Shown here: positions 1-64,000 of the stretch, piece by piece | Numbering within the stretch: position 1 is the stretch's first letter | How the letters are laid out: each line of letters starts with the position of its first letter | Source of the DNA: an uncultured Clostridium sp. | GTDB lineage: Bacteria; Bacillota_I; Bacilli_A; RF39; UBA660 | DNA length: 64,000 nucleotides | Direction: 5' to 3' | NCBI GenBank assembly: GCA_964589375.1 | Contig: CAZPSA010000001.1 | Coordinates: 1,410-65,409 of the forward strand | Position numbers and translations under genes: made by a program | Notes under the pieces: model-generated | Seen by the model: only the letters and a program-made list of their open reading frames with translations | Database searches by the model: none | What the model was told of the DNA's origin: nothing

Positions 1-999
1 TGTTCCATCTCTTCTTATCCATGTATTTCTATTAGCATACATTGGTCCCCCACATTTAGGACACCTTAAAATTCCAGTTAACAAATGAGCTTTATTTTTA
101 CCAAATCTTGGAGGATTTGCAACGCCAGTTTTAAGTCTTTTTTTGTATGCTTTTTGCCATAATTCTTCATCAATTATAGCTTCATGTTGACCATCAGCTA
201 AAATATAGTTATCTTTGTTAACAGTCCTATATTGATTTTTAGTTCCTTTTATTTTTTCTCTTCCTCTTCTACCGAAAGCAATTTTACCATAATAAATAGG
301 ATTATCTATAATACGTTTAATTGTAGTAGGAGTCCATAATTCTAAATATCCATTATGGTGTGCTACTTTTTTTATTCCTTGATAATTTAAATATTTAGCT
401 ACTCCTCCTAACCCTAATCTTGTATTACTAAATATTTCAAATATTTTTTTAATTGCTTCAGCTTCTTCTTCAACAATATAGATTTTTCCATGTTCTAAAA
501 CATATCCATATGGAGCAAATCCTCCATTCCACAAACCTTGACGTGCTTTTTCTCTTCTACCATTCATGGTTTGTTCTATAATGTTTTCTCTTTCTATCTC
601 TGCTACAGCTGATAGAATCGATATTAATAGTTTACCACTTGTTTGTGAAGAATCAATGCCTTCATCAATACATATTAAATTAACATCATATGATTGTATA
701 AATTCTAATGAATTTAATATATCAGCTGCATTTCTTCCAAAACGAGATAGTTTATAAACCAAAACATAATCAACTTTTAAACCTTCATAAATATCTGTTA
801 GCATTCGTTGAAAACTTGGTCTTCCTTCAATTGATTTTCCAGACTTTCCTGCATCTTCATAAATGTTAACAACACTCATTCCTTCTCTCTCTGCAAATTT
901 AGTTAATCCTGTTCTTTGCCCATCAAGGCTAAAACCATCAATTTGCATTTCTGTACTAACTCTTAAATAGATGACACATTTTTTTCCTTCACGATTCAT
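1..999 (-). CDS. Large serine recombinase (TnpX/TndX/CcrB-like), first 333 codons; the C-terminus runs off the window
   Basis: Own translation from the ATG at 997-999 gives MNREGKKCVIYLRVSTEMQIDGFSLDGQ..., with the resolvase catalytic-Ser motif YxRVST. It continues with ...GKLLISILSAVAEIERENI..., a recombinase domain, and the Zn-ribbon LLTGILRCPKCGGPMY. The frame is open to base 1, and it is absent from the ORF track because there is no stop inside the window. Confidence 0.9.
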   Translation of the reverse strand, partial: MNREGKKCVIYLRVSTEMQIDGFSLDGQRTGLTKFAEREGMSVVNIYEDAGKSGKSIEGRPSFQRMLTDIYEGLKVDYVLVYKLSRFGRNAADILNSLEFIQSYDVNLICIDEGIDSSQTSGKLLISILSAVAEIERENIIEQTMNGRREKARQGLWNGGFAPYGYVLEHGKIYIVEEEAEAIKKIFEIFSNTRLGLGGVAKYLNYQGIKKVAHHNGYLELWTPTTIKRIIDNPIYYGKIAFGRRGREKIKGTKNQYRTVNKDNYILADGQHEAIIDEELWQKAYKKRLKTGVANPPRFGKNKAHLLTGILRCPKCGGPMYANRNTWIRRDGT

Positions 1000-1008
1000 A
1001 CTATGCTC

Positions 1009-1176
1009 CTATTTTTTTAAAATCCTGTTTCCATATTTTATTAATAAATAAGCAAGATATTCTACAAATTCTTCGTATCTTTCTTGTTCTTCTGGTGTAC
1101 TCATTTTTTTACTTATTTTGCTTTTTTTAGTTTTAGGTAATATTTCTTGCTTTTTTTCTTCTAGTAAATTACCTAT
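1009..1176 (-). CDS. Small 55-aa protein directly upstream of the recombinase (possible directionality or accessory factor); apparent ATA start
   Basis: A perfect SD AGGAGG (1185-1190) is followed after 8 nt by in-frame ATA-GGT-AAT. The open frame reads (I/M)GNLLEEKKQEILPKTKKSKISKKMSTPEEQERYEEFVEYLAYLLIKYGNRILKK. The first ATG (31-aa version) has no SD. It is too short for the ORF track. Confidence 0.3.
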   Translation of the reverse strand: MGNLLEEKKQEILPKTKKSKISKKMSTPEEQERYEEFVEYLAYLLIKYGNRILKK

Positions 1177-1221
1177 ACTCTTGTCCTCCTTTCTTTTGTG
1201 ATGACAGAGTATAAGTAGTTA

Positions 1222-1264
1222 CGCTACTAAAACTCCATCATCAGATGTATTTCTTTTAGTAGCG
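1222..1264. repeat. Perfect 11-bp inverted repeat CGCTACTAAAA / TTTTAGTAGCG with a 21-nt spacer
   Basis: Read directly at 1222-1232 and 1254-1264. It lies between a terminator and the SD of the recombinase-proximal small ORF. It could be an operator, a recombinase-associated site or an RNA hairpin. Confidence 0.6.
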
Positions 1265-1286
1265 CTCCTAGAGAACACGAACTAAT

Positions 1287-1318
1287 AAATATTAATAAAA
1301 GGGGATTTCATCTCCCCT
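1287..1318 (-). terminator. Rho-independent terminator after the 77-aa gene
   Basis: The minus strand reads AGGGGA-GATGAAA-TCCCCT followed by TTTTATTAAT. Confidence 0.55.
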
Positions 1319-1326
1319 AAATCAAG

Positions 1327-1560
1327 CTATTTAGTGTCATTCGACAAATTATTACAAGTTTCTTTTAACGCTTCATAGCCTGCATAAATTAAGTCAATTT
1401 TTCTAATGTTATGTTTTTCAAGAAACTCATTTATCTCATCATACTTTTCTTTTGGAAGTCTAGTATTAAATTGAGTAGTAGCCTTTAATCTTTCTTCCTT
1501 ATTTCTTTCTTCATAACTTCTTCTTGCATTTCTTAGTGGTGTATCTTCTTTTCTTGGCAT
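1327..1560 (-). CDS. Small ribbon-helix-helix-like protein (ICE accessory or regulator)
   Basis: The SD TAGGAGGAAT precedes the ATG. The segment QFNTRLPKEKYDEINEFLEKHNIRKIDLIYAGYEAL has a strand-helix-helix pattern typical of CopG/MobC-type proteins. Function is not established. Confidence 0.5.
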   Translation of the reverse strand: MPRKEDTPLRNARRSYEERNKEERLKATTQFNTRLPKEKYDEINEFLEKHNIRKIDLIYAGYEALKETCNNLSNDTK

Positions 1561-1572
1561 AACTAATTCCTC

Positions 1573-1689
1573 CTATTTTATTATTGCACTTACAAATAAT
1601 GTTGCTATATTTAATATAATATTACAAGCTAGTGCTACAACCATGATTCCAACTTTACCTATAAATCCTAATACTTTTAATACTTTCAT
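1573..1689 (-). CDS. 38-aa hydrophobic peptide, translationally coupled (ATGA overlap) to the upstream ORF
   Basis: Own translation gives MKVLKVLGFIGKVGIMVVALACNIILNIATLFVSAIIK. Its start overlaps the TGA of ORF 1686..1886, and its stop sits in the SD of the next gene. Confidence 0.4.
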   Translation of the reverse strand: MKVLKVLGFIGKVGIMVVALACNIILNIATLFVSAIIK

Positions 1690-1886
1690 TGTTTTTCTTC
1701 TCCTTCTTCTTTATTTACTAGGTTCTTTAATTCAGCTATAACTACAGAAATTTCTTTATCTAATATGTTTACGACTAATAAATATAAATCCATTTCTTGT
1801 GGCGAACAAAATTCATTCCCTAGTCTATATCTTATTTCATGTAATTTTTCTAATGTATCTACTTGATCTATTACTGCAACTTCCAT
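1686..1886 (-). CDS. Hypothetical 66-aa ICE protein
   Basis: ORF track entry, co-oriented and tightly packed in the operon. No motif recognised. Confidence 0.45.
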   Translation of the reverse strand: MEVAVIDQVDTLEKLHEIRYRLGNEFCSPQEMDLYLLVVNILDKEISVVIAELKNLVNKEEGEEKQ

Positions 1887-1900
1887 TTCTTAAGTTTCTC

Positions 1901-2314
1901 CTATTCTACATATACTAATTCATTTAATATGACTTCTTCAATTTCTTTTTGAATTGCATTTTCTATTTGAACATTCTTTAAGAAATCTTCAGTCTTTTGG
2001 TTTTCAGGTTTAGCTGATAGGTTATTATACATTACTTCATAAATCTCATCAGCTTGTTTGTCTATGTTATGCAAGTAAGTTGGTAAATTTCCACCTAGTG
2101 ATAAATACTTTCCAAAATTATGCTCTTCTAAATACTTTTTAGCAAGTGTTCCATACTTTCCATAGACATGTTTAACAGGTTTTACATTATTTTGATAAAT
2201 GATTATTTCCTCAACTGTTAGCCCTTCATCAGCTTCTACTTTTCTTAAAATTTCCGTTTTTAGCATATTTTCACCTATCATCCTTTCTACACTTATATTA
2301 TATCGTGATATCAC
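1901..2314 (-). CDS. TnpV-like protein (family first seen in Tn4451-type serine-recombinase elements)
   Basis: YGKYGTLAKKYLEEHNFGKYLSLGGNLPTYLHNIDKQADEIYEVM matches my memory of the TnpV pattern (GKYG..L..YL.EH...Y..L...G.L..HL..ID..A). The true start may be an internal Met. Confidence 0.55.
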   Translation of the reverse strand: MISRYNISVERMIGENMLKTEILRKVEADEGLTVEEIIIYQNNVKPVKHVYGKYGTLAKKYLEEHNFGKYLSLGGNLPTYLHNIDKQADEIYEVMYNNLSAKPENQKTEDFLKNVQIENAIQKEIEEVILNELVYVE

Positions 2315-2344
2315 GATAAAGTCAAGTATTATGTTAAATATTTT

Positions 2345-5300
2345 TTAACTTAATAAAATCGCAATTCCTTTAACTAAATAAGGTAAAGCAACCAAAATTA
2401 CAAAGATCGCAACGATACCAATTATGTAATTTACTAACATTTTTTTAGCTTTTACTTTGTCTTCATTCTTTTGTGCAACCGCATATGCTACACCCATTCC
2501 AATACTCCAAAGTCCAGCTGTTGCTGTAAAAACGTATATAATATAAGGACTATATTTATTAACTAAATCAATAATATAAGTTGCTACTTTATCATATTGA
2601 TCCCCAAGTGCTTCACTATAATTATCACCACAATCACTACATTTATATGTTCTTTCTACTACTCCATTTTTATTAGATTCATTTAAAAGTTGATAATTAT
2701 GTCCTGTAGCTGGAATGATAATTTCATATTCATCACCACATTTTGGACAATAATATCTTCTTTTTCCTTCATTAACACAGTCTGATTCTTTTAATATTTC
2801 AGTTTCATAAGCGTGCCCTACTGGTAATATTTCATTAGTTTGATATTCACTTGAACAAAACATACAACTATAAAATGTCCCTCCACTTTTAGTACAAGTT
2901 GGTTCACGATTAGTTTCTATATACTTATGTCCTATTGCTAAAGTGGTATTATTTTGATATGAGTCACCGCAATAACTACATTCATATTCAGTATATCCAT
3001 TTGTTGTACAAGTTGCTTCAACTACTGTTTTTACATAGTTATGACCAGATGCACTTACATAATTATCATAGTAAATATTACCACATAAAGAACATTCATA
3101 TTCAGTATATCCTTTATCTAAACATGTTGGAGTAACTGTTGTAGTCAAATAACTATGACTACCAAATCCAACACTTTCTGAATAAGTATAGCCACATAAA
3201 CTACATTTATATGTAATACTGCCTTCTTCTTCACAACTACCCACTTTATTAGTTATTTCATAATCATGACCTAAAACATCAACATAATTATCATCATATG
3301 AGTATCCACAATCTAAGCACTCATAATGAGTATATCCCTTATTCATACAATTTGCTTCGTATGTAGTTTCTTCATAATTATGAGGTAGTTTATCAATATA
3401 GTCTCCTTTCCATTCAGTTAAGCAAACATCACAGAAATATAATGTATAACCTTGTGATGAACAAGTAGGATTTACAACTTCTTTTTCAGTTTTATTATGG
3501 TCTCCAATTCCAGTCCAGTTTCCATTAATTACTACATCACAATATTTACATTTATTAATTGTATAACCTTCTTGTTGACATGTTGCTTCCACACTTCCTG
3601 CAACATAAAATTCATGATCTATTGCATCTACAACATTTCCTTCCCACTGTGTAAGACAGTAATCACAATGATATAAAGTATATCCATCTTCTTCACAAGT
3701 TGGAGCAACCACCTCAATTACAACAGGCACATGGTCTCCTATTCCAGTCCAGTTACCATTAATTACTACATCACAGTTTTTACATTTATTAATAGTATAA
3801 CCTTCAGCTTGGCAAGTTGCAGCAACACTTCCTGCAACATAAAACTCATGTTCTAAAGCATCTACATAATCACTTTTCCATTGATGTAAACAATATTCAC
3901 ATTGATATAAAGTGTATCCTTTTTCATCACAAGTTGGATTTACTACCTCAATTACTTCAGGAATGTGGTCACCAATTCCAGTCCAATTCCCATAAATTAC
4001 TCCATCACAAGTAAGACATTCATTAATCGAATAACCTTCTGCTAGACAAGTTGCTTCAACCCAACCAGTTATTACCCATTTGTGGTCGATAGTAACATTG
4101 TATGTTGTTGTCTTTCCATTTTGTGCAATAACAACAATTTCATAATCTCCTTCTTCAGTTAACTTACCACCGCTAAAATACTCCATTCCATTAACACCTA
4201 CTGTATAAGTGTTATCAAACCAAGTAAGCATATAGTGGTTTGTTTCTTCATCATATTGGATTAAAATTTCTGGTGCTTCTTGAGAAAATTCTACAAACTT
4301 TTCACCACTTCTATTTCCAAACTCATCTTCTGCATAAAAGTAATAAATACCCTCATCCATATCATAAGTTATATCAATATAATTATTACTCAATACACAA
4401 TAATCTAAATCATTTGGTCCTTTATAATAAAGTTCACAAACACTATCATCTTCAGCTGTTACTCTAAATTCAAATTGAGTAGTTGTTCCAAAAGTAGCAC
4501 CTTCTACAGTTAAAACTGGTGATTCATTATCAAGTGTTACTGAATAAGTTGATGAACGATTTCCTGCATAATCATAACAATAAAACGAATATTTACCACT
4601 TGCAAGATATTGAGTTGAAGTACTTGCTGCAACATAACTTGTAGCTCCTGGCATTAAAACATAAGCACTTCTTACTCCAGTTCCTGTTCCATTTACGGAA
4701 TAATAAATATAATCTCCACTTACAACAGATCCATCTGCAACAACTCCACTTTCAGTATAAAGTAACATTGTTGGTGCTTTAGTATCATAATTCATAGTTT
4801 TAATTAATGAATAGTTTCCTGCGTTATCTCTTGTTCTAAAATAATAAGTTCCATTAGTAGATACAAGAGTTAATACTTCAGTTGGATATTCTTCCCATAC
4901 ATTATCCATTGGAGTCTTCCATTCCATTATTTTTACTCCACTATCTGCATCTGTTGCACTATAAAAGAATTGAGCATTCGTATAAGCTGATGAAATAGTT
5001 ACTCCTTTTGAATTAGTAATTACTCCAGTAGGCGGTGTTTCATCATAATAAACATAATGGATTTCACTTTCGTTTCCACTATTGTCTACTGCATAAAATG
5101 AATATAATCCATTAACTCCATTTGTTATTTCACAAGGATTAGGACATGCAGTAAAACTAGTTGCATTTGGATTTTTAATATACAAGTTTTTAAGTCCACT
5201 TCCAGAGTCTGTGGCTGATACTTCAAAATCACTTATTTCATAATAAGTTTTAGATGTTGATGCACCAGTTATTACTGGAGCGTTCCCATCAACTTGAAAT

Positions 5301-5854
5301 GAATAAGTAACAGAAAACGTTGCTGATTGCTTTGTATAAACTGGATAACTTGTAAAATAATCTTCTCCATACCAAACTAAATTAATATAGTAAGATCCAT
5401 CTTCTAGATTTCCACTAAACAAAGTTGTAGGTTGAGATGCAGTTGTACTACTTGCTACAACTGTTCCATTTACATTTCTTACTGAATATGAATTAATCTT
5501 ATTTGTTCTATTAATATTATAATCAGTTTCTACTGCTATTGTAATATCATTAAAATCAAATAAATGTCCACTATTTGCAGTCTCTACAGTTGATGTATGA
5601 GATGAACCATAAATATATAATTCTAATGATCTTTGATTATGTCCACCAAAAGTAAGTGTTGTAGATGTTCCAGAAGTTACTTGTGGTGTACTCATTCCAT
5701 ACGAACTATAAGTTTCGGTATAATCCATATTTAAAATATATTTATTTGTAGATGCAGCATTTACCTCTACACAATTTGGTCTAATCACTACATTAGTAAT
5801 TAAAGCCAGTGTTAAAAATAATGATAAAAATAAACCTTTTAATACTTTTTTCAA
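2345..5854 (-). CDS. 1169-aa surface protein: signal peptide, Ig-like repeats, ~14 Cys3-His modules and a C-terminal pilin-like two-TM hairpin
   Basis: The N-terminus MKKVLKGLFLSLFLTLALI is a signal peptide. Repeated SATD(S/A)(G/D)SG(L/V)K motifs fit Ig-like domains (aa ~190-590). Residues 599-1080 are repeats of TC...GYT.Y.C..C..Y......GH. Residues 1095-1169 resemble the 99-aa protein at 9745..10044. Confidence 0.85.
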   Translation of the reverse strand: MKKVLKGLFLSLFLTLALITNVVIRPNCVEVNAASTNKYILNMDYTETYSSYGMSTPQVTSGTSTTLTFGGHNQRSLELYIYGSSHTSTVETANSGHLFDFNDITIAVETDYNINRTNKINSYSVRNVNGTVVASSTTASQPTTLFSGNLEDGSYYINLVWYGEDYFTSYPVYTKQSATFSVTYSFQVDGNAPVITGASTSKTYYEISDFEVSATDSGSGLKNLYIKNPNATSFTACPNPCEITNGVNGLYSFYAVDNSGNESEIHYVYYDETPPTGVITNSKGVTISSAYTNAQFFYSATDADSGVKIMEWKTPMDNVWEEYPTEVLTLVSTNGTYYFRTRDNAGNYSLIKTMNYDTKAPTMLLYTESGVVADGSVVSGDYIYYSVNGTGTGVRSAYVLMPGATSYVAASTSTQYLASGKYSFYCYDYAGNRSSTYSVTLDNESPVLTVEGATFGTTTQFEFRVTAEDDSVCELYYKGPNDLDYCVLSNNYIDITYDMDEGIYYFYAEDEFGNRSGEKFVEFSQEAPEILIQYDEETNHYMLTWFDNTYTVGVNGMEYFSGGKLTEEGDYEIVVIAQNGKTTTYNVTIDHKWVITGWVEATCLAEGYSINECLTCDGVIYGNWTGIGDHIPEVIEVVNPTCDEKGYTLYQCEYCLHQWKSDYVDALEHEFYVAGSVAATCQAEGYTINKCKNCDVVINGNWTGIGDHVPVVIEVVAPTCEEDGYTLYHCDYCLTQWEGNVVDAIDHEFYVAGSVEATCQQEGYTINKCKYCDVVINGNWTGIGDHNKTEKEVVNPTCSSQGYTLYFCDVCLTEWKGDYIDKLPHNYEETTYEANCMNKGYTHYECLDCGYSYDDNYVDVLGHDYEITNKVGSCEEEGSITYKCSLCGYTYSESVGFGSHSYLTTTVTPTCLDKGYTEYECSLCGNIYYDNYVSASGHNYVKTVVEATCTTNGYTEYECSYCGDSYQNNTTLAIGHKYIETNREPTCTKSGGTFYSCMFCSSEYQTNEILPVGHAYETEILKESDCVNEGKRRYYCPKCGDEYEIIIPATGHNYQLLNESNKNGVVERTYKCSDCGDNYSEALGDQYDKVATYIIDLVNKYSPYIIYVFTATAGLWSIGMGVAYAVAQKNEDKVKAKKMLVNYIIGIVAIFVILVALPYLVKGIAILLS
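3365..4060 (-). repeat. Three diverged tandem copies of a ~234-bp (78-aa, two Cys-module) unit inside the surface-protein gene
   Basis: Residues 599-830 read VEATCLAEGYSINEC..WTGIGDH..VVNPTCDEKGYTLYQCEYC..HEFYVAGS three times, at a visually high but uncomputed identity. Confidence 0.8.
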
Positions 5855-5856
5855 AA

Positions 5857-8487
5857 TTACATATCCTCCCTATTTTGTTCAAAAAGTTTTTTCACATAAT
5901 CACCTGTAGTTATCTTTATTGCAGCTCTTAATTCGGTTGAGCCAATAAAGAATACTTGTCCAGTTACAGCTGATATTATCATTCTTTGTTCTTCATCATT
6001 AAAACTATCTCCTGCCTTATAAATATCTAGTACATCTTTCATGTCTGGAGCTGATAGTTTAAAAATAAATGTATATTGACTATTTTTTAGAATTGTTGAA
6101 GTCTTACTTCTTAACTCTTCATTTCCATTCCAGTCTGCTATATTTTGAGTTGCTGGAATAAATGAACCATTATATTTTCGAATTCTTTTATTCATTTGAT
6201 AAAAGAAATCAAGTGCTATTGGAAATTTAGCATCAATGAAAAGGTGTGCTTCATCACAAACTATCATTGTTCTTAAATTGTTTCCATTTTTATTTAACTC
6301 TCTTGCATTAATTACTTCTTGTTCAATAAATCTAAAAATTAAAAGCATTTGTGCATTTGCAACTACATTATTCTTATTTGCAAACAATGATTGAAAGTTA
6401 AAATCAATTAAACTTGAATCAACTTCTAAAGTTGATGGTGCATTCCAAATATCAGAATATCTACCACTTACAAACTTTTGTAAATAAAGTTCTGCAGTTC
6501 TTAAATCTCTTAAAGTTAAAGAATCTAAATTAGTAGTATCTTTTGATTTTAACACATTTAAAAGGTCAGTAAATATTGGATAATCTTCTGCATGTAAATG
6601 AGTACAATCAGTAGTTTCAAGTATTCCTTTTTTCTCATATGCCTCTACTATTAAATTATTAATTAACTCAATTACATCATTACTTGCACCAACTAATACT
6701 ATCTTAAAGAAAGACTCTAACATCTTAAGATGTGTATTAAAGGTTACAACTGGATCTGCTCTTGTTCCATCTTCTGTTAAGATTTTATAAATATGAAATG
6801 GATTAATTCTTCCTTCTTTTGCATTACCAACATCTATTACATTTCCACTTAAATTTTTAGTTAGAGTGATGTATTCTGCTTCTGGGTCACAAATAATTAC
6901 TCTTGTGTTATTTGCCCACTCATTTGTAATTAAACTTTTTAAGAAAAATGATTTACCACTTCCACTTTTTCCAATTATCATTGCATTTGAATTTTGATAA
7001 AGGTTCCCTCTTTTCCATAAGTTAAAAATAAATGGATAATTATTGTTTTTATTTTCACCTAACATAATTCCACCTTCATCCATAACAAATGTTCTAACAA
7101 ATGGAAATACTGCAGCAAGTGATGAACTATTAATTCCTCTTTCTTGTTGAGTTAAAGTTGAAATAGGTGAGATGTTTGCTGACTTAAATCCTTCTACTTG
7201 TAAACCATATAAAGTTGAAGGTCTAAAGTTACCAAGTAACATTGCTCGTCTAACACTTTTTTTATAGTTAGAATCATCTAAATAATTATAAGCAGTCAGT
7301 GTTAAAGTCACATCAAATAGAGTTTCATTTTCAGCTTGTAAACTATCAAGTAAACTATTCATAGACTCTCTATGAATTTCAGCAGAATTTGCTTCACTTG
7401 CTTTTTCACTCATGATTTCTTTTGTTTCCATTTCTGAAATACATTTATCAATTCTTTTAATTGCTTTGTATTTTTCTACTGGTTTAAAATGTAATACTGC
7501 TTTTGTATTTGGGATATTAAATAATTCACTACCCCAAGCATTTTTAACACGTAGCGGAAAATCACTTACCGCAAGACAACTTGCATCTACTCCATCAATC
7601 ACATAATGATTTGAAAAGAATTCAACTTCATTTGGTTTAACCCAGTTTACTAATTCTTCATCACTAATATCTTTTACTTCTCTTTCATCAAAGTTTCTTG
7701 AATATGAGTATTTTAAAAATACAGCAACATCTCTTCTTTCTAAAATCTTTGTACTTATTCCACATTTATTAATTTCACTTGAAACATTAATTGTTGCGTT
7801 TTCTAAGTCAAGTTCATTCTTCCCATAAATGACGATATAAAAGTCAGATAGGTATTTCTTTCTTATATTATTAAGTCTATCAATTCTATCAATTCTTTCT
7901 CTTAAGATTTCACTTTTAATCTCTTTTAAAAACATGTCATATTCATTTTCTTTAACTTCAGTTAGTCTTTCAAATAACTCTTCAGAAAAATGATCTAAAT
8001 TAACTGGTCTATCAATCTTTACAATATCAGCACATTGTGTGCCATCAAGTTGTTTTAATGCACTAGCAAAGTAATTAATATCTGCATTTTGTTCTACTAA
8101 ATCTTCAATTCCAAAATTCTTTTGTCCTATTTTTATAACTCTACCAAAATATGAATTATTGTATTCAATAACACCATTTTCTTTAATATCTTTTAAAGCA
8201 ATTAAAGTATCAATATTTTCTTTTTCATTTGTAGATGTTTTAGAATATTTTTTCTTTGAGAATATAAACTTAACATTTTCAAATAAGAAAGAATAAAATA
8301 TTCCATCACTTGTAGGCATAAACATAATAACTGAAATAAGTAACATAATTATTGCAAATACCCAAGCATCCATAGTTATAGCAATAAATATAATTGCAAA
8401 TACTATTAATGCTACAATTATATCGGGCATTGAATAACACTTCCATACTGTATTTTTTACTTTTATCTTTTTAGGAATTATTCTCAT
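5857..8487 (-). CDS. VirB4/TraE-type conjugative ATPase with an N-terminal VirB3-like TM segment
   Basis: Walker A is IIGKSGSGKSFFLK and Walker B is MIVCDEAHLF. The N-terminal hydrophobic hairpin is IIVALIVFAIIFIAI...AIIMLLISVIMF. Size is 876 aa. Confidence 0.9.
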   Translation of the reverse strand: MRIIPKKIKVKNTVWKCYSMPDIIVALIVFAIIFIAITMDAWVFAIIMLLISVIMFMPTSDGIFYSFLFENVKFIFSKKKYSKTSTNEKENIDTLIALKDIKENGVIEYNNSYFGRVIKIGQKNFGIEDLVEQNADINYFASALKQLDGTQCADIVKIDRPVNLDHFSEELFERLTEVKENEYDMFLKEIKSEILRERIDRIDRLNNIRKKYLSDFYIVIYGKNELDLENATINVSSEINKCGISTKILERRDVAVFLKYSYSRNFDEREVKDISDEELVNWVKPNEVEFFSNHYVIDGVDASCLAVSDFPLRVKNAWGSELFNIPNTKAVLHFKPVEKYKAIKRIDKCISEMETKEIMSEKASEANSAEIHRESMNSLLDSLQAENETLFDVTLTLTAYNYLDDSNYKKSVRRAMLLGNFRPSTLYGLQVEGFKSANISPISTLTQQERGINSSSLAAVFPFVRTFVMDEGGIMLGENKNNNYPFIFNLWKRGNLYQNSNAMIIGKSGSGKSFFLKSLITNEWANNTRVIICDPEAEYITLTKNLSGNVIDVGNAKEGRINPFHIYKILTEDGTRADPVVTFNTHLKMLESFFKIVLVGASNDVIELINNLIVEAYEKKGILETTDCTHLHAEDYPIFTDLLNVLKSKDTTNLDSLTLRDLRTAELYLQKFVSGRYSDIWNAPSTLEVDSSLIDFNFQSLFANKNNVVANAQMLLIFRFIEQEVINARELNKNGNNLRTMIVCDEAHLFIDAKFPIALDFFYQMNKRIRKYNGSFIPATQNIADWNGNEELRSKTSTILKNSQYTFIFKLSAPDMKDVLDIYKAGDSFNDEEQRMIISAVTGQVFFIGSTELRAAIKITTGDYVKKLFEQNREDM

Positions 8488-9674
8488 TCTCCCCCACCTC
8501 CGGTATCTTCTGATTCCTCATCTTTCTTTTCTTCTACATATTTATCATTTTCATCTTGTTTTTCTTTCTTTTTGTTTTCATTTCTTTTATTAAGTCTTCT
8601 ACTCATTCCACTAATTCCTCTAATGATTTTACTTGCTGTTCCAAAAGTTAAAGCACTCGCAAATCTAGATCCATAGAAAGCACTTCTTAAGAAACTACCT
8701 CCTGCATGCATATCATCAGCTTGTCCAAATAATCTTGCAAATAATGTTTGACCGGCAGGAATTACTAAAGCTCCACCAATTATCATAAAGATTAAAAACA
8801 TTGAGTTTGCAAAGTTTGATACTCCTGGTATCTTCATCTTTGATATAAATGGTAAAATCAAAATAAAGATATTAACTGAAAAGACAGTACCATACGCTAA
8901 AACAATTTTAGTAATAAATGTTTCTCTCCATATTTTAAATCTTGCTCCATCATCAATAGCAATTGTTGACATTGAAACTGGTAAGACAATATAAAGTAAT
9001 ACAATTTCATATACTCTTTTAGCAAGATTTATAATAGCAACTACCATTGCAATCATTAGTCCAATTGATGCTATCATTGAAGGAAGATATAAGAATGTAT
9101 CTGGATTAACCATTCCATTATTTTTCCAACTTGTAGGCCAAATACCAAATGCTGCAGTATTATAATCACCAAAGATTTTTCTAACTGTTAAACTTGAAAT
9201 ATTAATTTCATTAATTGAATAACCATTTACCCAGTCACCAACACAAGCATTAAATATTGAGTTTGATAGTTTTGTTGTATTACCAATTTCAAAGATTTCT
9301 GAAACTAATACTAATATTGCATTTGATATTAAAATACCAAGAATTACAACAACAACCATTGCAAGTGTTCCAAGTAGTGCTAGAAAGAATTTTCCAATAA
9401 TAGTTGTAATATTTCTATTATTAGCTATCATATTCTTTACTAGAGCAACTATTGTAAATATGCAAGTTAGTCCTACTGCTAAAATAAATACACACCAAAA
9501 TATTGTACCAACTGTTGAGTCACCAACTATAAACTCAATAATATTAACTCTTTTCCCTTGATAAGTAACATCAGTTACTCCTGCAATAGCAGAAAAGATT
9601 TCCATAATACCATCAATAACTTTTAAGAACCAAAGAAATAAAAGTAAAATCAACTCTTGAAAAAATATAAGCAT
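8484..9674 (-). CDS. VirB6/TrbL-like polytopic T4SS membrane protein
   Basis: There are about 7 hydrophobic segments and a charged C-terminal tail (KRNENKKKEKQDENDKYVEEKKDEESED). It sits between the pilin-like gene and VirB4, with a 4-nt overlap with VirB4. Confidence 0.6.
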   Translation of the reverse strand: MLIFFQELILLLFLWFLKVIDGIMEIFSAIAGVTDVTYQGKRVNIIEFIVGDSTVGTIFWCVFILAVGLTCIFTIVALVKNMIANNRNITTIIGKFFLALLGTLAMVVVVILGILISNAILVLVSEIFEIGNTTKLSNSIFNACVGDWVNGYSINEINISSLTVRKIFGDYNTAAFGIWPTSWKNNGMVNPDTFLYLPSMIASIGLMIAMVVAIINLAKRVYEIVLLYIVLPVSMSTIAIDDGARFKIWRETFITKIVLAYGTVFSVNIFILILPFISKMKIPGVSNFANSMFLIFMIIGGALVIPAGQTLFARLFGQADDMHAGGSFLRSAFYGSRFASALTFGTASKIIRGISGMSRRLNKRNENKKKEKQDENDKYVEEKKDEESEDTGGGGE

Positions 9675-9705
9675 TGTTTTTCTCCTTTTCTTATTATATA
9701 TAGTA

Positions 9706-9734
9706 AAGGCGATAAGAGATTATCTTACCGCCTT
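9706..9734 (-). terminator. Hairpin (12-bp stem, one mismatch) just after the pilin-like gene; a possible partial terminator or attenuator
   Basis: The arms are AAGGCGATAAGA (9706-9717) and TCTTACCGCCTT (9723-9734), with loop GATTA. The downstream tract on the minus strand is only moderately T-rich. Confidence 0.4.
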
Positions 9735-9744
9735 GTATCAGAAG

Positions 9745-10044
9745 CTAGTTAGCTCCAATTCCTACCCAAGATGATAAGCCTTCAATTAATAATGGTGCAC
9801 CCATTGCGACAACGAAAATAATCACAATTCCAATAATCAAATTCTTAACCATATCACGAGCATTGATTTTTTCTTCATTTTTGTGTGCGATTGCAATTTT
9901 AATACCAACATAAGCACCCCATACAATAACAACTGCTGCTAGTGCCATAACAATATAAATCCAAAAACTATCCATTAATTCACTTAATTTTGTAACAATT
10001 GATTGCAAAGAATCATTTAAAGTAGCTTCCGCTAAAAACATCAT
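9745..10044 (-). CDS. TrbC/VirB2-like small two-TM T4SS protein (pilin-like)
   Basis: This 99-aa protein has two TM helices separated by the charged loop AHKNEEKINARDMVKN. It sits in the T4SS block. Confidence 0.5.
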   Translation of the reverse strand: MMFLAEATLNDSLQSIVTKLSELMDSFWIYIVMALAAVVIVWGAYVGIKIAIAHKNEEKINARDMVKNLIIGIVIIFVVAMGAPLLIEGLSSWVGIGAN

Positions 10045-10066
10045 AATTTTTTACCTCTTTCCTTTA

Positions 10067-11788
10067 TTATTTTTTCTTGTTTTTAATTTGCATAAATATA
10101 ATTGTTCCACCAACTAGTAAAACAACTAAAATTAATATTAATACTAGTGGTGTAGATGAACTTCCTTTACTATCATCTACATCATCATTTCCATCAGTAG
10201 GAGTATTATCTTCTACTGGTGTTTTATTTTCATCTTCACCATTATTTGGAGTATTAGAATTATCTTGATTATTATCACTGTTTCCAGTATCTCCATTAGG
10301 TGTATTCCCATTACTTGTTCCATTATCCCCACTTGGATTATTTACAGAACCCTGATTATTATTGTTGTTATTATTTTGATTATCATTTGTATTGTTTTGA
10401 TTACCATTTTGATTTTGTTGATTATTGTTTACATCATCATTTTGATTGTTATTACTATCATCAACATTTCCTCCATTATTAACATCATCTTGATTATTAT
10501 TATCATCCACTGGTGGTTTTACTGGAGTAGGCGGTTGTTGAGGAGTTGGTGGCGTTACTATAACATCATCCTCTTCTTCAACTTTATTTTCTATTTCAAA
10601 TTTAGTTAAAATAACTCCATAATCATTCACCACAATTATTTGATATTTCCCTTCTAAATTAGAATAGTCAATATACCCATAATCATTTACATTCATTGTA
10701 ATATTTGCTTGTCCAGTTTTTGAAAATATAATTTGTATTTTTGAATTATCTACATGATTACACTCACACCTATTGCTAACAAAGAATAACATTGCTTCTT
10801 TATTAAGTTCTGAATATAAAGTGTATGTATGTTCATGAACTGGTTCTTCCTTTTCATTATAGCCATTATCTTTACTTGTTGAAAAGTTGGATAAGTAACT
10901 ATAATTACACCTATTACAAACATGTTTAATACATCCAATAGTATCATTATCAGAATTTACTAATATTTCTGTAAACTCATGACCTAATGGATCTACATAA
11001 TCACTAACAAATCTATCACTACAAGTAGTACAAAAGTTTTCTTTGTATCCATAAGTTGCACAAGTTGGATCAATTATACGACTTCCATAATTATGACCAC
11101 TTGAGTTTACATAGTCAGCGATAAAGGAATATTGACAATTCTCACAATAATAACTTGTATATCCACCTTCAAAGCAAGTAGGAGCAATTACTTCAGTTAT
11201 ATAATCATGTCCTATCTTATCAATATAGTTATTGTTATACGAATAACTACAAGTAAGGCAACTATGTTTGGTATATCCATCTTCATCACAAGTTGGTGGA
11301 ATATCTACGCTTTCAAATGTATGACCTAGTTCATCTACATGGTCACTTGTATATTCGTGTCCACAAGTACTACAGAAATGTGTTGTATAGCCTTTATGAG
11401 TACAAGTTGGTTTAACTACAACTGACATATACTTATGACCTAGTGGTTCGCTTGTTTCATCTTTATAACTAAAGTTACACCTTACACATTCAAAAAGTGT
11501 ATGTTCTCCAGTTGTACATGTTGCATTTTTTAAAGTTTTTGTAAACTCATGACCTAATGCTTCAGTGTATTTATCTTTATAAGAATAATTACAAACTTTA
11601 CAAGTGAAAGTTGTATATCCTTGAGTAAGACATGTTGCATCTGTAACTAATTCTAAATAGTCATGACTACACTGTGTAAATGGATTTTCTTGAGCATTTA
11701 CTTTTAAACTATTGTTTCCAAAGATTAATGCAAATCCTATCACTAAAGTCATAAGTCCTAAAACAATATAGTTTCTAAATTTTCTCAA
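10067..11788 (-). CDS. 573-aa surface protein: signal peptide, 7 Cys3-His modules, N/D/Q/P/T-rich linker and C-terminal TM anchor
   Basis: The signal peptide is MRKFRNYIVLGLMTLVIGFALIF. Residues 40-300 carry modules TC..GYT...C..C.YSY.......GH. Residues 405-545 are low complexity, followed by the TM LVLILILVVLLVGGTIIF and KNKKK. Confidence 0.85.
   Translation of the reverse strand: MRKFRNYIVLGLMTLVIGFALIFGNNSLKVNAQENPFTQCSHDYLELVTDATCLTQGYTTFTCKVCNYSYKDKYTEALGHEFTKTLKNATCTTGEHTLFECVRCNFSYKDETSEPLGHKYMSVVVKPTCTHKGYTTHFCSTCGHEYTSDHVDELGHTFESVDIPPTCDEDGYTKHSCLTCSYSYNNNYIDKIGHDYITEVIAPTCFEGGYTSYYCENCQYSFIADYVNSSGHNYGSRIIDPTCATYGYKENFCTTCSDRFVSDYVDPLGHEFTEILVNSDNDTIGCIKHVCNRCNYSYLSNFSTSKDNGYNEKEEPVHEHTYTLYSELNKEAMLFFVSNRCECNHVDNSKIQIIFSKTGQANITMNVNDYGYIDYSNLEGKYQIIVVNDYGVILTKFEIENKVEEEDDVIVTPPTPQQPPTPVKPPVDDNNNQDDVNNGGNVDDSNNNQNDDVNNNQQNQNGNQNNTNDNQNNNNNNNQGSVNNPSGDNGTSNGNTPNGDTGNSDNNQDNSNTPNNGEDENKTPVEDNTPTDGNDDVDDSKGSSSTPLVLILILVVLLVGGTIIFMQIKNKKK
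10154..10576 (-). repeat. Low-complexity Asn/Asp/Gln/Pro/Thr-rich linker coding region
   Basis: Read from the translation (PPTPQQPPTPVKPP...NNNQDDVNNGGN...NNNNNNNQG...). It also generates the spurious plus-strand ORFs at 10077-10609. Confidence 0.9.
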
Positions 11789-11808
11789 ATAGTATCCTCC
11801 TTCTTTTA

Positions 11809-14025
11809 TTATTTTACTGCAAGGTCTTGAAGACGTAATAATTCTGGTAATGCCTCACCAGATATGTAGTCTGCTAGGTCTTGCATTTTTTGGGCTATGG
11901 TTTGGTCATAATTTTCCATTAACATATAAAGAATTGTTGCTTTATCTTCTAGTCTTGCTTCTTTAATTGTTTTTCTATCCCTACCATTTAACATTCTAGT
12001 AAGAATATCAATTTTCTTATGAATTTCATTTATGACTTTATCCCATTCTTTATCAAGTTCTAATAACTTGTCTTGATTACTCTCTTCTAGTATCACCTCT
12101 TGTTCATCTAGTTTATTGATTTCATCTAATATTCTATCTTCATCACTACTACCATTTTGAGTTACAATATCAAATACATAATCTTGCTTTTCAAAAAGTC
12201 TTGCTTCTCTTTTAGATACATCAGCTTTACCTTCTGGAAAGTAAACATCTTTTAACTCATATGATGGAGTAAACTTTGTCCAAATAGGTTCATATCCTCT
12301 AACCGATACAATAGCATCTCCTTTTTCATTACCATTAAGACGTTCTAACATTCCAATAGTAATTAATGGTTGATTACTTGCTCCAGTATTACTTGATGCA
12401 GGATTTTCAGCATTTGTATTAACTGAAAAGTTTTTAACCTTTTTCTGTCCACATAGTTCTGAAAACTCTTTTCTAGTATCTGGATCATCACTACCAATAA
12501 AGATTTTAACGTTACAGTTAGTTTTAATAATATCTCCAATGTCTTTTCCATATTTAGCAGTTAACTGACTAAATGATTGTAAAACAAATAAGAATCTTAT
12601 ACCTCTTGAACGAGCAACAGTTACCATACCTTCCATATTTTCAAATTTAGGTAAGTTACCAAATTCATCTAAAACAAAATATGTATTTCGTTTTAATATT
12701 GCAGTTTCACACTGATTTCTTCTTAAGTTAAGATTTGCTTTTTCAACAAGTTCTTTATACATTTGAGTAATAAATAATGTAACAAATCTATGTCTAGTAA
12801 ATCTTTCGTCCGGAACTATAATGAATACCGCATTTGGTTCTTCATCAAGATTTATAATATCTAAATCATTTTCTGATGTTAAAGATAAAATTCCATCATC
12901 AGATAATTGTTGCATATAACTATTTACTTCAGATAAATAACTTGTTAAAGTTTTATCACTTGTAATAAGTACAGTGTTTACAATTCCCCTAACTTTAGAA
13001 AACTCATCACGACCTTCAAGTAAATATTCTCTTAAAGCTGTAGTATCTTCACTACAATATTTAGTGATGTTATGATAGATATTGAAAAGTAGTAATTGTT
13101 TTTCTTCTACTTTCCCTTTGATGCAATCTTCACAAAGTGCTAAAACAAAACCAAAGATTAAGTTTCTTGCACCTTCTTCCCAAGTTGGTTGGTCTTTATT
13201 TTGTACAGGACATAATGTATAAACTAAATCTTGAGCGTTCTCATAGATTTCATCTTTCAATTCTTGAACTCTAGTTCTTGCATCTTTATAAGATAAAAAT
13301 GTTTCTCCTGCACCATAATACTTTCCATCTTTGTTTTGAAGATTGTTTTCTAAATCTTTAACTAGTTTAATACGCCTAATTAATACATTCATTGGATTCC
13401 ATCTAGCTGAAGAGTAAGGTTCTCTTAAATCTAACATTGAGATTTTATATCCTTCTTTTATTAACTGATTAGCATGTTTTTCATATAGTTCTTTCTTTGG
13501 GTCAGTTATAACAATAGAAGGTTTAGTTTTACATCTACCTAACACTTCAATATTTTGGTCAACAAATCCCGTTGTTTTACCACTTCCGGTAGTACCAACA
13601 ATTAATGCATGTAATTGACTTGTAGCAATTACTTCAACATTACTACCTTTCTTTTCTGCACCTATAACAATACCATCTTTTGAATATTTAAAATCTTTAA
13701 ATGTACTAACTTCAAACTCACGAAGTTTTCTTAACTTTTTAGTAGTTAACCATTCTGTATCTTCTAGATCATTTTCATTTAACGCAATGTTTTGAGCATC
13801 TATTCGATACATCATTAAATATCCAATAATAAGTAACCCACATACAACTCCAACTACTAAATAATAATTACGATTGTTTAATATAATTGAAATGCTATCT
13901 TTAGTAGTCAAATTAAATATTAGTAATATAAGTACTGCCATAAAGGTGAAGATAAATAACCAAAGAAGAATATCTAAACTTCGGGATTTTTTCTTTTTGT
14001 GCTTAAGGGCTTCATCTCTATTCAC
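11809..14025 (-). CDS. VirD4/TraG-type type IV coupling protein
   Basis: It has N-terminal TM helices, Walker A IVGTTGSGKTTGF and Walker B YFVLDEFGNLP. Size is 738 aa. Confidence 0.9.
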   Translation of the reverse strand: MNRDEALKHKKKKSRSLDILLWLFIFTFMAVLILLIFNLTTKDSISIILNNRNYYLVVGVVCGLLIIGYLMMYRIDAQNIALNENDLEDTEWLTTKKLRKLREFEVSTFKDFKYSKDGIVIGAEKKGSNVEVIATSQLHALIVGTTGSGKTTGFVDQNIEVLGRCKTKPSIVITDPKKELYEKHANQLIKEGYKISMLDLREPYSSARWNPMNVLIRRIKLVKDLENNLQNKDGKYYGAGETFLSYKDARTRVQELKDEIYENAQDLVYTLCPVQNKDQPTWEEGARNLIFGFVLALCEDCIKGKVEEKQLLLFNIYHNITKYCSEDTTALREYLLEGRDEFSKVRGIVNTVLITSDKTLTSYLSEVNSYMQQLSDDGILSLTSENDLDIINLDEEPNAVFIIVPDERFTRHRFVTLFITQMYKELVEKANLNLRRNQCETAILKRNTYFVLDEFGNLPKFENMEGMVTVARSRGIRFLFVLQSFSQLTAKYGKDIGDIIKTNCNVKIFIGSDDPDTRKEFSELCGQKKVKNFSVNTNAENPASSNTGASNQPLITIGMLERLNGNEKGDAIVSVRGYEPIWTKFTPSYELKDVYFPEGKADVSKREARLFEKQDYVFDIVTQNGSSDEDRILDEINKLDEQEVILEESNQDKLLELDKEWDKVINEIHKKIDILTRMLNGRDRKTIKEARLEDKATILYMLMENYDQTIAQKMQDLADYISGEALPELLRLQDLAVK

Positions 14026-14028
14026 ACT

Positions 14029-15081
14029 TTATTTTTCCTCCTTATCCTTTTTAGATTGTTTAATCCTTTCTTGTTTCATTTCCTCTTCGATTTCCTCTAA
14101 TCTTCTTGAAAAATCTCTTTCAAGTAATCTACTTTGGAAAGCAAATGACTGTAAGAATTTACCAAACATACTATTTACTTTCTTTTTGGAAATGATAATT
14201 CTACGTTTTAATTTTGTATCATTTGGCTTGTACTTTTTATTAAGGCTTCTTTCAAAATATTCAGGCTTTATTTTTCTTGCAAGATTAAGCACTAAATTAC
14301 CCTGTCTTCTGATATATTCTTCTTCTATGGTATCAATCATCTTTTTAGAATTATCATCTATTTTATAACCATACTTTTCTTTATTTCTTTCCATTTCTTC
14401 AAGTTTTACATTATCTTCAGAAAACAAATGAGTGGTATTAATTATTTCTTCTACTTTTTTCTTCATAGAACGTAAAGCCTTATAAAATTCATTATCAGCC
14501 TTTCGAGCTTCCCTATCATAACCTAGTAAAAGTGCAACTATGTTATCTACCCTTTCCCTATATGGCTCCATTTCTTCACTTCCATATGATAATCTTCCTT
14601 CTTGTGGTAGTTCTTTTACAAGTTCTAATAGTTCTTTTTTTACATCATCACTAGTAGTGATAGCAACATTAATGGCAGTCAATCCCTTAAGCTCTCGCAG
14701 TGCCTCCATTTTACTTTTATAGAAATGATCTGTTTCATCATCTAAATAAAGTCCTGCATTGATAAACATTTTATCTAATGCTCTTTTATCAATTTTCCCC
14801 TTACGCCTATATGTAATAGAACCATCATTTGCATAATATTTAGGTTCTTTTTCCCAAAACTGAAAATGTATATGTAAGTGATGTGGTCTATCTTTATGTA
14901 ATGCACACATCAAATCTATATTTTCTTCATGTAATGAAGCATCTTTAAAGAATTTTGAAAAAACATTTTTTATAAATCTTATACACTTTTCTGGATTATC
15001 AATTTTATAGCTTTCTTCTTCACTTAATGAAATGAAACCATGCCAAATAAAACCTTTGTTATTCTTAAGTCTTTCTTTCAT
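14029..15081 (-). CDS. Conjugative relaxase (HUH type, MobL/MOB_P-like); the ATG-initiated part only, see the finding on its N-terminal extension
   Basis: The His-cluster motif CALHKDRPHHLHIHFQFWE matches HxDx(3-4)HxH. It lies next to the coupling-protein gene, 3 nt apart. The frame stays open 255 nt upstream without ATG, GTG or TTG. Confidence 0.65.
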   Translation of the reverse strand: MKERLKNNKGFIWHGFISLSEEESYKIDNPEKCIRFIKNVFSKFFKDASLHEENIDLMCALHKDRPHHLHIHFQFWEKEPKYYANDGSITYRRKGKIDKRALDKMFINAGLYLDDETDHFYKSKMEALRELKGLTAINVAITTSDDVKKELLELVKELPQEGRLSYGSEEMEPYRERVDNIVALLLGYDREARKADNEFYKALRSMKKKVEEIINTTHLFSEDNVKLEEMERNKEKYGYKIDDNSKKMIDTIEEEYIRRQGNLVLNLARKIKPEYFERSLNKKYKPNDTKLKRRIIISKKKVNSMFGKFLQSFAFQSRLLERDFSRRLEEIEEEMKQERIKQSKKDKEEK

Positions 15082-15343
15082 TAGTTCAAGTTCAGCATCT
15101 GTTATTACTCCATTCCCATTAAATACTCTAGTTGATTTTTGTAAATATTCTAAAGCTGTGAAAGTATCATCAACTTTATCTTTTCTAGTAATATAATTTA
15201 AAAGGTTTTTACCACCAGTTAAATCATAAAATGCTCTATCTTCTTTGTGCTTTTGAATTTCACTTTCAGTTGCATTTGATTTTAGCTTATAAGGAGTGTA
15301 TCCAATATTAAATACAATATTTGAATTTCCTATTATTCTTCAC

Positions 15344-15838
15344 CTACTTTCTTAATTCATTTAAACCATTGATTTCATAATCAATTAAATAATCTGGTGT
15401 ATCTCTGTATGCACCTTTTTTAATTTTTTTAATGTCCACTTTACCACCTTCAATTTCAATTTCTTTTATTCCATATAGAGAACATAAAATTGATTTATTA
15501 ATAGTCACATTTAAAACTACTTCTTTTATTAAATTTGTAATTTGTGAGAAATAATTTTCATCAACACCATTAATTTTTCTAACCATTTTAACTGAAGAAT
15601 TACTTTCTTCTTTTTCTTCAACTATATTAAATAAGGAATTATATAGAATTGGAAATCCACATTTTAGTGCATCGTTAATTACTTTGTTAAACGATTTTTT
15701 ATACTCATCTAACTCCATAATTTTTTCAATATATTCCCATATTTCATCATCATTTATCCTTATATACTTTCTTGATTTTCTTTCATCTTTTTTGTTTTCT
15801 TCCATAAGATTGTCAAGAACAAGAAGTGAGTGTGTCAC
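15344..15838 (-). CDS. Hypothetical 164-aa protein upstream of the relaxase (possible relaxosome accessory)
   Basis: ORF track entry in operon position. No motif recognised. Confidence 0.45.
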   Translation of the reverse strand: MTHSLLVLDNLMEENKKDERKSRKYIRINDDEIWEYIEKIMELDEYKKSFNKVINDALKCGFPILYNSLFNIVEEKEESNSSVKMVRKINGVDENYFSQITNLIKEVVLNVTINKSILCSLYGIKEIEIEGGKVDIKKIKKGAYRDTPDYLIDYEINGLNELRK

Positions 15839-15846
15839 TTGCTTGA

Positions 15847-15893
15847 GCCAAACTTGTTTGGCAATCGAAAATGCAATAAACGTAGTTTGTTGC
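15847..15893. promoter_or_regulatory. Candidate oriT or operator: two adjacent inverted repeats
   Basis: IR1 is GCCAAAC-TT-GTTTGGC (15847-15862, perfect). IR2 is GCAATAAAC-GTA-GTTTGTTGC (15873-15893, 8/9). They lie in the only sizeable non-coding gap (15839-15951) next to the relaxase operon. Confidence 0.3.
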
Positions 15894-15951
15894 TTTTTCC
15901 TTATCCTGCCTATAAAATAAGCAAATTTGCAACACTTTTCCTACCTCTTTT

Positions 15952-16296
15952 TTAGTTCTTGGTGTCTCCTTCCATGATATTTTTGACTAGGTTTTTTAGT
16001 GGATTAGCTTCATTTTTTTCATCAATTACTAGGACAAATTCCCCTTTTTCTAATCTTCTTTTTTCAGCACTTTTAATTCCACCTAATCTTCCATACTCTC
16101 TACATTTAATATCTCTATCAATTTGTGTCTTGATTAAATTAAATGTTGATTTAATTGTTGCATCATTAGTTTCTGGAAGACGTCCTAAAAATACATAATC
16201 ACATAAGAATTTAATAAACTTTCCTGCTTGTTTATCATTCATTGCTTTAATAGAATTTGCATAACTTTCCTTAAACTTAAATCCATTTTCTTTCAT
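15952..16296 (-). CDS. Small phage/ICE-type DNA-binding-like protein (replisome-organiser-N-like; family name uncertain)
   Basis: MNDKQAGKFIKFLCDYVFLGRLPE...IKTQIDRDIKCREYGRLGGIKS resembles a pattern common in phage and ICE replication or accessory modules. Confidence 0.45.
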   Translation of the reverse strand: MKENGFKFKESYANSIKAMNDKQAGKFIKFLCDYVFLGRLPETNDATIKSTFNLIKTQIDRDIKCREYGRLGGIKSAEKRRLEKGEFVLVIDEKNEANPLKNLVKNIMEGDTKN

Positions 16297-16315
16297 TTAG
16301 AGTTCCTCCTTTCTT

Positions 16316-17974
16316 TTAAGTTTTTGAGTTTAGACCAAAATGTCTTTTTGAACCAATATTAAACTTAGGTGATTTTTCACTTGGTGCTTTTAATTCTTTG
16401 ATAAAGTTTGTTGCTCTCTCAGCCAAACGTTCATAAAGAGACATCGGTTTATTTTCATTAAATTGTCCAGATGATTTAAAGATTCTTAAAAGTTGTTCAG
16501 TATCTCCTCCAGTAAACATAGCTAATCTATTCATTAAAGATAGAGCATCTTTTTCAGAATTTCCTAATATACTTTTACCTTCATAAAGTTCTTTAAACTT
16601 TTCTCCATCTTTAGTAGTCATTGCTTTTTCTATAACATCTTTATCACTCATTCTAGTAAGTGAGTTTATTCCTCTTTCACTCATATCAATTTTTCTAGCA
16701 ACAACTTCTTCATTCTTATTACTTGCAACCTCACTTGGTTTTACAAACACTAACGATTTAGCTTCTTCAATGTTAAGTTCATTTTGAATATCTAAACTAA
16801 TTTGATTTAGTTCATCAATTGATACTTCTTTAAATGTTGAATTTTTATAGTAATCAAGTTCACTCATCTTATCAATTTCTTTTCTTAAAGCATCTACACT
16901 TGCAAAACCATGATTAACAAGTAAAGCTGTAGCACCTTTATCAGTTGTAGTGTAGGCTTTATAGACAATCTCACCATAAGCATTTTCACTTTCCACAATA
17001 GCATAATGCTCTATCTTTTTTTCTTCAGTTTTTTCTTTTGAGATAACATACTTTGAAATCTTATCAGCATCTGCTATTGCATTAAATAAAATGTTTGGAT
17101 CATCTTTAATTCCTTCATACCAGTGTTTAATGTAAGCACTGTTGTTTTGAATATGGTTTTCATCAATTGTTATACCTAATTCTTGTTCAATGAACAAAGA
17201 GGCAATTTCTGCTCTTAGTTCTTCAGTTGCATAACTTGGTGTTCCAAATCCACCACCCAAATCTCTATTTAACCTTTTTTCATGTCCAGTGGAATGACCA
17301 ACTTCATGAAGAGCAGTTGAATAAAATTCGTTGTAACTTAAAAATTTGTTCCTTTCTGGTAAATGAATCTCATCTTTTGATGGAATATAATAAGCATTAC
17401 TTCCACCATAAATTATTGGTGATTCATTTTTACTCCAGTAATCTAAGATATTTTCAGCTCTTACATTTTTTTCAGTTTCATTTAAAGTTGTCTCTTCTTT
17501 TTTAGGAAGTCCCTCAACTAAGTCACCATTAAATACTCTATAGTATCTTCTATGAGCATATAAGTTATCTCTTACATATTGTTCTTTTTCTTCAAGAGTC
17601 ATTCCTTCTAAAACTTTTCTATCAAATGTTTTTTTAGTATTCTTATCACGAAACTCAAAGAACTCAACAGTTACACCTTTACCTTTTCCTAAAGAATTAC
17701 CTTCTTCATCTTTTTTAAAACTATAACCATTTGATTCAATTTGGTGATACGTTAACCACCTATTATCTTGATAACCATTAGCCATACTAACTAAAGTTAG
17801 ATAGAAGTTATTAACTCCACGATATGGTTTTTTAGTACTAAATGATTCTGGAACTTCACTTTTCCATCCCGGTTTCCAAAGTCCAGTTCCTTCACTTAAA
17901 TTCTTTAATACCTCATCAATAATCTTTTGACGTTGAGGAGTTAGTTTATCGTACATTGTTTTTTCATTACTCAA
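16316..17974 (-). CDS. ardC: ArdC-type antirestriction protein (ssDNA-binding N-domain plus zincin metalloprotease) with an extra C-terminal helical module
   Basis: KPYRGVNNFYL marks the ArdC-N domain. ALHEVGHSTGHEKRLNRD is the HExxH zincin motif. The C-terminal aa 437-525 resemble the C-terminus of the neighbouring 3068-aa protein. The track start is a TTG. Confidence 0.8.
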   Translation of the reverse strand: MSNEKTMYDKLTPQRQKIIDEVLKNLSEGTGLWKPGWKSEVPESFSTKKPYRGVNNFYLTLVSMANGYQDNRWLTYHQIESNGYSFKKDEEGNSLGKGKGVTVEFFEFRDKNTKKTFDRKVLEGMTLEEKEQYVRDNLYAHRRYYRVFNGDLVEGLPKKEETTLNETEKNVRAENILDYWSKNESPIIYGGSNAYYIPSKDEIHLPERNKFLSYNEFYSTALHEVGHSTGHEKRLNRDLGGGFGTPSYATEELRAEIASLFIEQELGITIDENHIQNNSAYIKHWYEGIKDDPNILFNAIADADKISKYVISKEKTEEKKIEHYAIVESENAYGEIVYKAYTTTDKGATALLVNHGFASVDALRKEIDKMSELDYYKNSTFKEVSIDELNQISLDIQNELNIEEAKSLVFVKPSEVASNKNEEVVARKIDMSERGINSLTRMSDKDVIEKAMTTKDGEKFKELYEGKSILGNSEKDALSLMNRLAMFTGGDTEQLLRIFKSSGQFNENKPMSLYERLAERATNFIKELKAPSEKSPKFNIGSKRHFGLNSKT

Positions 17975-18113
17975 AACTTATCTTCACCTCCTCAACCATA
18001 ATTGGTTCTTCATCTTGAATTAAAAAGTCATCAGTATCAAAATAGTTTTCAAGTTCATCTAGACTTATACCTTTTGGAACAATGATTTCTTTTTGTATAA
18101 TTTCTTTATTCAT
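17967..18113 (-). CDS. 48-aa acidic peptide starting immediately after the stop of the giant gene
   Basis: Own translation gives MNKEIIQKEIIVPKGISLDELENYFDTDDFLIQDEEPIMVEEVKISFE. Its ATG abuts the TAG of the upstream gene, and its 3' end carries the SD (GAGGAGGTG) of ardC. Confidence 0.3.
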   Translation of the reverse strand: MNKEIIQKEIIVPKGISLDELENYFDTDDFLIQDEEPIMVEEVKISFE

Positions 18114-21100
18114 CTAACTACCCTTTCCAAAGAAACTTCCACTAGGTTTAACTACTTTTGGTGCTTCAGTTTTGGTGGGACGAAATCTTTCAGTTGTATC
18201 TCTTATTGCTTTAATTGCAGTTGACTCATAATAGTCTGGAGATTTTCCCGGTCTAAATAATCCACTTGTTGCAAATATTCTAATCATTTGTTCTTTATCA
18301 CCATTACACCAAAATGCTAGCCTATTCATTAAACTCATATCTGAATTACTATGATTATTTTGTAAGTCTTGTCCTTCATATAATGCTTTAAAAGTTTCTC
18401 CATGTTTAGAATTAATTGCTTTTTCTACAACATCTCTATCACTCATTAAAGATAAACCTTCTACACCCTCACCACATCCCATAAATGGTGTTCTTTTATC
18501 ACAAGTTGCTTCTAGTATTTTCTTTATTGGTAGGGCGTCAAAGTTTCTTAAACTATTAGACTCTTCATTTATTAAATCACCAGTCATTGCGATAAAGTGA
18601 GACTTTTGATAAAACTCTAAATCACCATTTCTTGAAAATGTTCTTAAATCCATTCCATTTGTTTTTCCAAATAAATGAACTCCATTTCCACTAATTGAAG
18701 TTTCTGCATATGTGTTATCACTAGCAAATAAAACCTCTTTTGTAAGCGGTGAGTATGATCCATCTTTTGTAATACACTTATCTAAATCAATACAACAAAT
18801 TCCATTCTTTCCATCTAACGCATAAGCTAATGTTTCACAATTATTTTCTCTTGCATATTTACATGCTTCATCAAAAGTTGTCCAAGTAGTTGGATCATCA
18901 CTTCTTGCAAACTTGCCTGTATGAACATCAATTAAGAATTTATCAAGGCGTCCTTTAGTTTCATTTTCTCTTGTCCTAACTACTACCCAGTTAGGCATTT
19001 TTTTCATTTCTTCAGGAACATTTGCCCTTAACACTTTTTCTCTTTCAACAAATGCATTATTTGTAACACTACTAGGTCTAACAAGACCAGATTCATAATC
19101 TTTTAAATCTTTTCCACCTACTTCACTAATAAACTCATCAACCTTTAAAATGATTTGTTCATTAGACTTATTCTTAAGTGTTATTTCCATATCATCTTGA
19201 AGATTAATTCTTAAATGAGTATCACTTGTATCTTTAATTAATTTATTAGGTAAATAATAACAAAAACCTTGATATGAACCATTTGGCATTTTAAATAAAC
19301 TAGACTCTTCATAAACACCAAGTCTTGCCTCTTTATTAACTGATACTACATTCCAGTTAGTATTTGATTTTCTATAATCATCAATATTTGATGAGTCCAT
19401 TTCTTCAATTAAATCAAATGGAGTAATTTTAGTTATTTCATTTGTTTCTCTATTTTTAACACTAATACTAAAATTGTCTGGTAAAGAGATTTTTAGTCTT
19501 CCATCTTTTAACTTATCATCTTCCACAAACCTATTAGGAATATAAAAGTCTTGACCTTTATACTTTGAATAATTAGGTAAAACAAATAAAGATGATGATT
19601 CATACTTTCCAATTCTTGACTCAACTGGAACAGATAAGGTAACCATTTCATTATAAGATTTAGGTGTCTCATAATCTTTGTCCATTGTTCCTCTAACTAA
19701 CTTTTCAAACTCTAACCCAGTAACAACCTTTTCTTTATCACCATTTCTTAAAATGATTTGTTCATTTTCTTCCACAATTAACTCTAAACAAAGTTCTCTT
19801 GAATCACTTTGTAAATCTGTAATCATTCTTCCTTGTTTGATCCTAGAATTAAACATATTGTAAGTATAACCACCATACTCTTCATGAGATGTAGGCATTC
19901 TTAAAAATGAATGATTATCATACTTTCTAATTAAAGCAGAAGTTGGAACATTTATCTTAAGCCAATTCTTCTTTTCACTTTCAACTTCATGATTTTCTTG
20001 CATAATGTTTTCTTCCTCCTTCACTAAATTTTTATTATATTTTTCGTTATAGCTAACAACTAGATTATTAATTTCAGAATAGTTTTCTATGCTTGAATAT
20101 TCTTCTTTTAAATAGTAATCAAATAAACTAGAAAGTATTGGTACATTTTCTCTAAATAACATTTCATATTCTTTATCATCTAAATTATTTTCTTCACTTG
20201 TAAGAAAGTCTTTTAGTTCAGTAAAGAAATGAATCTTATAACTTTCTTTAAATGCTTCATCATTTCCTTTTGATAAAATATCTTTTCTTAACTCTTCATA
20301 CTCATTTATCACCTTGTGTGAAACCATTTCTTTATAGAAATTATTCTTACTTAAGTATGTCTTTAACTCTTCATTATCCAAATTACTAATTAACTCATTT
20401 CTAATTTCTTCATTAGAAAATCCAAATTGTAAGATAACTCCTTTTCCAAAACTATCTTCAATTCTTTTACTAAATTCATCAGCTAACACTTTACCAAATC
20501 TTTTTTTATCATCACTACTAGACTCTCCAAGTGGTAAAACAAAACGTTTGATATATTCTTTTTCATTTGCATTCACATCTAAAAACTTTGTATGATCTTC
20601 TTCCATATAATCAAGCATTTCATTTACAACTTCACTTGATGTTGTAATAAAGTCAAGTCTTGTATTAAAGTAATCTTTAGCTTCATTACTTTTTAAAAAC
20701 TCAATCCACTCTGGTTTTTCTATTCCAAATAGTCCATCATGATTTTCTATATCACTATCATCATCAAGTTTACTTTCTGTATCATTAGGATATAATTTAT
20801 AAACATCAAGTCCTAACTTTCTCATCACATCTACACTATTAACTTTTATAGGTAACATTCCATTCCAACTATAACCATACTTATTCATCTCATCTTGACT
20901 CACTTCATATGATGGAAGAATATTAACTCTTAAACTTGCGACTTTATCGAATGGTTCAATAATTTCACTCTCCTTTATATCTTCTATAATAACTCCTCTA
21001 TAGTTGTTATTTTCATCTTCACTTATCACTACATCATCACTTTTATTTAAATCAAGTTCAGCATTAATTTCATTTAACTCAATCTGTAATTCTTCTAATT

Positions 21101-24100
21101 TTTCTTTATGTTCAAAAGGCATATCAACTTGCACTTTGGCATCACTTAAATCTTTCTTTAATTGTTCTAGTTTTCTTTCTACTCTATCTTCTCTTAAAGG
21201 AAACTCTTTAAAGAAATTATCAAGTCTAGTCATATTACCTATTGAACTTGTTCCAATATCCATTGTGTATCTTCCACTAGCAGATAAAGTAATAGAACGT
21301 TCTTGAGTAAGTAAGATAATCGGATTTAAACTTATTTTAAAACCATTATATTCAGCTATTACTTCATCATCTTTAGCTACCATTAAAGCATCACCTAATG
21401 CTTTAGTTCCTTCTTTTTTATCAGTATAATTAATACCTTTTACATTAATTAAAAAATCTTCACTATCTGGTTTATAAAGACTATTTAGTAAACTAATATC
21501 CTTTTTTAAGTTTTCTAAATATAACTCTTGTTTACTAATTGCAAGTGGTAGGTCACGTCTAATCTTATCTTGAAGAAGATATAAATTCTTTTTATACTGT
21601 CCTTCTAACACTTTTAGTCTTGCTATTTCAGTATCAAGTTCCATCTTTCTTTTAATTTTAGGGTTAGCGGCTGTTATTGCTTTAATCTCTGCAAAAGTTA
21701 AAGTTGCCTCATCTATATCATCAGCTTCTCTAATAGTTAGATTTCCATTATTTACTTGAGAAATAAATCTTTGTTTGTTTTCTAATATTTGATAAGAATA
21801 TGAGTCAAATGTTCTTTCAGTTACATAAGTATAAATTTCAACCTCACTATTTTGATTTCCTTGTCTTATAATTCTTCCTTCCCTTTGTTCCATATCACTT
21901 GGTCTATATGGTGTATCAAGATGGTGAAGAGCGATAAGTCTTTTTTGTACATTAGTTCCAGCTCCACACTTTTCAGTACTTCCAATTAAAACTCTAATCT
22001 CACCTTCATTAACCTTACTAAACAATGCTTGTTTTTGAAGATCACTATTTGCTTCATGAATGTAAGCTATTTCTTCTTTTGGAATACCTAAGATAGTTAG
22101 TTTATATTTAAGGTCATTATAAACATCAAAATCTTTTCCATATTCATAATCATCAAATGCACACTTTGGAGTAGAAAGATCACAAAATATAAGTTGTGTT
22201 CCTTTAAAATGGTTTGTCTTCTTATAGACTTCACTTACCCTATAAGCACATTCATTTAGTTTACTTCCCATTTCATCAACTGCATTTGGATCAAAACATC
22301 TAGGGTCAAGAGCTAACTTTTTACCATCAGATGTAACTTTAAGCATATTATCAATATGTGGATCAACTCCACCACCACTAATGGCTTCAGCTCTATCCGC
22401 AATTTCTTCAGCAAGTTCAATAATGTTTTCACTTGGTTTAAGTGTGATAACATTTCTTACTTGATTTGGAACATCAAGCTTTATCATGTCTTTTGTTTTA
22501 ACATCAGCAAAACTTCTATATAAAGTTAAAAGTTCAGGTAAATTTGTAAACTTTGCAAATCTAGTTTTTGCACGATACCCTTGTCCACTAGGTGACATTT
22601 CAAGAGATGTAATAGTTTCACCAAAATCTGCTGCCCATCCATCAAAATATGTAATTCCAAGTTCTTGTAATGTACGTGGCTGTAGATATGTTTGCATTGT
22701 ATACATTTCAGTCATTGAGTTAGATATTGGTGTACCAGTTGCAAAAACAATTCCTTTATCACCTTTATGAAGTTCATTAATATATTCACACTTTAACTGT
22801 AAGTCAGTAGCTCTTTGACTAGCAGCAGTTGAAATACCAGATACATTATTCATTTTTGTATATAAAAATAAATTCTTATAAAAATGAGCTTCATCTATAA
22901 ATAAGTAATCAACTCCTAAATTTTCAAATATTAGTACACTATCTTTCTTCCCTTCATCAAGAAGTTTTTTAAGACTTGTTTCTCTACTTTTTTTAATTCT
23001 TTCTAAATTTTTAATTGCGCCCCTAGGTACCCCATCAGTTTCCCAACCATTTCTAATACTTGCTTCAATTTTAGATATTTCTTCTTTAATCTTTCTAATT
23101 TGGCGTTCAGTTGAAATTGGAATTTTCGCAAATGAACTCTGTGCAATAATTACAGCATCCCAATCCCCTAGTGCAACTTTAGATACAAACTTTTCTCTAT
23201 TTGTTTTTTCTAAATCTTCTTTAGTTGCAATTAAAAGATTAGCATTAGGGTATAATGTTCTAAACTCATTTGCCCACTGTCTAACTAAATGATTAGGAAC
23301 TGCTATCATTGGTTTTTTAGCTAGTCCATACTGTCTTAACTTCATAGCAGCTGCACATATTGTATAAGTTTTACCTGCACCTACTACATGATGTAAAAGT
23401 GTATTTCCACTTGTGATAATTCTATGTACTGCATCTTTTTGATGATCTTTTAGTGTGATTGTTGGGTTCATTTCTGGAAACCTTAAGTAAGATCCATTAT
23501 ATGTTGGTAGTCTTATTTGATTAAATAAATTATTATATGTTTCTTCTAACATGTCACGTCTTTCTGGATCTTTAAAAATCCATTCTTTAAACATTTCTTT
23601 AATTCTATTTTGTTTTTCTCTAGCAGCAATTGTTTCTTCTTTATTTAAAACTCTTTTTTCTTTACCATCAACTTCAATGGTGTCATAAATACTAGTTGAT
23701 TTTAAATTAAGTGAATCTTCAAATAATCTAAAAGCAGAAGCTCGTGAAGTAGATAAACTTGCTATTTTTTGAGATCTAAATCCTCTTACATAATTAGCAG
23801 TTAAATCTACTCTATAGCTTGAATCATGTTTGTTATAAAAGACATCTATTCCACTAGCATAATAATAAGGAATATCTAGTGTTTCTACTAAGAAGTCTTT
23901 ATATATTTTTGTATCAATCCAACTTGCTCCAAGTCTTACAGCAATTTCAGTTGCTTTTAATGGAGGAGGTTGAACTTCTTCTAGAGCCTTAACATTCTTT
24001 TCAAATCCAAAGTTAGGATATGAGTTTTTATAATTAAATGCGGTAATTAGTTTCTTCTTTACATTTCCACTTAAATACTCTTCACTTGTTACAAAGCCAG

Positions 24101-27100
24101 AATATTTATCGTCAATCGTAATGAGTTCTGGATCACGAAATATACTACTACCAAGTTCTTTAATAATTGTGTCATAGTCTTTTTTAGTTAGACTTTCAAT
24201 ATAAGAAATATCAACTCTACCCAGTTCATTTTTAGAAATTTGTAATGCTTCAAATGAATCGTTTATGGATGTAATTTTCGTATATGGTCTAATTGTTCTT
24301 TTAAAATAAATATCAGCTTTAGTTGCAGTTTTTTTATCACTTGAAATAAATTCAGATGCAAATAAAAGTGAAGAGTCTCCATCATCTTTAAATAACTTTG
24401 TATTAACACTACTATTTAAGAATCCATACTTTTTCACAAACTCATCATACTTTTGATTTAGTTCTACTTGTTCAGTAGCTAACACTTCATCACTACAACC
24501 ACTAATTTGTAAATCAAGTATATTTCTTAAACTTTTTCTTAACTCAATCATCTTTGTTATTCTTATTAAAGCATCTTTTGGAGTTTTAGGAATTTCAACT
24601 TCCTCCATTTCATCATTTACTCTTTGATAAAGTTTATTATCAACTACTTTAAAGCAAAGATTTTTTAAATCATAATCAACTTCTATTCTTTCATTATTTG
24701 ATTCAATTAGTTCTTCATTAATACTTTTTTCAAAAATATCTTGTGGTAAAAGTTTTACTGCATCATCAAGTGCTGTACTTAATTCTCTTTCATCTGGAAT
24801 AACAGTTAAATCAATAGCTCCATATAAACCAAAATCTTCTTTTAGTGTTCCTAAAATCATTTCTTTGTGATTTATAAAGTAGTTATTAAGTTCATAACCA
24901 AATTCATTTTTTGATACTCCAAGCCACTCGGTGTTCTCAAGTGTTGCATTTATTGGAGTATCTCTTTTTTTAAGAAATAAAATATCAGCAACTGCTTCAG
25001 TTCCAGCTAGTTTTTTAAATGCAGTATTAGGTAATCTTATTGCTCCAATTAACTCAGCTCTATCTGCAATATATTTCCTTGCATTTTGACTTTGCTTGTC
25101 CATTGTTCCTTTACTTGTAATTACAGCAACAATTCCACCAGGTCTTACTTTATCTACTGATTTTGCAATAAAGTAATCGTGGATTAAAAGATTATATTTA
25201 TTGTAATCTTTGTCATAAACTGAATATCCTCCAAAAGGAACATTTCCAACCACTAAATCAAAATGATTATTTGGAAAAGTAGTGTCTTCAAAACCTTTAA
25301 TTTGAATATTAACATTTGGATAAAGTTTTTTAGCAATACGACCAGTAATATTATCTAGTTCAACTCCATATAGTTTGGAATCATTACTAATAACCTCTGG
25401 CATAAACCTAAAAAAGTTTCCTGTTCCCATTGATGACTCAAGAACTTTATTGCTTCCTTCAACACCAAACTTTTCTAGTGATTTATAAATTCCTTCTATT
25501 ACTTCACGAGATGTAAAGTGTGCATTTAATACACTTCCTTTTGCTCTTTCATAATCAACATCACTAAGTAGTGATTTAAGTTCAATGTACTCATTTTTCC
25601 ACTTTTCATTAAACTCATCAAATGCTTGAGCAAGTCCACCAAATCCAACATACTTAAGTAATACTTTTCTTTCTTCATCAGTAGGATTTCTATTTTCTTC
25701 ATAAAGTCTCTTTTGTAATTTAATAGCTTCAATATTGTTTTTAAATCTTTGTTTTAATCCACCAAGTTCTTCATCTTCTACTATTTCTTCAACTTCACTA
25801 ATTTCAACATGCTCTTCTTCAAAATTTTGTATTTCTTCTTCATCCTCAAATTCAACATTCTTACAATAATCACCATAGTAAACTACATCAATCCCATCTT
25901 CCATTACTTCAACATCAGCAACTTTAATACTATCTTCAAGGTGATATAAATATAGATCTAAATGCTTTCTTACAAAATCTTCATCTTCACCAAATTCATC
26001 AAAATAAGTAACCCAAGAAAGTGATGTTGTGTTATCTACTGCTTCTTCAATTTTTTCTTCAACTAAAGATTTTATCTTTTCATTAATATCTGGATTTTCT
26101 TTTATGAAGATAAACATATCTAGCCTATCTTTCTCATCAGCTGTTAAATAATTATCTTCATCTATTAAATCAGCAACATGAACTGCAACTTCATTCCATT
26201 TAAGAAATACTTTTGCATTATCATCTTCATGTTCTTTATCCTTATTTTCTAGATAAAGACCTTTAGAGTCATTCCACAAGTTATGAGTAGAATCACTCAT
26301 ACCACCTATTCCATATTCATCTTTAATAAATTTAGCAAAGTCTGAAAGTGTAGGATTTTTATGATACTCATAATAAATTCTTAATCTTCCATCTACAAAT
26401 CCACTACCATGTTTAATTCCCCATTCAATTAATTTTTCTTCTTTTATCTTCTCACTTGATACATCAAATAAAGTAAGTTCTTTTTTCTTTCTATCTTTAA
26501 TTCCAGTTTGCTTTGATTTAGACTTATTAGAAGAGTGTTCCTCTTTAACTAATATTTTTTCGTTTTCAATTTCCTCGTTAATGTCTATTGATTCAATTTC
26601 TTCATCAAATGATTCTTGTTCAAAATCATCAAGAAATTCTTCATGAATCTCATCAACATTAATTTCTTCTTCTTTTTCTAAACTAGACAGATATGCTTCT
26701 TCAATTTCTTTTTGTATCTCATGAGCTTTAAAATAAATTTCTTTAAATAGGTTTGCATTCTCATTTAATGAATAAGGAAGAGGATTAATATAAATATTAT
26801 CTTGATTAGGTTTATCAGTTTTTGAATATAAGATATAACTAATACCTTCAATTAATGACTTATTTCTAGTTAAGTCATTTGCAAGATAGTTATCATTTTC
26901 AAGATAATTTTTAATACCATTATGGATTTTTCTATAATCACTTCTTTCATCATTAATTAGGTTTGTATTATTAATTTCATCTAACCCAATTAATAATCTT
27001 TCTAATGGATAATAATATCTTGTAAATTCTTCTTTTCCATTTGTATCACTACTATCAAATAAATATCTTTTATATCCATTTGTATCATAATATGGAATCC

Positions 27101-27320
27101 CTTTTGCTCCTCTATTAATCCTTCTTCCTATTTCATTCCACTCTTCAAATGAATGACAAATTTCTAAATCATTTCTTTGAATAATTACTTGACATGCAGT
27201 ATGAAGAGTAATGTGTGGATTAATTGATGTAAAGTGATAAAAAGATTTAAGCTTTGAACTATTCCTTAGCATTTCATCTATTAGTTCATTTCTTTTGCTT
27301 AATCTTTTCACTTCATTCAT
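18114..27320 (-). CDS. 3068-aa polyvalent conjugative-element protein: ArdC-N-like, N6-adenine DNA methyltransferase, SNF2/DEAD helicase, repeat modules, AEP prim-pol and a PriCT-like tail
   Basis: The methylase (aa ~520-800) has VLESSMGTGNFF (SAM motif I) and VVGNVPFG (motif IV). The helicase (aa ~1285-1860) has HHVVGAGKTYT, FIDEAHFYKN, CGAGTN and EQREGRIIRQG. The prim-pol (aa ~2765-2935) has CCIDLDKC and SISGNGVHLF. Confidence 0.9.
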   Translation of the reverse strand: MNEVKRLSKRNELIDEMLRNSSKLKSFYHFTSINPHITLHTACQVIIQRNDLEICHSFEEWNEIGRRINRGAKGIPYYDTNGYKRYLFDSSDTNGKEEFTRYYYPLERLLIGLDEINNTNLINDERSDYRKIHNGIKNYLENDNYLANDLTRNKSLIEGISYILYSKTDKPNQDNIYINPLPYSLNENANLFKEIYFKAHEIQKEIEEAYLSSLEKEEEINVDEIHEEFLDDFEQESFDEEIESIDINEEIENEKILVKEEHSSNKSKSKQTGIKDRKKKELTLFDVSSEKIKEEKLIEWGIKHGSGFVDGRLRIYYEYHKNPTLSDFAKFIKDEYGIGGMSDSTHNLWNDSKGLYLENKDKEHEDDNAKVFLKWNEVAVHVADLIDEDNYLTADEKDRLDMFIFIKENPDINEKIKSLVEEKIEEAVDNTTSLSWVTYFDEFGEDEDFVRKHLDLYLYHLEDSIKVADVEVMEDGIDVVYYGDYCKNVEFEDEEEIQNFEEEHVEISEVEEIVEDEELGGLKQRFKNNIEAIKLQKRLYEENRNPTDEERKVLLKYVGFGGLAQAFDEFNEKWKNEYIELKSLLSDVDYERAKGSVLNAHFTSREVIEGIYKSLEKFGVEGSNKVLESSMGTGNFFRFMPEVISNDSKLYGVELDNITGRIAKKLYPNVNIQIKGFEDTTFPNNHFDLVVGNVPFGGYSVYDKDYNKYNLLIHDYFIAKSVDKVRPGGIVAVITSKGTMDKQSQNARKYIADRAELIGAIRLPNTAFKKLAGTEAVADILFLKKRDTPINATLENTEWLGVSKNEFGYELNNYFINHKEMILGTLKEDFGLYGAIDLTVIPDERELSTALDDAVKLLPQDIFEKSINEELIESNNERIEVDYDLKNLCFKVVDNKLYQRVNDEMEEVEIPKTPKDALIRITKMIELRKSLRNILDLQISGCSDEVLATEQVELNQKYDEFVKKYGFLNSSVNTKLFKDDGDSSLLFASEFISSDKKTATKADIYFKRTIRPYTKITSINDSFEALQISKNELGRVDISYIESLTKKDYDTIIKELGSSIFRDPELITIDDKYSGFVTSEEYLSGNVKKKLITAFNYKNSYPNFGFEKNVKALEEVQPPPLKATEIAVRLGASWIDTKIYKDFLVETLDIPYYYASGIDVFYNKHDSSYRVDLTANYVRGFRSQKIASLSTSRASAFRLFEDSLNLKSTSIYDTIEVDGKEKRVLNKEETIAAREKQNRIKEMFKEWIFKDPERRDMLEETYNNLFNQIRLPTYNGSYLRFPEMNPTITLKDHQKDAVHRIITSGNTLLHHVVGAGKTYTICAAAMKLRQYGLAKKPMIAVPNHLVRQWANEFRTLYPNANLLIATKEDLEKTNREKFVSKVALGDWDAVIIAQSSFAKIPISTERQIRKIKEEISKIEASIRNGWETDGVPRGAIKNLERIKKSRETSLKKLLDEGKKDSVLIFENLGVDYLFIDEAHFYKNLFLYTKMNNVSGISTAASQRATDLQLKCEYINELHKGDKGIVFATGTPISNSMTEMYTMQTYLQPRTLQELGITYFDGWAADFGETITSLEMSPSGQGYRAKTRFAKFTNLPELLTLYRSFADVKTKDMIKLDVPNQVRNVITLKPSENIIELAEEIADRAEAISGGGVDPHIDNMLKVTSDGKKLALDPRCFDPNAVDEMGSKLNECAYRVSEVYKKTNHFKGTQLIFCDLSTPKCAFDDYEYGKDFDVYNDLKYKLTILGIPKEEIAYIHEANSDLQKQALFSKVNEGEIRVLIGSTEKCGAGTNVQKRLIALHHLDTPYRPSDMEQREGRIIRQGNQNSEVEIYTYVTERTFDSYSYQILENKQRFISQVNNGNLTIREADDIDEATLTFAEIKAITAANPKIKRKMELDTEIARLKVLEGQYKKNLYLLQDKIRRDLPLAISKQELYLENLKKDISLLNSLYKPDSEDFLINVKGINYTDKKEGTKALGDALMVAKDDEVIAEYNGFKISLNPIILLTQERSITLSASGRYTMDIGTSSIGNMTRLDNFFKEFPLREDRVERKLEQLKKDLSDAKVQVDMPFEHKEKLEELQIELNEINAELDLNKSDDVVISEDENNNYRGVIIEDIKESEIIEPFDKVASLRVNILPSYEVSQDEMNKYGYSWNGMLPIKVNSVDVMRKLGLDVYKLYPNDTESKLDDDSDIENHDGLFGIEKPEWIEFLKSNEAKDYFNTRLDFITTSSEVVNEMLDYMEEDHTKFLDVNANEKEYIKRFVLPLGESSSDDKKRFGKVLADEFSKRIEDSFGKGVILQFGFSNEEIRNELISNLDNEELKTYLSKNNFYKEMVSHKVINEYEELRKDILSKGNDEAFKESYKIHFFTELKDFLTSEENNLDDKEYEMLFRENVPILSSLFDYYLKEEYSSIENYSEINNLVVSYNEKYNKNLVKEEENIMQENHEVESEKKNWLKINVPTSALIRKYDNHSFLRMPTSHEEYGGYTYNMFNSRIKQGRMITDLQSDSRELCLELIVEENEQIILRNGDKEKVVTGLEFEKLVRGTMDKDYETPKSYNEMVTLSVPVESRIGKYESSSLFVLPNYSKYKGQDFYIPNRFVEDDKLKDGRLKISLPDNFSISVKNRETNEITKITPFDLIEEMDSSNIDDYRKSNTNWNVVSVNKEARLGVYEESSLFKMPNGSYQGFCYYLPNKLIKDTSDTHLRINLQDDMEITLKNKSNEQIILKVDEFISEVGGKDLKDYESGLVRPSSVTNNAFVEREKVLRANVPEEMKKMPNWVVVRTRENETKGRLDKFLIDVHTGKFARSDDPTTWTTFDEACKYARENNCETLAYALDGKNGICCIDLDKCITKDGSYSPLTKEVLFASDNTYAETSISGNGVHLFGKTNGMDLRTFSRNGDLEFYQKSHFIAMTGDLINEESNSLRNFDALPIKKILEATCDKRTPFMGCGEGVEGLSLMSDRDVVEKAINSKHGETFKALYEGQDLQNNHSNSDMSLMNRLAFWCNGDKEQMIRIFATSGLFRPGKSPDYYESTAIKAIRDTTERFRPTKTEAPKVVKPSGSFFGKGS
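19116..19967 (-). repeat. Three tandem ~85-95-aa protein modules inside the polyvalent gene
   Basis: The three copies start WLKINVPTSALIRKYDNHSFLRMP..., MVTLSVPVESRIGKYESSSLFVLPN... and WNVVSVNKEARLGVYEESSLFKMPN... Each ends in a ...I.L.N....E.I....EF/FD... strand pattern. Confidence 0.75.
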
Positions 27321-27607
27321 TTACTCATATTCCCCCCTTTCCTAAATGCTTCACTAATAATTTTGTTCTTAATTTTAAGTGAAGGAAAGTAGATAATATC
27401 AATTGCATTACTTGCTCCTACTAAATAGATTAATGATTTAATTTGATGCTTATTAAAGGTTTCATGTTCTGATAACTTTCTTTTAAGTTCTCCAATACTA
27501 ATTCCTAATCTTTTAGCAACATATGGTAATGTATAATTATTTTCATAGATCCATTTTTTAAGTTTTTTCTTTTTTAATGAATAACTATAAACTTTTTTAT
27601 TATCCAT
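27317..27607 (-). CDS. Small helix-turn-helix protein (ICE regulator), 4-nt overlap with the polyvalent gene
   Basis: YTLPYVAKRLGISIGELKRKLSEHETF is HTH-like. The SD GGAGGA lies 6 nt before the internal ATG at 27607, so I prefer that start to the track start at 27655. Confidence 0.6.
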   Translation of the reverse strand: MDNKKVYSYSLKKKKLKKWIYENNYTLPYVAKRLGISIGELKRKLSEHETFNKHQIKSLIYLVGASNAIDIIYFPSLKIKNKIISEAFRKGGNMSK

Positions 27608-27704
27608 AACTTGTCCTCCACTTAAAACTTTTAAAGAGAAAAAATATCCCCTCACTATATATGGAAAGTTAGGTGCAAAAACTTAAACGTTTTTTAGAAA
27701 AAAT

Positions 27705-28148
27705 TTAAAAATTTTTTAAATTTTTTTTCAAATTATTTAAAGCTCTCTCTAAAGTAATAGAAATACAAGCTTCTGATACTCCTAATTCTATTGAAACTTC
27801 TCTTTGTGTCTTTTCTTCAAAGAATATTTTAATAATAATTTCTTTTTGTCTTGGTCTTAATTTTTCTATTGCTTCATGTAATTTTTTATTAAATTCTTCT
27901 TTTTCTAATTCTTGTTGTTCTATTAATTCAATTTCATCTTCACTTATACTTGTATCAGCAAGTTCAAATCCATACTTTTGATTTAAGTATTCTAATGATA
28001 CAGTTCTTGCGTGATATGTTTTATCTTGTTTAAGTTGTCTTTCAAACTCTTTATTTAACTCCTCAATTAACTTTTCTTCATCAATATTTTCAGTTTCAAT
28101 TTCAATTGAATATTTAGTAGTCACTTTATAAATAACTTTCTTTTTCAT
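27705..28148 (-). CDS. Sigma-70 family (ECF-like, region 4) sigma factor, first gene of the ICE operon
   Basis: LRPRQKEIIIKIFFEEKTQREVSIELGVSEACISITLERALNNLKKNL is a typical sigma region-4 HTH. This parallels the sigma-like Orf7 of Tn916-type elements. Confidence 0.7.
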   Translation of the reverse strand: MKKKVIYKVTTKYSIEIETENIDEEKLIEELNKEFERQLKQDKTYHARTVSLEYLNQKYGFELADTSISEDEIELIEQQELEKEEFNKKLHEAIEKLRPRQKEIIIKIFFEEKTQREVSIELGVSEACISITLERALNNLKKNLKNF

Positions 28149-28158
28149 AATAAAAAAA

Positions 28159-28210
28159 CCTCCTTGTGAATTTCTAAATTTTCAAAAAAACTTAAAAATC
28201 CGCAAGGAGG
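28159..28210 (-). promoter_or_regulatory. Anti-SD hairpin able to sequester the sigma-factor ribosome-binding site
   Basis: On the minus-strand RNA, CCUCCUUG (from 28203-28210) can pair with the SD CAAGGAGG (from 28159-28166). This is 8 bp around a 36-nt A/U-rich loop, and the ATG is at 28146-28148. Confidence 0.4.
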
Positions 28211-28240
28211 CCCACGAATATAAAAATTAATACAAATTCT

Positions 28241-28291
28241 GCAAACAAAAAGGCAATCATAGTTAGATACTAGGTATCTAGCCATAATTGC
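28241..28291 (-). terminator. Strong hairpin plus U-tract (attenuator/terminator) between a leader ORF and the sigma gene
   Basis: The minus RNA reads GCAAUUAUGGCUAGAUAC-CUA-GUAUCUAACUAUGAUUGC, an 18-bp stem with two G-U pairs and one mismatch. It is followed by CUUUUUGUUU. Confidence 0.55.
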
Positions 28292-28326
28292 TAGTTTATT
28301 TAAAATATTTAATTGTATAATACAGT

Positions 28327-28389
28327 CTACGTATTATCATAGCAACCGCTACGTATTTGAAGCGGCGTAATGTCGTTTGTCCAACGCAT
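28327..28389 (-). CDS. 20-aa leader-type ORF with a strong SD upstream of the attenuator
   Basis: AAAGGAGGG is followed after 8 nt by ATG. The peptide is MRWTNDITPLQIRSGCYDNT. This stretch is visibly more GC-rich than its surroundings. Confidence 0.3.
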   Translation of the reverse strand: MRWTNDITPLQIRSGCYDNT

Positions 28390-28566
28390 TATTTAATCCC
28401 TCCTTTGTAATCTTATTTAAAAAGATTATAAATTTTAAGATTTTAATATTAATGCGTATAATCTAAAACTATACTGCATATAATATTAGTTTATACACTA
28501 ATATTATAACATTAAGACAAGTAAAATATTTGTTATTTTTTATCGTTTAATTTATAATTTTTTCTT

Positions 28567-29034
28567 CTATTTATAATAATTATTAAAAATAATATCTTGT
28601 GGACTAAAAATAGATATATTTTTTTCAATAAACTTTCCTTTACAATGGTTATAATTTGCATAATCATAAAGATATGTATTTACTGCAATTTCACTAACAG
28701 GAAATAAACTTATAAGTTCTATTGGAATCATTACCTTAATTGTATTTTGTTCATAATTTATAATAATATCTTTATTATTTGAATCCTCTGAAATCTCCTC
28801 TAATAAATTATCTATTACTCCATCATCATCTGGAATTAATGTGTTCTTAGAAATAATTATATTACCTTTTTTTATATAAAGCGATATATTATATATATTC
28901 ATAAATTCAATATCAATTATTTCAATACAAATTATATTATTTCTAATAGTATCTTGTTCAAACATTATTATAAAATAATCCGTATTTAAGTCATAATTAA
29001 TTAAATAATTTACTATGTTTTGACATTTTTTCAT
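28567..29034 (-). CDS. Hypothetical 155-aa cytoplasmic protein, last gene of the RiPP cluster
   Basis: ORF track entry, 2 nt after the ABC gene. It has no TM segment or recognisable motif. Confidence 0.5.
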   Translation of the reverse strand: MKKCQNIVNYLINYDLNTDYFIIMFEQDTIRNNIICIEIIDIEFMNIYNISLYIKKGNIIISKNTLIPDDDGVIDNLLEEISEDSNNKDIIINYEQNTIKVMIPIELISLFPVSEIAVNTYLYDYANYNHCKGKFIEKNISIFSPQDIIFNNYYK

Positions 29035-29036
29035 AT

Positions 29037-30779
29037 TTAATCATACTCCTTTTTTTGTATATTAAATAATTTATAAAAATATCCTCTCTTAGAATATAAT
29101 TCATTAAAAGTTCCCATTTCAACAATTTCACCGTTGTTTAAGACAATAATTTTATCTGCTTTTTTTGTGAATCCAAGTCTATGAGATATTGCTATTATCG
29201 TTGAATCACTTTTTTCTTCATAAAAATTTTTATAGAACTCAATTTCATCTTTTGGATTCATTGAAGATGTTGGTTCATCTAAAATATAGATTTGCGATTT
29301 TTCATCAAGTAGAGACCTTGCAATTGATATTTTTTGCCATTCTCCCATAGACAAAGATTGTCCATTTTCATTAATATTACCTATCTCAGTATACAAACCA
29401 TTAGTAAGAGATTGGACTTTGCTACTAAGTTTAACACTATCAAGACTTTTCATTATTTTTTCATGACTATAATCATTTTTATACAAATTAATATTATCAA
29501 TTAATTTGCTTTGAATATAGAAAATATCTTGTGTTACTATATTAGTAACAGACCTTAAAAATTTTTGGTCATAAATTTCTTCATCACTTACAACTGTTAT
29601 TTTCCCAATAAAATTATCATAAATTCCACTTAAAACATTCGCTAAAGTAGTTTTCCCACTTCCATTTTCTCCAACAATTGCTATTTTTTCGCCTTTTTTA
29701 ATAATTAAATCAATATTCTTTAATACATAATTTTCCATATTCGGATATTTATAACTAATACCTTTTAATTCAATATAAGAAAATACATTTTTATTGTCTT
29801 CAAATATATCTTGTTGATATTCTAAGACTTCGTTTATTTTATTAATATACTCTTTGTTAACTCTGTAATCTGACATTGAAAAAGTAAATTCAATAATAGA
29901 AGATCTTAACCAGAAAATCAATGATAGTATTGTTCCGATATAGCCTAACTCTAATTTTTGATTTATTATATTATAAATAGTTGTTAAAATTATAATTGCG
30001 CTAATTATTCCATAAAAAATATCAGGTAAAATAATATATTTATATTGAAAATTTGTATTTTTTTTCCCTAATTTCACATATTCTTTTTCAGTTTTATCGA
30101 GTTTTTTTTCTATATACTTCAATGAATTATTAACAAATATATCTTGATACGCAAATAAATTCTTTGTTATAGTACTAATATAATTTTTTCTCTTTCTTAT
30201 TAAGTCAAACTCTTTATTATTGAAATTTATTTTATCACTTGCTTTATATGAAATATATCCATAACATATTAATATTGGAATCAGAGTGAATGCAAATATT
30301 ATATTAATTTTTGATAATAAAATAAAATAAATGATAAACTGAAAAAGACTTCTTAATATATCTACTGATTTATAAATTAAATTATCAGATACAGAACCTA
30401 TATTACTTTGTGCTAAATATAATTTATTTAAAGTATTATAATCTAAAAAGTAATTATAGTTTATGTTTTTTACATTGTCATTGAGTTTTTTTTCACAACA
30501 TATATTAATTTTACTACTATATTTTTTTTGTTTAATAGATAATAAATAGTTTAGAAAAGAATTTGCAATAATCAATGATATATATATTAATACTATTTTA
30601 ACATTAAAAATCATTTCTTCCTTATTATTTTCATTAATAGAATTTAATATATTAATGAATTTTTCATTTATTGATATATTATAAAAAGTAAATAATGAGA
30701 TTATAATTGTACAAATGAATAAAAATATATATTTGCGATGTTCTAGCGCTTTAAAACCAATTTTTTGTATTTTTTTCAT
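29037..30779 (-). CDS. ABC exporter, fused permease plus ATPase (half-transporter B)
   Basis: Six hydrophobic segments are followed by Walker A GENGSGKTT, signature LSMGEWQK and Walker B IYILDEPTS. The start was moved to the ATG at 30779, preceded by the SD GGAGG. Confidence 0.85.
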   Translation of the reverse strand: MKKIQKIGFKALEHRKYIFLFICTIIISLFTFYNISINEKFINILNSINENNKEEMIFNVKIVLIYISLIIANSFLNYLLSIKQKKYSSKINICCEKKLNDNVKNINYNYFLDYNTLNKLYLAQSNIGSVSDNLIYKSVDILRSLFQFIIYFILLSKINIIFAFTLIPILICYGYISYKASDKINFNNKEFDLIRKRKNYISTITKNLFAYQDIFVNNSLKYIEKKLDKTEKEYVKLGKKNTNFQYKYIILPDIFYGIISAIIILTTIYNIINQKLELGYIGTILSLIFWLRSSIIEFTFSMSDYRVNKEYINKINEVLEYQQDIFEDNKNVFSYIELKGISYKYPNMENYVLKNIDLIIKKGEKIAIVGENGSGKTTLANVLSGIYDNFIGKITVVSDEEIYDQKFLRSVTNIVTQDIFYIQSKLIDNINLYKNDYSHEKIMKSLDSVKLSSKVQSLTNGLYTEIGNINENGQSLSMGEWQKISIARSLLDEKSQIYILDEPTSSMNPKDEIEFYKNFYEEKSDSTIIAISHRLGFTKKADKIIVLNNGEIVEMGTFNELYSKRGYFYKLFNIQKKEYD

Positions 30780-30789
30780 ATAACCTCCA

Positions 30790-32607
30790 TTATATATCAT
30801 ATAACTCTTTTTGCATATTATATGTTTTATAATATTCACCTTTAAGCTTTAATAATTCTTCATGAGTTCCATTTTCTATGATTTTCCCTTCCTTCATCAT
30901 ATATATTTTATCTGCAATTTTTGCAAACGGAATTCTATGAGAAATAATTATAGTGGTACAATATGTTGATATAGTTTTAACAAAATCCAAAATTTCTTTT
31001 TCTTTTTCTGGATCTATTGAAGCTGTAGGTTCATCCAAAATAAAGATTTGCCTATTTGAAGCCATCGCTCTAGCCAAAATAATCTTTTGCCATTCACCTC
31101 CACTTAAATCAACTCCATCAGAAAAAAGATTCTTATCCATATTTGTATATAATCCATTGGGTAATTTTTCTATTATACTCTTGATCAAAAAATTTTCTTT
31201 CACTTCTTCAATTTTTTCGTTGTTATTAATATTCTTTACATCACTAATCAAAATATTTTCATATAATTTAAAAGAGTATTTATAATAATCTTGAAAAGCA
31301 CATCCATACATATGATTAATTTCAGTTTTATCCAATTTCTTTCCGTTTAAAAAAATTTCTCCACCATAATTCTTTAAAATTCCTAATATTATTTTTGATA
31401 AAGTAGTTTTACCACTTCCATTTTCTCCTAAAATACTTATAACTTCTCCTTTATGTATATCGATATTAATACCATCTAAGGCATTTACATCTCCATTAAT
31501 ATATTTGTAATTAATATTTCTTAACGATAAATGTTGAAATTCTATATTATCATTTACCTCTAATTTGTGATCATTATCATTTAAAAGTATATCATATTCA
31601 TCAACATATAAAGAACTTTTTACAGTCTTAGTAATAGTTTTTGAAAAATAAGTCAATGACGATAATGAAGATTTATAAATAGTAAATAAATATATAGCAA
31701 CTGACAAATTAATATGTTCGTTAATATTCATATAAACTATAAAAAACATGCCTAAATAAATTAAAATCATTCTAATAATATCTAATTTATATTTAGCTTT
31801 TTTTTCTTTAATTTTGTTTTTTAAGTACAAATCATTATATTCGTCAATAAGTTCACTACACTTTTCATATATTTCATCTTCAATATTTAGGGATTTTAAT
31901 TTAAAATTATTTTTATCGTTAAAAATCAAAGAATTATAATAATCTTTCTTCCTTTGTATAGGAATTATATTCTTTTCAAATTCAATAACTTTTTTATTAA
32001 TTTTCAAATCATATATTGTTCTAAAAACTAAATATAAAGCTGAAATAATGCCCAAAGTAATACTATATCTAAATACTAATATAACATATATTATTTTACT
32101 TGAAAACAACATTATGGTAGCATATAACAAACTTCTAAAAAATCTTACAATCTCATTTTTTTTGTTATAACAAAATTCTATTTTAGAATAATCTTTTTGA
32201 TTCAACATACTATCATATTTAATATTACTTATGTGATTATTCATCATTTTTTTAGTTAATTTCGATCCAAATAAACTAAAATAATAAATATCTAAATATT
32301 GAGTAAATAATGATATGATAGGTTGAAATATAAAACTAGAAAAACTGATTAGTATCGTTATAATGATAAGTTCCATACCTATGCTATAAGATATATTTAA
32401 TTGTTCAATTAATATTGTTTGTAAAATTGGAAATAAAAAACTAGTGGCTGTTAAAATAATGTACAAAACTATCCATAAAACACTCAGTAGAGGTGCATAT
32501 TTAAATGATAATACTATGATACTAAATATATTCTTTAATACTTTCTTTAATTTTTTCATAACATATTTATTAAGAAAATTCAATTTCCTCAAATCGTATT
32601 GATGCAT
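30790..32607 (-). CDS. ABC exporter, fused permease plus ATPase (half-transporter A)
   Basis: Motifs are GENGSGKTT, LSGGEWQK and IFILDEPTA. The true start may be the internal Met at 32559. There is no C39 peptidase domain. Confidence 0.85.
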   Translation of the reverse strand: MHQYDLRKLNFLNKYVMKKLKKVLKNIFSIIVLSFKYAPLLSVLWIVLYIILTATSFLFPILQTILIEQLNISYSIGMELIIITILISFSSFIFQPIISLFTQYLDIYYFSLFGSKLTKKMMNNHISNIKYDSMLNQKDYSKIEFCYNKKNEIVRFFRSLLYATIMLFSSKIIYVILVFRYSITLGIISALYLVFRTIYDLKINKKVIEFEKNIIPIQRKKDYYNSLIFNDKNNFKLKSLNIEDEIYEKCSELIDEYNDLYLKNKIKEKKAKYKLDIIRMILIYLGMFFIVYMNINEHINLSVAIYLFTIYKSSLSSLTYFSKTITKTVKSSLYVDEYDILLNDNDHKLEVNDNIEFQHLSLRNINYKYINGDVNALDGINIDIHKGEVISILGENGSGKTTLSKIILGILKNYGGEIFLNGKKLDKTEINHMYGCAFQDYYKYSFKLYENILISDVKNINNNEKIEEVKENFLIKSIIEKLPNGLYTNMDKNLFSDGVDLSGGEWQKIILARAMASNRQIFILDEPTASIDPEKEKEILDFVKTISTYCTTIIISHRIPFAKIADKIYMMKEGKIIENGTHEELLKLKGEYYKTYNMQKELYDI

Positions 32608-34051
32608 AAGGATTTTTATCTAATATCTCTAGTGTTTTCATCATTCTGTTATATACATATTTTTTCTCACTAATACAATCATGTTCATTTATATCTTTCC
32701 AACATTTTCTACATAATCTAACAGCCCAGCATTTATTACATTTTACATTTGATTTTTCAAATTTTCTTACAAAAGTAAATAATTTTTCATAGTTAAACCC
32801 ATTTTTAATATTTCCAAATGTAAGCATCTTTTTATTAAACAATATCTTTTCGCAAGGTGAGAAATCTCCATCAATGGTTACAAACAATCTTCGTTGACAA
32901 ATTGTGCAGCATCCTGTAGGCCAAAACTTATTATCATTTTTTAATTTTATTGGTGAATTTACAAAATATGGCGTTAAAACCTTATCTATTGTTTTAATTA
33001 TATCAGATTTTTCTAATTTTTTATTTGACATGTCTATTGATGAAATATAGTCATAATATTTTTTCAAAAATCCTTCAGAATATGTAATATCATCCACATT
33101 ATAAGTTATTTTGTTATTTTCTATTTCTTTCAATAAATTTTTTGCACAATTTTCATCATATCCTTTAACTATATCGGTAAAACTATGATAGTTATTAGGA
33201 AAAGTATCCTTAAAGAATTTTAAAACATGTTCTTGATATTTTAGCTTAGGAATGACAGAATTAAATTGTATTTTTTCATAGAATTCTGGATACTTATCTT
33301 TTATATTCCTTAAATTTTTCATTATAATATCATGAGTTGGTTTATTATTAACTAGAACTCTTCCAGCATCATGTATCCATTTCGGCCCATCTAAACTAAC
33401 TAAGATTGAAAATTTTTCTTTGACTAAAAATTCAAGTATGTCATCTTTCAATAGAATACCATTAGTTGTTAATCCATAATTAATATTCTTTTGAGGATAT
33501 TTTTCCCTTATATAATTTACGCATTTTTTTATTAGTTCAAATGCAAGTAATGGTTCACCACCATAAAATGATAATGTCACTTGATTATTATTTACTGATT
33601 GTTTCATAAAAAAATCAATACTATCCAATGCTATATCATCTTTCATCATTTTATTTTCGTATCGTGAATCCTTCAAATACATTTCAGAAAATACACAATA
33701 TTTACATCTTAAATTACATTGGCTAGTAACTTCTAATATCAAATGTTTCATATCATGTTGAATTACATCTTTTAAATTTTTATTATCATATTTATATTCT
33801 GGTTTACCAAAATTATAACCCACCAAAATTTTATAATTATTTTCAAGCATTAAATCAGCTAAAAATTTGTACCCTTTTAAATGTTTTTCAACAATTTCAT
33901 TTGGTATTTCTTGTCCTACTTCTATTTGACTTCTTGCTTCTACTATTAATTGATAACTATCCTTGGGAACTCTTATATATTCATGACTAAAAGTATCATA
34001 AATGAAATAATTATTATCAATTTTAAAAACTTCACATATTGGTAATCTCAT
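32570..34051 (-). CDS. Radical SAM / SPASM-domain peptide maturase
   Basis: The radical-SAM motif is EVTSQCNLRCKYCVF (CX3CX2C), followed by SFYGGEPLL. The C-terminal Cys-rich SPASM region is GCCTICQRR...SPCE...VKCNKCWAVRLCRKCW. It lies immediately downstream of the two precursor genes. Confidence 0.85.
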   Translation of the reverse strand: MRLPICEVFKIDNNYFIYDTFSHEYIRVPKDSYQLIVEARSQIEVGQEIPNEIVEKHLKGYKFLADLMLENNYKILVGYNFGKPEYKYDNKNLKDVIQHDMKHLILEVTSQCNLRCKYCVFSEMYLKDSRYENKMMKDDIALDSIDFFMKQSVNNNQVTLSFYGGEPLLAFELIKKCVNYIREKYPQKNINYGLTTNGILLKDDILEFLVKEKFSILVSLDGPKWIHDAGRVLVNNKPTHDIIMKNLRNIKDKYPEFYEKIQFNSVIPKLKYQEHVLKFFKDTFPNNYHSFTDIVKGYDENCAKNLLKEIENNKITYNVDDITYSEGFLKKYYDYISSIDMSNKKLEKSDIIKTIDKVLTPYFVNSPIKLKNDNKFWPTGCCTICQRRLFVTIDGDFSPCEKILFNKKMLTFGNIKNGFNYEKLFTFVRKFEKSNVKCNKCWAVRLCRKCWKDINEHDCISEKKYVYNRMMKTLEILDKNPYASIRFEEIEFS

Positions 34052-34095
34052 TGTTTCTCCTTTCTAGGTATACTCTAAAGCGGGAATAGTGTTAA

Positions 34096-34236
34096 TTATC
34101 TGCCGTAGTTTCCTTCATCACTTTTTTGTCCATCTTCGTATTGATCATCGTCATTTGTACCCGTACAAATACAACCACAAGCAAAGACATTTTTGTTAAT
34201 TTTTTTTATAATTCCGTATATTTTTTCGTTCTTCAT
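34096..34236 (-). CDS. RiPP precursor peptide A2 (46 aa)
   Basis: The SD GGAGAG is followed after 8 nt by ATG. The peptide is MKNEKIYGIIKKINKNVFACGCICTGTNDDDQYEDGQKSDEGNYGR. The track shows it only as the tail of a longer 76-aa ORF. Confidence 0.7.
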   Translation of the reverse strand: MKNEKIYGIIKKINKNVFACGCICTGTNDDDQYEDGQKSDEGNYGR

Positions 34237-34249
34237 AAAAGGCACTCTC

Positions 34250-34396
34250 CTATGCATAAGCTCCAGAAGATAAATAATTACTTCTTGTATCACTTGTTGG
34301 CTTCCCCTTTGAATAAGAGCATGCACATGTGCAACTACATCCCATCAATGAAACCACATTATTTTTATATTTTTTTACTATTCCATATACTTTCAT
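34250..34396 (-). CDS. RiPP precursor peptide A1 (48 aa)
   Basis: The SD AGGAG is followed after 9 nt by ATG. The peptide is MKVYGIVKKYKNNVVSLMGCSCTCACSYSKGKPTSDTRSNYLSSGAYA. It shares the YGI(V/I)KK..(K/N)NV leader and CxCxC core with A2, and is not in the ORF track. Confidence 0.7.
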   Translation of the reverse strand: MKVYGIVKKYKNNVVSLMGCSCTCACSYSKGKPTSDTRSNYLSSGAYA

Positions 34397-34446
34397 TTAT
34401 ATAATCTCCTAACTTTAGTTTTTCACTTTTCCCGCTTTTTAAGTAT

Positions 34447-36075
34447 CTAAGGTAGTATATATTTCAAATATTGAATATCATGAATAATAGGAATATTCAA
34501 TATTTTTGAATTATTTTGAATTTCCTTTTTTATAGTATTTCTTTCCTTTTGGGTATCTATAAATAATCTTCTATATTTATTTTCTCTAAGGTCATAAATA
34601 TCATATAAATTATTTGTAAGATAAATCGCACTAACGTTTTTACCTGTTATACAATTTATAAATCCAACAAAACATTGTAATTTTTCAGCATTATCATTTA
34701 AATTTGCAACAATAACTACACGATCTGCTTCTATCTCTAAAAAGTTCTTGATGTTATCTTTATAATCAGACGTATCTTTATTATTCCTTATTAGATTATT
34801 ATAATAAAATATAAATTCGCGATTAATTGCTTCATTAAATTCATCATTTTTATAATGTAAAAGTTCCATTCCTTTGTTTGTAGATACAATTACCTTATTA
34901 TCATTATGTTCATAAAATTCTTTTTCTACTTCGTATAAATCATTCATAAAGCCAGTATGAACAAACACTATTTTTTCTTGATTATTTTTAGAATAATCAT
35001 AACTCTTATTAAAATATAAAATACCCTTATTATCTATAACATTATTACATATTTTTGTTAATGTGAATTTATCTAATTTAAAATCACCAAATAAAAAGCA
35101 ATCCTTCTTTAGATTAATAAATTCCATTAATTGATTGTATATGTCAACATTTTTTTCAAATGATAAAATAATGATATTTTTATAATTTTTTATATTATCA
35201 ATTGAATAACAATCAATATCTGTTATTAGGCTGTTGATGCACACTTCCGAATTCATTTCATCCCCTATAACTATATTTGAAAGAAAAATTTTTGATACAT
35301 TATATTTAATGTTAATATTTGACTTTAAATAATTTTTTAATATATTATAAGTATATCTATCATGAATATATATACATGTTTCTTCTCTTAAAATAGTACC
35401 TACTTTATTAATTAAACCATAATTGTAATTCGATAACATGGCTATTATTTCATCATATTTTTTAGTCGTTTTAAGATTTTTCGCTATGATGGACCCCACA
35501 TATGCTGTTGCATAACTACTTCCCATTGTTGTAACTGTCTTTTCACCGATTTTAAAATACCATTTTCCATTTGCAATTATATTATCATTTTCAAAATCAT
35601 ACAAAATATTATTATTAAAACCAGGTCCTGATTTTACAGATATTACATTCTTAAATTTTGCGGGTAATAATGTATTTTCAAAATTTTGTGATGCTACGAT
35701 TATTATACCATTTAAACATGCTTTTTCACATATAATCTGTAATTTTTTAATTAATTCTCCATCTTCAATATTATTTTCTTTAAATCCACAGCTAATATTT
35801 AAAACATTAACTTTCTTCTCAATACACCATTCAATAGCAGCAATTAATTCTTCAATTGTACAAGTTAATTCATCGTGAAATACTTTAACACTATATAATT
35901 CTACGTTTTTATTGAAATTTTTATAAATATTTGCTACTAATGTCCCATGATTAATCAAATCAACATCATAATCATCTTCAAATCTATTTATTTTCTCTCC
36001 GTCATAAAAGATGGTTATACCATTAACTATATCTTTTATTCCACTATCAATAATTGCTACTTTTATGTTTTCCAT
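34447..36075 (-). CDS. Cytoplasmic S8 (subtilisin-like) serine peptidase with a ~350-aa C-terminal extension; a likely leader or follower peptidase
   Basis: The catalytic triad motifs are VAIIDSGI (Asp), NHGTLVANI (His) and MGSSYATAYV (Ser). There is no signal peptide. Confidence 0.75.
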   Translation of the reverse strand: MENIKVAIIDSGIKDIVNGITIFYDGEKINRFEDDYDVDLINHGTLVANIYKNFNKNVELYSVKVFHDELTCTIEELIAAIEWCIEKKVNVLNISCGFKENNIEDGELIKKLQIICEKACLNGIIIVASQNFENTLLPAKFKNVISVKSGPGFNNNILYDFENDNIIANGKWYFKIGEKTVTTMGSSYATAYVGSIIAKNLKTTKKYDEIIAMLSNYNYGLINKVGTILREETCIYIHDRYTYNILKNYLKSNINIKYNVSKIFLSNIVIGDEMNSEVCINSLITDIDCYSIDNIKNYKNIIILSFEKNVDIYNQLMEFINLKKDCFLFGDFKLDKFTLTKICNNVIDNKGILYFNKSYDYSKNNQEKIVFVHTGFMNDLYEVEKEFYEHNDNKVIVSTNKGMELLHYKNDEFNEAINREFIFYYNNLIRNNKDTSDYKDNIKNFLEIEADRVVIVANLNDNAEKLQCFVGFINCITGKNVSAIYLTNNLYDIYDLRENKYRRLFIDTQKERNTIKKEIQNNSKILNIPIIHDIQYLKYILP

Positions 36076-36084
36076 AACCTATCC

Positions 36085-36978
36085 TTATATTTCTTTTATT
36101 TTATTATTTAAATACTCAATATTTCCAGTTAAATCATCTGTACGAATAAAAGTATATTTATTTATTAAATAATCAAGTTCAATAGATTTTATAAAATCAG
36201 ATTTTTTTAAATCAAAATTATAAAGTAAATTATTTTTTATTTTTTTATAACTATTTATTTCTGGATTAAATGAGTTTTCTACACCTTTAGTACAAAAAAT
36301 AATTCCTTTTACAAGTCCCTTTTTACATATATTTTTTACATAATATCTTTCTTTTGTTAAAATCTCTTCATTATCAATATATTTGGGTTTTATCCCTCTT
36401 AATAAAGATTTTGTCTTTTCATTGGCATTGATTCCGCTAAATATACCCTCTACATAGATCGAATTATCTTTTTTATATATAATACACATGTCATCACTAA
36501 TTAAATTATAACCTTTATTTAAAATCATTCCTAAACTTATTGTGGACTTTCCAGCATGTTTCTCGCCAACAATTAGAAATGCTTCACCATTTTTTTCAAT
36601 TGCTGTTGCATGTAATATAATTAAATCTAATTTATTTTTATAATGTTCAGCTATTTTATTCATTACATATCTTCTATAACTATAATAACTATCATTATCA
36701 AGTGTAAGCATATAATTATCCTTATTATTTCTCAAAATAATATTATCACAACTAACATTATAGTCTAATATAATATTTTTTTTGAATACATCTATTTTAT
36801 TTTTATACATTATTTTTATATTCATTTTATCAATATTACTATTAGTATCGTGATATAATTCTTTTTTTAAAAAGTTATATATATTTAATGAATTTGTTTC
36901 AATTTTAAATTTGTCATCATCTATTATAAAGTAACATTTCTTCATTTTTAAATTCCTTATATTTATTATATTTTTCAT
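36085..36978 (-). CDS. HPr-kinase/phosphorylase-related kinase (HprK C-terminal-domain-like)
   Basis: LHATAIEKNGEAFLIVGEKHAGKSTISLGMILNKGYNLISDDMCII has the P-loop and following DD typical of HprK-related kinases seen in peptide-modification clusters. The start may be the internal Met at 36945. Confidence 0.65.
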   Translation of the reverse strand: MKNIINIRNLKMKKCYFIIDDDKFKIETNSLNIYNFLKKELYHDTNSNIDKMNIKIMYKNKIDVFKKNIILDYNVSCDNIILRNNKDNYMLTLDNDSYYSYRRYVMNKIAEHYKNKLDLIILHATAIEKNGEAFLIVGEKHAGKSTISLGMILNKGYNLISDDMCIIYKKDNSIYVEGIFSGINANEKTKSLLRGIKPKYIDNEEILTKERYYVKNICKKGLVKGIIFCTKGVENSFNPEINSYKKIKNNLLYNFDLKKSDFIKSIELDYLINKYTFIRTDDLTGNIEYLNNKIKEI

Positions 36979-37984
36979 TTATTGTATCATCTTCATCATA
37001 ATTTAATAATTTAAATTTAAAAAGTTTTTTTAATATATTACAATCACTAAATTCAGTACAACTCATATTACAAATATAATTATATTCACAATTTTTACAT
37101 TTTTTATTATTGCATTTTCCATTTAATGAGCATTTTTTGATCATCCCCAAATTATCAATATATATATACTCACTATTAAATCCACAATCTATATTTGGAT
37201 ATATACTTGGCCAATTTAGTACTTTTATATAATTTGAATAGTTATAACTATATTTCAAAATATACATTGAAATATTTATATATGAATCAACAAGTAGCTT
37301 AGTGTCAACAACCTGATTGATTTCATGAAATATAAATGGAGAAAAAATTAATCCTATATTATTATTAATACATTCGATACAAATTTTTTCCAAATCATTA
37401 TTTATTCTTGGTAAAACAGAAATTTTATGGTTTAATAAATCATTTTTATTTTCTATTATACTTTCAATTTTTTCAACATAAAAAACAATATTGAAAATAT
37501 TAAAATACTTAAATTTTTTTAAAATTTCAAAATTTTCAATTTTTGTGAAAATTGTTAAACTTGATGAAATATCATATATTTTATTAAAATAATTTTCCAA
37601 TAATTTTATATTTTCAAATTTTTCAATGTAAATAAATATTTTATCAACCAAACTACTATTTGCTATATTTTTTATACAATTATACACATTTTTTATTTCA
37701 TATGTTTTTTTTGTTAAATCTACAATGATTTTTTTCTCTAATGCTTTTGAAGATACAATGTAATCATCCAGATTGCTATTTTTAATATTTAAAAATTCTT
37801 CTTCAAATAAATATTCTAATGCTTCATTATATAATTCATTAGAATATTTATATTCTTTTAACTCAGCAATCAATTTTGCTATTTCATCGCTAATCAAAAC
37901 ATATTTATGATTTTTTAAATTCATCAATAAATATATTTCATTATCTATTTTTGACATTCTTACATCTTTACTCAAATAATACAT
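36917..37984 (-). CDS. PqqD/RRE-like N-terminus plus SPASM-type Cys-rich C-terminus, lacking the radical-SAM CX3CX2C motif
   Basis: The N-terminus SKIDNEIYLLMNLKNHKYVLISDEIAKLIAELKEY is RRE-like. The C-terminus is CGFNSEYIYIDNLGMIKKCSLNGKCNNKKCKNCEYNYICNMSCTEFSDC. No CxxxCxxC occurs anywhere in the 355 aa. Confidence 0.55.
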   Translation of the reverse strand: MYYLSKDVRMSKIDNEIYLLMNLKNHKYVLISDEIAKLIAELKEYKYSNELYNEALEYLFEEEFLNIKNSNLDDYIVSSKALEKKIIVDLTKKTYEIKNVYNCIKNIANSSLVDKIFIYIEKFENIKLLENYFNKIYDISSSLTIFTKIENFEILKKFKYFNIFNIVFYVEKIESIIENKNDLLNHKISVLPRINNDLEKICIECINNNIGLIFSPFIFHEINQVVDTKLLVDSYINISMYILKYSYNYSNYIKVLNWPSIYPNIDCGFNSEYIYIDNLGMIKKCSLNGKCNNKKCKNCEYNYICNMSCTEFSDCNILKKLFKFKLLNYDEDDTINEKYNKYKEFKNEEMLLYNR

Positions 37985-37986
37985 AT

Positions 37987-38682
37987 CTAATCCTCATCAA
38001 ATAATATCTTAAATAATTTTTCAGGGCATTCAAGCATCATTTTATATATAACAAAGTGTGATGTATCTTTATAATCCATGCGTTTTACCTCATCATCTAT
38101 ATATATAAAATCAGCATTTGGGTAAGACATTATAATAGGAGAATGCGTTACAACTATTATTTGGGTATCTTTTTGTTTTGACAGTTCATTTATTATACTT
38201 AATAATCTGAGTTGATTTTGAGGAGATAAAGCATTTTCCGGCTCATCTAACAAAAATATTCCTTCTTTAAAAGAATCAAATAATTCTAAAAAGCTTTCTC
38301 CATGAGACAATTCACTAAATTTTTTTCTATAATAAGCCAAAATTTGCGGATCGGATTCAATATAATTATAGTAAGAATTAAACGTATCACTTCTAAAATA
38401 AAAACCTTTTTTAGTTTTATATGACCAAGATAATTTTATGTCCTGTATTTGTCTTAAATTTTCTGTTGATTTATAATTACTATTTTTGTTTCCACCTAAT
38501 ATATTAAAACCAACATTGTCAGCTATATATTTTAAAATTGTTGATTTTCCACAACCATTTTCCCCAGATATTATTGTAACATTATTCTTAAACTTAATGC
38601 TAAAACCATCTTTGAATATTTTAATATTATATGGATAAGTATTTTCATTTTTCGATTCAACTGCTATTTCTTTAAGAATCAT
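37987..38682 (-). CDS. Stand-alone AAA/ABC-type ATPase (no permease domain)
   Basis: Walker A is ISGENGCGKSTILKYIA, Walker B is IFLLDEPENALSP, and the H-loop is VVTHSP. Confidence 0.7.
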   Translation of the reverse strand: MILKEIAVESKNENTYPYNIKIFKDGFSIKFKNNVTIISGENGCGKSTILKYIADNVGFNILGGNKNSNYKSTENLRQIQDIKLSWSYKTKKGFYFRSDTFNSYYNYIESDPQILAYYRKKFSELSHGESFLELFDSFKEGIFLLDEPENALSPQNQLRLLSIINELSKQKDTQIIVVTHSPIIMSYPNADFIYIDDEVKRMDYKDTSHFVIYKMMLECPEKLFKILFDED

Positions 38683-40201
38683 ATATGTTATTTCCTTTCT
38701 TTATAATTACTGGCTGCTCAGTATATGATATATGTTGAAGACTATTTGTAATTTTATTACCATCTATCTCATGTATAATGAAATTTAGTCCTACATTTGA
38801 GTTATAATTTATATCTAACTTTTCCATATCAATTTCAAATTCAAAGCTACCATTTTTTATATTTGGTTTAATATATTCTATTATTTTTGCTCTCTTTTCT
38901 CTTGAATAATCATATTTTACTTCATCTCTTCCAAGCATAGTTTCAGTCATAAATAATTTATCCTTTTTGATCCTTATCATTAATGGATAAAATGGTTTAA
39001 TAAATTCATTAAATGAATTTTTAAAATATAATTGAATATAAATTGCAAAATGGTCTGGTCTTTTATTATTATAGAAATCTAAATTTAAATAAAACTTTTT
39101 ATCAATGACTGTCAAACTATAATTTATGGGTTTATCCCCTAAATTTTTGATAAAACTTTCGTTGTTATTTAGATAATTTTTATTTGATGCTCCAATTAAG
39201 AACTCACTATAAGTATATTTACTTAAAAAATCAATAATTTCATCTTTAAAAAAATATCTATAAATCAAAGGGATATTCCATTTTATTCTACCAATATCTA
39301 CTAAGTCATGTTTCTTATAGTCAATTAATTCTTTTGGAAAAAAAGATAAAAATTCTATGATCCATTCTTCTTGATATATTTCATACATTCTCAAAAAAAC
39401 TAGTCTAATTTTATGAATCAACTTATATTTATGTGCATAATCTAGTATTTTATTCCAATCTAATAAATTATAATTTTTCTTAACAAAACAACATATATCT
39501 ACTAGATATTGCAAAATATATCTTTTTGAAAATTGTAAGGAAAAAATATTTTCAGTAAAATAGTAATAATAATTAATTAATAATAAAAATGTATTATTAA
39601 GGTCAAATGTTTTTACTTCCATTTTATCATATTGTATAATTTTTTGTTCACAATTTATATTATAAATCTGAGTTTTTTCACTATTCTTTAATTCTATTAC
39701 CATCTTTTGGTTGTCAAAAATAATTGGTAATGAAATTTCACCATGTATATTTTCTAAATTTTCATTAAAATCAAAATAACATTTGAATTTTTGTTTTATA
39801 ATTGAAATAAATTTTTGCTTTTCATAAGAATCATTTATAACAATATCTATATCAGAATACATTCTTTTATTTTGCTCACCATATATCAGAGTATTTAATA
39901 TTTTCCCTTTATATATACTATATTTTATATTATTCTCATTTAATAATTTCACAACTTCAAAGAAAAATTCATCGTATGTTTTATAAAATGACAGATACTT
40001 ATTTTTTATTCCCGTAATTACATTTTGATATGGTTTAAAAATATCTAAATCTATTATTTTTTCATAATAATGAAAAAATAATTTATGTTCAATTAGAATA
40101 TCAATAACTTCATCACAATCTATATATTTAATATCATCACCTAAACAATTTATATTGTCCTTAATTAATGAAATTACAAATTTATGATTGATATTTAACA
40201 T
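38672..40201 (-). CDS. Pol-beta-superfamily nucleotidyltransferase-like protein (the uncharacterised NTase family common in RiPP clusters)
   Basis: YKGKILNTLIYGEQNKRMYSDIDIVINDS fits the pattern hG-x(9-13)-DxD. It is the first gene of the cluster, at 509 aa. Confidence 0.55.
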   Translation of the reverse strand: MLNINHKFVISLIKDNINCLGDDIKYIDCDEVIDILIEHKLFFHYYEKIIDLDIFKPYQNVITGIKNKYLSFYKTYDEFFFEVVKLLNENNIKYSIYKGKILNTLIYGEQNKRMYSDIDIVINDSYEKQKFISIIKQKFKCYFDFNENLENIHGEISLPIIFDNQKMVIELKNSEKTQIYNINCEQKIIQYDKMEVKTFDLNNTFLLLINYYYYFTENIFSLQFSKRYILQYLVDICCFVKKNYNLLDWNKILDYAHKYKLIHKIRLVFLRMYEIYQEEWIIEFLSFFPKELIDYKKHDLVDIGRIKWNIPLIYRYFFKDEIIDFLSKYTYSEFLIGASNKNYLNNNESFIKNLGDKPINYSLTVIDKKFYLNLDFYNNKRPDHFAIYIQLYFKNSFNEFIKPFYPLMIRIKKDKLFMTETMLGRDEVKYDYSREKRAKIIEYIKPNIKNGSFEFEIDMEKLDINYNSNVGLNFIIHEIDGNKITNSLQHISYTEQPVIIKKGNNIYDS

Positions 40202-40438
40202 AAATCCTTAAACTCCTCAACTTTCCTTTTTTTTCAAAAATATACTAATTATTCTAATATAATAAATTATTAATTCTAAGTAGTTAATTTTACTAACAAT
40301 AATTTATCTAAAATATCTATTAAACTAAGCTTATAAATTTTTATTTTATCATTTTCATACATCGTAATTTATAACTCAAAAATTAATTTATTAATTTTGG
40401 AACCTTTTAAATTGATTTATATATATATATATGAAAAA

Positions 40439-41572
40439 TTATTTATATTTTTCTAATTCATTTATTTTGTCTAATTGTTCCCATGGAAGATTATCTTTTC
40501 CAAAATGACCATAGTTAGTAGTCAATTTATAAATTGGTCTTCTTAAACCCAAATGATTAATGATTCCTTTTGGGCTTAATACAAATGTTTTTCTAATAGC
40601 ATCAATTATTTCTAAATCAGATACTTTTGCAGTTCCGTAAGTTTTAACCATTATTGAAGTTGGTTCTGATACACCAATTGCATAACTTAATCCAATTTCA
40701 ATTTTTTCAGCAAAACCAGCTGCAACTAAGTTTTTAGCGATATATCTTGCCATATAGGCACCACTTCTATCTACCTTAGATGGATCTTTACCACTAAACG
40801 CTCCACCACCATGTCTTGCATATCCACCATATGTATCAACAATTATTTTTCTTCCAGTTAATCCACTGTCTCCTTTAGGTCCACCAATAACAAATCTTCC
40901 TGTTGGATTAATGTAGTATTTAGTGTTTTCATCTAATAATTCATTAGGTAAAACAGCTTTAATAACGTTATTTAATACAAATTCTCTTACTTCTTCAATT
41001 GTAACATCTTCACTATGTTGAGTTGAAACAACAACATTATCAATTCTTACAATTTTATTATTATCATATTCTACGCTAACTTGAGCTTTTCCATCAGGTC
41101 TTAAGAAATCAACCATTTTACTTTTTCTACATTCTGTTAATCTTCTTGTTAATCTATGTGCAAACATAACAGGTGCTGGCATATATTCTGGTGTTTCGTT
41201 ACTAGCAAATCCAAACATCATCCCTTGATCTCCGGCTCCATCATCAGAGTTTACTCCCATAGCAATATCTGGTGATTGTTTGTCTAAAGCAACAAGTACG
41301 GCTAAATTTTCGGCGTCAAATCCTAATTTTCCTCTGTTATATCCAATTTCATCAACTGTTTCTCTAACAATTTTTTGAATATCCACATTAGCTTTTGATG
41401 TAACTTCTCCTATAACCATTACTAATCCTGTAGTAGCACATACTTCGCAAGCTACATGAGCATTTTTATCTTGCTCTAAATAAGCATCTAAAATACAATC
41501 AGAAATTTTATCGCAAACTTTATCAGGATGTCCTTCTGTAACAGATTCCGATGTAAATACTTCCTTTATCAT
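40439..41572 (-). CDS. metK: S-adenosylmethionine synthetase
   Basis: [51 protein letters not shown] and other canonical MetK motifs are present. Confidence 0.95.
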
Positions 41573-41574
41573 AA

Positions 41575-41982
41575 CTACTCATTAATAATTACACTAGAAC
41601 CAATGTAAAATATATTACTAATTTCACCAGTTACATTAGTTATAGTTTGTTGATTTTCAATTATGGTAATAACAACTGTACCAACATTGTTTTCATCGGC
41701 ACTACACAACAAATAATTTGTTGATTCATTAAGATCAACAACTAAAATTTCACATGTCCCAATTATTTCTTCATTTCCACGAACGCAATTTGTTAAATAT
41801 CCTATTTTTGTCTCATCATCAATAGAAACATAGAATTCATTATTACTTAATGATAAAACATCAACTCTATCAGGGTTTTCATCTTTAACAATTGTTACTC
41901 TAGCAGCATTTACTTTAATTGTACCAATGTATAATGTAAAAACTAAAACTAATAAAAATATTTTTAAAATTCTTTTTTTCAT
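41575..41982 (-). CDS. Small secreted protein (signal peptide), 2 nt upstream of metK
   Basis: [26 protein letters not shown] is a signal peptide, and the SD AGGAGGAGAAT precedes the ATG. Confidence 0.6.
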
Positions 41983-42082
41983 ATTCTCCTCCTTATGAAT
42001 TCGCTTACATTATACCAATTAAAAATACACATGTCAACCAATTTAATATCAATAAAATTGAGCATTTTTTATATGTTTTAGT

Positions 42083-42114
42083 AAAAAAAAAAAAAAAAGC
42101 CCAAATTGTTGGGC
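42083..42114 (-). terminator. Rho-independent terminator after the 375-aa regulator-like gene
   Basis: The minus strand reads GCCCAA-CAAT-TTGGGC followed by a T16 tract (plus-strand A16 at 42083-42098). Confidence 0.75.
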
Positions 42115-42143
42115 TTAAATTCGACACTTTTTGCCATTTTTTT

Positions 42144-43271
42144 CTATTTCTGCCTATTTTTAAAATTTTTCAAAATTTTAATTAATGGACCCATAATTGG
42201 GTACTTTGAAAGATCTGAAAGTGTAGTTTTTATTGGATTTTCCAAATAATCATTTAATAATATAAAATATTTTTTATCATCATCATCTGCATATTCAATA
42301 TTTTCATTATAAAAACTTAAATACTCTTTTCTGTCGATTTTAAATAAAGATACTAACAAACATGTAATTAGAGTAAAATTCATTTTTTCATAATTCTTAA
42401 TTTTATCATTAACATCATTATATCTTTCTAATGCTACTAAAGCAACAGTTTCAAAAATTATAGCAGATTCTATTTCATAATCACTAAAATCAATAGATTT
42501 CAAATACAAAATTTGTTTCTCAGCTATATTAAGGCATTCATCATAATTTCCTATATACAAATAGGAACTCATAATTGTTCTATTTACTGAAATAATTCTC
42601 TTGAAATTTAAATCTTTATATAAAATATCTTGAGCACACTTCCCAAAAAAAATGGCTTCAATATATTTTTTTTCAGAATAACATTTAGATGCTACAATTT
42701 GATATGACATAGCATTTTTATAATTATGTCTCCATTCATCACTTAATATAATATCAGAATCAAAGAATAAATTTAATATTTCAAAAATTTCTTTTAATTC
42801 AAATATAAAGAAATCATAATACTTTTTTACATCTTCATATAATTCATAATAATTTTGCTTAACATATGATATTGACTTGTGATTATTTACAAGCATAAAA
42901 AGTTTTATTAATTTAATTACAGGAGCTAATAATGTATTTTCCCCTAGTAATTTATTTAAAAATGTTAAATCATCATCATACGAATCATAAATTCTGTAAT
43001 ACATATTGTAATATATTTCATTGATTTTTGATTCTAATAGTTCGACTAATGATGTCTCTGGAATGATAAATCCAAAATGATTGGATAATTGCTTTATAAT
43101 GTTTTTCCCAACTTTTTGTTCATAATCACGTGATCTTCTATATGAACTATTGTTGATAAATAACTCAGCAAATATTTCTTCTTTTCTTATATCATTTATT
43201 TTTAAATAAATATCAAAAAAATAAAAATATATTCTTGACCCTTTATATTCAGAAATATTAATTTTTTTCAT
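42144..43271 (-). CDS. Helical-repeat (TPR/RNPP-like) putative transcriptional regulator
   Basis: The protein is all-helical and repeat-like, with a possible N-terminal HTH. The SD AAGGAG lies 7 nt before the ATG at 43271, which I prefer to the track start at 43331. Assignment is weak. Confidence 0.35.
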   Translation of the reverse strand: MKKINISEYKGSRIYFYFFDIYLKINDIRKEEIFAELFINNSSYRRSRDYEQKVGKNIIKQLSNHFGFIIPETSLVELLESKINEIYYNMYYRIYDSYDDDLTFLNKLLGENTLLAPVIKLIKLFMLVNNHKSISYVKQNYYELYEDVKKYYDFFIFELKEIFEILNLFFDSDIILSDEWRHNYKNAMSYQIVASKCYSEKKYIEAIFFGKCAQDILYKDLNFKRIISVNRTIMSSYLYIGNYDECLNIAEKQILYLKSIDFSDYEIESAIIFETVALVALERYNDVNDKIKNYEKMNFTLITCLLVSLFKIDRKEYLSFYNENIEYADDDDKKYFILLNDYLENPIKTTLSDLSKYPIMGPLIKILKNFKNRQK

Positions 43272-43371
43272 AAACCACTCCTTATTAATATCTATAAGTA
43301 AAATTATATCATAATCATAAATAAATAACAAATAATAAAAATATATATCATAAGAAATTTACAAAAATTTC

Positions 43372-43403
43372 AACATAAAACGCAGTCAATTAATGACTAC
43401 GTT
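43372..43403 (-). terminator. Rho-independent terminator downstream of the nucleotide-enzyme operon
   Basis: The minus strand reads AACGTAGTCA-TTAA-TTGACTGCGTT (one G-T wobble) followed by TTTATGTTG. It lies ~265 nt after the last ORF. Confidence 0.45.
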
Positions 43404-43667
43404 AATGTTATTACTTAATTTATTTCTTAATAAAATTTTTCAATTCCTTCAATTTGACAATTTTTCAAACTACATATAAAATTATTCTTTGTTCCTTTGG
43501 ATTGATTAACAGCATCATCAATTTCCATAATTATAATATTTGTTTTTTATTAGCATCACAAATAGTATTTATTCTAAACTTATTTTAACACTCAATTTTA
43601 ATTATACTTTCTCTTTTTGACTTAATAAGTTCTAACACGCATAGCAAATGCTCATAGTAAACATCAT

Positions 43668-44126
43668 TTATAAGTTGCAAATATATAAAACTAAAAAAAC
43701 TATGAAACCTATTAATCCAGAGAAAAAGAAAAATCCGTAAATTAATTTAAGAATCCTTGACCAACTTGGATGCTTTTTTGCTGTTTGTGATAATGTTTTC
43801 ATATTATACTCTGTAAAATTAAAAACGCATTTTTCATTTTCTATATTTAATGATTGTTCTATCTTTTGCAAAACATGTTCAGAAGATTTAATCATTTGTC
43901 TCATTCGATAATCCATTAAATAAAAACACACTGAAAAAAAACTTATAGATAGAGATGCAAACAATCCAATTAATCTATTTAAATTGGAAGAAAGAATAGC
44001 TAATAAGCCAGTAACAAATAAACTTTCAATAACAATGCAAAAATTCAAAACTTGAATTCGTTGAGAAGCATGTATTTCAAAATGTTTAAGCGCATTATCC
44101 ATTAAAATTTTATCTTTTTCATCCAT
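43668..44126 (-). CDS. 152-aa three-TM membrane protein, last gene of the operon (candidate effector)
   Basis: The TM segments are VLNFCIVIESLFVTGLLAILS, LIGLFASLSISFFSVCFYLM and ILKLIYGFFFFSGLIGFIVFLVLYI. It overlaps the upstream kinase gene by 8 nt. Confidence 0.7.
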   Translation of the reverse strand: MDEKDKILMDNALKHFEIHASQRIQVLNFCIVIESLFVTGLLAILSSNLNRLIGLFASLSISFFSVCFYLMDYRMRQMIKSSEHVLQKIEQSLNIENEKCVFNFTEYNMKTLSQTAKKHPSWSRILKLIYGFFFFSGLIGFIVFLVLYICNL

Positions 44127-44682
44127 AAATATTATTCCTTTTTATGATATTTTCTATTTCATTAATAATATTGTCCAATTTTTTCATTCCATTTATAACT
44201 ATCCAAGAAGAGTCATTAGAAACAATATTCATATACTCTTCTCTTACTTTATATAAAAGTAATTTATCTTTTTCAATATTATCAGGATTTATTGCACGAC
44301 TCAAGCTTTCTTCTGGTGTAATATCTATAAAAATTTTTAAATCTGGTTCTGGCATATCCTTTTCTAACAAATACATCAATTCTCTATCCAATCCTCTTGC
44401 AATCCCATATGCAATGGCAGAATATTTATATCTAGTAGATATAACAACGTTATTTTCAGATAATGCAATTAATTTATTTTTTTTACTTAACCTTTCACAA
44501 GAAAATAGTAATTGTAAAGATAAGGGGTCAAATTGTTTTTCATATAATTTTAATTTTATTAATTTACCTATATCACTATTATAATCCGGAAAATCAATTA
44601 TTACATAATTATTCTTTAATAACAAGTGTTGTGCAATTGTATTTTTACCACAATTATCAATTCCTTCTAAAACTATTAACAT
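44119..44682 (-). CDS. Thymidylate-kinase-like P-loop kinase, type I (eukaryote/virus-like), with atypical motifs
   Basis: LIVLEGIDNCGKNT is the P-loop, with GKN where GK(S/T) is usual. FPDYNSDIGKLIK and LLFSCERL fit a type I dTMP kinase. STRYKYSAIAYG carries TRY in place of DRY. Confidence 0.65.
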   Translation of the reverse strand: MLIVLEGIDNCGKNTIAQHLLLKNNYVIIDFPDYNSDIGKLIKLKLYEKQFDPLSLQLLFSCERLSKKNKLIALSENNVVISTRYKYSAIAYGIARGLDRELMYLLEKDMPEPDLKIFIDITPEESLSRAINPDNIEKDKLLLYKVREEYMNIVSNDSSWIVINGMKKLDNIINEIENIIKRNNIYG

Positions 44683-44683
44683 C

Positions 44684-45262
44684 TCATTTAATCTCCTTCA
44701 TTTTTTTTACAAAATAATCCACATCATCATTATTGTTAACATCCAAGTTACTTATATCAATAACTGGTATATTATATTGTTCAACTACTTCATTAAACAT
44801 GTTATCTAAATCAATAATATAATTATAAGAATTTAACTCACTTTCCCTATTTCTCATTTTAATACGATTAATTAATTCAACAGAATTACAGTATAAATAT
44901 ACAACATTAATATCAATAAGTTCTAATATATTTTCAAATAATGAATTACAAATTTGGAATTCTTCTGCTGACAATATGTTTTTATTAAACATATATTTTG
45001 TAAATACTAGATGGTGTGAAAGTATAGATGAATCAATCAAACATAATTGCTTACATGATTGTGACTTATTATATAATTCAATCCAACTAATATAAAATTC
45101 TAACTGAGTAAAAAAAGCATTTTGTCCTGTTTTCCAATATTCATTTAAATGTGTTACTGCAGTCAAGTCTTCACATATAACATTATACCCTTTTTGAGAT
45201 AAAACTTTTCCCCAAGAAGTCTTTCCACAACCAATATTCCCCATCAAAACTAAAGGTTTCAT
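44684..45262 (-). CDS. Deoxynucleoside-kinase-like P-loop kinase
   Basis: LVLMGNIGCGKTS is the P-loop, QLEFYISW is dNK-like, IDSSILS replaces the usual DRS motif, and RIKMRNRESE is the Arg-rich lid. Confidence 0.6.
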   Translation of the reverse strand: MKPLVLMGNIGCGKTSWGKVLSQKGYNVICEDLTAVTHLNEYWKTGQNAFFTQLEFYISWIELYNKSQSCKQLCLIDSSILSHHLVFTKYMFNKNILSAEEFQICNSLFENILELIDINVVYLYCNSVELINRIKMRNRESELNSYNYIIDLDNMFNEVVEQYNIPVIDISNLDVNNNDDVDYFVKKMKEIK

Positions 45263-45813
45263 TGCTCATTACCTTGAAATGCTATTTTTTTTGCCAAAGA
45301 TAATGTTTGTATTATTAATTTTTTAGCATTCTTGTTATATCGTATTGATGAAGGATGGTATGTACAAATTAAAACTGAATCTTTATAATTATAAGTATTA
45401 TCAATCAAATCAACTAACTTAACAGTTTTATCATTTAAAAAGAATTTAGAAGCAGCTAAACCTAAACAAATTATAACCTTGGGCTTAATTATATCTATTT
45501 GCTGTTTAATATATGTAGAACATTTATCAATAATTTTCCCAGTTGGCGTGGCATTATGAGGCATTCTACATTTTATAATATTTGTTAAATATAATTTTTC
45601 TCTTTCTAAATTTGATTCTTGTAAGCAAGCATCTAAAATGGCTCCACCTTTCCCTATAAAAGGGCGTCCATAAATATCATTCAATTCTCCCGGTCCCTCT
45701 CCAACAATCATTATTCTAGAATCAATAGGTCCTTCTCCTGGAACAGTGTTTATTCTAGTTTTACATAACTCACATTCTACACATAATTTAATTTTTTCTA
45801 TTACTTCTTTCAT
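45259..45813 (-). CDS. Family-4 uracil-DNA glycosylase-like protein
   Basis: CVECELCKTR...VGEGPGELNDIYGRPFIGKGGAILD...IIKCRMPHNATP...CTYHPSS. This gives the GEGPG motif, the PF(I/V)G.(A/G)G motif, the HPS motif and the Fe-S-type Cys pattern. Confidence 0.75.
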   Translation of the reverse strand: MKEVIEKIKLCVECELCKTRINTVPGEGPIDSRIMIVGEGPGELNDIYGRPFIGKGGAILDACLQESNLEREKLYLTNIIKCRMPHNATPTGKIIDKCSTYIKQQIDIIKPKVIICLGLAASKFFLNDKTVKLVDLIDNTYNYKDSVLICTYHPSSIRYNKNAKKLIIQTLSLAKKIAFQGNEQ

Positions 45814-46298
45814 ATACCCTCCTTTTCAATTCTTAGTAACTTTAATTTTAATAATAATTCATGTTCATCACAATATATGCCTAAGGATTGTTTTAATCCA
45901 CCAGCAATGAATTGATCAACATAAAATGTTTGATTGTCAACACCTCTTTTATTTGGATCCGGAATCGTTTTTAATCTAATATCAGTAATTAATCCAATGC
46001 AACCATAATATTTCTTAGAGTTTACATATTTTGATAAGCAGTCCATAAAACCTGATTCCCACATTGTTCCATTATCAAGCGAAATTCTACACAAAAATAC
46101 ATTACACTTCAACAATTCTTCAATATCACAATTATAGATTTTTTCTGAAGTTATATCACCTCTTGTTTTATCATTTATTGAATCATTATCATTTGGACAA
46201 TAGACTTCAAACCCCTCGGATAAAAATAAATCTCTTAGATAATGATTATAATTAATATCATTTGTACAAAACATGGGTCCTCCAATATAAATTTTCAT
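45810..46298 (-). CDS. Nucleoside 2-deoxyribosyltransferase family protein
   Basis: MKIYIGGPMF starts the protein, and DNGTMWESGF carries the catalytic Glu context. The SD GGGAGGA precedes the ATG at 46298. Confidence 0.75.
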   Translation of the reverse strand: MKIYIGGPMFCTNDINYNHYLRDLFLSEGFEVYCPNDNDSINDKTRGDITSEKIYNCDIEELLKCNVFLCRISLDNGTMWESGFMDCLSKYVNSKKYYGCIGLITDIRLKTIPDPNKRGVDNQTFYVDQFIAGGLKQSLGIYCDEHELLLKLKLLRIEKEGI

Positions 46299-46322
46299 AT
46301 ATCCTCCCAAAAATTTAAATTT

Positions 46323-47615
46323 TTAAAAAATTCTCTTACCTTTTACATATTTAGCCAAAATATTTTCATTAGTAGATAGATAAATTAACCGTTGCAATCT
46401 TTCTTCTATACTTAAATCACTAAAATATTTTAAACTACTATCATCTAATACTAAAGCATCAAATTCATAATTTTCTTCAAAACTTCCCACATTATTTGAG
46501 AAAAATTTTCCCCCACCTTTAGTTGCAATATAAAACGCTTCATTAAAAGAAAGAGGTTTGTAATTTGAATCCACATATTTATAATACATTTTAGAAGTTT
46601 GAATCGCACTAACAATTGCTTGAAACATAGATAATGAATGACCCCCACAAATATCAGTACCCAATCCCACATTTATATCTAAGGATAAGTACTTTTTTAT
46701 TGGTGCTAATCCAGATGTTAAATTAATATTAGAAGATGGACAATGAGCAATAAAAACTTTATTGTTTTTCAACAACTCAATTTCTTTGCTCGGTGAATAA
46801 ACACAATGAGCCATAATTATCTTCTTTGTATCCGAATTCATAGTATTATCATCCAAAATTCCGGTTTTTTTAAATATTTCCCCAATGCAACAACTATAAT
46901 CATGAATAGTCCTGACAGCTTTTATTTCACTCAATGTCTCAGACATATGAGATTGTAGTGGTAGTTTATATGTTTTGTATAGTTCTCCTATTTGAAAAAT
47001 CATTTTTTTTGTACACGAGGGAATAAAACGAGGTGTTATTATAGGAAAAGTTCTAGAAAACTTATGTAAATTGTTTTCAATCCATTTTCTTGTATCAAAT
47101 AAAACACATTCTGTGTCATCACCATCATAATTAACATAAGAATCGTTATCCATATTTACCAAACCTACATAGCTAACAATACCACTATCTTCCATTTGTT
47201 TCATTAACAATTCAGTTGCTTCTATATGTGCAGTAGCAAAAATAACTGCTCTCGTAGTAGCACTTTTCTTTAATTCATCCACGAATAAAGAATATACTTT
47301 TTTAGCATATTCAATATCTTTAAATTTACTTTCTTCATTATATATATATTTTGAAAGCCATTCCAACAATTCACAATCTAGATTAATTCCCCTATTATTA
47401 TATTGTGATGCATGTAAATGGAGATCAATCATACCAGGAATTATTATTTTGTCATTATAATCAATAATTTCATAATTTTGATATTCAATTGGGATCCGAG
47501 AAAATACTCCCTTGCATATTCCTTCTTGACAGACCACATAATTATTTTGAAAAATTGATAAATTTTTTTTCCCTGTTGAAAAACAAATATTACCTTTAAG
47601 AATAAAATTGTTCAT
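46323..47615 (-). CDS. Guanine-deaminase-type amidohydrolase
   Basis: Motifs are PGMIDLHLHASQY (HxH), QSHMSETLSE, MAHCVYS, AHCPSSNINLTSG and GLGTDICGG. Confidence 0.8.
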   Translation of the reverse strand: MNNFILKGNICFSTGKKNLSIFQNNYVVCQEGICKGVFSRIPIEYQNYEIIDYNDKIIIPGMIDLHLHASQYNNRGINLDCELLEWLSKYIYNEESKFKDIEYAKKVYSLFVDELKKSATTRAVIFATAHIEATELLMKQMEDSGIVSYVGLVNMDNDSYVNYDGDDTECVLFDTRKWIENNLHKFSRTFPIITPRFIPSCTKKMIFQIGELYKTYKLPLQSHMSETLSEIKAVRTIHDYSCCIGEIFKKTGILDDNTMNSDTKKIIMAHCVYSPSKEIELLKNNKVFIAHCPSSNINLTSGLAPIKKYLSLDINVGLGTDICGGHSLSMFQAIVSAIQTSKMYYKYVDSNYKPLSFNEAFYIATKGGGKFFSNNVGSFEENYEFDALVLDDSSLKYFSDLSIEERLQRLIYLSTNENILAKYVKGKRIF

Positions 47616-47759
47616 ATGACACCTTATAGTTCTAATATTTTTTAACCAAAATATTTATTGTAAAAATTAGTATTATAAATATTATTTTAAATAATCTTAA
47701 TTAATTAAGCAACATTTAGTATTTTTGAATATTTTATGACTTTAATAAAACATCTTACA

Positions 47760-48833
47760 TTATTTATAAATAAGATCTAAAGATTCAAATCTAATATTGT
47801 TTATAATTGTTCGACATTCTGGATAACCAGTACAACCAACAAACCACTTTTCGTTATCATTATTAAAACGTATTGCTAACAAATTATTACATTCAGGACA
47901 TGTGTAATACATTTGTTCAACATAATCAGCCCTATGTACATTCTTGCTAAAAGTTAACCATATAACTTTTTTTGCTCCATTACTATATAAAACTCTTGTA
48001 ATAGTACATAATGTCGCACTTGAAGTCAACACGTCATCCACTAATAAAATAATCTTATTGTTTATATTTATATTTGCATTTATACTAAAGCAATCCTTCA
48101 TTATCGCCATCTTCTTATCATAGCTCAATCCTTTTGTTTCCTTATAATCTTTTTGTAATATGACAGGATTAGTATTACATAATTTTTCAAATCTATCTTT
48201 TTTATTTTTTCTACATGGAACATATGCGACTAAATCATAACTGAATAAGCCAAGAGATATAAAGTAATCCAAGCAATTTTTATAAAACATTTTAGTTTTG
48301 TCATCAGCATATTTACATTTAATGATTTTTGATGAATAAATGTTTAAATTATCATTTGAATAATCTTTAGGAAAATATCTACCTATTGAATAATGATCAA
48401 CTGTTTCAATACAAAAATTATCATTTTCAAATAAAATATTATATATTTCAGTAGTTTTTATATAAGAAGTTTCTTTATTTGAAGGAATAATATAATTATT
48501 ATAAACATATGACTCGCCATAAAGTGAAATAATTTTTTTTGATATAAAATCTTCTACAGAACGAACTTTAGCGTCTACTTGTATTTCATCAGATTTCCAG
48601 ACTAAATCATCAGTAATTTTAACCATTATAGGAGAATATAATTTTCCATCAATAGTATATTTAGTGTTATTATTTCCCCTAGTCAAGAAAATAATTTTAT
48701 AAAATAAATATGATTTAGTATATTCTTTATAATCCATATAATCTTTTACTACATCAAAGTTTTTATATTTATTTGTAATATCAATAAACTCTTCAGTTTG
48801 TATTGTGCTTGCATCTAATATTATCCTTTTCAT
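47760..48833 (-). CDS. ComF-type phosphoribosyltransferase with an unknown ~140-aa N-domain and a C-terminal topoisomerase-type C4 zinc ribbon
   Basis: The PRPP loop is KIILLVDDVLTSSATL, and a ComF-like DLVAYVPCRKNKKDRF is present. The C-terminal CPECNNLLAIRFNNDNEKWFVGCTGYPEC is a Zn ribbon. Confidence 0.7.
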   Translation of the reverse strand: MKRIILDASTIQTEEFIDITNKYKNFDVVKDYMDYKEYTKSYLFYKIIFLTRGNNNTKYTIDGKLYSPIMVKITDDLVWKSDEIQVDAKVRSVEDFISKKIISLYGESYVYNNYIIPSNKETSYIKTTEIYNILFENDNFCIETVDHYSIGRYFPKDYSNDNLNIYSSKIIKCKYADDKTKMFYKNCLDYFISLGLFSYDLVAYVPCRKNKKDRFEKLCNTNPVILQKDYKETKGLSYDKKMAIMKDCFSINANININNKIILLVDDVLTSSATLCTITRVLYSNGAKKVIWLTFSKNVHRADYVEQMYYTCPECNNLLAIRFNNDNEKWFVGCTGYPECRTIINNIRFESLDLIYK

Positions 48834-49717
48834 TTTTTATATAACTCCAATATTAATTTTAATAATTCATCATAATTTTCAAATTTATACACTAAATTAT
48901 AATCATTTTTAAATTTTGTTGGCCAACTATTGTTTGGATTGATAAATACATTGTTCGGGACAAATAATGGTCTTCCATTTTTTAAAGTACTTCTTGCTTG
49001 ACTTATTGTCCCGCTTGTATCACTTGCTTCAATTACAATTGTAGCACTAGAAATAGCACTCATGACATAATTTCTTCTAAGGAAATTCCATTTTAGTGTA
49101 TTTTCAAAAAAAGCATATTCTGTAACTAATAATCCATATTTTCCTATATAGTTTTGCAATTCCATATTCTTTTTAGGATAATATTTTCGCAATGGAGTTC
49201 CAATGACTGCTATTAATTTTTTATATCCTTTTTTTGCCACCTCATCATGTGTAATATAGTCCACACCCTCTGCTAAACCCGAAACAATTGTTATATTATT
49301 GTGAGCTAAAAAATTTGCAATTCTTTGAGCATTTCTAACACCAGTTTCACTTGGATGTCTAGTACCAACAACACTAATACTTTTCTCATTTAACAATTCT
49401 CTATTTCCGTTATAGAATAATACAATAGGACATTCATCTACCATAAACACTTGATGTGGAAAATCGTTATCTTTAAAATACATAATTTTACCATTAATAT
49501 TTTCATCAAAAACACTATTTGCATTTTCAATTATTTTTTCATTAACGTTCTCGTATAAATCTTTTATGTCTCTCGACAAAATTAAAGAACACTTTTCGAA
49601 AGATTCATCAATATAATCATAATACTTAAGAAATATATTTCTAGCTTTTGATCTATTAGATTTTACCAATTGCAATATTATAAAATAATTAATTATTCTA
49701 TTTTTTCGTGCTTGCAT
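48830..49717 (-). CDS. DprA/Smf-like Rossmann (SLOG superfamily) protein
   Basis: ISVVGTRHPSETGVRNAQRIANFLAHNNITIVSGLAEGVDYITH...IAVIGTPL..YYPKKN...FLRRNYVMSAISSATIVIEASDTSGT matches DprA motifs. The SD AAAGGAG precedes the start. Confidence 0.8.
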   Translation of the reverse strand: MQARKNRIINYFIILQLVKSNRSKARNIFLKYYDYIDESFEKCSLILSRDIKDLYENVNEKIIENANSVFDENINGKIMYFKDNDFPHQVFMVDECPIVLFYNGNRELLNEKSISVVGTRHPSETGVRNAQRIANFLAHNNITIVSGLAEGVDYITHDEVAKKGYKKLIAVIGTPLRKYYPKKNMELQNYIGKYGLLVTEYAFFENTLKWNFLRRNYVMSAISSATIVIEASDTSGTISQARSTLKNGRPLFVPNNVFINPNNSWPTKFKNDYNLVYKFENYDELLKLILELYKK

Positions 49718-49875
49718 AAAATAACTCCTTTCTTAAGTATATAATATTTTTCAAAGCAAAAAGAAGGTGCCTGCGGAACATAATCCAGACCGGGAGCCAA
49801 ACTATTCATATAAGAGAATTCCCCTATGCTCATCAGCATTAAAGCTTCAGTTATTTTTTTAACTATTGCTTTCAT
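49693..49875 (-). CDS. 60-aa protein with a very strong SD, overlapping the dprA-like start by 25 nt
   Basis: AAGGAGGTG is followed after 6 nt by the ATG at 49875. The peptide begins MKAIVKKITEALMLMSIGEFSYMNSLAPGLDYVPQAPSFCFEKYY... No motif recognised. Confidence 0.45.
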   Translation of the reverse strand: MKAIVKKITEALMLMSIGEFSYMNSLAPGLDYVPQAPSFCFEKYYILKKGVILCKHEKIE

Positions 49876-49965
49876 ATGAACCACCTCCTTTTGACATTGC
49901 ATAATGTCTTATGCATTATAATTATATCATATTTTGTATTTTTTTAAAATATAAATACTTAAATT

Positions 49966-50163
49966 TCATAATAACAGTTTTTCGATAGTAACATTTAATA
50001 CTTCTAATAATTTTCCTATTTTATTTAAATTATGCAAACATATATCAGCTTCCCATTTATATATAGTTTGTCTGCTAACTCCTATTAACTCAGCTAATTC
50101 TTCTTGACTAATTTTTTTGCTTTTTCTAATTGTTTCTAAATTAGTACTAAAATTAATTTTCAT
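49966..50163 (-). CDS. Xre-family helix-turn-helix regulator (ImmR/CapH-like)
   Basis: LETIRKSKKISQEELAELIGVSRQTIYKWEAD is a classic Xre HTH. It overlaps the upstream peptidase gene by 11 nt. Confidence 0.8.
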   Translation of the reverse strand: MKINFSTNLETIRKSKKISQEELAELIGVSRQTIYKWEADICLHNLNKIGKLLEVLNVTIEKLLL

Positions 50164-50638
50164 ATAAATACTTTTTTATATACTCTTCCACAAGTCTTTG
50201 AAATTTTTTATCTTCATACTTGAAAAATATATTATATCTTATTAAATAAAACTGACTAAAAGCAAAAGCGTCAAGTTCAATTGCTTGCAATGAATAATCA
50301 TTATATTCATTTGAATTTACGTCAATATTAGCCGAAGATTTAGCCTGTGCTAGTTCTTCTTTCCATATTCTAGCAAGTTTGTCATTCATTAGATTAGCGT
50401 AGTATATTTGAAATATGTGCCTCATTTCATGAGTAATACATTTAGCTGATTCAATAAAGTTATTTTCATATTTAATATTTATTACAATTTTAGGAATAGA
50501 TTTTAGTAGTAATCTACTATCATCTACTTCTAAATTTTCGTATTCTATTGGTATTAAATCAATACCTAAGTAGTCTGCTACTTCTTCTGATAATTTTATT
50601 AATTTGTGTTTTATATCTATCATTATTACTTCCTTCAT
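50153..50638 (-). CDS. ImmA/IrrE-family zinc metallopeptidase (CapP-like)
   Basis: CITHEMRHIFQ is the HExxH motif, with a downstream E...DAFAF segment (LQAIELDAFAFSQFY). Confidence 0.75.
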   Translation of the reverse strand: MKEVIMIDIKHKLIKLSEEVADYLGIDLIPIEYENLEVDDSRLLLKSIPKIVINIKYENNFIESAKCITHEMRHIFQIYYANLMNDKLARIWKEELAQAKSSANIDVNSNEYNDYSLQAIELDAFAFSQFYLIRYNIFFKYEDKKFQRLVEEYIKKYLYEN

Positions 50639-50656
50639 TTAATATTTTATAAAGTC

Positions 50657-50665
50657 ATTATATCA
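50657..50665 (-). promoter_or_regulatory. Extended -10 promoter element (TGATATAAT) for the peptidase/HTH-led operon
   Basis: The minus strand reads TGATATAAT, with a weak -35 (TGGAAT) 17 nt upstream. The ATG is ~20 nt downstream. AT-rich DNA makes chance matches common. Confidence 0.35.
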
Positions 50666-50685
50666 TAAACAAAAATGTTATTCCA

Positions 50686-50723
50686 TTAAAAAATAAGAAG
50701 AGACTTACCAAATATCTCTTCTT
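50686..50723 (-). terminator. Rho-independent terminator insulating the operon from upstream transcription
   Basis: The minus strand reads AAGAAGAGA-(11-nt loop)-TCTCTTCTT followed by ATTTTTTAAT. Confidence 0.5.
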
Positions 50724-51040
50724 ACTTAGTTTATTTTTATAAGGTTTTTATGTTCGACGCACTGAGGTTAAGACTAATTATGACCTTTATACTGTCTTTC
50801 CACACTCTATGTCTATAGCCATCTTCAGTTATTATAAACGTAGAATACCTGCATTTATGCCTAAAATGTCCTATTTTTATGGTGTTTTCCTCTATTTTTG
50901 GTATGTAAGTTACATACTCCTCACATGTGTCATTACGACAAAAAGTGAATTTTTATGAGTTTATAAAACAAAAAGTGTTAAATGTTACTTACAGTATTCA
51001 TAACCTAATATTAATATTTGAATAAAAGACTATTTATTAT

Positions 51041-51430
51041 TTATAATTCTATGTTATATTCTTTACATTTTTCTATTGATAAATCATGATCTTGTAGAGC
51101 TGATTTTTTATACCAATATTTTGCTTTTTCTAAATCCTTTTCTCCACAAAGACCTTCTTCATAAATCCAAGCTAAGTTACATTGTCCATCTCTATCTCCA
51201 TGTTCAGCAGAACGAGTTGTCCAATATAGTGCTTTTCTTAAGTCCTTTTCTGTTCCAATACCTTCAAGATATGCAAATCCAACTTGACATTCAGCTAACG
51301 CATATGATGTTTCTTCAGCAATAACTAGATATCCTTCAAACCATTTCTTCATATCTTTTTCCCAGTATTGATCTAAATCCAAACATCTATCTAATTCTTT
51401 ACATGGTTTATAATAACTACTTGCCATCAT
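51041..51430 (-). CDS. Sel1-like repeat (SLR) protein
   Basis: The repeats GFAYLEGIGTEKDLRKALYWTTRSAEHGD and NLAWIYEEGLCGEKDLEKAKYWYKKSA fit Sel1. Confidence 0.75.
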   Translation of the reverse strand: MMASSYYKPCKELDRCLDLDQYWEKDMKKWFEGYLVIAEETSYALAECQVGFAYLEGIGTEKDLRKALYWTTRSAEHGDRDGQCNLAWIYEEGLCGEKDLEKAKYWYKKSALQDHDLSIEKCKEYNIEL

Positions 51431-51846
51431 TATTTCTCCTCGTTAAATGCATTAGCCCAATAAAAAGGACTTAATTCTTCTAATGTTTTAAAAATTATTT
51501 CATTGTTTGGATTTGTTACTGCAACCTTAACATCTTTCCCCCAATAATATAATCTTTCTTGACATATACCACAAGCGGTAAGTATAGCAGGCATCTCATT
51601 TTCATTTTGTCTAGACATACACAACGAATGAGTGATATGTAAATTAAACTTTTGTGCTTCACACATCGCTCCAGTTTCCATACATAATTCAGCAGAAGCG
51701 TTAGGAGATTCTAAATATACACTAATTAAATATTCTCCTTCTTTAGTGTACATTATTGCACAACCACCCCATCCTGTTGGATATCTATGGTTTATAAAAA
51801 CTAATGCTTTATCATACATTTCTTGCCCAATTTTTATATCATCCAT
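51430..51846 (-). CDS. Cytidine/blasticidin-S-deaminase-like zinc deaminase
   Basis: ELCMETGAMCEA is a C-x-E motif and LTACGICQERL is a CxxC motif. The small ~138-aa size resembles homotetrameric CDA/BSD enzymes. Confidence 0.55.
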   Translation of the reverse strand: MDDIKIGQEMYDKALVFINHRYPTGWGGCAIMYTKEGEYLISVYLESPNASAELCMETGAMCEAQKFNLHITHSLCMSRQNENEMPAILTACGICQERLYYWGKDVKVAVTNPNNEIIFKTLEELSPFYWANAFNEEK

Positions 51847-51851
51847 AAATA

Positions 51852-52793
51852 TTAAATCTCCTTTACTATGTCTTTCACATTTTCATGAGTGCATTTATCT
51901 AAAAACTCATTAGTATCCATCCATTGAACAGATATCATTCTTTCTTCTTTAGGAATAGGATTTCCCTCTTCTTTTACATTAAAAAGAAATGGAACAATGG
52001 TTTTCCTAATTAATTTATTAGAAGGAGTTAAAAACTCATAAGAATACGATGTTAATTCTTTAACCAAATCATCTTTAGTAATAACAATATTTGTTTCTTC
52101 ATAACATTCTCTAATAGCTGTTTCAATTATTGATTCATTTTCTTCTTTATGACCTTTAGGCAATGATACTGTTTCTTTCCCATAAATCATTTCATTTGTC
52201 GAAAGAATTTTTCCATTACACATTACTACTGCCATTGCACTTAATTCGATTTTAGCTTTAGTAGGATTTATGAACTCTTCAATCATTGTTTTTAATTCAT
52301 CTACTTCTAAAATTGAATCTTTTAATTTTAAGTTATAGTTGTGTCTTTCAACACCTAGCACATGATTAGTGTATCTAGTGCTTTCAAACCATTTTTCAAA
52401 ACAAGGTATGAAATCAGGGGATTTTTTTGAATCACCATAAATCCCTATGATAAATAATCTTTTAACAAGATTTTCACATTTATCTTCGTTGTTCATAAAG
52501 TAATCTTGACATCTTTCATTTAAAACAAAATACAATGACGAAGGATTTCCACAATACATTGGAACAATAAAAACAACTTTTTGATAGTTAGGAATGTCAT
52601 CTAAAAGATTATAAATATCATCATTTCGATATTTACAACAATTATCAAAACATTCATAATCGCAATTACTGCAACTATTAACATTTAAATCTCTAAAATA
52701 TATAATTTTATCTTCCTCTTTTGCTAGATGTCTTGCAATTTCATCACAATTACCATCTTTTCTAGCTGAGAAACTAATTAATAATTTTTTCAT
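51852..52793 (-). CDS. Fusion of a flavodoxin-like (Cys-rich, iron-sulfur flavoprotein-like) domain and a NUDIX hydrolase
   Basis: The N-terminus MKKLLISFSARKDGNCDEI...CSNCDYEC...VFIVPMYCGN is flavodoxin-like. The Nudix box is PKGHKEENESIIETAIRECYEETNIV. Confidence 0.65.
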   Translation of the reverse strand: MKKLLISFSARKDGNCDEIARHLAKEEDKIIYFRDLNVNSCSNCDYECFDNCCKYRNDDIYNLLDDIPNYQKVVFIVPMYCGNPSSLYFVLNERCQDYFMNNEDKCENLVKRLFIIGIYGDSKKSPDFIPCFEKWFESTRYTNHVLGVERHNYNLKLKDSILEVDELKTMIEEFINPTKAKIELSAMAVVMCNGKILSTNEMIYGKETVSLPKGHKEENESIIETAIRECYEETNIVITKDDLVKELTSYSYEFLTPSNKLIRKTIVPFLFNVKEEGNPIPKEERMISVQWMDTNEFLDKCTHENVKDIVKEI

Positions 52794-52816
52794 ATTGTAC
52801 TCCTTGCTCGTTAGGG

Positions 52817-53260
52817 TTATTGTCTATTTAGTACTACCAAAATCTTATTATAATCATTCCATAATCTTTCATCATTTCTAATGTCATAATATTTCTTAAG
52901 AACAATATTATCAAAGATATCATTATATATGGCACCATCTCCAATATAAATATCATCATAAGACCTTATAATCCAATTCAATTGCTTAAATGTTATGTCT
53001 ATCACGAATCCATCAACAACGAGCCATTCATGATTAAATTTGTTTTCTGGAACGCCATCATCATAAAATCCATTATACCTTTCTACACGAAAATCATAAT
53101 TTTTTTTAAGATAATACCAAAGTAAATCACAAGCATCGTCACAACAACCTATTGGAAAGTTTGACATTCTATCCTTTCTCTCAAACAATCCACTAAACTT
53201 TACTTCTATTATTGAATTATAAAATTTATTTACAATTGAATATAGTTCATTAAATTTCAT
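52817..53260 (-). CDS. Hypothetical protein with a possible papain/transglutaminase-like Cys-His-Asp core
   Basis: GCCDDACDLLWYYL, NHEWLVVDGFVIDIT are spaced like a Cys...His...Asp catalytic arrangement. The SD GGAAGGA precedes the ATG at 53260. Assignment is weak. Confidence 0.35.
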   Translation of the reverse strand: MKFNELYSIVNKFYNSIIEVKFSGLFERKDRMSNFPIGCCDDACDLLWYYLKKNYDFRVERYNGFYDDGVPENKFNHEWLVVDGFVIDITFKQLNWIIRSYDDIYIGDGAIYNDIFDNIVLKKYYDIRNDERLWNDYNKILVVLNRQ

Positions 53261-53371
53261 ACAAAATCCTTCCAATATTATGTCTTACTTTTTTCATTTT
53301 TGTCATCAATAATTATAACATTTTTCATATTATTAATCTAATATTTTAAATAATAAAAATATTTTATTTTG

Positions 53372-53407
53372 TAAAAAAAGGCAAGAACAATTATAGTTCA
53401 ATGCCTT
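53372..53407 (-). terminator. Rho-independent terminator after the rRNA methyltransferase gene
   Basis: The minus strand reads AAGGCATTGAAC-TATAATT-GTTCTTGCCTT (one bulge) followed by TTTTTTT. Confidence 0.6.
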
Positions 53408-53413
53408 GTATTT

Positions 53414-55096
53414 TTATATCATTTTAAAATGCTTTAAAGCATCAACAATCATTTCTTCTTTTTCTTTTGTACAATTAGGTTGACGTGAATTTTCACTTTT
53501 TGGCTTGTTATAACATTCTCTTTCTATGATTCCATATTTTGTTTTTATTTGAGCAATATTTAATGAAGATACTTTAACATTGTATTTATTTAAAATATAT
53601 TCTTTAATTTCTGGATATGACGCTCCTTCTGGTTCTTTTCTAGAATCCACATCTTCAACAACTTTCTTAATAAGTTTCTTCCCTTTTTCGTTATCAAAAT
53701 TAAGATTTACGTTAACTTTGGAGTTATTACTTTTGTGGGACAACAAGACAACCGTTTCAACGTTACAAGTTTGAGGGAACATGTCTAATGGTTGAATCTG
53801 TAATATATGATATTTCTTTTGTAAATGATTACAGTTTTTAGCAAGGGTTGCGGTATTACAAGAAACATAAACTATTTTCTTTACAGGAAATTGTTGTAAA
53901 TAATTTATTAATCTTAAATCTAGTCCTGCTCTTGGTGGATCTACCACTAAAACATCAGGAATAAAGCCTTCTTTACGCCACTTAGTTAAACAAGTAATAA
54001 TATCTCCTGAATAAAATCTTGCATTAGATACATTATTCAATTTAGCATTTTGAATAGCATTTTTAATTCCTTCTTTATTAATATCAATGCCTCTAACCTC
54101 ATCAACATATTTACTAAGCCAAATACCAATAGTGCCTACTCCACAAAAAGCATCTACTACTTTTTCTTCTTTATGTAGTTTTGCGACATTCACAATTGTA
54201 CTATATAGTTTTTCTGTTTGTTCACAGTTTAATTGAAAAAAGGCTGTTGGTAATAATTCAAATTTATAAGGTCCAAGTTTTTCACAGATTGTATCATTAC
54301 CTACTACTTTAAAAGTATCTGTTCCAAAATTTTCAATAGCATCAGGATTATCATTAATACTAACATAAATACTTTTTACTTTATCAATTTTTATTAAATC
54401 AGAAGCAATATTAATTGTTCTTTGATCTTTTTTAAATAGTATTAAAGTAACTTGAATATCACCAGTAATACTTGAACTTCTAATTACAAGGTGTCTTAAT
54501 ATTCCTTCTTTAGATTTAGGATTATAAGCTATTACTTGATATTTAGTTAAAAATTCACATATTTCTTTTACTGCTTTTCTAATATCTTCTCTTTCAACTA
54601 AACAATCTTCAATATAAACAAGTTTATTTGAATCAAAAGCATAAAGTCCGGTTACAAGTTTTTCACCATCATATCTAACTGGAAGTTTGGCTTTATTACG
54701 GTAATGCCATGGATTTTCTTGAATAATTGTATCTTTAAATATTTTAGGATTAAGTGTTCCATTATAATATCTTGAAAATGATTCTTCAACAATTTGTTTT
54801 TTTAATTTACCTTGTTCTTCATATTTAATATGAAGTAACTGACATCCACCACATTGTTCATAGTACTTACATGGGGGCGTCACTCTATTGGGTGATGTTG
54901 TTTTAAACTTTATCGCCTTACCAATCGCATATTTTTCTTTAACATCCAACATTCTAACTACTACTTCTTCAGAAGGAATTGTAAAAGGAACAAATACCGC
55001 AAGTCTTTTATAATATCCAATTCCTTCACCATTAATTCCTGTTCTTTTAATTGTAAGTAATACTTCTTGATTTTTGTTTAATACATTTGGGCCCAT
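53414..55096 (-). CDS. RumA/RlmCD-type 23S rRNA (uracil-C5)-methyltransferase (TRAM plus Fe-S plus SAM MTase) with a ~100-aa C-terminal extension
   Basis: TIKRTGINGEGIGYY is the TRAM domain and CKYYEQCGGCQLLH is the Fe-S Cys cluster. DAFCGVGTIG is the SAM motif and VVDPPRAGL is also present. The canonical end near VETVVLLS is followed by ~100 extra residues. Confidence 0.85.
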   Translation of the reverse strand: MGPNVLNKNQEVLLTIKRTGINGEGIGYYKRLAVFVPFTIPSEEVVVRMLDVKEKYAIGKAIKFKTTSPNRVTPPCKYYEQCGGCQLLHIKYEEQGKLKKQIVEESFSRYYNGTLNPKIFKDTIIQENPWHYRNKAKLPVRYDGEKLVTGLYAFDSNKLVYIEDCLVEREDIRKAVKEICEFLTKYQVIAYNPKSKEGILRHLVIRSSSITGDIQVTLILFKKDQRTINIASDLIKIDKVKSIYVSINDNPDAIENFGTDTFKVVGNDTICEKLGPYKFELLPTAFFQLNCEQTEKLYSTIVNVAKLHKEEKVVDAFCGVGTIGIWLSKYVDEVRGIDINKEGIKNAIQNAKLNNVSNARFYSGDIITCLTKWRKEGFIPDVLVVDPPRAGLDLRLINYLQQFPVKKIVYVSCNTATLAKNCNHLQKKYHILQIQPLDMFPQTCNVETVVLLSHKSNNSKVNVNLNFDNEKGKKLIKKVVEDVDSRKEPEGASYPEIKEYILNKYNVKVSSLNIAQIKTKYGIIERECYNKPKSENSRQPNCTKEKEEMIVDALKHFKMI

Positions 55097-55199
55097 ACTA
55101 CACCTCTTTCATAATAGATTATACCACAAGATTTGATTTTTTGCATTTGATGTGGTATAATTATTAATAAATGTTACAAGATAATATAAAGGAGTTAAT

Positions 55200-55922
55200 A
55201 TGGAAGAAAATAAAAATGTGAATATAGATATAAAGAAACAAAAGACAAGAAGATTAGTTGTATTACTTAGTAGTCTAGGGGTTGTCATTTTATTTGTTCT
55301 TGCTTTTATCTTTGTATTTCAACAACCTAAAGTGGTAAAATTTGAAAATCTAAAGGGAAATAAAATAGATGATGTCGCATTAACTGAAGATGGATATATT
55401 TCAAAAGAAGATTTATCTAAAATTAATAATAAAATTAATTCATTTACCGTTAATGATAATGCAAATTCTACAAATGTAGTATGGGACTTTAAGGGATGGT
55501 ACTTAGATCAATCATTTAATAATCCTATTAGTGATATTGCGACTTATAAGTTTACATCTACAACTACTCTTTTCGCAAAGTGGACTTTACATCGTTATCA
55601 AATAACTTATGATTTTGGTGGAATTAAAATTACAAATGAAAATAAATTACCGAAAGAATATGTTGCTAAACACACCTTCCCAGAAGACTGGAGTAACTCG
55701 GATAAAGATAATGTTTGGAAAGCCGATTTTGATTATAGTAATGGGGTTCCAAGCTTTAATGAAAGTAAAGCTTTACTAGGTATTGATTTAGTAAATCCTA
55801 TTCCATCAAGAAGCGCCTATACTTTTGTTGGATGGTATACTGAACCTGAATTTATTAATAAAATTGAAAGATTAGATAATGTAAATCCTAAAGATATTAC
55901 CTTATATGCTAAATTTGAATAA
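55200..55922 (+). CDS. Membrane-anchored protein with Listeria-Bacteroides-type repeats
   Basis: The N-terminal TM is LVVLLSSLGVVILFVLAFIFVF. The repeats are FKGWYLDQSFNNPI and FVGWYTEPEFINKI. Confidence 0.7.
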   Translation: MEENKNVNIDIKKQKTRRLVVLLSSLGVVILFVLAFIFVFQQPKVVKFENLKGNKIDDVALTEDGYISKEDLSKINNKINSFTVNDNANSTNVVWDFKGWYLDQSFNNPISDIATYKFTSTTTLFAKWTLHRYQITYDFGGIKITNENKLPKEYVAKHTFPEDWSNSDKDNVWKADFDYSNGVPSFNESKALLGIDLVNPIPSRSAYTFVGWYTEPEFINKIERLDNVNPKDITLYAKFE

Positions 55923-55925
55923 TTA

Positions 55926-55950
55926 AAAAGCCTCCATTGGAGACTTTTTT
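55926..55950. terminator. Weak bidirectional hairpin between convergent genes
   Basis: AAAAGCCTCCATTGGAGACTTTTTTT forms a short imperfect stem flanked by A and T runs. Confidence 0.35.
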
Positions 55951-55954
55951 TATA

Positions 55955-56704
55955 CTATAAATCTAAAACAGTTCTAAAAGAATAACCCTGATTTTTAATC
56001 TCATCAATAATTTCACCAAGTGCTAAGCTATTAGTTTTCGATACTGAATGAAGTAAAATAATCGCTCCATTATGTAAGTTATCAATTACACTTTTAATCG
56101 CTTTATCAACTGATGCTTGATGTGAACTATCCCAATCACAATAGGCAATAGACCAAAATACCGTCTTATAACCTAGTTCTTGAACATTCTTTAATGCATC
56201 TTTTGTAAATTCACCCTCAGGTGGTCTAAAGTATCTAGCAAGTTGATATCCAGTAAGATCAAAATATGCATTATTTAACTTTTCTAAATCTTCTTTTAAT
56301 TCCTTCTTAGATAAGGTTTGAATCTTTTTATGACTATATGAGTGATTACACATAACATGACCTTCAAGTCTCATACGATAAGTTAAATCACTAAATCTTT
56401 TAACAAAATCACCTGTTATAAAAAAACTCGCCTTTACATCTTTTTCTTTTAAAGTATTAAGAATATTATCAAGTTCGCCATTATCATACCCTGCATCAAA
56501 GGTTAAATAAACAATTTTTTTCGAGGTATCACCAACATAAAAGGATGAGGTACCATCTAACAAACTTTGGTATTTACCAATATCTGGGGTTAAGTGATGA
56601 GGATTTCTTTTAAATCCAAAACCAGCTGCTTCAACATTCATAGTATATAGGGAAAATAAGATTGTGAACAAACACGTAAGAATAAAGATTTTTTTCTTAA
56701 TCAT
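55955..56704 (-). CDS. pdaA: NodB-family polysaccharide deacetylase, PdaA-like (delta-lactam-biosynthetic de-N-acetylase type)
   Basis: GFGFKRNPHHLTPDIG, IVYLTFDAGYDNG, ASFFITGDF, HVMCNHSYSH, RPPEGEF, VFWSIAYCDW and ILLHSVS closely parallel B. subtilis PdaA as I remember it. Confidence 0.7.
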   Translation of the reverse strand: MIKKKIFILTCLFTILFSLYTMNVEAAGFGFKRNPHHLTPDIGKYQSLLDGTSSFYVGDTSKKIVYLTFDAGYDNGELDNILNTLKEKDVKASFFITGDFVKRFSDLTYRMRLEGHVMCNHSYSHKKIQTLSKKELKEDLEKLNNAYFDLTGYQLARYFRPPEGEFTKDALKNVQELGYKTVFWSIAYCDWDSSHQASVDKAIKSVIDNLHNGAIILLHSVSKTNSLALGEIIDEIKNQGYSFRTVLDL

Positions 56705-56743
56705 TGTTTTACCTCGCTTTGTTCATAATTATTATATCCAATA

Positions 56744-57496
56744 TTACTTATTTATTTCATACCTTTTTTTGGTAAAGTAATAATGAAGACAAACAACATA
56801 AACAAACGATAAAACAATTAAATATAACCAAAAAATAAATAACATAAGTGAAGATGTAGTTCCATATAATACATCATAATTATTTAATTTAAGAATATAA
56901 TTAACATAATAATATACAATAGTTAAAATATACCAAATTAAAGTAATTAATAAACTTATAAAAAAAGTCTGCTTAAATTTAATTTTAATCGGAACAACTA
57001 CCTTATATAAAAAGCCAAGAATTAAACTAATTGAAATAAATTGTAATAAAAATTGAAGAATTAGCATTACATAATATTCATTTATTTGTAATATATTTTT
57101 GAAAAAATATAAAAAATAAATTACAAAAGCAATTTGTGCAGTAATAATAATTAATAAAATAACCATTAAAATAATACTTCTTATTTTTCTACTTATTCTT
57201 GGTCTTCTTTTTTCTTCTTGATATATTACATCTGATGAAATATGTAGTTCATTTATAAACTTTGATGATACCCATATAATCGATATTACTAAAGATATAA
57301 GTGAAATTATATTCTTTGTATTAGAAAATTGATAGTCAGGTAGAAAATCAATTTGTAAAAATTTAAAGATATTACTTAATAATACCATTATGGGAATGAT
57401 AATAAATAATAAATAAAAAGTGATTGATGCTGCTAAGGTACTAGGATTAACTTCATTTAGGTATTTGGAAAGTTCCTTAAGTTGTTTCTTTTTCAT
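56744..57496 (-). CDS. YihY/BrkB-family polytopic membrane protein
   Basis: LAASITFYLLFIIIPIMVLL and about six TM segments. Confidence 0.6.
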   Translation of the reverse strand: MKKKQLKELSKYLNEVNPSTLAASITFYLLFIIIPIMVLLSNIFKFLQIDFLPDYQFSNTKNIISLISLVISIIWVSSKFINELHISSDVIYQEEKRRPRISRKIRSIILMVILLIIITAQIAFVIYFLYFFKNILQINEYYVMLILQFLLQFISISLILGFLYKVVVPIKIKFKQTFFISLLITLIWYILTIVYYYVNYILKLNNYDVLYGTTSSLMLFIFWLYLIVLSFVYVVCLHYYFTKKRYEINK

Positions 57497-57556
57497 GTCA
57501 TTCTCCTTTAAAAGATAAGCTGTTATATACTAAAAAAGTAATATAACAGCATTTTT

Positions 57557-58810
57557 TTATTTCATATAATTTTCAATATCTTTTACTTCTTTAATGATAT
57601 CTTTTGATAATAGGATTGCTTTACCTTTAGTAATTAAAATATTATCTTCAATACGAATACCAATATTTTCTTCAGGTATATAAAGACCTGGTTCAATAGT
57701 AATGACCATTCCTTCTTTTAATCCCATATTACTATGTGATGGATCATGAACATCTAATCCAAGAGAATGACCAATTGAATGGAAATAATATTTAATTAAT
57801 TCACTATCTTCTTTAATTATACCAAGGCTTTTTAATCCATCAGCTAATAATTTTTTTGCATAATCATTTAGATCTTTCCAACTCATTCCATCAGTTGCAT
57901 ATTCAATACATAACTTATTAGTATTTAATACGACTTCATATATTGCTTTTTGACGATCTGTAAATTTACCAGATACTGGGAATGTTCTTGAAATATCACT
58001 TGAATAATGTTTTGTGTAACATCCAACATCCATTAAAAGAAGTGAATCATTGATAATGTCACAATTGTTATCATCATAATGTAAGACTGTTGCATTATGT
58101 CCTGCAGCAATAATATCATTGAATGATAATGACTTACCCTCTTTAATAATTTGGAAATCATGATATGCATTAGCAATACTTTCATTTGAAAGTTCTTGGT
58201 GATGAATCATTACATTATAAATTGCATTTTTAGTAGTACTGATACTTTGTTTAATTAATTCAACTTCTGCTTCATTCTTGCACATTCTTAGTTCAACAAT
58301 TTCATTATAGCAATTTTTAATTACAATACTAGGGTATTTATCTTTTATTTTTCTAGCATATTCAAGACCAAAAGTATTATATAGTTTTAAATTTCTTTGT
58401 TCTAAATCAAGATATATTGTTTTGGCTTCATTTAAACCATAACGATTAGATTGATATAAGCCTTCTACTTTACTATCAAATAAATTTAAGTCAAAAATAT
58501 TTTTAGTATTTATTCCTGATATCTTAGATGCTTCTTCAAAAGATAGGGTCGCACCTAACCATTTTGCTTTTTCCACATCTACCTTTTCAATAAATAGCCA
58601 TTCTAAATATTTTTCATCAAATTTACCAATCACAAGAATAACTTCAGCTTGGTCAATGCCAGTTAAATAATAGAAATTATTATTAACAACATAATCATAA
58701 ACAGCATCAGCTGATTTAAATACATCATAACCTGAATGTATAATAGCAATACTATTATTGTCTAATTTTTCAAATAAATGTTTACGATTTAAAGAAAGAT
58801 AATTATTCAT
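57557..58810 (-). CDS. Xaa-Pro aminopeptidase (M24B)
   Basis: Metal-ligand motifs are LLMDVGC..YSSDISRTFP, HSIGHSLGLDVHD, VITIEPGLY and GIRIEDN. Confidence 0.85.
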   Translation of the reverse strand: MNNYLSLNRKHLFEKLDNNSIAIIHSGYDVFKSADAVYDYVVNNNFYYLTGIDQAEVILVIGKFDEKYLEWLFIEKVDVEKAKWLGATLSFEEASKISGINTKNIFDLNLFDSKVEGLYQSNRYGLNEAKTIYLDLEQRNLKLYNTFGLEYARKIKDKYPSIVIKNCYNEIVELRMCKNEAEVELIKQSISTTKNAIYNVMIHHQELSNESIANAYHDFQIIKEGKSLSFNDIIAAGHNATVLHYDDNNCDIINDSLLLMDVGCYTKHYSSDISRTFPVSGKFTDRQKAIYEVVLNTNKLCIEYATDGMSWKDLNDYAKKLLADGLKSLGIIKEDSELIKYYFHSIGHSLGLDVHDPSHSNMGLKEGMVITIEPGLYIPEENIGIRIEDNILITKGKAILLSKDIIKEVKDIENYMK

Positions 58811-59811
58811 TATTTAGTACTTCCTTTCTTAACAGTAGTTGTAATTGATTTAGGATCATAGTAGTTTTCTAAAACTAAAGCAAATTGATTCATTACTGTA
58901 ACTGCTTGTTTTAAAGTAATTGTATCAAGAACAAGTCCTAAGATATTTTCATGAAATTTATCATGTTCTTTTAAGACTTTCTTTGCTTTTTGAGTTGTAC
59001 TAACTAGAATAATACGATGGTCCATTTCATGTCTAATTCTTAATAGATATCCTTTTTGAACTAATCGATTAATACTAATAGTAAGTGAACCAACAGTTAC
59101 TTTTAATTTTTTTGCTATTAAAGACATTGGTTTATTATTATTTTGGTCTACCATTTCAATTACATGCAATTCACCAATTGTTAAATCTTGGATAAGTTTT
59201 GTATCCATGGTTTTTTCTTCAATAACATTTGTTAAATTAGCGATATAAGTAAAAGCTTCTGATAATTTCTTATAAAGTGGTTTTTCTTCTTTCGTCCATA
59301 CTTTAACTTTTTTAGGTGTAGGTCTAACAATTATAGTAGGTTCTGTATTTTTTTCTTTTTCCTTTTTTGTTTCTTCTTTCGGTTCTCTTTTTGGAGGTTC
59401 GATTGTAAGAGATTTCGAACTAACCTTAGGAAGGGGATTTTCTGAAGGTTTTCTTCCACGTTTTTTTGTTTCTATTCCAAGTGTTGTATCAAGAGAATCA
59501 GTTTTGTTTTCAATAACATCATCTGCCATATTAACAGTTGGTTCTGAAACTTTAATTATTTTGGCTGGTGACTTTTTAATAATAACTGGTTGTTTTAGTG
59601 TAGTTTCAGCTTTTTTAGTTGTTTTTTTCGTTGTTGTTTTTTTGGTTGTTGTTTTCTTAGTTGTTGCTTTCTTAGTTGTTGCTTTAGTTGCTGTCTTTTT
59701 TTCAACTACTTTCAAAGTACCAGTTTTAGGGTCTATCTTTGTTTTGGTTGTAGCCTTTTTTGTTGTAGTTTTTTTAGGGGTTACCTTTTTTACTTCTTCT
59801 ATATTTTCCAT
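58810..59811 (-). CDS. MarR-family regulator with a ~170-aa Lys/Thr/Pro-rich N-terminal extension
   Basis: The C-terminal LTIGELHVIEMVDQNNNKPMSLIAKKLKVTVGSLTISINRLVQKGYLLR is a winged HTH. The N-terminus carries KKTTTKKATTK-type repeats. Confidence 0.75.
   Translation of the reverse strand: MENIEEVKKVTPKKTTTKKATTKTKIDPKTGTLKVVEKKTATKATTKKATTKKTTTKKTTTKKTTKKAETTLKQPVIIKKSPAKIIKVSEPTVNMADDVIENKTDSLDTTLGIETKKRGRKPSENPLPKVSSKSLTIEPPKREPKEETKKEKEKNTEPTIIVRPTPKKVKVWTKEEKPLYKKLSEAFTYIANLTNVIEEKTMDTKLIQDLTIGELHVIEMVDQNNNKPMSLIAKKLKVTVGSLTISINRLVQKGYLLRIRHEMDHRIILVSTTQKAKKVLKEHDKFHENILGLVLDTITLKQAVTVMNQFALVLENYYDPKSITTTVKKGSTK
59600..59785 (-). repeat. Low-complexity Lys/Thr repeat coding region in the MarR gene
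   Basis: TPKKTTTKKATTKTK...TKATTKKATTKKTTTKKTTTKKTTKKAE. It produces the spurious plus-strand ORF 59504..59827. Confidence 0.9.
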
Positions 59812-59871
59812 AATATCACCTCTTTAGTTTTATTATAAAACAATTTTAGTTTAAAGTCAAATATTTTACTT

Positions 59872-59905
59872 TTGAAAATAAAAAGCATATTTATAAAAAA
59901 TATGC
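59872..59905 (-). terminator. Rho-independent terminator after acpP
   Basis: The minus strand reads GCATATT-TTTTATA-AATATGC followed by TTTTTATTTTC. Confidence 0.55.
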
Positions 59906-59916
59906 CTTTATAATTT

Positions 59917-60147
59917 CTAGTTTTGATGCTCTTCAATATATTTTACTAAATCGCCAACTGTTTTAATTGCTTGTGCAGATGTATCATCAATTTCCATTCC
60001 ATATTCTTCTTCTAATGAAAACATGATTTCAACAGCATCTAGTGAATCAGCACCTAAATCTTCAACAAGTCTTGTTTCCATTGTAATACTTGCTACATCT
60101 TTGTCTAATTCTTTTGCGATTATTTCAGCAACTTTTTCAAATACCAT
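59917..60147 (-). CDS. acpP: Acyl carrier protein
   Basis: LGADSLDAVEIMFSLEEEYGMEI carries the phosphopantetheine Ser in a DSL motif. Size is 76 aa. Confidence 0.9.
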   Translation of the reverse strand: MVFEKVAEIIAKELDKDVASITMETRLVEDLGADSLDAVEIMFSLEEEYGMEIDDTSAQAIKTVGDLVKYIEEHQN

Positions 60148-60149
60148 AA

Positions 60150-62459
60150 TTATTCTCCTTTAGTTTCTTTCTTATCTTTTTTATTTTTTTTAGGCGTTTC
60201 AGGAGTCTTTTCATTTGGGTCAATCATTGTAAGTTGTAAACGACTCTTCTTAAGGTCAACATCTAATACCCATACTTTAACTATTTGACCAACACTAACA
60301 GCATCAAGTGGATGTTTAATATAACCTTTTGACATTTTTGAAATATGTACTAAACCATCATCTTTAACACCACAGTCAACAAACGCACCAAAGTCAACTA
60401 CGTTACGTACTGTACCTTGTAATTCCATACCAGCTTTTAAGTCTTCTAAATGTAAGACATCACTTCTTAGTACTGGAGTTTCAATGTCATCACGTGGGTC
60501 ACGAAGTGGTGAAACAAAGGCTTCTAAAATATCATTTAATGTATATTCACCAACATTTAATTCTTCAACCATTTGTTTCTTTTCATTATCAGTAACAGCC
60601 TTAACTTTTTCAACTAACTCTGTAGTTCCTAAATCAGCTGAAGTAAAGCCTAATTTATTTAAGATAGTACGAGCAATTTCATAACTTTCAGGGTGTATTC
60701 CTGTCATATCAAGAGGTTCTGTGCCATCAACAATTCTTAAGAAACCAATTGCTTGTTCTAAGGCTTTAGGTCCAACCCCTTTTACTTTAATATCTTCTCT
60801 TGTAACAAAACGACCATTAGCATCACGATGAGCAACAATTTTCTTTGCGGCACCAGCATTAAGACCTGCAACATATTGTAGTAAAGATACAGAAGCAGTA
60901 TTAATATTTACACCAACTTGGTTAACAGCCGTTTCAACAACGAAATCTAATGATTCAGTTAATTTACTTTGGGTTACGTCATGTTGATATTGGCCAACAC
61001 CAATTGCTTTTGGTTCAATTTTAACTAGTTCTGATAATGGGTCTTGTAAACGACGAGCGATTGATACCGCAGAACGTTCTTCAACTGAGTAATCAGGGAA
61101 CTCATCACGAGCAAGATCTGATGCTGAATAAACAGATGCACCGGCTTCATTAACAATAATATATTTAACAGGACGATCAACTTTCTTTAATTGTTCAGCA
61201 ACGAAACTTTCAGTTTCACGGCTGGCTGTACCATTACCAATTGCAACTACTTCAACATTATGTCTAACAACTAAATCTAAGAAAATGTTAATTGCATTTT
61301 CATATCTTCCAGGAGGAACCACTTCACCTTTTTGTTTTTGGTGAGGATACATTACACTCTTTTCAAGTACTTTACCTGTAGCATCAACTACACATAATTT
61401 ACAACCAGTACGATAAGCTGGGTCAACACCTAAAACGGTTTTTCCTTTCATTGGAGCTTGTAATAAATAATTTCTTAAGTTTTCTCCAAAAATATGAATA
61501 GCTTGGTCTTCAGCTTTATCTTTAAGTTCTGCTCTAATTTCACGAACAACAGCTGGTTTAATTAAACGATCATAACCATCTTCACAAGCTTCTTTTACAA
61601 GTTCAGCTGTAAGTGATTTCATATTATCATCACCAATTTTATCTTTTAAGATATACATAATAATAAAATCACGATTTTCAACTATAGATACTTTAATAAC
61701 TTTTTCAGCTTCTGCACGATTTAAGGCAAGTATACGATGAAGTTTAATTGTTTTAATTGGTTCTTCATAATCATAATACATTTCGTAAACTTTCTTTTCA
61801 TCTAAAGTTTCATCTTTAACTTCAGATTTCATTTTTGCGAAATTAACATAATTATTTTTAATCCAAGTACGATATCTAGGTTCATCAGATACGATTTCAG
61901 CAATAATATCTTTTGCACCTTGAAGAGCTTCTTGAGCATTCTTAACAATTAAGCCTTCCTTCTTCATTGCTTCGATTTCTTCATCAGTTTTACCTTCTAA
62001 ATTAGTAACATATTTAGAAGCTTCTTCTAAAACATCACCTTCAGTTGGATAACTTAATAAATATTCAGCAAGAGGTTCTAAGCCTTTTTTCTTAGCATCG
62101 GTAGCACGAGTCTTTTTCTTTTCCTTAAATGGACGATATATATCTTCAATTTCAGATAATTTACTAGCAACAATAATTGCTTGTCTAATTTCATCTGTTA
62201 ATTTTCCTTTTTCTTCAATTAGTCGCATTACGTCTTCTTTACGTGCTGCTAACTTTTGTCCGTATTCCCATTCTTGATAAATGGCTCTAATTTGTTCTTC
62301 ATCAAGGTTGCCTGTAACTTCTTTACGATAACGAGCAATGAAAGGAACGGTTGCACCTTGTTCAATCAATTGTAATACAGCATTAATTTGCGTAATTTTT
62401 ACATTTTGTTCTTTAGATATTTTCGCAAGTAATGCCTCATTAATGTAATTATTTTCCAT
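60150..62459 (-). CDS. tex: Tex-family transcription accessory protein (HTH, YqgF, HhH and S1 domains)
   Basis: VPFIARYRKE is present, with a C-terminal S1 domain GTVRNVVDFGAFVDCGVKDDGLVHISKM. The start was placed at ATGs 62459/62462 after the SD AGGAGG, because the track start (62558) lies inside the promoter. Confidence 0.9.
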   Translation of the reverse strand: MENNYINEALLAKISKEQNVKITQINAVLQLIEQGATVPFIARYRKEVTGNLDEEQIRAIYQEWEYGQKLAARKEDVMRLIEEKGKLTDEIRQAIIVASKLSEIEDIYRPFKEKKKTRATDAKKKGLEPLAEYLLSYPTEGDVLEEASKYVTNLEGKTDEEIEAMKKEGLIVKNAQEALQGAKDIIAEIVSDEPRYRTWIKNNYVNFAKMKSEVKDETLDEKKVYEMYYDYEEPIKTIKLHRILALNRAEAEKVIKVSIVENRDFIIMYILKDKIGDDNMKSLTAELVKEACEDGYDRLIKPAVVREIRAELKDKAEDQAIHIFGENLRNYLLQAPMKGKTVLGVDPAYRTGCKLCVVDATGKVLEKSVMYPHQKQKGEVVPPGRYENAINIFLDLVVRHNVEVVAIGNGTASRETESFVAEQLKKVDRPVKYIIVNEAGASVYSASDLARDEFPDYSVEERSAVSIARRLQDPLSELVKIEPKAIGVGQYQHDVTQSKLTESLDFVVETAVNQVGVNINTASVSLLQYVAGLNAGAAKKIVAHRDANGRFVTREDIKVKGVGPKALEQAIGFLRIVDGTEPLDMTGIHPESYEIARTILNKLGFTSADLGTTELVEKVKAVTDNEKKQMVEELNVGEYTLNDILEAFVSPLRDPRDDIETPVLRSDVLHLEDLKAGMELQGTVRNVVDFGAFVDCGVKDDGLVHISKMSKGYIKHPLDAVSVGQIVKVWVLDVDLKKSRLQLTMIDPNEKTPETPKKNKKDKKETKGE

Positions 62460-62529
62460 CATTTTCCTCCTATTTTGTAACCATATAGTATATATTTTAC
62501 TATAGCTGTAATTTTTGTACAGCTTAAAT

Positions 62530-62558
62530 ATTATACCATATTTTCTTCCTTTTAGCAA
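62530..62558 (-). promoter_or_regulatory. Near-consensus sigma-A promoter of tex
   Basis: The minus strand reads TTGCTA, a 17-nt spacer, then TATAAT, with TG at the extended -10 position (TGGTATAAT). Confidence 0.55.
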
Positions 62559-62608
62559 ACAATTAGCCTATCTGAAATCTATATAATAATCTTTTGTTTT
62601 TTTAAAAT

Positions 62609-63268
62609 TTATTCAGAAAAATGGTCATTTACTATTTTTAAAACATTCCATAAAATATAAATAGTTTGTTTTTGTCTAATTTCATTACGTGAGCCACTTA
62701 CTTTATATGATGCTACATATTCACATTTTTTATTTAAAATATTTGTTATAATAGCAAAATCAAAAGTTCCATCTTTTATATCTTTAGTATTTCCCCCAGC
62801 TCTTCCCGTAACACTAACAGAAATTGACGCATTACTTAATTTATGTACTCCTTCTGCCATTTCTTTAGCCACTTCTTTTGAATAAACACTATATTTTTCA
62901 AGGGTTGTTTTTTTTACACCAAGTATTTTTTCTTTAGCACATTCACTATATGTTACATAACTTTCATTGATAACACTAGATGCGCCTGGAACATTAATAA
63001 TTGTTGAAGCAAGCATTCCGCCTGTACATGATTCACCAAAACTAATTGTTAAATTATTTTTCTTTAAGGCATCTACTAAAAGTGCTTCTAAGCTTATCCC
63101 CATAAAGCCAATAACATATTGTTTATTTTTTTCTAAGAATTCTTGATAACTTAAAAAATCAGTAAAATACCAAGTAACCGTATTTAAAGATGTTTTAAAG
63201 GGAATTCTTTCTTTATACCATAATAATAATGATTCATAATCTATTGTAACTATCTCTAATTCATTCAT
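62609..63268 (-). CDS. CinA C-terminal-domain (PncC-type nicotinamide-nucleotide amidohydrolase) protein with a ~55-aa N-terminal extension
   Basis: ISFGESCTGGMLASTIINVPGASSVINESYVTYS and SVSVTGRAGG are typical CinA-C motifs. Confidence 0.75.
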   Translation of the reverse strand: MNELEIVTIDYESLLLWYKERIPFKTSLNTVTWYFTDFLSYQEFLEKNKQYVIGFMGISLEALLVDALKKNNLTISFGESCTGGMLASTIINVPGASSVINESYVTYSECAKEKILGVKKTTLEKYSVYSKEVAKEMAEGVHKLSNASISVSVTGRAGGNTKDIKDGTFDFAIITNILNKKCEYVASYKVSGSRNEIRQKQTIYILWNVLKIVNDHFSE

Positions 63269-63358
63269 ACATTTTCACTCCATTTATTAAGTATTATAAC
63301 ACATTACTTTTAATTTTTTTTATTTTTTGCTATACTATAGTTATAGGAGATAAATGCT

Positions 63359-63964
63359 ATGAATACAATAAATGGTGAAATTGTAAATACACTTGAAATA
63401 AATAAAAGTACATTTATTACATACCTTAAACACGCAACTGAAGTTGAAGATGCGAAAGACTACGTTCAATATGTAAAAGCCATTCATCCAAACGCTACTC
63501 ACCATATTGTGGTAATGACAATTGGTAAAACTGGTGAATACGGACAAGCAAATGACGATGGAGAACCAAGTGGTACTGCTGCCCTTCCCGCTCTTGATGT
63601 TTTTAGAAAAAATGATATCACTAATTTTGTTTGTGTTATTGTTAGATATTTTGGAGGAATTAAACTAGGAGCAGGGGGACTTGTTAGAGCTTATTCTAAG
63701 TCCGCAAGCGAAGCTTTAAAATTATTACCGATAACTCCAATTATTGAGTATACTAATGTCAGTCTAACTTTTGATTATAGTTTTTTAAATCTTTTAGAAA
63801 ATCGCTTAAGTGATGTTGAAATAATAAACAAGAGCTTTAGTGATTCTGTTACTTTTATATTAAAATGTCCTAAGACAAATGTTAATAGTATTATTTCAAA
63901 AATTGTATCTTTAACAAATAATTTAATCAAATATCAAATATTAGAAAACAACGAAAAAGGATGA
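63359..63964 (+). CDS. YigZ/IMPACT-family protein (UPF0029)
   Basis: KSTFITYL, ATHHIVV, DDGEPSGTAALPALDV and VIVRYFGGIKLGAGGLVRAY. Confidence 0.85.
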   Translation: MNTINGEIVNTLEINKSTFITYLKHATEVEDAKDYVQYVKAIHPNATHHIVVMTIGKTGEYGQANDDGEPSGTAALPALDVFRKNDITNFVCVIVRYFGGIKLGAGGLVRAYSKSASEALKLLPITPIIEYTNVSLTFDYSFLNLLENRLSDVEIINKSFSDSVTFILKCPKTNVNSIISKIVSLTNNLIKYQILENNEKG

Positions 63965-63990
63965 TTTAATCATCCTTATTTATTTTCTTT
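63957..63990 (+). terminator. Rho-independent terminator of the YigZ gene (overlaps its TGA)
   Basis: AAGGATGAT-TTA-ATCATCCTT (9-bp stem) followed by ATTTATTTT. Confidence 0.6.
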
Positions 63991-64000
63991 CTTTTTAGAA

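Follow-up and report, generated by a model that had tools for sequence, protein, structure and literature searches.

The eleven-gene locus and its regulatory head

The window, i.e. the whole 64,000-nucleotide stretch of DNA analysed here, has eleven open reading frames on the minus strand, all of which an ORF check finds at the coordinates given in the preliminary description. ORF coordinates and family profile matches agree on same-strand genes of the families named there, apart from the peptidase discussed below, and the junction overlaps of 4–25 nt follow directly from the coordinates. The features, from the 5′ end, are:

50639–50936, minus strand: conserved leader of the head, which contains the hairpin and U-run at 50686–50723 and a −10-like TATAAT just 5′ of the HExxH gene
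50153–50638, minus strand: HExxH zincin-like protein of 161 aa (HEMRH at residues 70–74), a putative protease paired with the Xre regulator
49966–50163, minus strand: Xre-type HTH regulator of 65 aa (HTH_3, 1.9e-13), 11-nt overlap with the HExxH gene
49693–49875, minus strand: small open reading frame, the first ~40 codons of which are the final element of the conserved head
48830–49717, minus strand: ShosA, DprA-like antitoxin of ShosTA / DprA-PPRT (PADLOC ShosA, 2e-66; Pfam DNA_processg_A, 1.5e-53)
47760–48833, minus strand: ShosT-like PRTase, putative toxin (Pribosyltran, 1.4e-7; C-terminal Zn_ribbon_Top1, 3.8e-9)
47616–47759, minus strand: spacer of 144 bp separating ShosTA from the cassette, terminator-free, with an AAGGTG ribosome-binding site
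46323–47615, minus strand: guanine-deaminase-type amidohydrolase (Amidohydro_1, 4e-41), lineage-specific first gene of the cassette
45810–46298, minus strand: nucleoside 2-deoxyribosyltransferase (NDT), cassette core (PF05014 Nuc_deoxyrib_tr, 6e-12)
45259–45813, minus strand: family-4 uracil-DNA glycosylase (UDG; TIGR00758, 156 bits, above cut-off)
44684–45262, minus strand: divergent deoxynucleoside kinase (dNK; PF01712, 9e-21)
44119–44682, minus strand: dTMP-kinase-like kinase (TMK; TIGR00041, 102.6 bits, above cut-off)
43668–44126, minus strand: 8xMP membrane protein with three TM segments (PF24838, 1.2e-7), 8-nt overlap with TMK
43379–43403, minus strand: intrinsic terminator at the end of the unit, the sole terminator-like site found by a scan of 43000–51200

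Both boundaries proposed earlier are present, the terminator at 43379–43403 by the scan and the upstream boundary at 50686–50723 as a hairpin with a U-run seen in sequence and fold. The latter gives no call in the scan, where the loop limit is 8 nt and the loop in the fold is longer.

The head is 1.2 kb long (49756–50936) and consists of the leader, the HExxH protein, the Xre HTH regulator and an open reading frame of ~41 aa. It displays 87–97% nucleotide identity to loci L146–L151 of other genomes. The left edge of the leader is at 50927–50936 in L146, L147 and L149–L151. In L148 the main match ends at 50701; a 244-bp stretch (window positions 50688–50930) is present there as a copy of its own, upstream of Gabija. 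The leader has a fold z of −1.96 and no match in Rfam. At the other end, homology to other loci stops at the head/cargo junction at position 49756 (blastn breakpoint 49754–49756). What had been described as a 60-aa open reading frame is instead a conserved ~41-aa peptide with its 3′ end remodelled at this recombination junction; MKAIVKKITEALMLMSIGEFSYMNSLAPGLDYVPQAPSFC is common to the window, L148 and L149, and the tails are unlike.

Among 34 relatives of the HExxH protein, Q77, E121 and D123 are invariant and H70, E71, R73, H74 and A126 are nearly so. The relatives show weak matches to DUF3920, DUF6782 and SprT-like models. The protein had been named an ImmA/IrrE peptidase; profile searches with it and its relatives never matched PF06114 or the ImmA/IrrE models, and that membership is given up here. 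PADLOC matches of the Xre regulator are capH (1.5e-5) and control-protein models. As in CapH/CapP, ImmR/ImmA and DdrO/IrrE, an HTH repressor and an overlapping HExxH protein stand directly ahead of immune operons, CBASS included. Unlike in CapH/CapP, both proteins are minimal: that of 161 aa lacks GAF and linker domains, and the HTH protein of 65 aa lacks a C-terminal domain for oligomerisation or cleavage. The pair is on the cargo strand rather than divergent, and PF06114 matches none of the family.

The cargo which follows the head in L146–L151 is type II CBASS, or PDC-M49 with a dCTP deaminase, or an endonuclease-type effector, and is a defence system in all three sister loci with identifiable cargo. 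The earlier placement of an HExxH/Xre pair ahead of immune operons thus holds, since copies with 85–94% protein identity lie ahead of defence cargo, CBASS among it. In L149 one head is followed by two unrelated systems in series. The mobile head probably regulates the cargo behind it, whatever its kind.

The ShosA/ShosT pair

The DprA-like/PRTase pair was correctly assigned to the DprA-PPRT type and is ShosTA by PADLOC, an already known two-gene anti-phage system; we take this to be Shosta and Rst_DprA-PPRT in DefenseFinder. The DprA-like gene overlaps the PRTase gene by 4 nt, and the gene order is that of phage phiOH2, a P2-like Burkholderia phage and a Sphingobium plasmid, where DprA-PRTase pairs stand alone. 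The window PRTase is 26% identical to the DprA-adjacent PRTase of phiOH2, zinc ribbon included. It differs from the known ShosT in the C-terminal Top1-type zinc ribbon and in a weak match to the ShosT model (PADLOC ShosT 1e-6; PsyrT 1e-7), and no similarity to the pyrophosphatase-like domain of E. coli ShosT was detected in its N-terminal ~190 aa. ShosTA has been reported as a toxin-antitoxin system of abortive infection, in which the PRTase toxin disturbs purine metabolism and the DprA-like antitoxin counters it. Xanthine was among the top changed metabolites upon ShosT expression.

The preliminary description joined this pair to the nucleotide module in one integrated system, where ImmA/Xre gates DprA/PRTase working jointly with the deaminase-NDT-kinase-UDG-TM module. 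The eleven genes are indeed on one strand, terminator-free from 50686 to 43403, and their arrangement is conserved in every contig of the source species. In addition, ShosT alters purine metabolism, including xanthine, and a guanine deaminase gene comes next in the window. Such a system is nevertheless very unlikely, and the single-system reading fails because the locus divides into three modules. Among the ~150 loci examined, ShosTA and the cassette are together only in the source species; each occurs alone elsewhere. The same head bears unrelated systems in series in L149, and L021 and L064 pair a deaminase with the NDT cassette where ShosTA is absent.

On balance, the region appears to be a composite defence island of separable modules, i.e. 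a regulatory head, ShosTA and an undescribed nucleotide cassette, probably read from a single promoter. An internal promoter may also be present in the 144-bp spacer; a promoter-like TTAAGA-17-TATAAT is found at 47700–47672, which is not significant in such AT-rich DNA, and no stable structure was found in the spacer (fold z +1.34). Since the boundary between ShosTA and the cassette has no terminator, co-expression and functional interplay of the two are possible.

The nucleotide cassette and its relatives

No description of a guanine deaminase-NDT-UDG-dNK-TMK-8xMP cassette was found in the papers or defence databases searched.

The amidohydrolase scores 305 bits with the TIGR02967 guanine deaminase model, below the cut-off of 375. 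Its best PDB match is 2I9U (6e-111), deposited as a "cytosine/guanine deaminase related protein"; chains named guanine deaminase come after it, e.g. human GDA (2.7e-67). Its nearest homologues (51–54% identity) are in unrelated chromosomal contexts. The gene is 12 nt away from the NDT open reading frame (45810–46310) if that begins at its TTG, and 24 nt away if it begins at the ATG at 46298, which is the more likely start and gives 162 aa. NDT has the invariant DxGTMWExG with E81, and its predicted model (pLDDT 81.8) has bona fide NDTs as best fold matches. UDG matches the T. maritima enzyme 1L9G (1e-39) and retains the GEGPG and HPS motifs. The dNK weakly matches the deoxyguanosine kinase of Mycoplasma (2JAQ); type-A dNKs have DSS (DNT in L064) in place of the DR of other dNKs. 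TMK matches PADLOC PDC-M51B (4e-13), with P. falciparum and vaccinia TMKs as best PDB matches, and displays GKNT and TRY instead of the usual GK(S/T)T and DRY. Because these motifs are non-canonical, kinase activity of both proteins is uncertain.

NDT-UDG-dNK-TMK is found without ShosTA in L001-3, L058, L021 and L064, and also on a common gut conjugative element, whose NDT the collection lists in 646 index blocks (one search gave 343 contigs). In three of five type-A lineages a guanine-type deaminase is adjacent, of two unrelated folds; none was found near the cassette in the other two. L021 has a CDA-fold deaminase directly upstream of NDT, and L064 has one downstream of TMK, convergent. The L064 protein, to which that of L021 is 44% identical, best matches B. 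subtilis guanine deaminase in the PDB (9e-34). These CDA-fold proteins have their top matches among guanine and guanosine deaminases, and a deoxycytidine deaminase chain scores nearly as well (1.2e-31). To judge from these sequences, the deaminase is part of the cassette, since deaminases of unrelated fold lie beside it in separate lineages.

NDT relatives with 50–64% identity, accompanied by dNK, adjoin Kongming KomB/KomC or TIR proteins. In L096, homologues of KomB (3e-56; Asp changed to His as in KomB) and KomC (6e-78) come after NDT and dNK, as do Ham1 and SIR2 in L054. At 17 loci, with 13 distinct NDT sequences among them, the proteins encoded next are of ~510 aa and form one similarity cluster, with a C-terminal CAP12/Pycsar TIR domain in both members scanned (n=2). 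Homologues of 8xMP close CBASS operons and, on plasmids, stand ahead of a nucleosidase-NACHT pair. Neither 8xMP nor a recognisable effector was found in the conjugative-element, L021 and L064 versions. As the core enzymes stand beside proven cell-suicide immune effectors elsewhere, the cassette makes a candidate, open to test, for a new immune pathway based on nucleotides.

Lactobacillus-type deoxynucleoside salvage consists of NDT and deoxynucleoside kinases, i.e. the same enzyme families with the same predicted reactions, and the NDT model fits solved NDTs best. The cassette could be an ordinary or element-serving salvage and repair operon with no immune role, in which guanine deaminase, NDT, dNK and TMK turn bases and deoxynucleosides back into dNTPs and UDG repairs uracil, aiding replication (e.g. 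under dNTP shortage) of a gut bacterium or conjugative element. All of the enzymes have standard roles in salvage or repair, no effector accompanies the copies on conjugative elements, and in Thermomicrobiales the same NDT subfamily is beside cytidine deaminases in a conserved chromosomal context resembling ordinary salvage. This explanation is somewhat unlikely. The cassette is found in mobile defence-cargo slots, in the window in the slot filled by defence systems in the three sister loci with identifiable cargo, as well as on a conjugative element. Sister operons have NDT and dNK with TIR, SIR2 or KomB/KomC proteins. 8xMP, known from operons of CBASS and NACHT systems, shows translational coupling to TMK, and the kinases are divergent, unlike housekeeping ones. 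The NDT subfamily was not found in IMG/VR viral contigs, where a general replication aid would be expected.

Predicted chemistry and comparison with known systems

From the gene families we infer a route for the cassette, together with a presumed trigger and effector step. The deaminase would provide an oxopurine base (xanthine), which NDT would attach to deoxyribose drawn from a deoxynucleoside. Phosphorylation by dNK and TMK would then give the diphosphate, from which host Ndk would make the triphosphate. The non-canonical deoxynucleotide may act as an alarm that opens 8xMP and/or as a DNA poison, with lesions made into breaks by the glycosylase. If so, the product of the cassette would be a non-canonical deoxynucleotide, formed by base salvage and used to poison DNA or as an immune signal. 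A deaminate, base-swap and phosphorylate route had been proposed before; deaminases of two folds and the KomBC/TIR and 8xMP neighbourhoods speak for it, and its union with DprA/PRTase is not supported.

The UDG motifs are uracil-canonical and TMKs normally act on pyrimidines, which is in tension with xanthine; a route through dU, dUMP and dUDP suits both better. In a uracil version, the deaminase would yield uracil or deoxyuridine, NDT, dNK and TMK would give dUDP/dUTP, and uracil would enter DNA during replication. UDG would then be the effector, converting this uracil to abasic sites and breaks in a DNA-poisoning defence complete in itself, with 8xMP optional. UDG is in every complete type-A locus and is absent from the types with TIR or KomBC effectors, TIGR00041 places the kinase as a dTMP kinase, and the CDA-fold match to a deoxycytidine deaminase chain points the same way. 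dUMP is a common alternative TMK substrate. The version is nonetheless unlikely: the window deaminase is clearly of the guanine-deaminase clade (2I9U), the CDA-fold proteins match guanine and guanosine deaminases best, KomB, which the sister systems use, senses non-canonical purine nucleotides, and host dUTPase would counteract the route.

Kongming consists of the adenosine deaminase KomA, the inactive HAM1 sensor KomB and the SIR2 NADase KomC, with dITP as messenger. The predicted logic of the cassette is the same, i.e. a deaminase and nucleotide kinases giving a base-modified deoxynucleotide, and cassette-NDT relatives (50–57% identity) with dNK are directly upstream of KomB/KomC homologues in L096 and L054. 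The Kongming preprint associates KomBC modules with other nucleotide-metabolism genes that can replace KomA, UDG among them, which also accords with the uracil version. The window differs in that KomB and KomC are absent, the deaminase is a guanine-type amidohydrolase (PF01979) rather than an adenosine deaminase (PF00962), the base would be attached by transglycosylation, both kinases are self-encoded and not borrowed from phage, and UDG and a membrane protein are added.

In RADAR, the amidohydrolase-type adenosine deaminase RdrB makes (d)ITP, and dCTP deaminase and dGTPase defences deplete nucleotides. As predicted for the window, a purine or pyrimidine deaminase distorts the deoxynucleotide pool during infection. 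The window deaminase, in contrast, is of the free-base guanine type, and its coupling with a transferase and kinases implies product synthesis, not depletion. L149 has a dCTP deaminase in the cargo slot equivalent to that of the window.

Three modules on the minus strand

Positions 43668–50638 had been described as one ImmA/Xre-gated, eleven-gene conflict system. The ORF listing of the window shows eleven consecutive minus-strand open reading frames at exactly the coordinates first given, with overlapping junctions at 50153–50163, 49693–49717, 48830–48833, 45810–45813, 45259–45262 and 44119–44126. The features are as follows.

49756–50936, minus strand: head, i.e. leader, HExxH protein, Xre HTH protein and an ORF of about 41 aa
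48830–49717, minus strand: DprA-like protein (ShosA)
47760–48833, minus strand: ShosT-like phosphoribosyltransferase (PRTase)
46323–47615, minus strand: guanine-type deaminase, first gene of the cassette
next in order, minus strand: nucleoside 2-deoxyribosyltransferase (NDT), UDG, dNK and TMK
43668–44126, minus strand: membrane protein 8xMP, last gene of the cassette

Profile searches agree with the gene families first assigned, i.e. Xre HTH, DprA-like protein, PRTase with a Top1-type zinc ribbon, guanine-deaminase-type amidohydrolase, NDT, family-4 UDG, dNK, dTMP kinase (TMK) and a membrane protein, which belongs to the Pfam family 8xMP. Both boundaries are also upheld: the sole terminator in a scan is at 43403–43379, and a hairpin with a U-run at 50686–50723 is evident in the sequence and in its fold. 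Structure prediction gives no stable fold for the 144-bp gap between the ShosA/ShosT-like pair and the cassette, a promoter scan says nothing useful in DNA this rich in AT (91 sites, 73 expected), and phage records searched by blastn with the whole region give trivial matches only.

The observations of the preliminary description therefore stand and its interpretation stands in part, but the claim of a single system is rejected. Comparison with loci from other genomes, plasmids and metagenome contigs (L numbers) points to three modules, the head, ShosTA and the cassette: relatives of the cassette occur without ShosTA, ShosTA pairs stand alone elsewhere, and the head is found with varied cargo.

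The DprA-like/PRTase pair appears to be ShosTA, of the already known DprA-PPRT type, as had been proposed. The DprA-like (SMF/SLOG) antitoxin matches PADLOC ShosA (2e-66) and PF02481 (1.5e-53). The putative toxin matches PF00156 (1.4e-7) at residues 245–322, which include the PRPP-binding loop VDDVLTSSAT; it also matches PADLOC ShosT (1e-6), PsyrT (1e-7) and phrog_16932 (3e-20), and the match to ShosT is weak but consistent. Profile searches show no family match for its residues 1–190, where E. coli ShosT has an N-terminal pyrophosphatase-like hydrolase domain. The two genes are adjacent with a 4-nt overlap. In published work the toxin, ShosT, is a PRTase that binds PRPP and disturbs purine metabolism, the antitoxin, ShosA, is DprA-like and binds ssDNA and RecA, and these two genes alone suffice for defence (PMC11961720, PMC12961424).

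Stand-alone DprA-PRTase pairs in the same gene order are found in Geobacillus/Thermus phage phiOH2 (flanked by a regulator and the terminase), in a P2-like Burkholderia phage (adjoining attP) and in a Sphingobium plasmid. Head and cassette are absent at all three. The window PRTase and that of phiOH2 have a C-terminal zinc ribbon in common.

Architectures around the NDT

The NDT has many relatives at 47–72% identity. About 130 loci were gathered around them, same-strand neighbours were clustered and representatives were annotated. Four architectures are found.

Architectures of NDT loci
Type A: NDT-UDG-dNK-TMK; 8xMP is present in the window species, L001–3 and L058, and absent from L021, L064 and the copy on the conjugative element
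Type B: NDT-dNK, then a protein of ~510 aa that forms one similarity cluster; 17 loci, i.e. L055 (10001–13528), L098 (1451–5238), L076 (3010–7812), L008 (9992–13857) and 13 further
Type C: NDT among cytidine deaminases, sirtuin, thioesterase and peptidase; Thermomicrobiales
Type D: NDT-dNK-Ham1-SIR2; L096 (5797–8284) and L054 (10188–12221)

The NDT-UDG-dNK-TMK block recurs, but among the NDT loci examined ShosTA lies beside the NDT in the window species only. The neighbourhoods suggest that the cassette is a separate, recurrent unit. An alternative is that these genes form an ordinary salvage operon unlinked to DprA/PRTase. Relatives of the block are indeed unlinked to DprA/PRTase, and type C resembles ordinary chromosome. 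In Thermomicrobiales/Chloroflexia (L028–L053 and many metagenome loci, e.g. L106 2205–7123) one flank of the NDT has a sirtuin and a thioesterase, and the other has 1–3 cytidine-deaminase paralogues together with an HTH protein and an M14 peptidase. The ancestral salvage context of the NDT subfamily may have been of this kind. A phage DNA-modification module was rejected, since a scan of IMG/VR viral contigs with the NDT alignment did not find the subfamily. Single-protein patterns for the ShosT-like, HExxH and 8xMP proteins also find none in IMG/VR, which carries little weight as these patterns are very strict.

The ~510-aa protein of type B displays a C-terminal CAP12/Pycsar TIR domain in both members scanned (L055, L098). 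Extra P-loop kinase-like genes often follow it, and L070 also has an HD/HD_assoc dGTPase-like gene. Type B looks like an undescribed system found across Bacillota, Acidobacteriota and others. At the type D locus L096 the Ham1 protein is homologous to KomB (3e-56 to PDB 8ZSG) and shows the KomB-type Asp-to-His change (VEHTGL), and the SIR2 protein is a KomC homologue (6e-78). L095 (392–3240) has a dNK-NDT-Ham1 block followed by a TIR-NB-ARC protein. L096, L054 and L095 are Kongming-like operons with NDT and dNK in place of KomA, before the KomB/KomC homologues.

In the human gut the NDT-UDG-dNK-TMK block is found as cargo on a conjugative element (L004–L007, L059, L060, around 10001–12216) that carries ParA/ParB/RepA_N, a T4SS coupling protein and a serine recombinase. 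It is located between RepA_N/DUF6017/DUF6050 genes and DUF3801/T4SS coupling protein genes, and no 8xMP follows it in these copies. The collection lists the NDT of this element in 646 blocks. In a strain of the window species (L012 3067–4041) an rve-family IS element between dNK and TMK splits the cassette.

The window 8xMP overlaps the TMK by 8 nt. Its homologues (30–43% identity) are on Proteobacterial plasmids (L138 5001–5450; L139 4992–5453; L137 5001–5447; L140 and L142 5001–5453) in three settings. In Klebsiella and Pseudomonas it is the last gene of CBASS operons composed of a phosphorylase (effector), a CD-NTase, two accessory genes and a 3′-5′ exonuclease; in Pantoea it is the first gene before a nucleosidase-NACHT pair; elsewhere it is ahead of a ~950-aa PDC-M60A-like protein, beside integrases. 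Because its homologues adjoin CBASS, NACHT and PDC-M60A-like genes, 8xMP is a defence-associated membrane protein.

Cassette enzymes and a proposed nucleotide route

The NDT matches PF05014 (6e-12) and has both the motif DxGxxxExG, which holds the catalytic glutamate, and YxxGxxF near its N-terminus. Y4, G6, G7, F10, D75, G77, E81 and G83 are invariant in the family alignment, and the best fold matches of its model are solved NDTs (TM 0.58–0.65). The UDG scores 156 bits with TIGR00758 (cut-off 125.3) and aligns to 1L9G (1e-39) with the GE(A/G)PG and HPS motifs kept. A cysteine cluster with an Fe-S role is expected in family-4 UDGs, and cysteines are present in the sequence. On these alignments the catalytic motifs of both enzymes are intact.

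The two kinases (44119–45262) differ from their canonical forms. The TMK scores 102.6 with TIGR00041 (cut-off 83.25), but in place of the canonical GK(S/T)T and DRY all type-A copies have the P-loop GKNT and TRY. Type-A dNKs display DSS (DNT in L064), whereas those of other architectures have DR. The type-A kinases may thus have altered substrates, or may be binders rather than enzymes. The closest solved structures to the window TMK in a PDB search are the P. falciparum and vaccinia enzymes, which tolerate dGMP. The sole PADLOC match in the cassette is that of the TMK to PDC-M51B (4e-13), the B component only. PDC-M51 was rejected as the identity of the system, since no neighbour matches the A component even at E up to 10.

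The window amidohydrolase (PF01979) falls in the guanine-deaminase clade, with 305 bits to TIGR02967 (cut-off 375) and PDB matches to 2I9U (6e-111) and human GDA (2.7e-67). Its nearest relatives (51–54% identity) are guanine deaminases encoded on chromosomes, in contexts that are unrelated, and it was considered whether the gene is a resident housekeeping gene trapped by insertions on either side. This reading was rejected, as the gene is inside variable cargo and unrelated guanine-type deaminases are beside two other cassettes. In L021 a CDA-fold deaminase of 152 aa lies directly upstream of the NDT on the same strand; L064 has one 44% identical to it, convergent just after the TMK, whose best PDB matches are B. 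subtilis guanine deaminase (9e-34) and a plant guanosine deaminase, with a deoxycytidine deaminase chain close behind. Three of the five type-A lineages therefore have a guanine-type deaminase beside the cassette, and two unrelated folds are represented among them. Because such a gene is usually present about once per genome, chance placement is very unlikely, which argues for the deaminase as part of the cassette. These adjacent deaminases are the strongest support for the deaminate-then-swap idea of the preliminary description.

In the proposed route, guanine would be converted to xanthine by the deaminase, the NDT would move deoxyribose onto the base, and dNK and the TMK-like kinase would phosphorylate the product, with the triphosphate completed by host Ndk. 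By analogy with dITP acting on KomB, the product may signal to 8xMP; alternatively it may enter DNA, where the glycosylase would make breaks. As a speculation, the trigger might be deoxynucleosides from phage-degraded host DNA, used as NDT donor. A uracil route is kept as a rival, and a canonical UDG and a TMK fit it better. The purine route is favoured because the deaminases are of the guanine clade, sister systems have a KomB sensor, and by reason of the nearest solved TMKs. We infer the mechanism as a whole; the enzyme families and their associations are observed.

Kongming has shown that a base-modified deoxynucleotide, dITP, can act as a messenger in immunity, with a kinase borrowed from the phage used in its synthesis. 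The window has neither KomB (catalytically inactive HAM1) nor KomC (SIR2), which are beside NDT and dNK only in L054, L096 and similar loci, and KomA is a PF00962 adenosine deaminase whereas the window deaminase is PF01979. The cassette is thus rated as nucleotide-based immunity of the Kongming kind, but not Kongming itself. No description of it was found in the literature searched on its enzymes, 8xMP, octameric membrane protein or PDC-M51; the claimed novelty of composition holds for the cassette but not for ShosTA. The closest statement is that KomBC lacking KomA is associated with other genes of nucleotide metabolism, UDG among them (Kongming preprint).

The nucleotide module is a credible, testable new defence candidate. 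A broader reading, which we consider rather unlikely, is that NDT and dNK are a widespread, unrecognised generator of immune nucleotides, which would make non-canonical purine deoxynucleotides of the dX/dI series from free base by transglycosylation and phosphorylation, with effectors that are interchangeable across phyla (KomB-KomC NADase, TIR, and in the window UDG with 8xMP), the UDG and TMK form being self-sufficient, with its own deaminase and two kinases, and located on a very common human-gut conjugative element. Should the cassette follow the proposed route, the Kongming principle would gain a second synthetic route (NDT base exchange as against nucleotide deamination), a second base, probably xanthine, and systems that encode the whole pathway themselves. 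One generator would serve three effector types, and the frequent lack of KomA in KomBC operons would be accounted for. The cassette rides the conjugative element in hundreds of gut metagenome contigs, so that its function matters for how phages and plasmids behave in the human microbiome.

The regulatory head and its cargo

The HExxH protein had been assigned to ImmA/IrrE (PF06114/COG2856, M78), a membership that is not borne out. It has no match in Pfam, NCBIfam or PADLOC, ImmA/IrrE models included, and none of 34 family members matches PF06114; these 34 weakly match DUF3920, DUF6782 and SprT-like. The family profile finds no relative in the PDB, and a single-sequence AlphaFold model is unusable (pLDDT 43). 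The family is small, with 101 representatives among 1.84 billion proteins. The sequence holds HEMRH and ELDAFAF. H70, E71, R73, H74 and A126 are near-invariant and Q77, E121 and D123 invariant, so that H70/E71/H74 and E121 provide an HExxH zinc site with a downstream glutamate ligand.

CapP has a C-terminal GAF sensor, CapH has a C-terminal oligomerisation/cleavage domain, and the two are divergently oriented. The window proteins (161 and 65 aa) are on the same strand as the cargo and have none of these features. Like CapP/CapH, however, the pair directly adjoins immune operons (CBASS; PDC-M49 with dCTP deaminase; an endonuclease-type effector). The head is thus an analogue of CapH/CapP in minimal form, and the pair probably works like the CapH/CapP or ImmR/ImmA switch.

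HExxH homologues with 85–94% identity, each followed by the same 65-aa Xre protein, are found in other gut Bacillota contigs. Copies of the head are at L146 8688–9706, L148 8921–9870, L149 9692–10868 and L151 9697–10682, and DNA identity of window 49756–50936 to the L146–L151 loci is 87–97%.

Cargo behind the head, same strand
L146/L147: type II CBASS (SAVED, SMODS, ThiF, JAB)
L149/L150: PADLOC candidate PDC-M49A/B, then dCTP deaminase (2e-120)
L151: endonuclease-type effector
L148: unknown genes; the locus is downstream of Gabija

The left edge of homology is at 50927–50936 in L146, L147 and L149–L151, and the main match in L148 stops at 50701. The right edge varies by locus from 49754 to 49942; where the small ORF is kept, the edge falls within its 3′ end, at 49754–49756. 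The head is therefore a discrete unit with exchangeable cargo. At L149 two unrelated systems are in series behind one head. The small ORF is present as first described, but the “60-aa ORF” encodes a conserved peptide of ~41 aa whose tail has been remodelled. The head resembles a small mobile platform for defence cargo, and this 1.2-kb unit with swappable cargo is a useful marker for new defence systems in these Bacillota. Head copies are at different chromosomal sites, with a tyrosine recombinase gene at the far end in L146 and L149.

Upstream of the HExxH gene, a stretch of 244 bp (window 50688–50930) ends in a strong hairpin with a U-run. A second copy is just upstream of the Gabija pair in L148 (5059–5302). 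Its fold z-score is −1.96, and an Rfam search of the conserved leader gives no family. The stretch could be a leader/attenuator, a small RNA or a recombination site.

Upstream of the head, window 51041–53275 has four genes that form another small nucleotide-flavoured set, i.e. a Sel1-repeat protein, a blasticidin-S-deaminase-like protein (3B8F, 2e-42), a flavodoxin-NUDIX fusion and a 152-aa protein whose sole match is a PHROG without known function. A RiPP-like cluster is located in low-GC (19–25%) DNA at window 27705–40201, with a radical SAM protein, S8 subtilase, two ABC transporters, HPr-kinase-like protein, NTP_transf_5, AAA_15/21 ATPase and sigma factor; a similar cluster is upstream of the head in L149/L150. 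Window 18114–27320 (minus strand) is a single open reading frame of 3068 aa.
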